From Octopus vulgaris (taxonomy: Eukaryota), in NCBI GenBank assembly GCA_951406725.2, contig OX597820.1, forward strand, positions 69,378,001-69,442,000: 64,000 bases of DNA. The letters run 5' to 3'. Numbering within the stretch: position 1 is the first letter of the stretch; every line of letters begins with the position of its first letter. The notes beneath the pieces were generated by a model. It was not told the DNA's origin and did no database searches. It worked only from the letters and a program-made list of their open reading frames with translations. Positions 1 to 64,000 of this stretch are shown here, piece by piece. The position numbers and the translations under genes are program-made.

Positions 1-1439
1 TTGATGATTGTTAAGAGATAACTCTTTACAGGAAACCATTGGTAATCTTTTTACCCTCAAATAAAGTAGATATATTACACAAGAACACACATGCTCACAC
101 ATACAAATCAGTCGACTGAAACTAATACCTTGAAGCTCCTACGTTATCTATAAAAGTTGTTTTTTAAAAATTCACTTTTAATACATAAATATATATATTG
201 ACCTTCCTGACACTGTTCCATTATGTCAAAGATTTAGTTTTACATCATTCAGTTCGTTTAACATTTAGGGATTGTTTAACGCCTAACACAATAAAACACA
301 AATATTCGAAAGGATAAAATTTGTTATCGTGTTTTCACAACATGCGTACATCTTTAAGTTTGTCTTATATATATAGACAGGTTTATACATACAGGGTCCT
401 TGTCTTACTCATTCATAGCTTTTATAAGGGCAGATATGATACGAGTTCAACCTCAAAATTCATTGTTATATTTAGTTATATAGATACATTCTTCCACTCT
501 TCTATAAGTTCAAACATTAGGACGGAATAATATAGGATAAAAAAGAAAAGGAATTTAATATCGAACACGTGCTGTATTGAATTGAACCTTTGCCAATCAA
601 AGAAATCAATACATGTATATATATATGTATGTATGTGTGTGTGTATTATACATGTTTATACATGTGTATTATACATGTTTTGTATCAGAGATGTTACCTT
701 TTATTCTTCTGTCTTTCTTTTAATACTGATTCTGCGAATCTTTCGTTAATTCTCACATTCAGGTAAAGAATAAAAGGTTAATATGTGTATTGTGGTGTCG
801 AATAATGCAGTTTCCTATTAGCTACGTGTCTATGAACTAAACAATAAAGACATTTAGAAAAATTCAAGTATTCCAATTTGCTATTCTTTCCGAATAATAG
901 TGAGAGCCAGTAGAAGGGAAGTTGACAAGAAATTAGGCGAATGTTAGGAGAGTTCTGTTAATCAGAGTTAACTTCAATATCGTCACGATAGATTTACTAT
1001 TATTTATGTTTTTTAGTTTCTCAGCCACAAGCATATTTGCTTCATATTAAACCGCCTAACACACACACTCATATACATATAGAAACTCGCTCACAATACG
1101 TAAACACGTAATACATCATGTATTCAGATAATTTCCCCTGATTTGCTCTACTCGGAGTTTCTTGTTACCACTTCACCAAGTGACACACCGTTGTTAACCC
1201 ATACTCGTATATCTGTGAACGTATATATGCACACAGACCAATATATACCTATATATACACCCATATGTACATGTACATATATAAATATCATATGCGTATA
1301 TAAGAATGCTTAGACATGTAGACACATGCATAATGACATAAGTATATACATATACGGGTTTAAAGAATGCTTGATTAATTAAGAACTAATTATTTCGATC
1401 CTAGTAAAATCATTTCAATACAATAACAGGAGCAACACA

Positions 1440-1497
<58 letters not shown>

Positions 1498-1501
1498 ACT
1501 G

Positions 1502-1530
<29 letters not shown>

Positions 1531-1535
<5 letters not shown>

Positions 1536-1617
1536 AATAATGATCACGATGATGATAACATATCTCAACCAGTCTCTTAAATGAAGGGTTTTGCTTGTGA
1601 TTAATAGAGAAATTATT
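1531..1617 (+). repeat. 87-bp dispersed duplicate of 28074-28160
   Basis: actacaataatgatcacgatgatgataacatatctcaaccagtctcttaaatgaa(g/a)ggttttgcttgtgattaatagagaaattatt, one mismatch; both copies follow a (CTA)n tract. Confidence 0.9.
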
Positions 1618-1995
1618 CATACGATATAGTGCTAATAATAATAATAATAATAATAATATGAGGTATTGATAATACTGTACTAAAGTGAATGAAACAACAT
1701 CATAGGTAATATTTAATAGCACCATCCGCAGAAATTCCGTAGGTATGATCTGGAATTTAAGATAATTCCCTTTGTAATTGTAATTTTTTTAAAGCGTTTC
1801 AGGATTTACATGGCATAAAGTCCACACGACACTGACAGCACTGTATTAGGAAGTGAGATCTTTGAAAGAAAACTACATTCTTTGTTATAGATCTCTCAGA
1901 TTTTCTGCCTTGATAATTCTTGTTTTTCTTTTGTTTTGCTCCAGTAAAGCATAAGCATATCCTTTCGAATGAAATTCTCTCGATCTATCTATCTA

Positions 1996-2034
<39 letters not shown>

Positions 2035-2039
<5 letters not shown>

Positions 2040-2245
2040 GCGCAATGGCCCAGTGGTTATGGCAGCGGACTCGCGGTCGGAGGATTGCGGTTTCAATTCC
2101 CAGACCGGGCGTTGTACTTTTTCTCCAGAACTTTCTCTCTCAATTCCTGTTTCTTGAGTAACGCTGCGATGGACTGGCGTCCCGTCCAGCTGGGAGGAAC
2201 TTATACGCCACAGAAAGTAAACCGAGCTCATGAGACTGGCTATAC
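2035..2245 (+). mobile_element. tRNA-derived SINE (family B)
   Basis: GAGGCGCAATGGCCCAGTGGTTATGGCAGCGGACTCGCGGTCGGAGGATTGCGGTTTCAATTCCCAGACCGGGCG: A box, anticodon-like arm, B box; continues to gcgatggactggcgtcccgtccagctggg. Same head at 33514-33600. Follows (TG)n. Confidence 0.8.
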
Positions 2246-2259
2246 TTGATGATGGCGAC

Positions 2260-2314
<55 letters not shown>

Positions 2315-2340
2315 CATATATACATATATACATATATACA

Positions 2341-2470
2341 TACACAGAGTTGGCTAAAAGTTACCCGACAGTAAATAAAAAATTCCATAGATATTATCTG
2401 TAATTCTGTGTTGACTCCAATGGAAAGATGTGTCTCTCAAGAAGATCTTCAGTTTGAACAATTTTGATGA
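2341..2470 (+). mobile_element. Possible Tc1/mariner-type DNA transposon remnant
   Basis: cagagttggctaaaagttacccgacagt next to a TA tract looks like a terminal inverted repeat; atggaaagatgtgtctctcaagaagatcttcagtttgaacaattttga = MERCVSQEDLQFEQF*, similar to the C..x.G..FE.. transposase C-terminus. No second TIR found. Confidence 0.3.
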
Positions 2471-2537
2471 AGTTTCACATTTAGATGCTTTTATTAACCC
2501 TAACCCTCATTTGTGGGTTAAACGACAAGAGAGTCCA

Positions 2538-2579
<42 letters not shown>

Positions 2580-2609
2580 GTGTATGAATTTGCATTGCAA
2601 GATTTCAGA

Positions 2610-2672
<63 letters not shown>

Positions 2673-2675
<3 letters not shown>

Positions 2676-2768
2676 TGTATCTGTGTGGTAAGAAGCTACT
2701 ATAGTCTCGGGTCGACCAAATGCTTGTGACTGAACTTGGTAGACGGAAACTGAAAGAAGTCAGTTGTA
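2673..2768 (+). mobile_element. SINE family A, internally deleted 5' part
   Basis: ctgtgtggtaagaagct joined directly to actatagtctcgggtcgaccaaatgcttgtgactgaacttggtagacggaaactgaaagaag; the B-box segment present at about 33810-33860 is missing. Confidence 0.75.
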
Positions 2769-2889
2769 TATATATATATATGTATGTGTATGTGTGTGTG
2801 TGTGTGTGTATTTACGTATGTATGTATGAATTTCTGCATACATACATACATGCATCCATACATGCATATATATATATATACACACACAC

Positions 2890-3045
2890 TCCGGGTTTCC
2901 GTGCAGTTTTCCGATATCAAATTCTCTCTCAAAACATGGGTCCGCCCGAAGCTGTTGTAGAAAACACCTGCGAAAGGTGCTGAGCAATGGGCCTGATCCT
3001 AAAACCACGCGCTTGCAATGCGATCTTCTTAATATGCATGCATAT
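2890..3045 (-). mobile_element. SINE family A, diverged 5' part on the minus strand
   Basis: Reverse complement reads ...gcacctttcgcaggtgttttctacaacagcttcgggcggacc...tttgagagagaatttgatatcggaaaactgcacggaaacccg, homologous to the family A body. Confidence 0.65.
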
Positions 3046-3971
3046 ACAGAAACAATAAGATTTCTTGACAAAACTCTACCTCCTTATTATAGTTTGAGAA
3101 ATTCTAGAAGCTATTTGACATATTTTTGGGGGGTTTTTTTCCGTTTTTTTTTTCTTTATATGTGGTTTATATTGTTGTTTGAGTGTTTCGGAAATGGCGA
3201 CAAGTAAGGATAGTTAGTGGGAGACAACAATAAACAACATAAACATCATTTTAAAACTAAATTAAACGGGCAATTTCCTAACTAAATTACACAAGAAATA
3301 TCCCACATCTTGTTTGGTTTTGTTGAAATTTTCATTATATCATTTTATTTTGGTGTATTTCTATATTTATTTATATTTATTTATATTTATTTGTTTACTT
3401 CGAATGCTCGTGTAAAGTGAGTTGAAAGTCTGTAAGGAAACAAACTTGTAGCTACAAGCTATATTATAAAGAAAGCGTAGATACCCACTCACACTCGATC
3501 GCATTCACTTACGCACTAACTCACTCACTCACTCACTCACTCACTGATTCTTCCTTTTCTCAATCGCTCCAAGCGATGTTGGCAAGCAACAACAACATGC
3601 CCAGCAGTCATATAGCTAGCAGCAGCTCCTCCCATATAAACGCTTACACAACCAACCGTTGAGGGTAATACATAGATATATAAATATATCAGGTGAAAGC
3701 TGGTGTTTAATTGGTCAGCATTCTTATTCTTCGTCAAAACAAAAAATTTAACAACAGAATGTATGCATATATATGTATATTTGTAGAGGCTGGTGGTGGT
3801 CAACTCGATACGATAACTAAAGTGGTGGCAATGTGTGGGGGGCGTCTCTCCACCCATACCATATATTATTAATCGACCCAGCTGCTAGAAATAACAACTA
3901 AATCTTTACTTTGAGTTGCATACTCTACCGTCTCTCCCCCTTTCTCTTTGTGTGTGTGTATGAGTGTGCGC

Positions 3972-4166
3972 AGATCGTTAGCTACTACACACATTTTTTT
4001 TTGTACTTGTTTCTCTCCTTGTTTTTTTCTGTGTATCTTTCTGTAGAAGAGCGTAGGCTCGAAACGTAAAAGACTTTTTCTATTCCTGAGCGCTATACTA
4101 ATACATCTGTTTATTTGTACACCACCTGCCTTCGTCTTTTGTTTATTTTCGTAAATTTTCCCTTTA

Positions 4167-4170
<4 letters not shown>
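3972..4170 (+). mobile_element. Penelope-like terminal repeat or non-autonomous element, copy 1, with a hammerhead-like motif
   Basis: cgttagctactacacac...tctttctgtagaagagcgtaggctcgaaacgtaaaagac...cctgagcgc.atactaatac...ccacctgccttcgtcttttgtttattttc; homologous to the minus-strand copies at about 39853-40150 and 57595-57780. All end at (TA)n or a similar microsatellite. The Penelope assignment rests on the motif only. Confidence 0.6.
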
Positions 4171-4227
<57 letters not shown>

Positions 4228-4245
4228 AAGGTATACATATGTATG

Positions 4246-4306
<61 letters not shown>

Positions 4307-5138
4307 ATGTAAAGATATATATATTCGTATCTATCAATCGTATGTATACGTATCTATCTATATCTATGTGTGTGTGTGTGTGTGTTTGTGTATGGCTTTT
4401 TCGTTGTTATCATGCTTGAGGATTACTGAGCTATTTTGTACCATTATTCAACGAGTAGGAAGTTGATGGAACATCGAAAAGACTAAACGTCGAAACAGAA
4501 AAAGAACCATTTAGTAATACCATAACTAAAATATGTACTGTTTGTTCACAAACATTACGTAAGACAACCATTTGAATATAAGACTTGACTAGATAAGTCT
4601 AAGATGCTGATGTTGTTGTTGTTGCTGTTGTCTCTTAGCCTAGGCACGTCTACGCTGCGAAAACCTATTGTTAAAGAGAAACATGAGCTCCCCATCCTAC
4701 TCACAACAGTTCGCATATAAATCTCCGCTTGTTTTATATAAACCAATAGGTTGTACACGATTTCAGGAAAATTCACCAGCTGTTTCTAGGAGATCAAGCT
4801 ACTCCATAGAAGGTCCTTTCTTTACCCGTCGAAATCTCTAATCAAAGACTTTCTAGGCATGATGATCCCACATAAAGAAATAATTTTTCATAAGATACAC
4901 TTTGTTACAACCATTGCTTGAAATATAATTGATGATTGTGGTTCCTGTTGAGACTTGGGTTTACAGATCTCTCTGAGCAAAGATCTTCCAGCATAGAATG
5001 AATTGTATTGGCCAATATGTCCTTCGTTTATCTATGAGTGTAGGATGATTTGACTGCAAATCAGTCAGTCAATCAATCAATCAATCACTTAATTAATCAT
5101 TCAATCAGTCTCTCTAAGTCTGTCTGTCTCTCTCTCCC

Positions 5139-5184
<46 letters not shown>

Positions 5185-5434
5185 GTGTGTGTATGTGTGT
5201 AAAATTATCCAAAATATATCCTTCTATAAGACCGTATGGCATGTGATGATAAGTGTGGCGTATTTAGTTATTATAGTTATTATCAATAGCTAGGAAGGCA
5301 TCCACAATAGGGTCTCCTTTATTGCTTTCTAAGAAGAGAGATATTCTTTCCTCCAGATCATCTCTCCAATATACGTATGTTTCAGGAGTTTACTTAGTTG
5401 TCACCAGTACACCTAGCAATCCATTATCTACTAC

Positions 5435-5622
5435 ATCTTAGCTGTTTAGTCTCACGTCAATCCTCATCGATCAAACATTTATGTAGTTAAAGGCATTCCA
5501 GCTGTGATCATCCTATCCTTTAAATATATTTATAGAAACCATGAACACAGTATCCCACGTGTCCAGTTGTTTCAGAAGATAGTAGTGTGTTATTAGAGGG
5601 AGATTTGTATTCTATCTCTAGA
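5435..5622 (+). repeat. Unclassified dispersed repeat; related fragments near 29480-29540, 30320-30368 (-), 32520-32580 and 43190-43350 (-)
   Basis: Shared motif gttgtttag.c..a.gtca..cctgat...a.a..tatg...aaaggcattcca.c..tga.catcc; best-preserved copy is cagcctgatcaaaactgacccggggctaaacaacaacaac at 30330-30368. Confidence 0.45.
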
Positions 5623-6442
5623 AAATCAACAACATAAAGGTTCTCTGCATCATTCGTAAAATAGCTCTGATTGGCTGTATGCAAATGAGGTCCTTACTGA
5701 GGTCCGGAACTCTCGTGGGGAAAAAAATTCGCTTGCTCGACTCCACAAAATTAAGTGCCAACCAAAGAACTAATGTTGCAATAACCCACTCGTATACTTC
5801 AAGAAAAGCTGCTAGTTTGTGTCTAAGTTTAGAAACCAATGTAAATTACCATTATTCTTGAATACTTTCCATAAGAAATATATTGTAAATTGATGCAATG
5901 GCTGAGCTAATAGAGGGATCTATCATTACAATCACTAATCAAATATAATATGTATCCATATTGCACAAAGTTTATTATAGACATAGACACGTACGTACAT
6001 GTCAACGAATACGTGTGTCTGTGTGTGTGTGTGTGTGCATGTGTGAGTGTGTGTTATTTATTGCATATGCATTAATGTGTAATATTAATTACACCCATGC
6101 ATACACATTATACATGAACACACACACAAACACACACGCGCACACACATACACGCATACACATATCCGGAGGGCTGAATCCTAACATAATGAAGACATGC
6201 TCTCATATATATATCAATATCTATCTATCTAACTATCCCTCTCTCTCTCACTCTCTCTCTCTATGTATACATATATGTATGTATGTATGTATGTATGTAT
6301 AAATATATATACATATATATATACCTGCGCAGACTTACACACACATACATATGTGGCTATTTGTATGCATTAGTGCATTGGTACTTTCATGTATATAAGA
6401 TTATACTCATATACAGACATATATACACATACACATGCACTC

Positions 6443-6525
<83 letters not shown>

Positions 6526-6889
6526 TAAGCTAGGTTCAATGGCGGAGTAGAGATACAAATAGTGATCTATATAAATTGTGACACGCAATTTGCCCCGGAG
6601 CTAAATATGCAGACATAAGATTTTATAAATCACAAAGGTTACTGTTAGTAGTCCAATGCATCCTCTCTATCATCTGAAATATAACTTGCCATCATTCAGG
6701 TTTGAAATTAAATTTACTATGTACACACACACACACACAGAGAGGCTCAGAGGCACATACATGACAGATGCGCGCCAACATACACACATTTATAGCCGTA
6801 TCTCTCTAAATATATATATGCATGTTTCTATGTATGTATGTATGTATGTATGTATGTATGTATGTTTGTATCTGTCTGTGTCTCTCTGT

Positions 6890-6979
<90 letters not shown>

Positions 6980-7010
6980 GTCTCTCTCTCTCTCTTTTTC
7001 TGTCTCTCTC

Positions 7011-7048
<38 letters not shown>

Positions 7049-7096
7049 CATATATATGTGTGCGTGTGTCCACGTGTGTATGTTGTATAAATATAA

Positions 7097-7139
<43 letters not shown>

Positions 7140-7539
7140 TGTATGTACACATTATGTAGATATGTATTTGCATGTACATATATGTGTATGTGTGCGTGTG
7201 CGTGTTTATACACATAGAGACAGACAGACAGACATATAGATAGAAAGATATGTTGAGTGCAGGGAAAAATCTACCTATGTTGCTTCTTGGTGACTGCATT
7301 CGTAAGGCTTTGTGTTTCAGCCTGTACGTAAGCATGCTTCTGTGTTTAATAAAGCATTCCTTATTTGTTCGTGTGTATGCGTCAGTGTACGTGTGTGTTG
7401 AGAGGAGTGTATGTGTGATTTCTCTGATTATTTCATCTGAAAACTTCCCCCCCCCACACCATACACACACATAGACTCACAGACAGACGGCTATGTATAC
7501 ACCACCCGTATAAAGTATACTCCTGGTCCATTATATGCC

Positions 7540-8022
7540 AAATATCTACTTTGCCTTACTACTGCTCGTACGAATTAGCCAGCAAGGGGCCATACGATCA
7601 ATTAAACATGTTCCCTGGACAATTAGAATTTAAATAAATAAGAAAAAAATGAATAAATAAATAAAACAAAAGTGAGGACGGGGGTAGAAAGCAAAGGATA
7701 TTAAGCGAGAGTGTGTCTGAAGCGTTGGCGAGACCATAGCGGGAGACCTAACAGTCATCCATTCTTATGCTACTAGGACGCCATCATCATCGGTCCCAGC
7801 TCGTTTGCACTTTGCCCGGAGGAGGATTCATAAGGCCATATCCAGCCGAAGAAACCCATAAACTGGGAACCATACAGTTTGCTGTTTCTTATTCCAATAC
7901 TCGTTCTAAAATCTTGTTGTTCTCTTCGTTGTACCAGACACAATATAGGAGATTGGGTTCGTGTAGGAGGCGCCTGGTTGGTTGTCTGCTGACGTTGGTG
8001 CCTCTCTTTAATCAACAGAACT
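7540..8022 (+). promoter_or_regulatory. Putative promoter / 5' UTR island of AP-2
   Basis: About 500 bp of non-repetitive, relatively GC/CpG-rich sequence between microsatellite blocks, directly upstream of the candidate ATG. No transcription start can be read from the sequence. Confidence 0.35.
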
Positions 8023-8058
8023 ATGCCGGCAATCTATGGATATCTGGAGAATGAACTG
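8023..8058 (+). CDS. TFAP2: Candidate short first coding exon of AP-2 (MPAIYGYLENEL)
   Basis: ATG in aactATG context (A at -3), 12 codons, then CTG|GTCAGC in phase 0, joining in frame to DRRD at 11432. AP-2 genes have short, variable first coding exons. Sits at the end of a GC-richer unique island. Donor is only moderate and I do not recognise the peptide. Confidence 0.4.
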
Positions 8059-8298
8059 GTCAGCTAATCAAATTTTTCGTGTTCTCGTTATGTCATAATG
8101 TATATAATGTATAACCGTTTATAACATTGCAGTTGGGCTCTAAACACATATCACATCAATACATATATGTATACACACAAACATACTTACATTCATATAT
8201 GCATACGAGCCATATATATTTACATATGTACAGGAAGGAAGAAAGATCCGGAAGATCATGGCATGTGGTTGCTAAGCTCACTTTTGAATCACACGGTC

Positions 8299-8363
<65 letters not shown>

Positions 8364-8692
8364 GTATGTATATATGTATATATATACATATATATACATA
8401 TATATATATACATATATACATATATAAATGTATATATATATATGTATATGTATGTCTATATATGTATATATATATATATATATGTATATGTATGTATATA
8501 TATGTATATATATATATGTATATGTATTTATATATATATGTGTGTATATATGTATATATGTTTATATATATGTAAACATATATATATGCATATATGCCTA
8601 AGAATATATATGTATATATATGTGTGTGTACCTCTGCGTATGTATATATATATATATATACACACGTGCATATGCAAGTATATATAATATAA

Positions 8693-8734
<42 letters not shown>

Positions 8735-8953
8735 ATATATTTGTTTGTTTATGTGTGTGTGTTTGTGTGTATATCTGTATATATATATATATATATATAT
8801 GTGTGTACGTATAACAATAGGATGGTAATTAATCATTGTTATAATTCTTGATAATCTCAAAAATATCCTTTTGATCGTTATTATAATAATCATCCTCATG
8901 ACCCACCACAGCCTCACATCCCCTTCATCACAGTCGTCCTCATCATTCTAACT

Positions 8954-8991
<38 letters not shown>

Positions 8992-9659
8992 AATCATCAT
9001 CATCATCATCACATTGACTCAAATAGTGTTATTCTAACGTTTGGTTATTATTAATCCCTAAATATAATTCAGAAATAATGAACTATATTATATTTGTTAT
9101 AAATATCATATCTGTTATAAATTTGAAGGGGTTTTACCCAATTTGTTTATATATATATATTCCCTTCTCTTGTTGTCTTTATACGAGAGACATATGGATG
9201 ATATATATATATATACACATACATACATATATATATATATCGTGATATACAACCATACATGCATACACATATATCAGTACACACTCACACACACACATAC
9301 ACATATATATACATGTATATATAATACACCTTCTGTCTGTCTTGTTGGGTGAACAAGTACATTAAAATTGAATGGACTTTACTTTGTTTTTGAAATACTG
9401 ATTGTTGATTACTATATATTTAAACATTAATCTGGGAGATAATATGTGTGTGCGTGCGTGTGTGTGTGCGTATGAATACCTCAGTTGTATTCATATATTC
9501 ATACATATAATCTTCGTTTGCAGTCGAAGAGTTTATAGCGAAATTGCATGCTATTATTATAGTTGTATCTACTTCGAGAGTCACACTCTGACACACCAAA
9601 CCGTTCATGCACTTATGTTTGTATGTGGATGAGTACTTGTGTTTACATATTTGTGCATA

Positions 9660-9708
<49 letters not shown>

Positions 9709-10177
9709 TCCACTTACATAGCGTATATGATATACAAATAAAAATAATTAGAGTCATGCTTTTTGAAGTTGTTTATAGATACAGTGTTTATTCAACCTTT
9801 TAAACAATGCACAGTGTATCATCCAGGTTGAGTTGAGATTTTCAAGAATTTCATTGAATCTTCCATTTCAAGAACTAAATCTCTGCCTTTGATGTATTGA
9901 TTAATTTATCGAAGAATTTAAATTACTTACTGAAATAAACTAGTTTCAGTGAGTTACGTCCCTTCAAAGACGGTAGCTACTTCAATCATTTCATCTTTTA
10001 CACCGGTTTACGCAATCAAACACAGGCCTGTATATATATATATATATATATAACAATTACAGATACAAACACACAGCCATACTACATACACTACATATAA
10101 ATACTCACACTTGTGTGTGTCTGTGTCTGCATATTTGTCTGTGTGTGTCGGTATAATATACATACATACATACATTC

Positions 10178-10230
<53 letters not shown>

Positions 10231-10236
10231 CGTACA

Positions 10237-10262
10237 TATAAAGGCTTATATTTATACATATG

Positions 10263-10337
<75 letters not shown>

Positions 10338-10442
10338 TATACATATATACAATCACACAAGTGCGAGGTAATATCTGTGTGTTTGTCAATATATGTATTC
10401 CTTTCGCTTATATATAAAGGCTTATATTTATACATATGCTTA

Positions 10443-10496
<54 letters not shown>

Positions 10497-10567
10497 TATA
10501 CATATATACAATCACACAAGTGCGAGGTAATATCTGGTGTGTTTGTCAATATATGTATTCCTTTCGC
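10237..10567 (+). repeat. Tandem duplication of a 155-170 bp unit containing a (TA)n tract
   Basis: tataaaggcttatatttatacatatg...(TA)n gcatatacatatatacaatcacacaagtgcgaggtaatatctg(g)tgtgtttgtcaatatatgtattcctttcgc occurs at 10237-10407 and 10413-10567. Confidence 0.9.
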
Positions 10568-10993
10568 CGGCTAGAATTAGCTGATAGGCGATTATCAATC
10601 AGATAAAAAAAAAACCAAAAAAACACTTGTCTTTTGTACTTTATTGGTAAATGGCTTGTGTTGAATCTGACGAAAAAATTGTTGCTTAAATGACTCGATG
10701 TAATTTCGAATATTTATGAATATATTTACATTCTTGATTATTCTGTAAATGCAATAGAACATTTCGTCAAGTCATTTGTATTGTTTCTAGGTATAACCTT
10801 TTTTTATTTCTATTACATGTAAACGTTTGCCATGTTCTTTTAATTAAGTTTAATTTACCGAATAAAATTCAATTTAAAATTTTGTTTAAACTTATTAAAA
10901 TTAATTTATTCATAATTAATGAAACATATCTAAGTAGTGTGTTATTTTGTTTAACTGAAACTATTAAATATTTATATTTGTGATTTGTGTGCG

Positions 10994-11043
<50 letters not shown>

Positions 11044-11431
11044 CACACACATATATATAGCATTCCTTGTTATTAATGTAATTTTTTTTCTCTTTTTCTC
11101 TTTTCATCTCACTTTTTCTCTCTCCCAACCCACCCGGGACTTCCACCAACATTTACACACCCACGCATACATACGTTCTTCCACTTTCTCTATGTCTCTC
11201 TTTACTCCTCTCTCTCTCTCTCTCTTTCTCTCTTTACTCCTCTCTCTCTCTCTCTTTCTCTCTGACTCTCTGTCTCTGTCTCTCTCTTGCCCTCTCTCTC
11301 TCTCTCTGTGGCATAACTTCTCCGTCGTTTCCTCTTCCTCACACACACACAAACACCCTTTCCTTCTATCTATCTCTTTCTCTCACTTCTGTGCTTTCCT
11401 GTATACGCCCATCTTTTTACCCATTTCCTAG

Positions 11432-11914
11432 GACCGCCGGGACCTGGTCAGCACACACGGTGGACTTGGACAGCTGGTAACTTCTGTTGGGACGTCGGGG
11501 TCTTTCAGTTCGGCCCCAAGACTTTCCCATACACCAACCACGGATTTTCAACCACCATATTTTCCCCCTCCATACAATTTGCCACCCCAACAGCCGGTGG
11601 ACTTTCATCATCCACATGTCCAAACAGATCCTTACACACATTTAAATAGTTTCCACCAAGGGGCACAGCAACATTACCACCAACTGCATCCACCCGAGCG
11701 CAATGTCTTACGACACAGGGAAGATGCTTTACACAACATGTCCTCCGCTTTGCCGGCTGCTTATGAATCAAGACGAACTGACTATAGCGGAGTGAGGCGT
11801 CCTGAGGTTCTGATGCACGGAGGTCACCATGGGCTAGGCATCACAGAACAGGATCCTTCACTTCTTCCATTACATGCCGGAGGGACCATATCTGGACTGG
11901 AAGATGTACCACAG
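11432..11914 (+). CDS. TFAP2: AP-2 (TFAP2 family) transcription factor, exon encoding the N-terminal proline-rich activation domain (equivalent to vertebrate exon 2)
   Basis: Pyrimidine tract and acceptor ...ccatttcctag| then 161 open codons [11 protein letters not shown]...[22 protein letters not shown]...DPYTHLN...[17 protein letters not shown]...LEDVPQ, then donor CAG|GTAATT; phase 0 at both ends. Matches recalled AP-2 hallmarks (DRHD at exon start, [25 protein letters not shown]...LLH, EEVP/EDVQ at exon end). The supplied ORF 11579..11926 is the 3' part. Confidence 0.95.
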
Positions 11915-11979
11915 GTAATTCATTAACTCTGACTCTGTTCATAAAAAAAGTCAAACAACATAGTTCTTTCTGTGTAAGA

Positions 11980-13240
<1,261 letters not shown>

Positions 13241-13704
13241 CCCCAGACAAATCTGTTTCTCTTCAATTTTAGAAAACTCTTCGAAATAAAATTAGATTTA
13301 ATTCTTTTCTTAAAAAACACCAAAACCAATTCATTTTCTCCTTATTTAGTTTATAGTCTTATTACAAATTTGTCTCTCTCCACTTGATCCCCCTGTCTGT
13401 CTCTGTATGTTTCTCTTCTCTCTCTCTCTCTCTCTCTCTTTCTCTTTCACTGTCTCTCTTTCTATCATTGTTTCAGAATAATTCTCTGCATTTCCATTAT
13501 CTTACTTATTCTCACTCTTTTTCACACACATTCTCTTACCTTCAGTCTCTCTCCTTCTCTCTCCCCCCTCTCTTTCACTCACACCCTATCTTCCCCTCTC
13601 TCTCTTCTTCCCTATATACGTCTAAAATATAAATAATAAAAGACTATTTGCGTGTGAGTATATGTGTGTCTACATATTCACACATACAGGCATATACATA
13701 TACA

Positions 13705-13768
<64 letters not shown>

Positions 13769-13854
13769 ATGTGAGGTGTAAGAAATGTAGTATTTCTTAG
13801 ATGCGCATATATATGTATATATATATGTGTGTGCGTGTATATATATGTGTGTGC

Positions 13855-13932
<78 letters not shown>

Positions 13933-15059
13933 ATATATATATATATATGCCTCTTATTGTACTACTTTTCCTACCACTCTCTTTATACTTTTGCACCTCT
14001 TTGTCGTCTCCTTCCCATCTTTACCTCTCACTCTCACTGTTTTTTTCAGTATTACTATTTTCATTACAATTTCTTGATTTCTGTTTTGTAAGAAAACGCT
14101 GAAAATCTTTTCCTTATACATGTAACATCTGAAATAGATGTCACTATTTTTCTTGACAGCAAAGTCGCTTTTGTGCTTTCAGTGTATATAATAATGACAA
14201 TGAAATGTTTCTAGGCGACATTCTTATAGGTAGGCAGGTGACTTTATTAGTGAACGTTGTCTGTGTGTGTGTGTATGTATGTGTGTGTATTGAAAAGATC
14301 TTTGTTTTAAAAGCTGATACTGCTAACGCTTATATATTCTTGGATAATGCCAGACATAAACTATAAACGAATGACTCGTGTATACATGTGTGTCAATTCA
14401 TAGGTTTGTGTATTTATGTATGTACACACAAATATGCCACACGTACACATGCAAAGCAAACGTGTCCGTTTAAACACACTGGAACATACACACACATACT
14501 CTCTCCCTCACTCACTCTCCACTCGTTAGTATATTTATCGTATTAAAGTCGTATTACTGCTTTACCTGTTGAGTCTCAGTGAAATATATTTCGCTGAGAT
14601 ATTTCGCTGACTTGGGCTAAATGCTTAGACTCCTGTACGTCTGTCTATCTACATATACTGGCAATAATAGCTATATACGTCTTGCAGAATCGAATAAGCC
14701 TGTAATCAGTATAGAAAGATGTGGAAAATATATATTAAGTCGTATTCATGAAATCTTGTGCTAGATTATTTCACCTAGATTTAATGCTAGGAAATACTAA
14801 AGTTGGATATCAAGGACGTAGTGACAATCTGTATATATATGTATTTATATCTGCTTTATATATGTTTGTGTGTAGTATGCATGTCAGTTTGTCGTTTATT
14901 GTACACATTACCTCCATACGACAATATAACGAAGACGTTGGTAGCACTCTTAGTTAAAACAAATTTCAGCTGGAAAGAGACACCGGTCGTGAAAGCTGGT
15001 GTATGAAATGGCTTACATCATGCTCAAAACTCATGCACACCGCTCTCGTGCACGCCCCA

Positions 15060-15093
<34 letters not shown>

Positions 15094-15239
15094 CATGAGG
15101 ATTTCCTTCCTATTATGGTCACTAAGTTTACTCAAAATGAGAGGTCTAATATGTCATATCATCTTTTGAACTCGAAAATAGATGATACGTACAATCTACG
15201 TCTGAAACTGAACTACTACTACAACTACAACAACAACTG

Positions 15240-15306
<67 letters not shown>

Positions 15307-16017
15307 AGCAGTCTACGAAGTGGGGAAACCCTTCTGTCGAGCGATAATAGAGAATTTCACCGAGGATTTCCCGGAAGCGATTGTTGCTGAAGATTATGGA
15401 CAATTTCCAACAGTGCTTCCTTTATAATATTTATAGGTGTGGCTGTGTAGAACCCTCGTTAGTCTAACTTCTATTGGCATAGTTACAGGGTAAGTATAAC
15501 GGCCGCTAGTAGTCGTCATTGCTGGTAGTCGTTTTGTGGCTTTATGCATAACAGCTGATCGTGCGTCCGGTATGGAATCCAGTTAACGGCTAGGATATCG
15601 TGAAAATAGCTCCATCAGTTTATTTTGGCAATAAACAACGAACAACCAATCTGTGTTTTATAGTTATGTCGAAGGAAATTGCGAGATATGCGCGATTAAA
15701 AGGTTGGAGTTTAAAGAGATTTTTTCTCTCAAGCCAAGACATCGAGTTCTTGAATAAACATATGAACAAGAATGCAGAGCTTTTGTTATTGCTGTCGTTG
15801 TTATTGGGTGACTGGAAGAAACATCAGAACATCAAAAAATGCATTGCAACACTTATTCTGGTTCCTTAAGTTATGAGCCGAAAGCAAGCAAACCGAAATC
15901 AGCTTTGACTTTCTTCTATCCGAATTCGATAAAATAGTGTACCGGTCAAATAATGGGGCCGATAGTATCGAGAAACTTCATCCTATAAAGTTCCAGGCCT
16001 TGCGCTTATTCTAGTAA

Positions 16018-16088
<71 letters not shown>

Positions 16089-16284
16089 GTTGTAGTAGTA
16101 GTAGTAGTAGTAGAAGCAGCAGCAGCAGTAATAGTAATAGCAGCAGCAGTAGTAGTAATATTAGTAGCAGCAGCAACAGCCGTAGTAGTAGTATTAGTAT
16201 ATACATATATATACATACATACATACACACACACACGCGCGCGCGCGCGCGCGCACACACACCGACACACAGACACACACACAC

Positions 16285-16335
<51 letters not shown>

Positions 16336-17157
16336 TAGATAGATAGATAGATATCATGCAGATCAAACACCCTCCCCACCTCCACCACCACCACCAATAT
16401 CTACTACTACTACTACTACCACCCTTTTCATTGACCGTAACATTATCTCTCCTTTATATCATTACGATTCACTTAATAAGAGGATTCTTTATCCTTCTTT
16501 TTTATTTTGTGTTTTGTTTTTTTTTGTTTCTTTTCTGTCCCTTACTTATGACCAGACCTGACCAGAGAGATTCCACGCCTCACCCTTTCCACCTTTTGGC
16601 CAATGTTTCGTTCCTCCATCTTGCTTTCTTCTCTTCTGCACCCCTCCCTCCCTATCCTTCATACATACACCGAATCTCCGTTCTCTTCCCCCCCCGCCCC
16701 TTCCCCTCTTCATAGATCTTTCTGTTTTCTTCTTCATCTCACGGAGAATCCATTCTCGCCCTCGTCACCTTCCTTCGCCTCGTCTTCCCGCCACGTTTTA
16801 TACACGAATTATTCCCACCTTGGATGTGATTTTATTGGAACTAGCATTTTACCGACAACTTTTGCAATATACCCAATTTTGTGTTAACCTTTCCACCACC
16901 CCACCGTCCTGCAGCGCCACCAAACCGTCGTCTTGATTATCGCATCCCCGTTTGTAAAATGTGATTATCGTCATATTTCATTCTCTGTCAATTACTATCG
17001 AATTTATCTGCCCTATGACGCTATCTCCAAGAATAATTTTGATTGGTTCGGATAGTGGCGCGTAATAGGATATTTTGGTAATGGCACGGCCGAAACAGAA
17101 GAGACTCAACCGATATCTACAGCTGCAATTAACCACATACATATACGCACGTTTGTA

Positions 17158-17216
<59 letters not shown>

Positions 17217-17837
17217 ATGTATGTATGTATATATATATATATATATACATATATACATATATATATATATACATATATATATACATATATATATACATAT
17301 ATACATATATATTGTGTGTGTGTCTATACATAAATAGAGAGAGAGAGAGAGAGAGAGAGGGATACATGGATGGATGCATGTATCTATGCATGTATGTATG
17401 TATGCACATGCATAAGTTCGCACTTATGCATAAACCTATGTATGCGTGAATATTTTGCCTGTATGTGTATGTGTGTTTGGATTTGTGTGGATGTGTATGG
17501 ATATCTATGTATGTACCTACATATGCATCTATCTACGTGTTATGTGTGCATGCATGTATGTATTTCTCACTTTCAGAATCACCCTTGCAGGCAAATTGTT
17601 AATTGGCACGGCTTGAAATTAATGTTAATTTCAAGGACGTGCTGCGGATGTCATGGAAATCATCCTTTTATGATTGATAACCTTGACAGAAAAGCTTTTC
17701 CTTGTTCACACTTAAAATACACTTTGACCATGCCTTGTCTTCCATAAGTTTCATTTCAAATATGTTAAAATAAAATCTTCGTGAAGACTCCCTCTAAGAA
17801 TCTTATATCATTATTACCATTATTATTATTATTATTA

Positions 17838-17884
<47 letters not shown>

Positions 17885-19247
17885 GCTAGCAATAAAATAC
17901 ATTTATTTACGCATTCATTTGAATCAGCACTGATTTAAACATGGCGTACATGATTTTTAGGAACGACAAACATTAAAGTATAGTATTGTGAATATAGTAG
18001 TTTTACCTTACATTTATCTAATTCATGTTCAAATGTCTTTAAATATAAAAGAACATTAAAATGAAACATCGTTCATTTAATGTATTAGCTGTAACCTAAA
18101 TATTTCTAACTTGAATACTTGAATACTAGCAATTATGGACTTAAGGATGTAATAGAATATTATATTTTAACTGGCTAAATCCAACCATTATATTATATTA
18201 TATTTCCTGTTTCCCGTTTCACTCAACTAAATGTTTGTGCGTGTGTGCATGTGTGAAGAAATGCATATATGTAGCCATACGCGTTCCCACTTTGTTGGTT
18301 GTATATGTGTGTGGATGTGATGTTTTGTGCGTATGTGTGTGTGTGTGTGTGTGTGTGTGCGATTGAACAGACTCAGATAGAATCGCGTGAGGATCACCTG
18401 CCTCTGTAGATAATTCAACAAATTCACACACCCACGTATATATCACAAGTACATACGCCTTCACACATGTGTGTATATATTTGTGCATCCGTGCTTGTGT
18501 GAGTGTATCTATAAGTAACATAAAAATGAGAAATAGAACTTAATATATGACTATATAAAATTTCTGAATATTTTCATATGCGGAATTCTTAGTCTTTGAG
18601 ATGATTTACTAACTTTTCCGCTTACGCTAAATGTGTACGTATATAAGTCCTTATGTATTTGTGCGCGATGGTATGTCTCTGAAAGATATAAACCTCAGCG
18701 AGAAACACGCCGATAAGCCAAGAGCCGAGCAAAACTTCGTGAAATTCATTCCACCAGCGTTACGCCAGACACACCCTTGTCACCCACGTCACTAGAAATG
18801 CAATGAAGCAGTAATTAAACTTTAAAAAAAAAAAACAGAAGAAACCTCCGAACTTAGAACCAATGATGCTTATAATTCACAAAGTATATAATATATAAAA
18901 TAAAATCAAAAATTAAAAATACTATATAAACAAACATTCTGCCATATTTCTTAATTATAATCTGAAAATTTATTGATTTTAAAATTCCTGAATTCAAAGA
19001 TATCCATAGAGAAAATTTAAGTATACGCTTTCTTTATTCGGATATTATTGATGAATAGGTTTCTTAGAGTAAATTAACCTAAGATGTTGTTCATTTGTCT
19101 GATAGTGTAGGTTCCTTGGGAGGCGTTGCCACTGGCTTTTACAGCCTGAAGCTGGACCGATATCAAAAGCACATATGGACTATGCGTGCGTAGGTAACAA
19201 TAGTGATTTCGTGATTAATGTCCTTTATGTGTATGTGTATATATATG

Positions 19248-19291
<44 letters not shown>

Positions 19292-19814
19292 CACACACCA
19301 TACACCCACAAGCATATATATATACACACCACACACATACATATACAAACACATATACATAAATATATTTATATGAATACATAATACGCATAGATATATG
19401 TATATATTTACATATATAAATGTCCCTAAGCCATACAATTTGAGCGTATGCACATGCACACAGCAGCTTTTATGTATGTATGCATGTATGCATATATTTT
19501 TGTATGTATGTATTCAAGTATGCGCAAATTATGTGCTGTGTATTTGGAAACTGCAGATGTTAATATTTCTTATTACCTTCCTGACCTAAATTTCATACAA
19601 AAATGTTAGTTCAGTTAATATTTAATTAAATGCAATATTAACTCATATACCAATCAACGCCCAACCTTGCTTCTTCGGCATATTCTCTTGGTTAATTTTC
19701 ATTATTTCCAAATATTTGTTGACTCTATATTTCGATAACCTCACACTGAAAATATCTATAACAACTATATCTCTACGTTGTTGCATGTACTTCATGTACT
19801 GTTATTAATTATAA

Positions 19815-20065
19815 AGGTGCATGGCCTAAACTAGTGTCTAGTCAGTGGACTTAAGATCGTGAGGTTTTTGGGTTCGATCTATGGACCAGACCACGCGTTG
19901 TGACTTGAAAAATGTACATCTTTTCATTTAGTGGAAAGTGAGCGCCTGTGATCCTTGTTTGTGATTAATCGTGTAACAGACTAGCGTTCAATGCAGGAAA
20001 AATGTCTAGTACACTCATTCGTCTAAACACCTTGCAAAGCTGGGCATCATCCTAACTCAGCTTCC
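19815..20065 (+). mobile_element. Degenerate tRNA-derived SINE (family B-like)
   Basis: ggtgcatggcctaaactagtg...gggttcgatctatggaccagaccacgcgttgtgacttga; tail gtaacagactagcgttcaatgcagg resembles 2166-2195. Confidence 0.5.
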
Positions 20066-20158
20066 CATAGGTTTAAGGTAGATTGCTGTAAATTATAAAG
20101 TAAATACTTTTTCACAGGAGAAATTGAGAAGTAGATATATACACACACACCACGCACG

Positions 20159-20254
<96 letters not shown>

Positions 20255-20635
20255 AACACACACACACATATGGAGTGGGTGGAAATGCGTATATGTGCGT
20301 ATATATATATTTCTGTGTGTATGTATTTCGAATTTTCACTGATTTACCAAGTGATTTGATTGGAGAACCTGTTTTGAGAATGAAGAAATTACATCATAGA
20401 AAGGCCAGTTTCTACATTTTGAGACCTCATAGTTTTCAATTAATTTTAATTCCTTTCTTAACGACGGGAACTCGGTTACTGGAAGTTAGATTCACAAGAA
20501 TTATATTCACTAGAATTATATCAGGGATGAGGTTACAGCGGTACGACGAATATTTATTTTTTATGGTTGAAATAAAAAATGAAAAGTGGGTTTAACAAAT
20601 GTCCTCACAATTCAGGGAACGACGATGGGTCTCTC

Positions 20636-20732
<97 letters not shown>

Positions 20733-20859
20733 CTCTCCACTCGCAAACCTTTTGGTCGGCCCAAAGCCATAGTAGAAGGTACTTGCACAACGTGCCATGC
20801 ACTAAGACGGAACTTGCAACTATGTGGCTGGTAAGCAAGTTTCTTACCACAGACCCACG

Positions 20860-20952
<93 letters not shown>

Positions 20953-22092
20953 CAAATTATCATTAAAATGAAAAGTTACTCAATACTTTTATCTTGTGAA
21001 GTAGCTATTTTTTAGAAGAAACAGTGTGATAGTGGCATCGAAGTTTCATCCTGAAAGCGAGCTGGCAGTATCTCGGAAGTCACTCCCATACCTCACCTCT
21101 TCTTGCATATATATATATATATGTGTGTGTGTGTATAGAAGGAATCATACACTGCTGAACAAACGAATTCTGAGAACGAAATATAGACAGATAATCAGAA
21201 AGAGAAACAATAAGACAAGCAGACAGGCATGCAGAGAAAACGCATAGAGAGTTAGCTAGAAAGATAGATAGACTGAAAGATAGATGCATATATATATATA
21301 TACACACAAACACATACAGACAGAGACAGATAGAATATGTTTGCTTTCCCTGCTTCCTAAATCTTATTGAATATTGGTGGCGAAATATTAGCCACAATGG
21401 TGTATCAGTAAAATTAGCAGCTAGATCCAAGTTAATTGTAACTTCTGACCTGCCAACGGAAGTAATACCATTCAGTAAACTCTAGACGGAAGCCAATTTC
21501 ACCTCTCCATTAACATTCCAATTTGTGAAAGCTTTTATAATTAGAAATCGAAATTCATAACAACAACAACAACAATAGTAATAATAATAATGATATATAA
21601 ATAAATAAATAAATAAGATATAGAAAAGAAATAAATGGAACAAAATAAACTTTAATTTAAGATAACAAACATCATAAAATATAACTCATATATTAAAAGA
21701 AAAACATAAAACAACATACACTCAGAATATATCATCATCATCATTATCATCATCATAATAATAATCATCATAATAATCATCATCATAATTATCATCGTCG
21801 TCGTCATCATCATCATAATCATCATTGGTACTTATTTTATAGCTCCTTGAAATTTATTTTTCACGCTCAGATTTGTATGGAAAATAAAATAAATATATTT
21901 ATATAGCGACAAAAAAAAGCAACAACAACAAAAAAAAACTAAAAGATATATGCAGCATATTTCAAAAACATCTACATAACAACAATATGTATAACACAAC
22001 CACTGGCAACAACAAAACCAACCCACAGAAAGTAATGACATCTATATAAATACATATAGATATAGACACACAGACTGGTAGATAGATAGATA

Positions 22093-22136
<44 letters not shown>

Positions 22137-22254
22137 TATATATACATATATACACATATATTTGTCTATAATATATACATATAGAGATATGTATATTTCT
22201 ATCTCTACATTGTGACTGAGCCAGCAGTGGAATATGAGATACTTTAATACTTTC

Positions 22255-22329
<75 letters not shown>

Positions 22330-22545
22330 AAGTTCACGTGCTGATACCTTTGTTTCTTAAGTCAATTATATTCAGTGTTAGTGTTTGTTAGAATTTTTGT
22401 TGTTACTGTTACCATTTTCTCCCCCACCCGCTAGCTCTTCCCCCACTGCCATTTTCTTGTAATTCACCTTCTTCTTTTCATTTCATTCCTTCTCTCCGTC
22501 TCACCGTCTCTTTCATGCACATCACAGTAATTCCATTCATCTTCA

Positions 22546-23850
<1,305 letters not shown>

Positions 23851-24295
23851 ATGTTGTGATGAAGATGAAGGAGTCGTGAGTTATTGATGGAAGAAAGGGG
23901 AGGAACAGTGGGGGTTAATTAGCATGTTTCATCTGCACAAGTCATATTTTTTCCTCATTACTCAAACACACACACTCGCTCGCAGACAGTCACACACCTA
24001 AATACATACACATAATCATATATATACGCCTATATATGCTTAATAGATACTCATGTTGTTCTCAATACGTGAAAAAAAATGGTATTTTCCAATGAAAGTT
24101 ACTCATTAAAAAAATTAAAATTTAATTAGCGCTATGGCAACAAGGTTTATGTGATGAAAATAGAACGAAATTAAAGAATCTCGAAGCTCTAAGTCAAAAT
24201 AAATACATATATATTGAGGTGACTTGAGAATTAATCTGGAATATCTTAAGATTCGGCGGGTCGGGGTACATACTCTTGTATATGTTTGCATGTGC

Positions 24296-24337
<42 letters not shown>

Positions 24338-24487
24338 GTGTGTGTGTATATATATGTATGTATGCATATATACTAACTATGTATATATATATATAGGTAT
24401 GTATATATATATATATGTACACATACACACATTATATATATATATATATATATATACATATATGTGCATGTGTATATATATATATTA

Positions 24488-24537
<50 letters not shown>

Positions 24538-24961
24538 GTATGTGTGTGTGTGTGTGTAGACGCACACAAAATATTTAGCGATTTTCTGTTTTGTTTGTTT
24601 CCATGTATTTCATTTTGTTCTACGCACAGATGAAATAATGTCATCATAGCAAAAGAAAACAAAACACAAAAAAAAACAAAGAAAAATAACAATGAACGAA
24701 AGAAAGGAAAAGGAAGCTTCTTCCTCTGGAAACATAACAAACAGGCGATAAATAATAAGAAAATGGGATAATAGAAAACACACAATAAAATAAAAATCAT
24801 CTTTGAAGATGTATAAAACGGTTTGGTGCGAGTTTTCGAGTATGATTAATATTATTTGTCATGTTGTCGTTTGGCTCAGATTTGCACCGTGTTCTGTCTA
24901 AATAAACACTACCTTGGTGTTAGGTTAGAATATGATTAATACTGTGTAGATAACGCTAATG

Positions 24962-25007
<46 letters not shown>

Positions 25008-25286
25008 CATGTACATATGCATGTATATATATGTGTGTGTATGTTTGTAAGTATACATACAAAGATATTATAAATATATATATATAAACATATATGTCTC
25101 TTCTGTTTTAATCAGTTATATATGTAAGTAATATAAAAACACGCACAAAAACGCACACAAACACCTACACACACATACACACACACACACACATATTTAC
25201 ATGTAGTAGGTAATGAACACAAAACAGGAGAAAACCAGAAGGACGAAATTTAACAAAGGTGTTATTAGTTTAACGCTTAAGGAAGG

Positions 25287-25317
<31 letters not shown>

Positions 25318-25874
25318 CACGTACACACCCCCATTTATTTCACCGTATTTTTGTGTATGAATACGTGCGCTTGCGCCTGCTTATGTGTGTGTGTGAGTGT
25401 GTATGTGTGTGTGTGTGTATGTGTGCTCGTGATCAAATTAGCAAATCTATTAAGCTGAGACTCACGTAGAACAGATTTAAAAAATTACTTATTGAAATAT
25501 ATATAGAAAATCCTTCAAGAAAAAATGAAAAACAACTAATAAAAGAAATCTAGATAATTAATTAATTACTTTTCTAGTAAAATCTTATAACTTTCCGTTA
25601 AAATCTCATTTTCCTTTTTTAAATTACAAATAAAATTCAAAGAAGTAAATTTTAAAATATCAATAATTTAAAACTATAAAGTGAAATATAAAATGTGAAA
25701 TAAGAAGAAAAAACATACAGTTATGATTAAAAATGGAGTATTTTGAAAAGACGGCTATAAATTCACAGTTTTAGAATGTGAAATATTTATTTATACACAT
25801 AGTGTATTCCTGTTTTCATTGCTACAACAACCTCTTCCTTTTTCATAAATTTTATCCCATTACGTGAAAGGTAT

Positions 25875-26130
25875 TGTGCATCGTCTACTGACCAATCCGC
25901 TTTCGCCATCGGTCTCTAGTCGTCGCATTATCAATATCTTCTGTAAATTTTGTACTGCATATGACTGCGCTGTCATTGGCAAGAGTAATCTATCTTTGAC
26001 GAAGCTCTTTACGGTTTAAAGGGACAATCAAACTTTACTAAGTATGTCCACTCACAAACCAATGATGTTTTAACAAAAATAAGCATTAGTCTTATAAAGG
26101 AATTTAAGAGTAGATTCGCTTTATTCTCAA
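25875..26130 (+). pseudogene. Possible highly degenerate LINE 3' fragment
   Basis: Short translations TDQ...FRHRSLVVALSI resemble the L.HRR.V..LS.F motif downstream of LINE reverse transcriptases; frameshifted and weak. Confidence 0.2.
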
Positions 26131-28006
26131 TTATACAAACTCCGTTGGGCCAGAATTGGTCTTATTTTCTATGGTGTTTCAGTCACTGTGACAAGATTCC
26201 CCCCATCAGCTGGGCGTTTGATAGTTAAATGTATTGAAGCAAAGTGATTTGAAATGTAATGCTGATAGATAGGAATACACTGCCTGGCCTGAGAACTGAA
26301 CTCACGACCATAAGTTCGTGAGCTTAGATACTATATCACATGTTTTCGTGTGTGTGTGTGTGTGTGTGAGTGTGTAGTAACATCGAACCATTCCTACTTA
26401 CCCCCATAAGTAAATCAAATCAAAATGGAGTTCGAAATCTTTGTTTCTCTGTTGCTCATTCAGAGACACATACGACACGGTTGTATGCTTAGGTTCCTTT
26501 CGATATAGTTATCAGGTAATGTGTGTATAGGTTGAATCCACCAAATGTTACTTCAACGGGGAACCGATAAAGTAGCACACATCATCAATTGTCAATTGAC
26601 ATTTGTAGATACCAGTATTAATAAATACTCTAACACTGAAACTATGTGCTTTCTCTAAAAATGGGCTGAGACGAGGAATAGGTTCTATAAGGCTTAAAAT
26701 GCTGAAGCCACGCTGTATGTCAGGACCTACAACTTCATAAAAAGTTGAAGATCCAATGATGGAAGAAGGATATTTTAAAATGTCTAGTGAGAGCTCTGTC
26801 AGGGGATAGTTATTCATATATTTGCTTGAAGCTTGCAAGAGGAGTACGTAATTTCTCTGCTAGAGGGTTTATTAGCACTAATATCTGCAAGTGGCTATTC
26901 CATTAACCAGCGCTTAGTGAAAGAAATATCTGATAGATATATCCAACGGAATCAACTTATACTCACAATACTTATGACTACATCCAAAGCAGCGTCTATA
27001 TACAATACCTGGTAGCTATAACTAATGACTTCTATTGCCTATTGCATAATATTTGATCTCACTCTTATTGATATCAATTGTGATATTGTGATAGAGCAGC
27101 TGTAGCAACACATTTACAATGTCTATTATAAATTGACGCGTATCTTGCCGATGTCAACGTGCCATTGGTCATAATTGTAATCTGGTGAGGCCAAGATTCT
27201 TGGCTGAAGACTCGTGAGTTCTTATTCTGTCGTTAATAAAGTGGTATGCTTTAGGCAAAATACTGAATTCGTATAGCTTCACATACCAGGTATGCGGACA
27301 GCAGGAAAGAGAAGAGAGAAAGAGAGAAAGAGAGAAAGGGAGAGAGAGAAAGAGAGAGAGAGAGGGGAAGAGAGACAGACAGACAGACAAACAGATAGAC
27401 AGAAAGACAGACATATAGAAAGACAGACAGAAGGAGAGAGATAAACATATGGACAAGCAGACAGACAAGGAAAGACAATAGTGGAAGACGATAAAATAAC
27501 GAGACAATTTCCGTGAGCGCGTATGTTTATATATATAACCATAAGCTCAGTTAAGGAGATGTGGTAGGTACGAAATTATTTAATTCTGGTAGAAAGATAT
27601 AACTGAAAGAAACGCAACCAAAACCTCCACCATCAGCAACACCATCGCTACAAAACTCTGCTATCTAAGCTTTGCTTTAAATTAGTTATATGAGAGATAA
27701 GCGAAGAAATATACATTTTTTTCATACACCAAGTCCCAAGCACTCTTGGTATATCTGAATCAAAACAGTGGAAGTATTATATAAACAAGAAAATAATCTG
27801 ATCATTTTTGTTCACAATGGACGTCGTAGGGTGAAGTGAAGATATATTTGTCAACTATGAATGTAACAGATAAGATCAAGTTGTTGTTATTGTCATCGTT
27901 TCTTGACCCTTCAGACAAAGATCTGTTTTGTTTTATTATTTTTTTCTATTTATTTCTGTCCTGCTGAACAACAGACTGCAACTAGACATCTAGATTGCAC
28001 TTCTGA

Positions 28007-28068
<62 letters not shown>

Positions 28069-28073
28069 TTACT

Positions 28074-28160
28074 ACTACAATAATGATCACGATGATGATA
28101 ACATATCTCAACCAGTCTCTTAAATGAAAGGTTTTGCTTGTGATTAATAGAGAAATTATT
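28074..28160 (+). repeat. 87-bp dispersed duplicate of 1531-1617
   Basis: Same sequence as 1531-1617 with one substitution. Confidence 0.9.
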
Positions 28161-29365
28161 AATTCGTTCCAATTTTGTTTTCATCTTGAGGCTTTGGCAT
28201 ATCTTACTTCTTAATCTGTGCTCGCTATTCCTGTTGTTATCGGACCAGACACACACAGCGAAAAAAATAGGAGAGAGAAAGAGAGGAGGGAGAGAGGGAG
28301 AGAGGGAGAAAGAGAAAGACAGTCCACTTCTGTCATTCTGTGTTCGGTGACAGAAATCGCCAATTGTAAAATTTAATCCTTGAACATACTCAAACATTCT
28401 CAATAAGTATTTTGCCTTCAATAGCTGCTTTTTTTCAGTTTTACACTTCGTTCCGGATTGTTTAAATAAGTTTTTATTTAAGATTTTACTTTAGCTGATC
28501 ACCTTCATTCATTACTTTTATCATCATCATTATCATCTGAAGCAAAGGTTTTGCTGTCGAATGCAATCCATTATTATTAGTTGTATTTTTCCCACCCAAC
28601 ATATTTTATTTCACAATAGTTGGCGAATACCTTCTTTATGGAAGTGCGTTTAGTTACCAGTTAAAATCGTATTAGTAATGTATTGTAACCGCATTCCCAA
28701 ACCAGGCACTTTAGCAGTAAGGTATTGTTAGCGCCAAGAAGTGGAAAGTTTGTCCTAGCAAAAGGAGAACAACGTACAATGTAGAGGCCGTTTAATCTTC
28801 ACTTTTATCATTGTGACAATTGTTTAGAGTTATTTGGGATACACACGTTAGCTATTGACAGGAGACAGGAGAAAAACAGTGTGTTTTAATCGTTACTACA
28901 CTCTTCAGCAGGCGTCCTCTTTTTTTTTCTACTCTAAACAACTTAAAGGACAAAAGACAGACAACACCGAATACTTCGTTTTTTTTAAAATCTTTATTCT
29001 ATTTTTTCTTTTCCTTCTTTCTGTCGGTTTTTCTCCTTTTCTTCTTTCGTTCTTTCTTCACTATATATATATAAAAACAAAATACAAGTGTATGGCAGGG
29101 ACAAGGCTATAATCTTTTTAATCTCTTAATGTTTGCCTCAGAAATGAAAACTAATTTGGCCCATCACGGGATACTTGTGTACTTCGAATTATTCTATCAA
29201 TTCAGAAACATTCTAGCTTGCTTTTGTATTGCTTTCTGTTAACCTGCCGCTTAATATACTTCCTTACCATCGTGAGCCTCTGATACGGTATTTATTTCCG
29301 TGTTATGCTGTGTTACTTATAAGAGAAAAACCTGCAGGGATAGCACGGGTAGGGGTGTATTTAGA

Positions 29366-29443
<78 letters not shown>

Positions 29444-30189
29444 CAGCAGCAGCAGCAGCAGCAGTAGTATTATAGTTATTGTTTAACTGTTCAAGTAGAC
29501 AAATGGCGAAAGACATTCTATCCATGACAATCCTTTTCTTTCATTTACTCAAGATTTCGTTTTAAATAGTCACGACATAATTTTATGCAACCAGAATTAC
29601 CAGTACATCGTTAGCTTTGTTTTTAAGATCGTAAGAAGGGAGATCTGACTGCTTCCCATACAACTTTAAGCAACGGTACTTGGCTCGTCGACGATATATA
29701 ATTATTGGGTTGTTACTGTTGTTGTTGTTGTTGTTGTTGCTAAGATAATTTTTAAACGCAATCACTTCTGGTCGACAGACATGGATAGGATCACTGCTAT
29801 TCCGAGCATAAAACTCATCTTTTTTAGGGGTATACAGAAGGAAATTATTTGATGTGTTCTTCCCTGTTTCTTCTCTTTTTCTTTTAAAGACGTATGCAAG
29901 GAAATTGGGGGATGTTTAGTTTTTATTTGTAGCCGGACGAACGAACGCCAGAGAAGGGTCGCTTGTTGACACGTGATAACATCAATAGGGACAACAAAGA
30001 TGCTGGTTATTATGGTGATGATAAGCAGTTTCATATGACTCCTGTTCTAAAAAGTTTTGAGATAAGGTTTCTATCCAACAAGAAAGCCTTTATGTAGTCG
30101 GTCGACTAAGCTAGAAATGACAGCTAAATATTCCACAACTTAATTCTAGTGTCTAAAAATCGCGAGAGTGGTTATGATAGTAAGCACTA

Positions 30190-30320
30190 TATCCCATAGG
30201 TTTACTCGATTAGGACCCATTTGGGGTGACAAATTCAAATCGGGGCTATAGTAACAGACACCTGCCCAAGGTACCTCACCCTGGCGACTAAAACCATCTG
30301 CTTGCAAGGCGAAATTTTGA
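30190..30320 (-). mobile_element. SINE family A-like diverged fragment
   Basis: ggggctatagtaacagacacctgcccaaggtacctcac is the reverse complement of the gcaccttgggcaagtgtcttctactatagcc core. Confidence 0.55.
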
Positions 30321-30751
30321 TGATAGGACAGCCTGATCAAAACTGACCCGGGGCTAAACAACAACAACTTCAGTAACAGAAATAGAACTAAAATAGATAT
30401 ATTAGTGACTGACTTGATTCTGTGGTGTATGTGTTAGCGGCTTTGCATTTACTAATGATATTTCATGGCTGGATGCCGCTACTCAATCATTTCTTGTAAA
30501 TTGTAGCAAATCTGACATGGTTAGAACAGTAATAAAGAGACCTTTGATGAAGTAATATATGAGTAATTCTTTCAGACAACTGTAATGAAAGATGGGGACG
30601 AGCCGAAATATCTGTTAACAATGATGGCGGTAACACCACCAACATCAATGCCACTGTAGTGTTTCTTTTATACGGAGACATAAACTATATATATATATAT
30701 AACTCTACACACAAATGTAGAATATATATATGTATATGTATCTATGTATGT

Positions 30752-30817
<66 letters not shown>

Positions 30818-30965
30818 GTATATGCATATGTAACACGTACGCATATGTTCCAAACGTATTTTCGCGTGTGTATATGCATATACAACCGTAAGTACAAACA
30901 TGTATACATATACTTGTCTGTCTCTACACTTGCACTTTATCTATCTATCTATCTATCAGTCTATA

Positions 30966-31046
<81 letters not shown>

Positions 31047-31726
31047 GTCTATATGTCTGTCTATCTCTCTATCTGTTTCCAAATAAACCTGTAGCTATTC
31101 CTATCTATCTGGATAAATTTATGGTACAATCAATTGCAAATATGGCCGACACAATAGCTCGCGGTATTACATTGTCAGTTTAGATCCAGTCCATGTCGAT
31201 TTTGTCTCCCATCATCCTTCCCAAACAGACAAAATAGGTATGTAGGTCGATAATATAGACATAAACCTTTGCTGGCGGTGTCCCAATATGGCTGCAATCC
31301 AGTAATTGAAACTAATCAATGAACAGAAATAAGCAAGTCTTATTTTGCCTTGTTGCAAATATTTATTTTGTTTGCCTTAATTTAATGTATAAGTTGAACA
31401 TCTTAATATTATAACTTCAGCCAAAACAATCTTCAGCTCTGTGTGTGTGTATGTATGTGTGTTTGTGTCGAAATACTTGGAAATTTAGGGTAAAAACGGT
31501 ATCATGGTAACTAAAGATTGTGAGTAAAATCTGCATTTGCTGCCTCTATCCAATCCTAGTAGAACGTGGCTTTCTTTCGCAACTTCTGAAATCAATTGAA
31601 TGAGTACATGAAATGCTAGAGTGGTGTCGATATAAAACAAACGTGAAAGAGTTGCCCACAATCACTAATTATGGTCGCAGTGCAAAAATACCCCCACCAT
31701 AGTGACCTATGTAGACATACATACAT

Positions 31727-31775
<49 letters not shown>

Positions 31776-31941
31776 TTATATATTATATATATTATATATA
31801 TAATCATGTATATATATGTATATGCTTATATGAGCATATGTCTACAGAGAGAGAGAGAGAGAGAAAGAAAGAAAGAGATAGGAGAGAAAGAGAGACCCAC
31901 ATCTATGTATACATACACCGAACACAACCAACTCACACACA

Positions 31942-32080
31942 TGCCGAAGTCGACTTTGCCTTTCATCCTTTCGCGGTCGATAAATTAAGTACCAGTTGCG
32001 TACTGGGGTCGATCTAATTGACTGGCCCCTTTCCCGCCACCAAAATTTCAGGCATTGTACCTAGAGTAGAAAAGATTATT
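31942..32080 (+). mobile_element. SINE family C (Deu/Nin-like central domain), 3' half
   Basis: gccgaagtcgactttgcctttcatcctttcgcggtcgataaattaagtaccagttgcgtactggggtcgatctaattgactgg...ctagagtagaaaagattatt. The gcctttcatcct..ggtcgataaa..agtaccag core resembles a widely conserved SINE domain; superfamily name is from memory. Confidence 0.75.
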
Positions 32081-32972
32081 TACATAATATATTACACTTT
32101 GTGGAATAGAAGAAGAGTGATTAAGATACTTCTAGATTAATCAAACATTTATCTTACATTCTCTTCCTCTTCCCCTCCCTCTGTCTCTTTCTCTGACATA
32201 CATATTCACGCACGCACACACACACACATATTCTTAGAAGGAGTGTTGATTTTTATGGATAGCACAGTCTGGTCCCCAAAGAGCACTTATATATTAGACG
32301 AAGCAAGCAAACAAGCCTTTTAGAATCGCGTGACAAACACGATCTGCTGGGATCAATAATATCAGTTAATATCTCAGCAAGTAATTCACCCTATATTAGC
32401 AGCAAGGACCAGTATTGTAACTGACGAAGGAACTTGACATTTTCAATTCTCTCTCGTTCTTTGATAACTACAAAAGGAACTGATTGCAATTCGTATCTCC
32501 CTGGTAATGTATAAGGCTATGATTTAGTCCAACCATGTTCTGAATCAAACCTCCAATTTATGTTTGAAGAATCCAATTTAAGAAGTGCTCGCTTGAGATA
32601 ATAACCTTACTTTAGCCTACAATAATCAAATTAGAAGTGGTCAGTGTATTTTACGCTTCTAACTTGACCACTTTTAGTCAACAATGCGATTGATAAAATA
32701 ATTTCCATTTCAGATAATATTCGATTAACTTTAAAGACATAATGCTAAACCATGTTTTGGCTTTCATCAAAAAATATAATGGATCATTTTTCTGTTTTAT
32801 TTTATTTTATTATATTTTACATTTTGTTTCCACGGCTTTGTTTTAAGATTCTAAATCGCAAACATCAAGCAATATTTTTATTCTATTTGCATGTATCACA
32901 GTGATCGGAATATGTCTATAATTGACTATTTCATCACAAATAAGCACGTAGATGCAGAAATATTTATGTGAA

Positions 32973-33076
32973 GTGGCTGTGAGGCGCAGGCATGGCTGTG
33001 AGGCGCAGGCCTGGCTGTGAGGCGCAGGCATAGCTGTGAGGTGCAGGCATGGCTGTGAGGCGTAGGCATGGCTGTG
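32973..33076 (+). repeat. 19-bp minisatellite made from the SINE family A 5' end, five full units plus a partial
   Basis: Unit AGGCGCAGGCATGGCTGTG starts at 32982, 33001, 33020, 33039 and 33058, each with at most one substitution; the last unit runs into the SINE body. Confidence 0.9.
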
Positions 33077-33211
33077 TGGTAAGAAATTTGCTTCTGAAAC
33101 ACATGGTCCCAGTTTCATTCCCACTGTGTGCTACGTTGAGCAATTATATTCTACTACAGCCACGGACCGTCCAAAGTATTGTGAATGGATTTGGGATACA
33201 GAAAGTAAAAA

Positions 33212-33250
<39 letters not shown>

Positions 33251-33350
33251 TCAAAAAACATAAATACTGTGGTTGATTTGTTCAACTAATATTCTTCAAG
33301 GCGGTGCCCCAGCATGGCCGCAGGCAAATGATCGGAACAAGTAAAGGATA
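33058..33350 (+). mobile_element. SINE family A, diverged copy
   Basis: Head ggcgtaggcatggctgtgtggtaagaa, body gtgaatggatttgg, (TA)n, tail aaggcggtgccccagcatggccgcagg; aligns by eye to 33766-34190. Confidence 0.75.
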
Positions 33351-33381
33351 CAAGCTCAGCTTAGTTGTATAATACACACAT

Positions 33382-33436
<55 letters not shown>

Positions 33437-33472
33437 CGCACACACACATGCATGTATGCACAAATACAAATA

Positions 33473-33507
<35 letters not shown>

Positions 33508-33513
33508 GTGTGT

Positions 33514-33625
33514 GTGGAGGTGAAATGGCCCAGTGGTTAGGGCAGTAGACTTGCGGTCGTAGGTACGTGCTTTCGATTCCCAGACCGGGCGTTGTGAGAG
33601 TTTATTGAGCAAACACGCGTAAAAT
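33514..33625 (+). mobile_element. tRNA-derived SINE (family B) head
   Basis: gtggaggtgaaatggcccagtggttagggcagtagacttgcggtcgtagg...tttcgattcccagaccgggcgttgt, highly similar to 2035-2115. Confidence 0.8.
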
Positions 33626-33765
33626 TCCCTATATATATGTATTATTAAATATGACACCATTCAACTACGCTTCGGAATTAAGTCCTTCTTCGGAAAATGA
33701 AAAATAAAAGGCTAGGAAATAAGAAAAATGGTGAATGAAAAAAAAGATAAATATAAAGATACACA

Positions 33766-34190
33766 GGCGCAGGAGTGGCTGTATGGTAAGCGGCTTTGCT
33801 TACCAACTACATGGTTCCGGGTTCACTCCCCCTGCGTGGAACCTTGGGCAAGTGTTTTCTACTATAGCCTCGGGTCGACTAAAGCCTTGTGAGTGGATTT
33901 GGTAGACGGAAACTGGAAGAAGCCCGTCGCATATATATATGCATGTATATATATATATATACACGCACACATATATGAGTATTTGTGTGTTTGTGTGTCT
34001 GTGTTTGTCCCTCCATCATCGCTTGACAACCGATGTTGGTATGCTTAAGTCACAGTAACTTAGCAGTTTGGTAAAGAGAGCGACAGAATAAGTACTATGC
34101 TTACAAAAAATAAGAATTAGGTTCGATTTGTCCGACTAAAGGTGGTGCTCAAGCGTGGCCGCAGTCAAATGACTGGAGCAAGTAAAATAA
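33766..34190 (+). mobile_element. Near full-length tRNA-derived SINE (family A, octopus-type) with internal microsatellite
   Basis: Head GGCGCAGGAGTGGCTGTATGGTAAG (A box) ...CCGGGTTCACTCCC (B box); body ACTATAGCCTCGGGTCGAC...GGATTTGGTAGACGGAAACTG; internal (TA)/(TG) tract; tail GGTGCTCAAGCGTGGCCGCAGTCAAATGACTG. Several homologous copies occur in this window. Confidence 0.85.
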
Positions 34191-36424
34191 TACGAAAAGA
34201 AAACTCCGTGTGGAAAATGGCATTGCAGTAATTCATCATGGATTTTTCCTCGCGTCTCCTCACATCTTCGTCCCCCTTACCTACATATGCCCATATTTGG
34301 GAATGAGTGTGTCTTGAGACTAGAGGTTTATCATGTGACAGACGGATATAAAGATAAAAGATAGATAAGCATCTATAGCTTCATAAATAGCAAAATAGAT
34401 ATAATTGCGTATATGTGCTTATATCTATGTTTGTATGAGTTTGTGTGCATATAAACTAAAAGATAAATATATCGATATGTAGATATTAACTAGATAGATA
34501 TCTTTGTCTGTGAGCTAGATAGGTATCTTTGTCTGGGCGCTCACGAAAGCCACAAAGCTTGAATACTACAGAAGTCAAATAAGTAGTTAATTTAATACAT
34601 CAAATACGATTCGATATATTACTTACACGTTGCATCTATAATTTACACACATATTTTAACCATATGATATATAAGCTACGTTATCAAAATAGTTGCCGTT
34701 GAATTGAGAGTCTTAGATGACTGTTGCTAATATGATGTGCGCAGGTAAGAAAGGTTTGTAATTAATTTGAAGGAAAATAAAATCGATTTCCAAAGTAATT
34801 AATTGGTTCCCTTTGATTAAGTATAGGTCTGTATGGTTTTAGCCGGTGGGAATCGTAACGTAACTTAACGACCAAAAGCACATTAGCGGTAAAAGTGAAA
34901 TGGAAAGGCTTCGCAAGAGAATTGAAACCAAGTTTAATTTTAAGTTTTCTGGAAGTTTACCTCGAAACGAGAGACAATCTCTTAGTTTATGAGGAGAAAA
35001 TTTCGTGGCTTTCAAACAAAATGTGTTACGCCTACTCATTTTTATCACGAAGTTAGCGACTTATAATCAAATGAAGTGATGGTCACCCCGTTTTATTCTC
35101 TCATAAATGATATTTTGGGATGACAATGCCTAGAATAACCTTTAGTTAAGGGACCACGGCTGACCCCGTGCGAAAGAGCAGCAAAAACACATGAATCTTG
35201 TTTTGACTACAACCGTTTAAAAACCCTACTACAGTAACAATTTATAGCATTAAATGCTCAATGCGCATTTATTAACATTACAGTGCTAATGGGGCTTCTA
35301 TATCTTACAGCGGTCAACGTAACTTTCACATATCAGGTATTCAGTATTAAAAGGGTCACTTATAGTTTTAATTTTGCACCAGGGTAAGACATGGGAATTA
35401 GATCAGATCATATACTTTTTAAAACCAAGAATACTGTATGGCTGATGGAGGGTTTCTTTACTATATGCACTCTCTTTCAGCTGTCTCTCATAAAATGAAA
35501 GATTTATATTAAAATCTCCTATATTATTTACATCCATTCATATAAGTTAGGCACGCATTGTACGCCTTGCATTCAAACAGGAAACGTCACTATTCTGTAT
35601 ATATGTCTCCTTTAAGTATGGCAATTTCGAATAAAATAAAACAAAATAATAGTAAAAAAAAATTTATTCTACATAGTTCGATTTCTGAACCACTTTGTTC
35701 AATGTGTTTTAGTCATATAAGTCTAGCCTGATGCGAATATATATTACTTTTAGAACTCTATGTTCACGGCAGTTTCTTGCACAAAAAAATTAACTTTCTG
35801 TATGAATATATTCCGGAAAACATTTTCAAATATTTTTCTATTTAGCTTTTACACACTGCCTCAGTTACATCTCTCTTTGTACCTCGGTTGTATTAGACCC
35901 ATATTCTTTATTTTGAAACCTTATTCTAAACGTTTCGCTTAGTGCTTTGTGTTATATACCTAGTACAGTTCTACAAAACTATTTAGTCTCAGATGAGGTC
36001 AAACCAATTGCAACATACGGTTTGTAGTTCTCCACAACCAGCTTCCAAGTTACACATAACAAATACAGACATTTTTTATGTCTTTTTTTTTGCTTTCTTT
36101 TTGTAATTTTTTTCTGCTGTTTGCCTACTTAACCAACCAAAGACTGTAAACCATTATTTCCATTCCCATCTCCTATACTTCTTCGAAAAGGTTACAACTT
36201 TTTTTAGAACATACTGTCTGCACACACACACACATACACCCCCCACACACACATACACACACGCGCGTACACAAACACACACACATATACATACATATAC
36301 ACGCATATATATATATATATATATACGAACATATATATATATATATACTGAGTAAAAATGGTTATGCTCTTTTCCTTGCCTTACCCCCTGTCCTGCCCCC
36401 TCTTTCAATGTGTGTGTGCGTGTG

Positions 36425-36478
<54 letters not shown>

Positions 36479-36949
36479 CGTGTGTGTGTGTGTGTGTGTG
36501 CGTGTGTGTGTGTTATTGTGACATTTTTTCAGTTATTCTTCGCCTTCTCGATTCAATGTATCGAGAATGTTACAAATAGTATCTCTGGTGGAGAGAGAGA
36601 GAGAGAGAGAGAGCAGTCGGTTTGCAAATGTCACCGAATGTCTCCTACCGTTGTTACATTTTTACCGAGTTTGAAGGAAGAAAATAACAAAAATACAAAA
36701 CAGCAAAGAAATCATACAAAAAAATGATATACACACAATAAATAAATAAATAGATAGCTAAATAAATAAGAAAGCTGCCAGTCTTCCGAGAAGACACTAA
36801 CATCTGACAATGTTGTATAACCAGTAGCCAATCAATCGAAGTTCAACTCGGTGAAAAAACATTAACGAATCAAATTCAGACTGAGTTTCCGAAACTATTC
36901 ATCGGACCTTTTTTAACTAACCCAAACTCCAACAATATCCAAAGAACGT

Positions 36950-36999
<50 letters not shown>

Positions 37000-37081
37000 G
37001 CTACTGCTGCTGCTGCTATTACTGCTACTGCTGCTGCTGCTGGTAATACTACTACTACTACTACTACTACTTCTTCTTCTT

Positions 37082-37133
<52 letters not shown>

Positions 37134-37334
37134 AACTACTACTACTGCTACAACTACTACTTTATTTGTCTCCAAGGACGCGCATACTTTAGAAAACTTG
37201 TCAAAAAAGGGCTACAACTCGGGAGGTTATGCATAAATATGTGTGTGGTGAGGTATACTGTTGTGTATGTGTGTGTGGTCGCGTGGTTCATAAAAATTAA
37301 ATTATTTTATGATTTATCATTGTTTATATTTAGA

Positions 37335-37402
37335 GATTACAAATATGTCGGACACCAACATCTTTTAAGTGCTTAGGGCCTCTGTGGGTTTAATCCGGCC
37401 CT
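37335..37402. mobile_element. Possible hAT-type MITE end
   Basis: Ends in ttaatccggccctg (reverse complement CAGGGCCGGATTAA), a common hAT-like terminus; partner end not found. Confidence 0.3.
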
Positions 37403-37489
37403 GCTTAGAATCATAGGTTGTTGGTATTGCCAACAATGATCAAATGTGAGGAGAGACTCCATGTCTTCCACATCATTGCTTTCCTTAAT

Positions 37490-37571
37490 TTCTTTTATTC
37501 TCTTTTATTCTTTTTTATTCTTATATGTGTTTCAGTCATTTGACTGCGGCCATGCTGGAGCACCGCCTTTA
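37490..37571 (-). mobile_element. SINE family A 3' tail fragment
   Basis: Plus-strand tgtttcagtcatttgactgcggccatgctggagcaccgccttta is the reverse complement of the family tail; preceded by tcttttattc units. Confidence 0.7.
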
Positions 37572-38126
37572 TTTTTCCTCCCCTTTCAAGTAAATATATC
37601 CATCAGGTCATATATTAGTAATGATTGTCTCAAACTTTTGGTTTCTGACAAATGCATATACTTCAGGGTAGTAGGTGTTTTGAGTCTGAGCTCGTTTTCT
37701 TTGATTTTCTCTCTATTTCTCTCTTTTAACTTCCCTGCATTTGTCCAGTTTCCTTCTTATTCTCACCGAGAATGTTGGGAAGTATAGTGGTGGGGTAACT
37801 TTGGCCGGTCGTGTGATTGAAGTGGAGATTCCTTGGTGTTTAGCGGCCTATGGCTCGTCGGTCTCTATGACTGACGACACCGAAAATAAAGCGACAATTT
37901 TTACCTCTGCTCTGGTTATCCTTGTTTTCAGGAAATTATGGCAGCAAGAGCCACATCCATGGTTTTCGTCTGAGACACTGCTGTTATTGATGCCGTTGCT
38001 CTTCTCTGCTACAATAGAGATTTTTCATCTTTTTTCCAATTCTGAATAAAAGGCCCTGAAGTGATTCTGTCTGACTGCATGTCTCGATCTCACTCTCTCT
38101 CTCTCTCTCTCGCACACACACACGCA

Positions 38127-38159
<33 letters not shown>

Positions 38160-38187
38160 TCCTGCATGTATGTGAGTGTCCCTGTGC

Positions 38188-38221
<34 letters not shown>

Positions 38222-38316
38222 CTATAGAAATTTGAAAAACCTAGCTGAATGATTGATTGACCGAATGATCGGTTAAGCAGCCGATTAGTTAATTGGCTAA
38301 ACGGTTAAGCAGCTTG

Positions 38317-38361
<45 letters not shown>

Positions 38362-39098
38362 TGACATGAGATAGAACTGGTCGTTTATTATTTGGTGTAA
38401 TGACCCTCTCGATATAGAACAAAATTTTATGGATTTTTCCTTTAATACTCTACGTTTCTAGAAATAATTTTATTGGCATCAGCTTGAGTCACCAAATATA
38501 TTTGACGTTTAATTAATGTATTAGTTTTGTGATAGTTTCCTTCTCTGCCGTTTCTCATTTCCGAATTTCATGAAAAGCGTTCAATAAACAATGAATTCTT
38601 TCTTTGTTATAAGGCCAGATATTTTACTTATTTTATTTTATCGAAACGTCTACCATTTTATTTCAACGAAACACGAAATAAGCTCCTTGTCTTTTATTTA
38701 TTTATTTGATAGGCTAAATTTTAGTAAACTGATACCATACAAGTTTCTGTTATTGGTATTATTAGTAATTATTTCACTTCATTTACGGCATTAAAGTTCA
38801 TAGAAAAACTATACGTCTTTGTATCTTCAATTCAGAAATCTTATCTCACTTAAATCAATTGAAAATATTACCCGTAAATGGTTGGTATTTTTTTAATGCA
38901 AGACAAAGAAATTTACTCTGATATGATGTCTGGTTTCTTGGACTGAATAGATAATCTATTTTTATAGTTAGGATTATAAAACAACCGTTATCTTGCACTA
39001 GTACACTGCAGGAAGGCATTTTACCAGCCTCACCAAAACCATTTTTTACACACTAATTCACTCTTCTAATTCTAAGCTGTTCAGTTCTTCATCCTAAT

Positions 39099-39187
<89 letters not shown>

Positions 39188-39758
39188 CATGTGTGTATAC
39201 ACACGCATACACACACACATATACATAATGTCTGTGTATAGATATGTGTTTATATATGTATAAAACATCCGATTCTTAAATATTGCAGTTGTTAGAAAGT
39301 CTCCCACTAAGAGTTTGTATCTTGAGCATTATGTTTGAGGGAAAAAGTACCTCTTAGAAGTGTTCTGTATCCTAAATAGAAATACGGTGCCATGCAGCTA
39401 AAATACTGAGCTGAAAAAATTCATCTATTATGTGAGATTTTATATATAATTAATACAGAAATTTATCCTGTATTTTGTAACATGTATCTAAAACCTACTA
39501 GCAAGGGAGATAATTGTAATTAGACCATTGTAACGAATTAACATAATGATGGTGGTACAGCTGGTGTTTAAATCAATGATTGTAATGAAAGTAATGATAA
39601 GATAATGTGGTTGATATTAAAGAAGGTCTAAAGCATTTTTTCTTTCACATTGGTCTGCATTTCACCGAAACTTCAGTAGGATTCTTAACAACAGTCTTTA
39701 TATATACTTATATACACTCAAGCGTACATACACGTGCATATGTATATATGTGTATATA

Positions 39759-39803
<45 letters not shown>

Positions 39804-39852
39804 TGTGTGTGCGTGTAAACGTATGCATATATATATATATATATATATATAT

Positions 39853-40150
39853 AACGGGAAGCTTTATGAAAATAAACAAAAGACGAAGGCAGGTGGAAAA
39901 CAAACGAACAATTGTATTAGTATGGCGCTCAGGAAATATAAATAAAACAAGTCTTTAACGTTTCGAGCCTACGCTCTTCAACAGAAAGATACACAGAGAG
40001 AGAAAAACACAGAAAGAAGGAGAGAAAAAAATGCGTGCAGTAGCTAACGAATCAACATGGCGATCTGATTTCGGCCAGAGGTCAAAGATCAAACATGAGA
40101 CGCGAGAGCGAAATAAGGGAGATAATAGGGTTGATAGGGGTTGAGGGACC
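39853..40150 (-). mobile_element. Penelope-like repeat, copy 2 (longest)
   Basis: Plus-strand aaaataaacaaaagacgaaggcaggtgg...tattagtatggcgctcagg...gtctttaacgtttcgagcctacgctcttcaacagaaaga...gtagctaacga is the reverse complement of 3972-4170. Confidence 0.65.
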
Positions 40151-40504
40151 ATAAAAGTGCGTGGGAGGGGTCTGGATGTATGTATGTATAGGGTTGGTGT
40201 ATGTATTAGTATGTATAAGGGTGTGTGTGTGTATGAGAGAGTATTAGTGCGTAAGATTGGTCTGGACGTGCGTATGTATGGGGTTGGTGTATGTATTAGT
40301 ATGTATTAGTATGTATTAGTACGTATTGGTATAGGAATCATCTCAACGATTATTTCAAGTTGAATATTGTTACTGTTTTACAATTTTGTTAATTATTACC
40401 AACATAACCGCCCCCACAACGCCCTTTTTATTAAACCTCCCACCATTAATTCCTTCAGATTAATCATACCATTCTTTTCTATATTTTTGGTCGCTCACTG
40501 GCAA

Positions 40505-40565
40505 AATCCAGTGGAAGATTCCGGAAACTACATTACTGGGGAACACAACACAGTAATACGTAAAG
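40505..40565 (+). CDS. TFAP2: AP-2 short linker exon (equivalent to vertebrate exon 3); 5' boundary uncertain
   Basis: Reads NPVEDSGNYITGEHNTVIRK+G followed by a consensus donor AAAG|GTGAGT (40566-40571), phase 1. Resembles vertebrate HVEDPGINIPDQTVIKK|G and [20 protein letters not shown]|G (recalled). Pyrimidine tract at 40471-40488. The phase-0 boundary is preceded by CAA, not CAG; the nearest AG (40510-40511) is out of phase. Confidence 0.8.
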
Positions 40566-40762
40566 GTGAGTTTACTATAATATCTATCATAATCTTCATG
40601 AATCTACCTTTTACTTACCTTCTCCATCTCTCTTAAGCCTCCTCCTCCCCTCCTCTCCTTCTTGACCTCTTCCTCCTTCTTTACCTGCTCCCCTCCTCCT
40701 CCTTCGCATTCTTTTTCTTCTTCTTCTTCTTCTTCTTTCTATTCTATGTTTTCATCATGCTA

Positions 40763-40855
<93 letters not shown>

Positions 40856-41403
40856 CAACAACAACAACAACAATATGTTTTCTGAGTTAATAAGAAATAG
40901 TTAAGTATTCATACGCATGTACATGAAGATGCATGCACATATACTCACAGACAAACAAATACATGCACAAGCGCAGACAGAGACACACACTCAACTGCAT
41001 CGAGATCTCAGTTAAAATCTGATGACGGGCTCTATGGGATAAACTACTCGATTCAAATTACAAAGATGAATTTATTTTTACTTTAAAAATATCCCTAATA
41101 TGAGTGTGTGTGTGTAGACATATGCTTACGTAAGTGCGCATGCAAATGTGCATAATTATACAGACACATGTATATAAGTATACATCTATGTATGTATACA
41201 AATAATTGCTACCACGAGGAAAAGAATGAGCTTATACAGTGCTAAGAATGGATTTACATTAAATTTTATTGGAAGTTCTGAAATCTTCACAAACTGTTAA
41301 TCCCGATTTCATGTTTCCAGGTTTTAGAACATTATGAAAAAATAGATTTAGAAGATATTTAAATACCATGTACGTATTCAGGAGTGTATATACATATATA
41401 ACA

Positions 41404-41432
41404 TTGTTCTACAGACATTTGAAGAGTTATAA

Positions 41433-41488
<56 letters not shown>

Positions 41489-41517
41489 ATATAACTCTTA
41501 AAATGACTGTAGAACAA
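41404..41517. repeat. 28-bp inverted repeat enclosing a (TA)n tract
   Basis: ttgttctacagacatttgaagagttata (41404-41431) versus tataactcttaaaatgactgtagaacaa (41490-41517); 26 of 28 positions complementary. Confidence 0.85.
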
Positions 41518-41804
41518 GATTCAATAGATATTTTTTTATAATATACAATTAATAAATACATATATCTGTGTTTTTTCAAAGGATTATTGTTTTTAGAAAT
41601 CTAAAATCAATTATGTTTTTGTTAATAATTACTCCACTGAAATTAATCAATATCTTATGTCCAGATTGATAAATAATATTTAGATTTACTTGAATTTTCT
41701 AAATATCTTATTTCAATTCACTTCCTTTATCTCTCCCCTAAGCCTACCTACACTTTTTTCTCTTCTCCGACTTCACTCTGATTCCTCTTCCTTCATTTTC
41801 TTAC

Positions 41805-41888
<84 letters not shown>

Positions 41889-41939
41889 CATTGTCGTTAT
41901 CATTATTACTACTACTTATTTGTATGGTTGTGGTGTAAA

Positions 41940-42990
41940 CATATTCAGTTGAGGTATGGTTATATATAATTTAGCATTTAGTAAATTTCCTTCATTTTGT
42001 GAGTTTAAATTTCACTGATGTGTACATGCAGTTCATCCGTCTATGAATGATGAACGTTACTCAGTTTATTTGACTGTCCTCTAACCTACATCATCACAGA
42101 TATGTGGACAAGTACCATTGTCAGTAACTATCAGTGGATGTGCAGAGTCATTAGATCGTAGGCTTTGGTGTGTTTATTTACGGCTTTTTACGTACTGAGT
42201 TCAAAATCTGCTCAGGTCAACTCTAACTGTTGTCCTTCCTATGTTCGAGAAATAATATTCCTGTGAAGTCCTAGACTTAGTTTAATCAATTAACTTCTAC
42301 AAAATGTGTGGCATTCAGCTTAATAATAGAATTTACTATTGCTTTCAAAGCTTGACACAAGGCTAGCAATTTTGGGAGATTGTAAGTCGATTATGTCGAC
42401 CCTAGGGTTCAACTCCTACGTGTTTTATCGACCCCGAAAGGATGAAAGGCAAAGTCGACCCCGACAGCATTTGAGCTCAGAACGCAAAACTGGAAGAAAA
42501 TTCGCTAGGCATTTTCTGCCGCCTAAATGGAAGACAATATTCTGAATAGTAGTAAGGAGGTAAGCTAGCACATTCATTAGCACATCGGGCAAAATGCGTA
42601 GAGGCATTTGGTCCTTCACATTGTGAGTTCAATTTCTGTTGTTGTCCATTTTGCCCTTCATCCCTTCGCGGTCGAAGAAATAAGTACCAGTTGTACACTA
42701 GGGTCAATGTAATCGACTAGTCCCTCCCCTAAAGATTGCTGGCGTTATGTTGAAATTTGAAACCAATATTCTACGTAAAAGTAAAGTGGCTGTCAGATTC
42801 GTTAGAGTGTCGGACAAAAAGTCTTACTGCAGTTATATACGGCATCTTGAATTTAGGGTTGAATTTCTATCTGCTCACAGTTTTTCACTGGGGTCAATAT
42901 GATAAATTTTCTCCCCAATTTTTGGGTGATGTTTTATTCGACTTTATCCTGCTCATCAAATTCATGACTTTGTCTAATAGCTACTCATAA
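41940..42990. mobile_element. Cluster of about five SINE family C copies in mixed orientation
   Basis: Degenerate + copies at about 41940-42125 and 42130-42335; a - copy at about 42340-42535 (ttttatcgaccccgaaaggatgaaaggcaaagtcgacc); a + copy at about 42556-42770 (gcccttcatcccttcgcggtcgaagaaataagtaccag); a degenerate + copy at about 42780-42990. Confidence 0.7.
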
Positions 42991-45340
42991 TAGCTATGAT
43001 TTTCAACCAGCAGAATTGTATTAAACCACTATTTGTAATGAAATTTAAGAGATGCTTTGGATAGTATAAACAAGATACTAAATGCTTTGTAGTGTTTAGT
43101 TTCGTGTTTTTTGATCCAGTGTTTGTTATATTCTGACAGGAACATCTTCGTCTTCTTTAGGAGACATGAAAATATTTACCAGCATATTTCTGCACATAGT
43201 TCCTTTGTATATAGTCTCTACAAGGATCAGTCTTCCTTACAATAGAGAATACATAGCGTTAAAGTAGTTAAAATTATGGTCAACTAAACATGTATATAAT
43301 AAGAGAATATGGTCTTTAGGTCTGGTCATTGAAATTTCAATGAATCTCCTTTCAGATGCTGTTGGCATTCCTGAGCCAATGTACTAAAAAAGTACAAATG
43401 CCATCACATAGATTCTGTGTACCATACTGTATTATATTCGACTGTAGTAAATATGTGGTAAGGCGTCTTGAATGAAGATCATATTGGTCTAGGATGATGG
43501 TGAAAACATAATGATGATATGTAATTAGTATTTTCACCATGTGGCGAGAGTAAATAATGAAAAATAGGTTCTATTAAGTCTTTGCCTTCGATTGCGTCTA
43601 TACTAAATGCGCATTTTACATAAATGACTTGCTCTTGGGTTGAAAATATATGGACTCCATTATCATTATTCATGAATTATTCGACTGAATTTGCAAATAT
43701 TACCGGGGGTGATTTGGTCTTTTATTCCTCTGGGATTTGATTAAATGAGTACCAGTAATATACAAAGGTAAGTTTAAGTCACCATCTCCCTAGAAAATGA
43801 GTAACGTAACAATGTTAAAATTTATAGTATAATTTAATTAATCAGGGCATTTTATTATGAAGAAGTTATTTTTCATTACATATATACATTCTTTTACATC
43901 GCTTACATTTGTATATATATATATATGCAAATATGCATTTGTGTGGATGTGTATGTGTGGTAATTTGAGGCACATGAGCCTTATTAGATACAAATAAATT
44001 CGTTTAATCAAGGTAACTAATTAGATATTAGTTGGGGCCTATTAGAAATGATAAAAAAATAATGGAAGCAATAAATCTTGAATATACAAATCTAAAGGAA
44101 ATATGTATATATGTACCTTACTACTCTCTGTAAGGCACATATACCAATATTCTGAAATGCCGTAACTACAGTGCTTCTATCCCATTTAAATCTATATCAT
44201 TTTTTGATATAAATTTGTATTTTCTTATTTAAACTAATAGAGAAATCTCAAACTTTATGTTATGAATATGTGAGAAACTAATATTATTAAAATTATTATT
44301 ATTACTATATATTATTATAATAATTATCGTTATGATTATTCTTATTAATATTATTATTATCTTCATTATTAAAATTATTATTATTCCATATATATATATA
44401 TTACTCTAGTGAAGAGATTTGAGTGCTTAAAAGTAGCTTTATATCTCTGTTGGAACCATCTCTTCTATTTTTCTAATGGTCTTGGCAGAGTTATACACTT
44501 CACAACTTCCTATTTTCTTCCTCCAGATATATATTCTGAGGTTCCATGGCTATGTAAGTAATCACTATTAACACTCTTACGTGTAATAGTTATTTAATTT
44601 TTCGATAGGGAAACGAATGCACCCTATTCACTTGCCTTCAGCATATTACTGGTACTTAAATTTATGGTCAGAGTGAAAGGAAAGATTCGTTCGATGTCAG
44701 TAGAATTTTAATAATACATTTTATTTAACTTCATTTTTACGTAGTTGATATGCTTATTGTATTAATTATACTGCATACACTTTGTAATATTCAGAGAAAG
44801 GATACTTGTTACTGTATTGAATAATAAATCGACTGATATATGTTGAGCCCAGATTTGCATCAAACAATGATTAGACCTATTGTATTTAGGGCCTGAAGTT
44901 ATTAAGTCGTATGATATTCAGGTCTCTCCTAAGACCATCAGCAATGTGAGTAAATTTATTACTCCTGCATATCGAATATAAACATATCGCCAGGAAGTTC
45001 TCACTTATGATATAGCTCTCGCTATTTCGTATTATATATAAATTCTATTATGTACAATGCCATCTCTGAGCAACAGAGTGAAATCGAGATCCATATTCAA
45101 TGTATGGAATTAGTATTATAGACAGACATGTTATGTACAGTTTGTGTATTTCTAATATTACTCACAAAACAGTGTACAAACTGCTAAATATGCAACATTA
45201 TCCTGCAGTATTCATAATTTCATATTTTATCTAAACGGTATACCATCATATATCTGAAACATTTATTTCTATGTATTTGTGTTTATATATAAATATATAT
45301 GTGTATGAGTGTTTGAGTATGTGTGATGTATTACCTAAAG

Positions 45341-45493
<153 letters not shown>

Positions 45494-45518
45494 CATTATT
45501 ATTATTATTACATTTTAA

Positions 45519-45730
45519 GGCGGCGATGCGGCGCAATAGTTAGGGCGTCGAGAAAATTCCTTGCAGTATTTGAACTGATCCCTCACGTTCTGGGTTCAAT
45601 TCCCGCCACTTCGGTTTCCTTATTCCAGAGCGAATTTAAAGTACCAATACATTCCTGGATACGATGGAATCGACTAACCTTCAGCCCCACTCCTCAAACT
45701 GCTGGCCATATTCCTAAATTAGAAACAGTC
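45519..45730 (+). mobile_element. SINE family C copy
   Basis: ggcggcgatgcggcgcaatagttagggcgtcg...cacgttctgggttcaattcccgcc...aagtaccaatac...aatcgactaacc...gctggccatattcctaaattagaaac, directly after a long (TTA)n tract. Confidence 0.65.
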
Positions 45731-46046
45731 ATCATAATCGTATTTTTTCTTCCAATATCACACAAAAGCTTTTCAGTTATCATTTATATAATATTGTGTG
45801 GGAAAGCAAAATTACCAATTACTGTTCAAATTTATGGTTAAAATTCCAAGAAAATGAGCGCAAAATTTGGAGGTGACGTGACACACATAACCCCCTACCC
45901 TGTTGCAATATGTATTTTGGTTTAATACGGCATCTCTAAGTAGAAATTTTCACTTATACAGAAACCACAGTATCATATTTTCAGTAATGTACATATGTTA
46001 AGTATAAGAAATAGGTGAAGTTATACATACATGCATGCACATATAT

Positions 46047-46100
<54 letters not shown>

Positions 46101-46143
46101 GTATGTATATATGTATATATATATATATATGTATGTATATATG

Positions 46144-46200
<57 letters not shown>

Positions 46201-46878
46201 ATGTATGTATGTATGTATGTATGTATGTATGTGTGTGTGTATGTATATAATATACGTGTGACTGAACAGACGAAAAAAGGGCAGTGAACACATTTAGTGG
46301 GAGTTACATGTATCATTTCGTACAGTTTTATCCGGCTCCATGCGACTTAAAGTTTCGCGGGCCTCTAACAGAAGTCTGTCTTTTTCAGCCTCCAGTCTTG
46401 GGAATATACATAATTTGGGGTTGGTTTGCTGGTTGATAAATAGTTGTGATTTTCTTGTTACTCTTCATTTACGTATCCAAGTGCTAGTTGGTTACCCCAA
46501 ATTAATATATAGGAAGAGTGAAGAACTACCCAGGGACTCTCTATACTTGAACACTTAACAGTAAAATCAGAACTGACATAGTTGATGGGACCAGCCAAAA
46601 TTATTTTTGAATTAAGTAAATTAACAATCTTTAGTAATCATGTGAAAATTCCTTTTACTATGAGTGGCTAAGGTTAGAAAAACGGACAAGGGAGACAACT
46701 TCAAAATATTAATTAATCAAAATTATCGTATCCAGTGGGAGGCTGAGAGAGATCTATTATTAGTATATGTCCTTTAAATACTGTATGTTACGCTACGTTT
46801 TATAAAATGTGTATGTTTGTATGTATTATTTGTTTATATTATACATTTACCTGTAAATTGTCTTAATTGTACTGTTTC

Positions 46879-46969
<91 letters not shown>

Positions 46970-47270
46970 GTTATTATTATTATTATTGCTATTATTACTA
47001 GTACTATTGTTGCTGTTGTTGTTATTGTTGATGTTACTGAAGTGTTTTATGTGAAATTTTCTAAGTCTCACCCAGAGACTTCAAGTGACAGCAAGGTGGA
47101 CGTCTTACTATGGGTGATATTCATGTTGAGCAATGCTATATTGTAGAAAAAGAAGTTCAGATTCTAAAAAATAAGATTCCGCTCAATTTATGAAAATTTT
47201 AAGTTTGAAAAATTTTAAGAGAATTAAATATTCTCAGGTTGACTGTATTTCTTAGGAGGTAGTCAGTGCC

Positions 47271-47369
<99 letters not shown>

Positions 47370-49898
47370 AATCATCATCTTTATAATTTGTTTCCATGTT
47401 TTGTCGAGTGTCTTCCCAAAACCTAGCTTAATATTGATTACTTTATAAACTCGCTAGTTTAATTTTCAATAATAATTTATTTATTTGAAGGAACTCGGTC
47501 TATGATAAAATATTCGTAAATAATGTTTTTTATAATCTAGAATGTTCTGTTTAAGAGACCACAACATATAACAATTTTAACCCTGCATAACCAGAAAGAG
47601 CGCAGACGGTCTTACTAGTTCCAAGTTTTCTTACATATTTGTAAGAGAAGAGACGCAAATCTTTTCCAATGCACAATTAATTCTTCTAGTAAGTTGACTG
47701 CGTATACAGTGTTATGCAAATTAGTTTCAAAAAGTCCTACACAGAAAGAGTGGGCATTTTTGTAATGACCGTCTAAGAAGTCTTGAAACAAGGAAGATCG
47801 ATTCCGTAATTATTTTCTTGCAACACGCTCTCTTACAAACATTAATCCTATGACAAGGGTTTTAATCCGGCATCTAGGTTGCCCTGACGGTAATCATCTC
47901 GGCCGAGTTCAGCAATTAGCGCACGACAACGGTTTAGCGTATATTTATGGCATTGTTTATTTATGCAAACTGTCATCACTGCAAGGATCGTAAATTCAAC
48001 GAAACTAACGTTGCTCGATACGACTGTAAATTCCGTGAAGGACCAGAAGAATTCGCTGAACTTGTACGAATTTTCAAAGGAAGTCATAGTGGAAATGGTG
48101 GTGTAACTACCAAAAACTGCTGCTTTCGTATCATTATTGTAATGAAATCTCGATCTGAGTTGGAAATGTTTACTTGAAGTGTCTAAAAAACCTATCAGAT
48201 TCCTTGAAATTTACACAGTGGCCTCTATTATCGATTCCGTGAGTGATAGCGGATATTTATATCAACCGGTGCACAAATAGGTTCAATTCCGCAGCAGATA
48301 GGGCTGCATATATTTTCGTCATCTGATTCAAAGCGAGTACACAGTACACGTAAACTTACATCAGCCGATGGTATAGGGTTACTGTAACCTTTTTGTATAT
48401 TTTACTCAGCAAGACTAAAACAGTATGTTTGTTAAAAAGAGGTTTACTTTCCATTACAAATATCGATCTCCTGCACTCCCATCTGTCATTTTCTATGGAG
48501 ATATATTATTGATAACTTTAATCTCTTATCTTGTGAAAGTACTTACTTCAAATGGAATTATGAATGTGTAGGCATAAGATGCATACAGAAAATTAGAAAG
48601 AGAGAACGTTTATTTAGAGTAACACATTCATTAGCATTTCAACATTGATGGCTGATTGAACGATATTGGGAATAGCAGATTAAGGTAATACAGAAGGACC
48701 GTGTTGGAGCAGGGCAGATTGATAATATATGCAGTAATGGTAACGGGGGTGGCGGATTGATGGTAGACACCGGTATCATGTTGTTGGTTGGTTGGTGAGG
48801 TGACAGCATATATCGAGGTGATGCTAGTAGTGATGACGTGGAATGATGGCAGATATTGTGATCTCGGTGTTGGTAGTGGGAGATCAGCAATATTTGCTTT
48901 AAAAAAAGCAGTAGAGAGTTTATGGCAGATGGAGTGATAGTATAGACGGATTAATAGAAGATAGAATAACATAACAGAGGTAATGGGTTGACAGTATATG
49001 CACTAAAGGTGGTGATAGTGGTAGTGGTGGTGGTAGTTTGATGACAGATACAGCGATGGCGGTCATGGTGGTGAAGACAGCGGTGGTGGTGTAGTCGTAG
49101 AAGATGGTTGATGGCAGATACAGTATGAGAGCATTGACGGTAGCGATGTTTAGCAGTTAACTATAAAGTTTAAAAAATAAAAATAAAATATATGCTTATT
49201 AAAATGTCGACTTAATCACCTCTAACTCACTAACGTTCGAGAAATGTTAGGTTCGAAAGCCATAACTGGAACTTTGCGGTTAATCCGGTTGGGTGATCAA
49301 GCAAAATGGCTGATCTGTGATCACCTGTAAGCTTTATTAAAATGCCAGGCTGTAAGAAGCGTGCAGTATAGTCATACAGCCATTCATACATCTAGTCTGT
49401 GGTCAAACCTTACAGTGCTCAGCAGTAGAAGTGCCTAAGTAGCCAAATTATTAGTTCTTCACTGAATTGCTGAGAGAGAAGGCTAATAAAGGTTTTTAAG
49501 GTTGAAATCGAATAAAGGAGAGGCGTGTCTGGAGATATGTTATGGAGAAAAGGGGAAAGAGAAAAGACGGGGAGACACATACAGAAAGGAGAGGGAATAA
49601 AAATAAAACAAATATAATAATGCTGGTGAAGTATACTATGAAATCATGCGAGCTGGGAAAGCAAGCGAGTTGAGGAAGGGGTGAGAGAAAGAGGAGTAAA
49701 TATATTTGGTTGGGAAATAAGAAAACTGAAAGTGTATACAGGAGCCATTATTCTTCATGCTTGACCAATCTAATTGAGAAGCACTTGCTCACTTGCTTAC
49801 AGAAAATAAATGGCTGTTTTAAACCATTTGCTTCGGTAGTCAACATAGATCTTTTTAATGAAAATAGTGTTTTTTTAAATGCTATTCTTTATCAGAAT

Positions 49899-49952
<54 letters not shown>

Positions 49953-50940
49953 GAAACGTTTTTGTTATACGCTTAAGTTTTGTTGTAAATGGTATGTATA
50001 CGTTGGTATATATATATTTCATTTCATTCAAATAATTCGTTATCATTCAACTAGAATTGAACTTTAAACATGCACTCCATCACAAATGCATGGCGACGCA
50101 TAAGAGGTTTATCTGTTTATTTCTTATTTTTAAAGTGAAGGAACAAATCAAAATGTTATTGATGGATAGTCAGTAATGATATATAAATTCTTCTGTTTTC
50201 CTACCTACCGATAATACACACACACGCACACACGCACACAAACGTATTGAAAGAAGGAGCTAAAAAATAACTCAGATTGTCCAGTGGCATGAACAACATC
50301 GGTAAATACAGTTGCGTCAAAAACAACATAGCCTAAATTCTTGTTTTATTAAGATTATTCCCTGCCTTAGCGGGTGTGCAATAATTACCAAATGGTAAAT
50401 GTTAGCAGTTCCATATGAGAAAGGAGGGTGATTTTTGGAATCAGGAATTCTCCGATGTTGACATGCCATAAGCAAAAAGACATGCTTATTAACCGGAGTG
50501 AAAATAACGCCCATGGACACGTATTCCTGCCTCATCAGGCGTCATCAGTGTGACAATTGCTCGAAGGCAAAGAATATAGAGATATATAAAAAGAGTAGAT
50601 CTCACTTAAAACCCAGATAATTTGCATCATTTAAACATAAGCGTGTTTAGAGAAATAGCTCGGAGTGGCCAGTGATTTCATATATGAACAGTATTGACAA
50701 ATACACATATATCAAATGCCAAACAACAAATCTGTGACCAGCTCCATATGACAAGGTGGTTGTACCTCAACATGTTCTCAGTACAACAGACAGAAATAGT
50801 CCGAATTTTGCTCTATTTCTTTCTGAAGAACTATGGACATTAGGGGAAAACACTAGAGTAACTAGCTAACACATCACACCAAGTAAACAATTACATTTTA
50901 TCATGTCATTGGGTACTTATTTTCCAGTTCATTAACGACG

Positions 50941-50971
<31 letters not shown>

Positions 50972-51046
50972 CTACATAAAACATAGATGTTTTAATATCA
51001 TGAAAAGTATAATAATAATATTAATGATTATTATTATTATTATTAA

Positions 51047-51107
<61 letters not shown>

Positions 51108-51139
51108 ATTAATATTATTATCATCATTGCATCTGATTT

Positions 51140-51338
51140 AAGCAGAAGGACAGATATTTTCAAAGGAGAGATTAATTGATAGCATTTATCCTAGTACCTG
51201 AATAGTACTTTATTTTTTCGATCTTTGTATCATGGAAGACACGGTTTACCTAGCAAGGATTAGAACTTATAATGCAATGAACCTGAGAAAATATCCGGAA
51301 ATAATTTTTCCGGCGCTCCATAGTTTCTGCCAGCTTGC
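51140..51338 (-). mobile_element. SINE family C diverged copy on the minus strand
   Basis: Plus-strand tagtactttattttttcgatc...ttagaacttataatg...ttttccggcgctccatagtttctgccagcttgc is the reverse complement of the family C head and core; lies between (ATT)n and (TAA)n. Confidence 0.55.
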
Positions 51339-51354
51339 ACTCTTAATAATAATG

Positions 51355-51418
<64 letters not shown>

Positions 51419-51430
51419 TAGTAATAATAT

Positions 51431-51841
51431 GATCGTGTAATCGAACACCGTCAGCCGGATATAGTCATATTGAATAAGAGAGACAAATACTGTCAGGTCA
51501 CTGATGTAGCCATACTAAATGAAATGAATGTTGTGAATAAAGAGGTTGAAAAAGTCATCAAGTACTCCGAATTGAAATTGGAAATGGCAAGACTGAATGG
51601 AATGCGAGAGGGTAATGTAAAAGTGATACCAGAGGTGATCGGAGCGTTGGGTTCAATCCCATTGAAACTTCAAAACTTCTTAAGGCAACTGGAAATCCCA
51701 TGCAAGATTGATGCCTTGCAAAAAGCAGCCTTATTGGGCACAGCACACATCTTAAAGAAAGTATTACTTGCCTGAGGTCCTAGTTGTGACTTGACAGATG
51801 ACTAAAGACTCCGGTGCATTTTTACCTACACTGTGTTACGA
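51431..51841 (+). mobile_element. 5'-truncated R4/Dong-like non-LTR retrotransposon: restriction-like endonuclease C-terminus plus 3' UTR
   Basis: Open frame 51431-51775 DRVIEHRQPDIVILNKRDKYCQVTDVAI...EKVIKYSELKLE...VKVIPEVIGALGSIP...LQKAALLGTAHILKKVL* has the RPD...D...K..KY motif and the IGALG / LQK..LLGTAHILRKVL end typical of RLE-type LINEs. About 65 nt of 3' UTR. Flanked by (TAA)n at about 51344-51427 and 51843-51892. Confidence 0.88.
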
Positions 51842-51894
<53 letters not shown>

Positions 51895-53468
51895 TGACGA
51901 CGACGGCGACGATGATGATGATATTTCGTTTAATCAAGTTTAGTTAAAAGCAGGTTACTACAATACTCCCTGATGCAATTACACTTAAGGAAATTCTAAT
52001 TTTCAAATCTTTATCTCGGATCAAGTCACCCCAAAAATACATATACACGCATACACCATCCACCATCTTTCGCATTGTTTTCAACTTCCATTGTTTTACT
52101 TCCTTTTATTTCAACCTTTCATCTCTTTTACCTCGCTTTCTTCGTTTCTTCTTTTTCTTATCACCTCTCTAATATTTGACCTTTCATCTTTTTTCATCAT
52201 TTTTAATGTTTGTTTCCATTTTTTAAATTTGATTTCTCTTTATTCTCCTGCTTCTTCCATTTCGTTTTCTTTATTTCTTCGTCTCACCTCTCGTCATCTT
52301 CTCCACCCAGTTCAATCACCTCTGATAAGATACCTTGACTAACTTCACAACCTTGTACCGTCCGTCACCTATTTATCTTACATCACCTCCTACTCTGCAC
52401 CCCCCCCTTTTATACTTCACACTCTTTCACCTCTTCCTCGTCCTTCTCCTCCTGCTGCTGGTACTTCTGTTCATTCTGTAGACACCATTAAATCGAGTAA
52501 ATTACTAGCGTTCACCATATTTCCGCTCTTTCTGTCTCCTTCTCTCTCTTTCTCTTTGTGTCTAGGTGTAGATGAAGGTGGGTGCATGGCGGTGCCAGCT
52601 TTGGTATCCATCCATATGTCACCAAACCTGATTCCTTTTTTAGCCACACCCGAAAAGAAAAAAAAAATTTTCCCCGATTTATTATATTTCCTAACACGTC
52701 TCTGTCGTCATCACACATGTTATAATAGTACTAACTGCACGGCATCTGCCTCTCTTTCTCTACCATCCTGTCTCAGTCTCGCTCTATTTTTCTCTCTCAT
52801 TCTTCCGAGCTCTGATGGTGATAACCAGTGCCATCTGGAGCATATGCCCTGGGGTTAGTAAATCCTAAGCCTTCCCTTTTTCTCTCCATTCTCAGATTTT
52901 AAGTTTGAGACTGCCTGCCTGATAGCCTGCCTGCTTGTCTTGCCTAGACTTCTAGCCTGAAAGCTGGCCTACCAGCCTACCTGGCTGCCAGCCTGCCGGC
53001 ATGTTTGTCTGTCTGTCTGACTGCCTGCCGGGCTTTGCCTGGCGTTGATGTCCTTGATGGCCTGTCTGTCTGGCTGTCTGCTTGCCTTGCTGTGATGCTG
53101 CGGTTCTCTCGACTTACTTCGCTTTCGGTCTCAGCAACTACTTTTATATATACTGAGCGAGAATGTGCCTTCTTCACCGTTCCTGCCTGTATCTCTGGTG
53201 CTACAGAATGCAGGAATGAAGTGTGAATATTGGATATGTTGCCACTCACAGACACACACACACACACACACGTACGCTCGCATGCACACACACACACACA
53301 CACACGCACACATACACATATACACACTCACTCAAAAACCTCCACACAAGCATCGCAGTCACACACGCATACACGCTCAAACACACATACATAATTAGCT
53401 CAGCTATCATCCCTTCTGGGCCTTGTTAACGCACGTTATCCTTCTTCTACTCCTTCTACTCCTTCTAC

Positions 53469-53503
<35 letters not shown>

Positions 53504-54031
53504 TTTCTTCTTCTTCTTTACCTCCTTCTCCATCCTCTTCTATCTCTTTTTCTTCTCCCCATCCTCCTCTTACAACTCCTCCCCGACGTTACTTATTCTT
53601 CATTTCCTTTTCTATGTCTTTTACACCTTCAGGTCTTTCGCTTCCAAACCCCCTAGAAACCAGCACAGCCCCAATTCCCATCAATCTCTCTTTCTATAGA
53701 CGCCCACACTCACACACCCACACCACAACCACAACCCACATCATCCTACACATACCCCACAGCACAACCACAATCCACACTAATGACTCTGAATAATAGA
53801 CATTGCTTGCTCTATATAATTCCATTTGTTCTCACATCAATAATTTTCAGCCCTAGTCATTTCCCTGACATTTTCTTCCATTGCTGCTTATACATTACAT
53901 ACACAGGTACTTCTATGCACACACACACACACACACACACGCACAGAGAGAGAGAGAAAGAGAGCAAAAGGGTAAGAAAGAAAAAGAGAGGGAGAAGACG
54001 TTTTGATACTGGATTCGTGTTAGGTGTGTGA

Positions 54032-54078
<47 letters not shown>

Positions 54079-54519
54079 GGAACTCATCCTCTTTGGATGT
54101 CATTTATTCTATCTTAATCAACTGTCTCTTCTCTGCATTCATATAACGAACACTAACATCGTCTCGTAATTGACATACATAAACACATACACACACATAT
54201 GTATTCGTATGTATATGTTCATATATGTATTTCTGAATGTAATATGTAGATATGTATATACTTACACATGTAAGAATAGTGATAAGGTGAGGGGAAACAA
54301 TACATGTAAATTATTGGCGGATGAAATGATGTTTCAGTTGTCAGCTGGAGAAGAGATTTTATAAGTGCCTGACAAATTATTTTATCTCTGATCGTGTTTT
54401 GAAACTGATACAATTACATCATGGAATGCTCATTGATAGATATTTTTGTATCAATCGCACATATCGTTATGTTCCATTTTGGCTTACAATGCGATAATAT
54501 ATAAATATATTCAAATATT

Positions 54520-54685
54520 ACACAGGCTGCAAGGCCAGGAATTTCGCAATGCAAACATGCAGTTTCGGAATCATTTCCACTGAGCGACGCTGGGCTAGTC
54601 TCTTCTACGATAGCCTCGGGTCGACCAATGGTTTTTAAGTGAATTTGATACGTGGAAACTGTGGAAGACAGTTATATATAATATA

Positions 54686-54717
<32 letters not shown>

Positions 54718-54925
54718 ATTTGATTTTGTGTTCCTCTCTGGTTTGTTTACGTCCACGTGCATTAGCGGTTCGGCTAAGAAAACTGCTAGAATAAGTACCA
54801 GGCATGAAAATTAGTACAGGGTTCCATTTAGTTACTGAGTTCCATTTAAGTTCTGGGTTCCACTTTAATCCGAGACCCCATCATAGCTGCCGTCCAATGA
54901 ATGAAACAAGAGAGACAAATGATAA
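54520..54925 (+). mobile_element. SINE family A, diverged copy
   Basis: tcttctacgatagcctcgggtcgaccaa...(TG)n...tttacgtccacgtgcattagcggttcggc...agaataagtaccaggc...aatgaatgaaacaag matches the body and tail of 33766-34190. Confidence 0.7.
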
Positions 54926-55860
54926 AAGATTGTTGCAAACAATTTATTCATCCTTCATGATTGATCTAATAACTGACCTTCAACTTGTATGTTGAGGTAC
55001 ACCTGCATCCCTAATATAGCACGCAGGTGTTTTGCGAGATTTTGAACGAGAACATGTCAGGATGGGTAGAAAACCTGAACACTTTTAATGTACCACAATT
55101 CTACCTGTGTGTAATTCCTTTGTGGAAAATTACAATGCGCATTCCCAAGTTTTTATATAGTAAATATGTTAAAAAGCTGTCCAAGTGAACTGTTCATAGA
55201 AAAATTCGGAAAAGCGTGGATCTATTTTATTCAGGTTTATTTTACTTTATGATAATAACTTCATAATATACAGAAGCGAAAATCACACTTTAGCAGCAAG
55301 GTACATGAAACGTTGCATAGATAGACACAATTTATAGAAGGTAATTAAAAGCTATAAAATCTCGTCTGATATTTTCCACAAACCTGGATAATATCGGTTA
55401 TAGCCTCTAGTGTTCAAAAGATGACAACGTATGTTGTCGCACATAATTCTGAGAACTGATAGATGGGCATAGATCTAAATATACATTGGAACGATGTCAG
55501 TGAGTTGGTCATACACTGAAAGTGCACAAAAAAATAATTTTAATCTTTAATAGAAAATACAACAATTCGAAAATAAAATTTAAATGATTTTAACGAGATT
55601 GAGAAGGAGTGTGTATATCATTTGCAGTGTCTATGTTTTTTTTTTCGTCATTATAACACTTCATCAGCTCATTCATTTCTTCTTCACTTTAATTGCAAGA
55701 TGTTCATAAGTTTTCTTAATGCAGAATCTTACAGTAACAGAATCGATCGCAAGTAACAAAAAAAAAAAAAGCATTCTGATAATGATTACCGCAGTGGTAG
55801 AGACGACGATGATGAGAATGATGATGATGATGATGATGATGATGAGGATGTTGATGATGT

Positions 55861-55893
<33 letters not shown>

Positions 55894-56015
55894 TATAGTG
55901 GTCGTAATGCGGTACGGTAGCGAGAGCTGATGAATTAACGCCAAGTTACACACCCATTTACGTTGACAGCATTTAACTAGTCTAGTCTAATATTCACTGA
56001 GCTTAAGTATGTATG

Positions 56016-56076
<61 letters not shown>

Positions 56077-56161
56077 AATATAAATTGAATAGCAATTTAA
56101 AATGTACGAAGTGGACAGACGCATTCGCGCAGGCATATGTATGTAGGTAAATAGAAAGATG

Positions 56162-56192
<31 letters not shown>

Positions 56193-56706
56193 CTTTCTAT
56201 ATATATATATATTTATATATATATATATACAATCTGTGCATGTGTGTGTTTGTGTAATTGCATCGTTGAGAAGAGAAGTAAATATTTTTCATCTAAATTA
56301 CATAAATCGATTGCTATATCATTATTTTTTTTAATCAAGTCTGATGAATTCTTTTGAACAAGTAGAGCAAAATTATTTCAAAACTCCATTACCAGCCACA
56401 CCTCATACATTGCATCCCAATCATGGTCATCAGCGTCGTGTATCACCATTATCATCTCATAATACATTCATCCGTGTGTGTGTGTGTGAATGCGTACGAG
56501 TGTGTGTGACTGTGTGTGTGTGTGAGTATGTGTGTGTGTGTGTGTGAATATGCTTATGTGCGTATCGGTCTATGCTTATATAACTAATTACTTATATTGC
56601 TCAGATATACATATGCCGATCAATCAATGCATATATTACATGAAAAGTATTCTCTCAAACATTAAGCTTTCATGCATTAGTCTCTCCCCGCTTCGCTTTC
56701 ACTCTT

Positions 56707-56784
<78 letters not shown>

Positions 56785-57518
56785 TATATATATACACACA
56801 CATACATATATTTATTTAATTATATATATTTATATACATATATATATATAGATATAAATATATATAAATGTGTGTGAGTGTTTGTATATATATATTATAC
56901 ATACATCTATATCTGTGCATGTATATATATTTAAATATATACATATTAATAGGTATACAAACATACATAGGTACATACATACATATATATAAATATATAA
57001 ATATATATATATGTATATATATTTACTTATGTATATATACATATCTATATATTGATATATAGATATGTATAAATATGCATACATATATATATATACATGA
57101 ATATATATATATATATATATATATTTAGATACATATATCATATGAATATATATACATCAGACATGCAGGTATATTATGTCTATATCTCTAGCGCACACAC
57201 AAAACACACACACAAACACACACATGGACATATATATTACATAGATATATATTTTTTTTTTAAATTCATTTCGCATGAAAAGAAACCGACATGAAGTAAA
57301 ACAGTTAACTCCTCACTTTGGATAATACCAAGTAATCAAGAAGATATAAGACAGGCAGGAATGAAACTTAGTGGAACTATAATGACGAAATTAAGACTTT
57401 GTCTATATTAAAAACCAAATCATCTAATGCAATGCTTTTGGAACTGATAATCAGTACTACGGATAATGATGATTCATTGTATTTGTTATCACTATGTTAC
57501 ACGCACACACTTACACAC

Positions 57519-57594
<76 letters not shown>

Positions 57595-57596
<2 letters not shown>

Positions 57597-57780
57597 GGAG
57601 TTGTTTACAGAAAAAAAAAAGACGAAGACAGGTGTATAGACAACAAGCAGGTGTATTAGTTTGATGCTCGGGCAAATGAGAAAGTCTTTTCCGTTTCGAG
57701 CCTACGCTCTTCAACTGAAAGGAACACGAGAAAATAAACAAAGAATAAAATATATTTTGTGTTAGCGGTCAATCATAGTG
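57595..57780 (-). mobile_element. Penelope-like repeat, copy 3
   Basis: aaaagacgaagacaggtgtatagacaacaagcaggtgtattagtttgatgctcggg...gtcttttccgtttcgagcctacgctcttcaactgaaagg. Confidence 0.6.
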
Positions 57781-57799
57781 GTCAATATATATATATATA

Positions 57800-57949
57800 G
57801 GCGTAGAAGGGGCTCTGTGGCAAGTAGCTTGCTTACCAACCACATTGTTCCGTGTTCAGTGGCACCTTGAGCAAGTGTCTTCTACTAAAGCCTCGGGCCA
57901 TCGAAATCTTTGTGAGTGGATTTGGTAGACGGAAACTGAAAGCAGCCGG

Positions 57950-57952
<3 letters not shown>
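57800..57952 (+). mobile_element. SINE family A, 5' half
   Basis: ggcgtagaaggggctctgtggcaagtagcttgcttaccaaccac...ggcaccttgagcaagtgtcttctactaaagcctcggg...ggatttggtagacggaaactgaaag, ending in (TA)n. Confidence 0.8.
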
Positions 57953-58025
<73 letters not shown>

Positions 58026-58122
58026 TATATATTCTCTCTCTCTCTCTCAATCTCTCTATCTCTATCTCTCTCCATATATATACATTACTTAGATAGACCG
58101 ACAGACAGGTAGATAAATAGAT

Positions 58123-58202
<80 letters not shown>

Positions 58203-59080
58203 ATAGATAAATAGAAAATGACCAATTTGAAAGGAGATTAAAATATCACAGGTATTAATGGTCTGATGAGAGGTAGATTCGAACCACCTATCTTATGAAT
58301 GCAAGACTTCATAAGCAGTCATACTGTTCATTTAGAGGATTTTTTAAGAGGGAAAGGATGCGATTTAACTGAATTGTCACTGATGTTTGCCTAGCTCTTA
58401 CAACGTCCATTCAGAGCTTCCAACATTCATTTGCTTTTGTTATTCTACAGTAAACCATGTCTGTTTAGAGGAGTGTAAACGGGGAAGCTCATATACGGTA
58501 GCAAAATGCTAAGATTGAGTGTTATGTTAATGAAATATTGCATTTCGATTCCGAGATAACTTTAGTTATGAGCTGTAGTGTTCTTTGTGGCCCTTATCTT
58601 TCATAAATGTTGTGTGTGTGTGTGTGTGTGTCTGTATCTGAAGGTGTGTGTATGTATGCCTACACTTACAATCATACATGCATAAATGCATACATACGAA
58701 CGTACGTACATACATACATACACGCATACATACATAAATATACATGTACGTATTTGTCAACAGTATATATTTATTAGTTTATGTATATGCATATTTACAT
58801 GAGACTTCGTGATTACTGACAAAAATTCACACACACGCACACACATCAACATAATTACACACTCATGCATGTACTTTATAGATATTAAATATGCGTGCAA
58901 GAAAAATGGAGAGTGAGAGGTGGGTAGAAAGGTAAAGGAATAGAATTAAGAGAGCTAAAGTAAGATGTGTGTGTGTGTATTTGTGTGTACATGCAGGAAT
59001 ACATATGCACACACACATGTACACACACATATAGATATACAATTATATATATTATGTATATATACATATATATATATGTG

Positions 59081-59134
<54 letters not shown>

Positions 59135-59275
59135 AAGAAAGAGAGTGAGAGAGAAAGAGAGAGAAGAGAGAGAAAGAGAGAGAGAGATTCTGATATAAAT
59201 TATTACATACTTAGATTAACATTCCTTTAAATAAATGTCCCTTTTTAAAGAAGTTTTTATAATGAAATACACGCG

Positions 59276-59397
<122 letters not shown>

Positions 59398-60758
59398 CTG
59401 TGTATACATATATATTTATATATGTATATATATATGTATATACACACAAACATATATATATATATATATATATAGATATATATAATATAGATAGATATAG
59501 ACATATAGATATAGATATATGTATATACAAAACATATATATATATATATGCTTCTCTCTGCCTTTTAATGTATGCGAGTTTGCGTTTGTGTCTCTATGTG
59601 TGCAAGTTTTCTTGTTTGTTTTCTCTCTCTCTTCTCTATTTGTAATTTAGCAGAAGTATGGACATGAAAGAATAACTGTATACATATATATTTATAGATA
59701 TGGTTCACATATAGTTCACGCAGTTTATCACATAGATCAGGTCAAAGATACAAAACATATGAAAGATCATACTGACTTAGCATGCGCTGGTGTTAAGACA
59801 TAAAAATGGAAATAAAAGAATATAAATAAATAGATATAGAACTAAATAAATAAATGAAGAAATAGCAATAAAGTTTAAAATTGTAAGTGTCGTCATTCGC
59901 ATTTTACAGAGTACTGAAAACTAGCCTCAGGGTATAATCTTTCAATATTGTCGAAAGAAAGTCAGCTAGCGGAAACAATAATTTTCGATGACATATTTTT
60001 CTCATAAAATACGTGCAAGCAGCGATGTTTAATATTACTGCTATAGTGATGGGCAGGAAGATATTCTATAAAGAAATGTAAACATCTTTGACAAGTTACG
60101 CCTCAATTTCTGAGAAGTAGCCATGTTTATGACTAGTTCTCCTGGTTGCTAACGCTATACGTCTCCACGAAAGGATTATATCTAATAAAGATTATTGATA
60201 AAAATTAGAGAGATTTCACTTTTCATACAAATCAAATATTCCAATAGTGTTTCTTGCTATTCTCTTGGAAAGCAGCGATTTGGAATAATGGTTGAACGAA
60301 CGTTCTTTCCACACAAAAATCCGTTTAAATTATTAGGTGGGAGTTGAGTGCATAAAATAACACGTATTTTTTAAAAATATATTTTATATTACTTTATTTA
60401 ATGTTTTATTTTCTTTTAAAAAATTAAGAATAAGGAAAGGAATAAAACTTTGGTACCATTAAATTTTTGAAAATGAGTCAATTTCTGATTTAAAATCTAT
60501 TACCTAAGACATCTGGCCTGAGATTTCGATTTGATTTTAAGATTTAGCAGTGTTAAGTAATTTTTTTGATTATGACTTTAAATTTCCATTCGTTACTAGG
60601 GAATAGTTATCATGTCGATGTAGATGCAATGAGAACCTTCTTTATCTTGTTTATTTCTGTTTGTTTAGCATAGAACTCTTGCTATATCCTAAAATGTTTG
60701 ATTGTCTTTATTTAAGTAATCTTCAGATTGCATTCCAATACGCAACATTCATCCGTAG

Positions 60759-60811
<53 letters not shown>

Positions 60812-60903
60812 TGAGAGAGAGAGAGACAGAGACAGACAGACAGACAAACAGACAGATAGATAGAGTTAGTATGTGCATGTATATAAGTACATATGAATAC
60901 ATT

Positions 60904-60954
<51 letters not shown>

Positions 60955-62962
60955 GTCAATTCATCTCTCTCTCTCTCTCTCCTACTATTTATGCATATAT
61001 ATGAATATAATCAAGTGTGTGTGTGTGTATGCGTGTGTGTGTGCGTGTGTGTGCGTGTGTGTATGCGTGTGTTGTGTATTTGACTCAAAATATTAATGGG
61101 AATTATCGAATCTAAAGTGGTTAATAAAAAACAATTTTTTGAAAAGTAGAAATGTTTTTTTGTCTCGAGTGTATCCTAGTGACCTTCCCGAATAAATATA
61201 TTATTAGAATAGTTTACTATCCTAATAAAAAATAAACAATAATGAAATTGTTAAACGCGTGAGTTAGAAATAATTAAAGTAACTGATATGTATATCGATA
61301 AAAGTCTATATATAATATATAATATTATTTTGATTGTCACTGCGAGAATTTCGGTTCAAACAATTTTAACAATGGAACGAACCCGAAAGAATAATTGAAA
61401 TCTTAGAGCTTAATGAAAAACTGTTATTTTGCATTAAAATTCATAAGGCATGGAATATTCACGGGTTCCACTAGTGAGCTTATTATTCAATAACATTTCA
61501 TTGGGTAATAGAATTATCAAATGAATTATAATAATTCAATTCTGATTTAAGTTCAGGTTTTTTCTTCACTCTTCCAGGGTTAGTAAAATAACTTGTACCT
61601 GTGCCAATTAAATACCTGTACAATTTCAAATTATTTGTAGCTGAAACAAGTGAGTGAGCGTCAATGTGGCTGAATCGCCAGTTAAAGACAGTAGTCAAGG
61701 CTTCCTCACATTTTTTCCAATCGCCTTCGAAAGTGGAAGAGTATATTTGATAACATGCTCCCACACATATCTGAGGATTGCCAATACTGGAATGTCTTTG
61801 ACCATTAGTCTGCTTACTCAAGATTGATCTGCGGTTAAACGGCAATTGCAGCAACAGCTTTGTAGCTCTATGCTAATGTATGAAAACGAAATTTAATAGG
61901 ATAATAAAATAAATGAAAGATCAGGGATGTAAAATTATGATTGCATTGAAGGACGGTGTAGTATCGTTAAATCTGAAATAGTATTGTTGATCAAATTATT
62001 GATGGTCTTTGTAAAAACACAATATAAGACTACAATTGGCATTTGCTCTATATTTCTAGCGAATTCGCAAATACTTGGAGAAGCAGTTGCTTATTAGAAC
62101 CATGTAATGAAAATAAATAATTTTAAAAAGGTAACCGACAAGATTACAGAGAAAAGTGTTACCGATAGACACAGTCTCTTCTCTTAGTAATATCGATAAG
62201 ACTGTACATAAGTTTCAGAGTACATGAGACACGGGTAGCTTTAAGAGAATCATGTCTCTTCTAAGAGAAGAAATTTTTCCAAAATAGATTACGAAAGCTA
62301 TGGTAAGATTATCGTGCTCGGATCAATTATCCAAGACTGAAAGTGTCTCCTCAAAGTCTATGAATCTTTGGTAAACATGTAAATGCTATTTTCTGTTTGT
62401 TTTTATTTTACATGGAAACAGAACCAAAGAAACAACAACAATACATAGCTATTTTGCTTTTTGATGCTGTTGCTCTTATAACGATGCTGATGATATTGTA
62501 ATTGGGGTACTAAATCATCAGAGACAAATGCAAGACTTTATCTTCAACAATCTCAGCTCATTTGTTTTAGCTTTCGTTATTTTGATAGAATAGTATCATG
62601 TATGTAGAAGAGACGTACCTCTCAAAATGAAGACTACATGATCATTACGTTCTGGAAGTGGCCATCAAATCGATATAAATGCTATTATTTTCACTGCAAG
62701 TTTTCTTCCTCACAACCAAAGCGACAACACCATTTCTTTCAAGAGAAACATTCTTAATTCTTCTATGATCTGTCCTATATTAATAACAAGCCATTAAATT
62801 CAAGACTACGGCCATCATAGTAATGAAAGCAAGGTCAGTCACGTGAAATAGTGAGGATGGTTTTTTTAATAACAAAATAGCAAGTTTAAAAATGTAGGCT
62901 TCACACCATTAACGACTCTCTATAATATTTAACAATGTGTTGGGTAACCAATGTAGACTTTA

Positions 62963-63265
62963 TCATGGCACAGTGGTTAGAACATCGGGTTCGCAATCAT
63001 GTGGTAGTGTGTTCGATTCTCGGACCGGGTTGTGTTGTGTTCTTGAGCGAGACACTTTATTTTACATTGTTCCAGTACACTTAACTGTAGAAATGAGTTG
63101 CAACGTCATTGGTGCCAAAAGGTATTAGCCTTTGTCTTTCTCTAGGCTGATATGCGTGGGCGACTGCTGATCTTCCATAAACAATCATGGCCAGACTTGT
63201 ACCTCAGAGGGGAACTTTCTAGATACAATCGCATGGTCATTCCTGACTGAAGGGGTTCTTTACCC
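62963..63265 (+). mobile_element. tRNA-derived SINE with family-B-like head and a different body
   Basis: atggcacagtggttagaac (A box)...gttcgattctcggaccggg (B box), then ttgtgttcttgagcgagacactttattttacattgttccagtacacttaactgtagaaatgag, then a tail ending gaaggggttctttaccc. Confidence 0.7.
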
Positions 63266-64000
63266 GAGTGTGTCAAAAGCGAAGCAAGCTGGCAGACCCC
63301 ATCACCTCGAGACTGTCGAATGAAAGCGATATCTTTACCATGTATCTGCTAATTTAGTAAGTTCAAGAAGTGACGGAATTTAAATGATATTCCCAGAAAT
63401 CGAATCTACATCACAGATTGTGTCTTCCCTCACATTCTGCAACCGTACACGTCATTCAATAAATAAATAAATAGATAAATAAATAAATATAATTGAATAT
63501 ATAAATAAATTCGTCTGATGATCATTTTTATTTAAAATGTTAGGCCTGCGTGAGATTTTCTATTATTTGGTATTTAACAGATTTAATAGAATCGACTGCT
63601 AGTGTGGCAGATTAATGTCACAGATCATTAAGTTTGACCAACGACTAAGTCTAAATATATAGCTGAGAATGTATTTGAATATTGCGATAATTGATGGAGA
63701 AAAATACAGGCTAATAACAATCACTAAATAATTAGAACATTGCAATGGTTGTGATACATGTCTGACAACTAGAGAGAGAATAAGAAGGGGAAAGAGAGGG
63801 GCAGTGAGAGGTACAAAGAGAGATTTGAAAACCTGTAAAGTCACTGAATTATTAATACAACGCTGAGACATTTACTAAGATGCTGTAGAGAAAGATTTTG
63901 ATAATAAAATGCTGATTAGTAAAATATTCACTTTTGAGACATTGCAATTACAATAGTGATATTTCTAAGCCACTGAACATCAAAAGACTACCTCAAGAGA

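Follow-up and report, generated by a model that had tools for sequence, protein, structure and literature searches.

The AP-2 locus

The window, i.e. the whole stretch of 64,000 nucleotides analysed here (G000:C7:69378001-69442000 of a 2.8-Gb genome), contains on its forward strand part of an AP-2 (TFAP2) transcription factor gene. Exon 2 (11432..11914), located by tblastn of octopus AP-2 proteins, encodes the proline-rich activation region, and its translation is 100% identical to the Octopus vulgaris AP-2 model P0001. Beyond the window, at a distance of 5.6-36 kb, the contig carries four above-cut-off matches to PF03299, likewise on the forward strand. All four belong to one AP-2 locus, whose domain-coding exons are located there.

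Exon 2 ends in phase 0 at 11914, directly before a GT, as already stated in a first-pass annotation of this DNA, and its 3' end is matched by the loose ends of RNA contigs. The 5' splice site of intron 2 (11915..11922, forward strand) is a U2-type GT. Intron 2 (11915..40489, forward strand) has a length of 28,575 nt and runs from this GT to a TG, as judged from the junction in three RNA-type contigs. It is followed by exon 3 (40490..40565, forward strand), which comprises 76 nt (25 codons and 1 base) and encodes a linker ahead of the DNA-binding region. This exon is supported by the RNA contigs and by the transcript-type proteins P0005, P0079, P0081 and P0082, and its sequence occurs as a single copy in the genome. 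The 5' splice site of exon 3 (40566..40571, forward strand) is a canonical GT in phase 1, according to both contigs and sequence.

Several further features of the gene were observed. A cassette exon of 27 nt with canonical AG and GT (44527..44553, forward strand) is present in annotated octopod models (O. vulgaris, O. sinensis, O. bimaculoides, Argonauta) and is skipped in the three RNA contigs. The acceptor of exon 4 is a tandem CAG-CAG (L001:1427-1433, G000:C7 near 69447515). Forms with and without one Ala exist at this place in cephalopods and many other animals, and the three RNA contigs take the upstream AG. At 11906-11908 the window reads GTA (Val), where all three RNA contigs and all other cephalopod proteins compared have Gly. 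The responsible letter, T11907 (G in the RNA contigs), lies 7 nt ahead of the end of exon 2 and is private to the window. Exon-2 words were found at 1.00 in one run only, possibly the source of the assembly, vs 0.94 in 19 other runs, and the Val variant probably reflects an allele in the sequenced animal. Two or more alternative first exons are common to cephalopod AP-2 proteins (P0001, P0003, P0005, P0081). Their peptides were searched for in the window and neither was found, so these exons are located upstream of it. An open frame of 115 codons at 51428-51772 resembles by eye what we take to be the C-terminal endonuclease end of a non-LTR retrotransposon.

The 3' splice site of intron 2

The first clue to an unusual junction came from proteins. 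In the O. bimaculoides RefSeq proteins P0002 and P0004, GPQ is followed directly by VAHWQNPVED, and the same GPQ-VAHWQ join occurs in four full or near-full Logan proteins (P0005, P0079, P0081, P0082). VAHWQ is encoded by 40490-40504, that is by the 15 bases upstream of 40505, and a TG stands directly before it.

Four of the 24 listed runs were compared over 40336-40635, one of DNA type (X2) and three of RNA type (X7, X9, X10). X7 and X10 are derived from organism A in two studies, X9 from organism B in a third. The type RNA is a guess for these runs; we took the sequences, which are contigs and not reads, as transcripts since two introns are skipped exactly. Each RNA-type run contributed one contig of 1468-1892 bases (depth 75.5 for X7, 106.3 for X10 and 78.3 for X9), which spans 40489-40565, no more and no less, and shows 0 differences there. 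Beyond these limits, the loose ends match the end of exon 2 on the upstream side and the start of exon 4 on the downstream side. Exon 2 (to 11914) is thus joined to 40490, after the TG at 40488..40489 (forward strand), in all three contigs, which stem from three studies. The exon start at 40505 assumed in the first-pass annotation lies 15 nt further downstream and is not the one used in these contigs. The position of the junction is ambiguous by 1 nt: the G at the end of exon 2 may be swapped for G40489, and the intron can be read as GT...TG or as GG...TT. We chose GT...TG because it retains a normal GT donor. The DNA-type contig of X2, whose study is not the one that may have supplied the assembly, is identical to the window over 40336-40635 (0 differences in 300 bases).

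Since exon 3 starts after a TG, intron 2 is, with little doubt, a GT-TG intron. The site shows a pyrimidine at -3, a purine at +1 and a U2-type GT donor. We also considered a U12-type intron, comparing donor and branch-point motifs by inspection with the U12 consensus, and found no match.

The phase-1 donor of exon 3 and the phase-0 end of exon 2 require an exon length of 1 modulo 3. The four AGs at 40457, 40510, 40516 and 40552 would result in exons of 107, 54, 48 and 12 nt, all out of frame, and hence no in-frame AG acceptor exists between 40457 and 40553. The upstream AG (40457..40458, forward strand), 31 nt ahead of the TG, leads to a stop at 40561-40563 and is used in the patched models P0001, P0077 and P0086. 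The first AG after the pyrimidine tract (40510..40511, forward strand) lies 22 nt past the TG and is a candidate partner in a TG-AG tandem; joining there leads to a premature TAA (40554..40556, forward strand). The first-pass annotation had described both AGs as out of frame, with the same stop for the downstream one, and the sequence agrees. The second downstream AG (40516..40517, forward strand), 28 nt past the TG, is in the same frame as the first and runs into the same TAA. It is forced by Glu-Asp codons: 100% of synonymous recodings retained an AG no more than 28 nt from the TG. As the protein sequence itself imposes such an AG, the presence of a partner is no sign of selection.

Because all nearby AGs are out of frame, the TG is likely the only productive acceptor for full-length AP-2 protein. 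No AG-spliced form was found in the three RNA-type contigs, in which rare variants are dropped and for which such a product would carry a premature stop. Of the earlier proposal that full-length AP-2 depends on an unusual 3' splice site, the dependence itself stands, given the missing in-frame AG and the use of the TG; the part assigned to RNA editing does not.

Proposed mechanism and alternative readings

We favour, at a probability of about 60%, a reading in which the GT donor at 11915 is joined to the TG at 40488-40489 with the latter working as part of a TG-AG tandem. Recruitment of the U2 spliceosome would fall to the out-of-frame AG 22 nt further on, and ligation would take place at the TG. 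Three features reported for human TG acceptors in the accessible text of PMC2374985 (Szafranski et al.) are present here, i.e. an AG within 28 nt, which these acceptors always had, a pyrimidine at -3 and a purine at +1. The same source proposes that the AG defines the intron early and that the TG is picked at the second step.

A loose motif scan suggests a branch point at 40460..40464 (forward strand), near A40463, 26 nt before the intron end. The polypyrimidine tract adjoining the TG (40467..40487, forward strand) contains 80% pyrimidine and 60% T over positions -23 to -4, vs 50% and 20% for the tract upstream of the AG at 40510. This AG is 47 nt from the candidate A40463, compared with 26 nt for the TG. 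The candidate branch point and the T-rich tract would therefore put the TG at the usual distance, and with the AG 47 nt away inside a predicted stem the second step would be biased towards the TG. The AG-spliced product, with its stop at 40554, would probably be degraded and so be under-represented in mRNA.

The stem in question is a predicted hairpin of 7 bp with a loop of 6 nt (40495..40514, forward strand). The first-pass annotation had described a CACTGG/CCAGTG stem burying the frameshifting AG. Indeed, 40496-40501 is the reverse complement of 40508-40513 with 6 nt in between, and pair probabilities in the predicted fold of 40496-40513 are 0.94-1.0. One G-U pair extends the stem, and a weaker lower stem (40484-40492 with 40517-40527) is predicted to cover the TG, too. 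The fold of the extended region 40480-40530 reached -14.6 kcal/mol (z = -2.79), with 2 of 200 shuffles equally stable. When exon 3 was subjected to 5000 dinucleotide shuffles, a perfect 6-bp stem with a loop of 3-8 nt appeared in 3.7% of them, compared with 7.6% for the region 40470-40530. Among 2000 synonymous recodings, 2.9-4.7% had a 6-bp Watson-Crick stem at this place, or 13-15% counting G-U pairs. The regions for these statistics were picked after the stem had been seen, and the rarity of the hairpin in these models is suggestive, not strong. The TG itself is also paired in the predicted fold (unpaired probability 0.04 or less), which weighs against a selective hiding of the AG. A second hairpin of seven A-U pairs is predicted at 40445-40464; the candidate branch-point motif is paired in it, as is part of the upstream AG.

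Alternatively, the TG of the same GT-TG intron might be a constitutive acceptor independent of any AG, defined by the branch point and the strong T tract alone. The AGs around it would then never be used, and the hairpin would be incidental or only protective. We regard this as a possible but clearly less likely explanation. The TG form is the only one in all three contigs, and the tract upstream of the TG is the most T-rich among the candidates scored (60% T). Furthermore, 24% of the human non-canonical sites of all types found in PMC4176328, as far as its available part goes, are constitutive. On the other hand, decay and contig assembly would both conceal an AG product. In the accessible text of PMC2374985, TG acceptors always occur beside a used AG, and cited mutants with AG changed to TG never splice at the TG. 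Similarly, FlyBase records a similar alternative splice for 22 of the 23 fly GT-TG introns treated in the part of PMC4528330 at hand.

A special case of the tandem would be a regulated switch, in which the choice between TG and AG depends on tissue, stage or temperature and the hairpin controls the dose of AP-2 via nonsense-mediated decay. In stability, the hairpin exceeds about 96-99% of shuffles or recodings, and the ten translated codons ahead of the TG do not differ between three Octopus species. Tissue-specific TG-AG tandems are known in humans, and in TSPYL2 the TG is coupled to a premature stop (PMC2374985; PMC4176328, both for the portions available). However, the AG isoform was not seen in the three contigs and the predicted stem is fully paired from 10 to 37 °C. 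A switch is therefore rather improbable in our view. In its thermal form it was rejected: the unchanged stem predicts none in the range of the animal.

An artefact is very improbable, whether an assembly error or allele masking an AG, a further copy of the gene or undetected microexons. The private letter T11907 demonstrates that individual variants occur in this sequence. Against this, the independent DNA run X2 is identical, which speaks against the G>A error or allele at 40504 previously considered, as well as against an A>T assembly error. The acceptor is non-AG in the assemblies of two other species, and there is one genomic copy of the exon 3 stretch and one AP-2 locus. A microexon within the 28.6-kb intron had also been suggested, but at least seven ordered AG-GT pieces would be needed to build the first 22 bases of exon 3. 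The longest AG-x-GY piece has 6 nt, leading to 7 or 9 pieces, and the longest other exact match to these 22 bases has 9 nt. The filler exons of the annotated models (29933-30066 for O. vulgaris, 28678-28721 for O. sinensis) were rejected, too: three species have three different fillers. No RNA contig compared at 40336-40635 extends upstream of 40489 into a filler, as judged by the loose ends. The O. sinensis filler begins at an intronic ATG and loses the activation region.

The weakest explanation is the A-to-I editing of CAA at 40502-40504 into an acceptor for 40505, as put forward in the first-pass annotation. The CAA is present, 40505 agrees with the inferred ancestral exon boundary (see below), coleoid cephalopods edit their RNA heavily, and ADAR2 self-editing is a precedent for an AA-to-AI acceptor; yet 40490-40504 is exonic, A40504 reads A and not G in all three spliced contigs and is unpaired in every predicted fold containing it (probability 1.0), and no cephalopod protein compared lacks exactly VAHWQ. 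This reading is thereby refuted for the main transcript and extremely improbable overall. The first-pass annotation itself had found no longer-range partner strand. Our search of the window gave the same result, the best antisense matches being AT-rich and at most 13 nt long, and the best duplex for 40495-40515 reached -22.6 vs -38.3 kcal/mol for a perfect partner. The CAA is a Gln codon within exon 3, unedited in the three contigs.

The junction in other species and in known systems

In the read-through models of O. vulgaris (P0001), O. sinensis (P0077) and an older one of O. bimaculoides (P0086), VAH is preceded by Leu. No Leu codon ends in AG, and the acceptor is therefore non-AG in three separate assemblies. 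For O. sinensis and O. bimaculoides this is read from the translated models; the TG itself is known from this genome and X2 only. At the protein level, the ten codons preceding VAH are identical in the three Octopus species. Each of the three models reaches the out-of-frame AG at 40457 via a different upstream filler exon, as a predictor does when a TG is forbidden. The models for O. vulgaris, O. sinensis and one for O. bimaculoides thereby patch the frame with an unsupported exon, and two of them lose the activation region. This fits the report, in the available part of the TOGA2 preprint (10.64898/2026.06.30.735536), that gene predictors miss TG acceptors.

P0005, from a more distant relative with 97% identity over exon 2, shows the same protein join GPQ-VAHWQ. 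In the Argonauta hians model P0003, exon 3 begins three codons later, at Trp, without VAH; this start could be a patch made by the predictor or a real in-frame AG in that lineage. A search with short proteins for cephalopod genomic DNA beyond Octopus yielded no candidate, and all nine pattern matches in metagenomes were chance matches without an AP-2 continuation.

For a linker alignment, 35 proteins were hand-picked from 148, leaving out redundant isoforms, entries lacking the motifs and most tick, mite and echinoderm entries. The five extra codons VAHWQ (40490..40504, forward strand), ending in CAA, occur in this alignment only in cephalopod proteins. Between two acidic motifs, three cephalopod proteins have a linker of 10 residues, whereas that of the Argonauta model has 7. 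Of the 31 proteins from outside the cephalopods, 21 have 5 residues there and nine have 3, 4 or 6, one being unmatched. Several of the tick, mite and echinoderm entries left out have longer linkers of their own, and those of ticks and echinoderms indicate that the linker region of AP-2 tolerates insertions. In the snail read-through model P0020, exon 2 ends at Gln, two residues before the second motif. This end corresponds to octopus 40505, which is thus probably the ancestral boundary of exon 3. An ancestral acceptor is likely to have been located at 40503-40504, the CAA being a former CAG (synonymous Gln). Cephalopods would have taken 15 more bases (five codons) into exon 3, whereby the old AG became part of the Gln codon CAA.

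Taken further, coleoids may have lost the ancestral AG of AP-2 exon 3. Their sole AP-2 gene would then depend on the TG, either with no working AG or with one that is hidden in the hairpin, triggers decay and meters the dose. This extension is tentative, and we consider it clearly less probable than not. If it is true, the TG dependence of coleoids would be a natural example, conserved in evolution, of a TG 3' splice site that is obligatory. Rare as they are, TG acceptors have been described as optional beside a working AG, whereas the one AP-2 locus found in this genome needs the TG for full-length protein. The site is thus a compact natural setting for testing if a TG can do without an AG partner and if structure within the exon guides the second splicing step. 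The annotation is corrected as well, for the models of O. vulgaris and O. sinensis and for one of O. bimaculoides. We found no published report of this junction in the open-access literature on AP-2 or on cephalopods and non-canonical splicing; the correct join is already contained in two O. bimaculoides RefSeq proteins, with no comment visible. The GT-TG class itself is known; the octopus case differs in that no AG yields protein, which makes the TG obligatory in the one AP-2 locus detected.

In the genome, the self-editing site of ADAR2 likewise lacks an AG in its acceptor region and lies close to a predicted stem. There, AA is turned into AI, whereas the octopus junction is at a TG and the candidate adenosine, which is unpaired and unedited, lies within the exon.

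GT-TG introns form a rare but established class, described for 36 human genes in the accessible text of PMC2374985. The tandems of GNAS intron 3, RYK intron 7 and SH3D19 intron 6 treated there resemble the octopus site in the GT donor, the TG after a pyrimidine tract, the pyrimidine at -3, the purine at +1, an AG within 28 nt (22 nt in octopus, 21 nt in SH3D19) and perhaps a conserved flank. The three human TGs are alternatives beside a used AG, whereas in octopus every nearby AG is out of frame. A dominant use of TG is known from the portions of the literature at hand, e.g. for PCGF2 (0.99 in placenta), RYK (0.77) and fly bifid. Intron 6 of Drosophila bifid also belongs to an invertebrate developmental transcription-factor gene, with the TG as the most used acceptor (PMC4528330, available part). 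In contrast to the alternative splices recorded for nearly all fly GT-TG introns (22 of 23), the AP-2 contigs of octopus exhibit the TG form only. AP-2 had no match in the 12 supplementary files of that paper which were searched. As far as the accessible part of PMC4176328 goes, TSPYL2 is alike in that picking TG or AG determines whether the protein stays intact or meets a premature stop. The roles of the two sites are swapped: the stop comes with the TG in TSPYL2 but would come with the AG in octopus AP-2.
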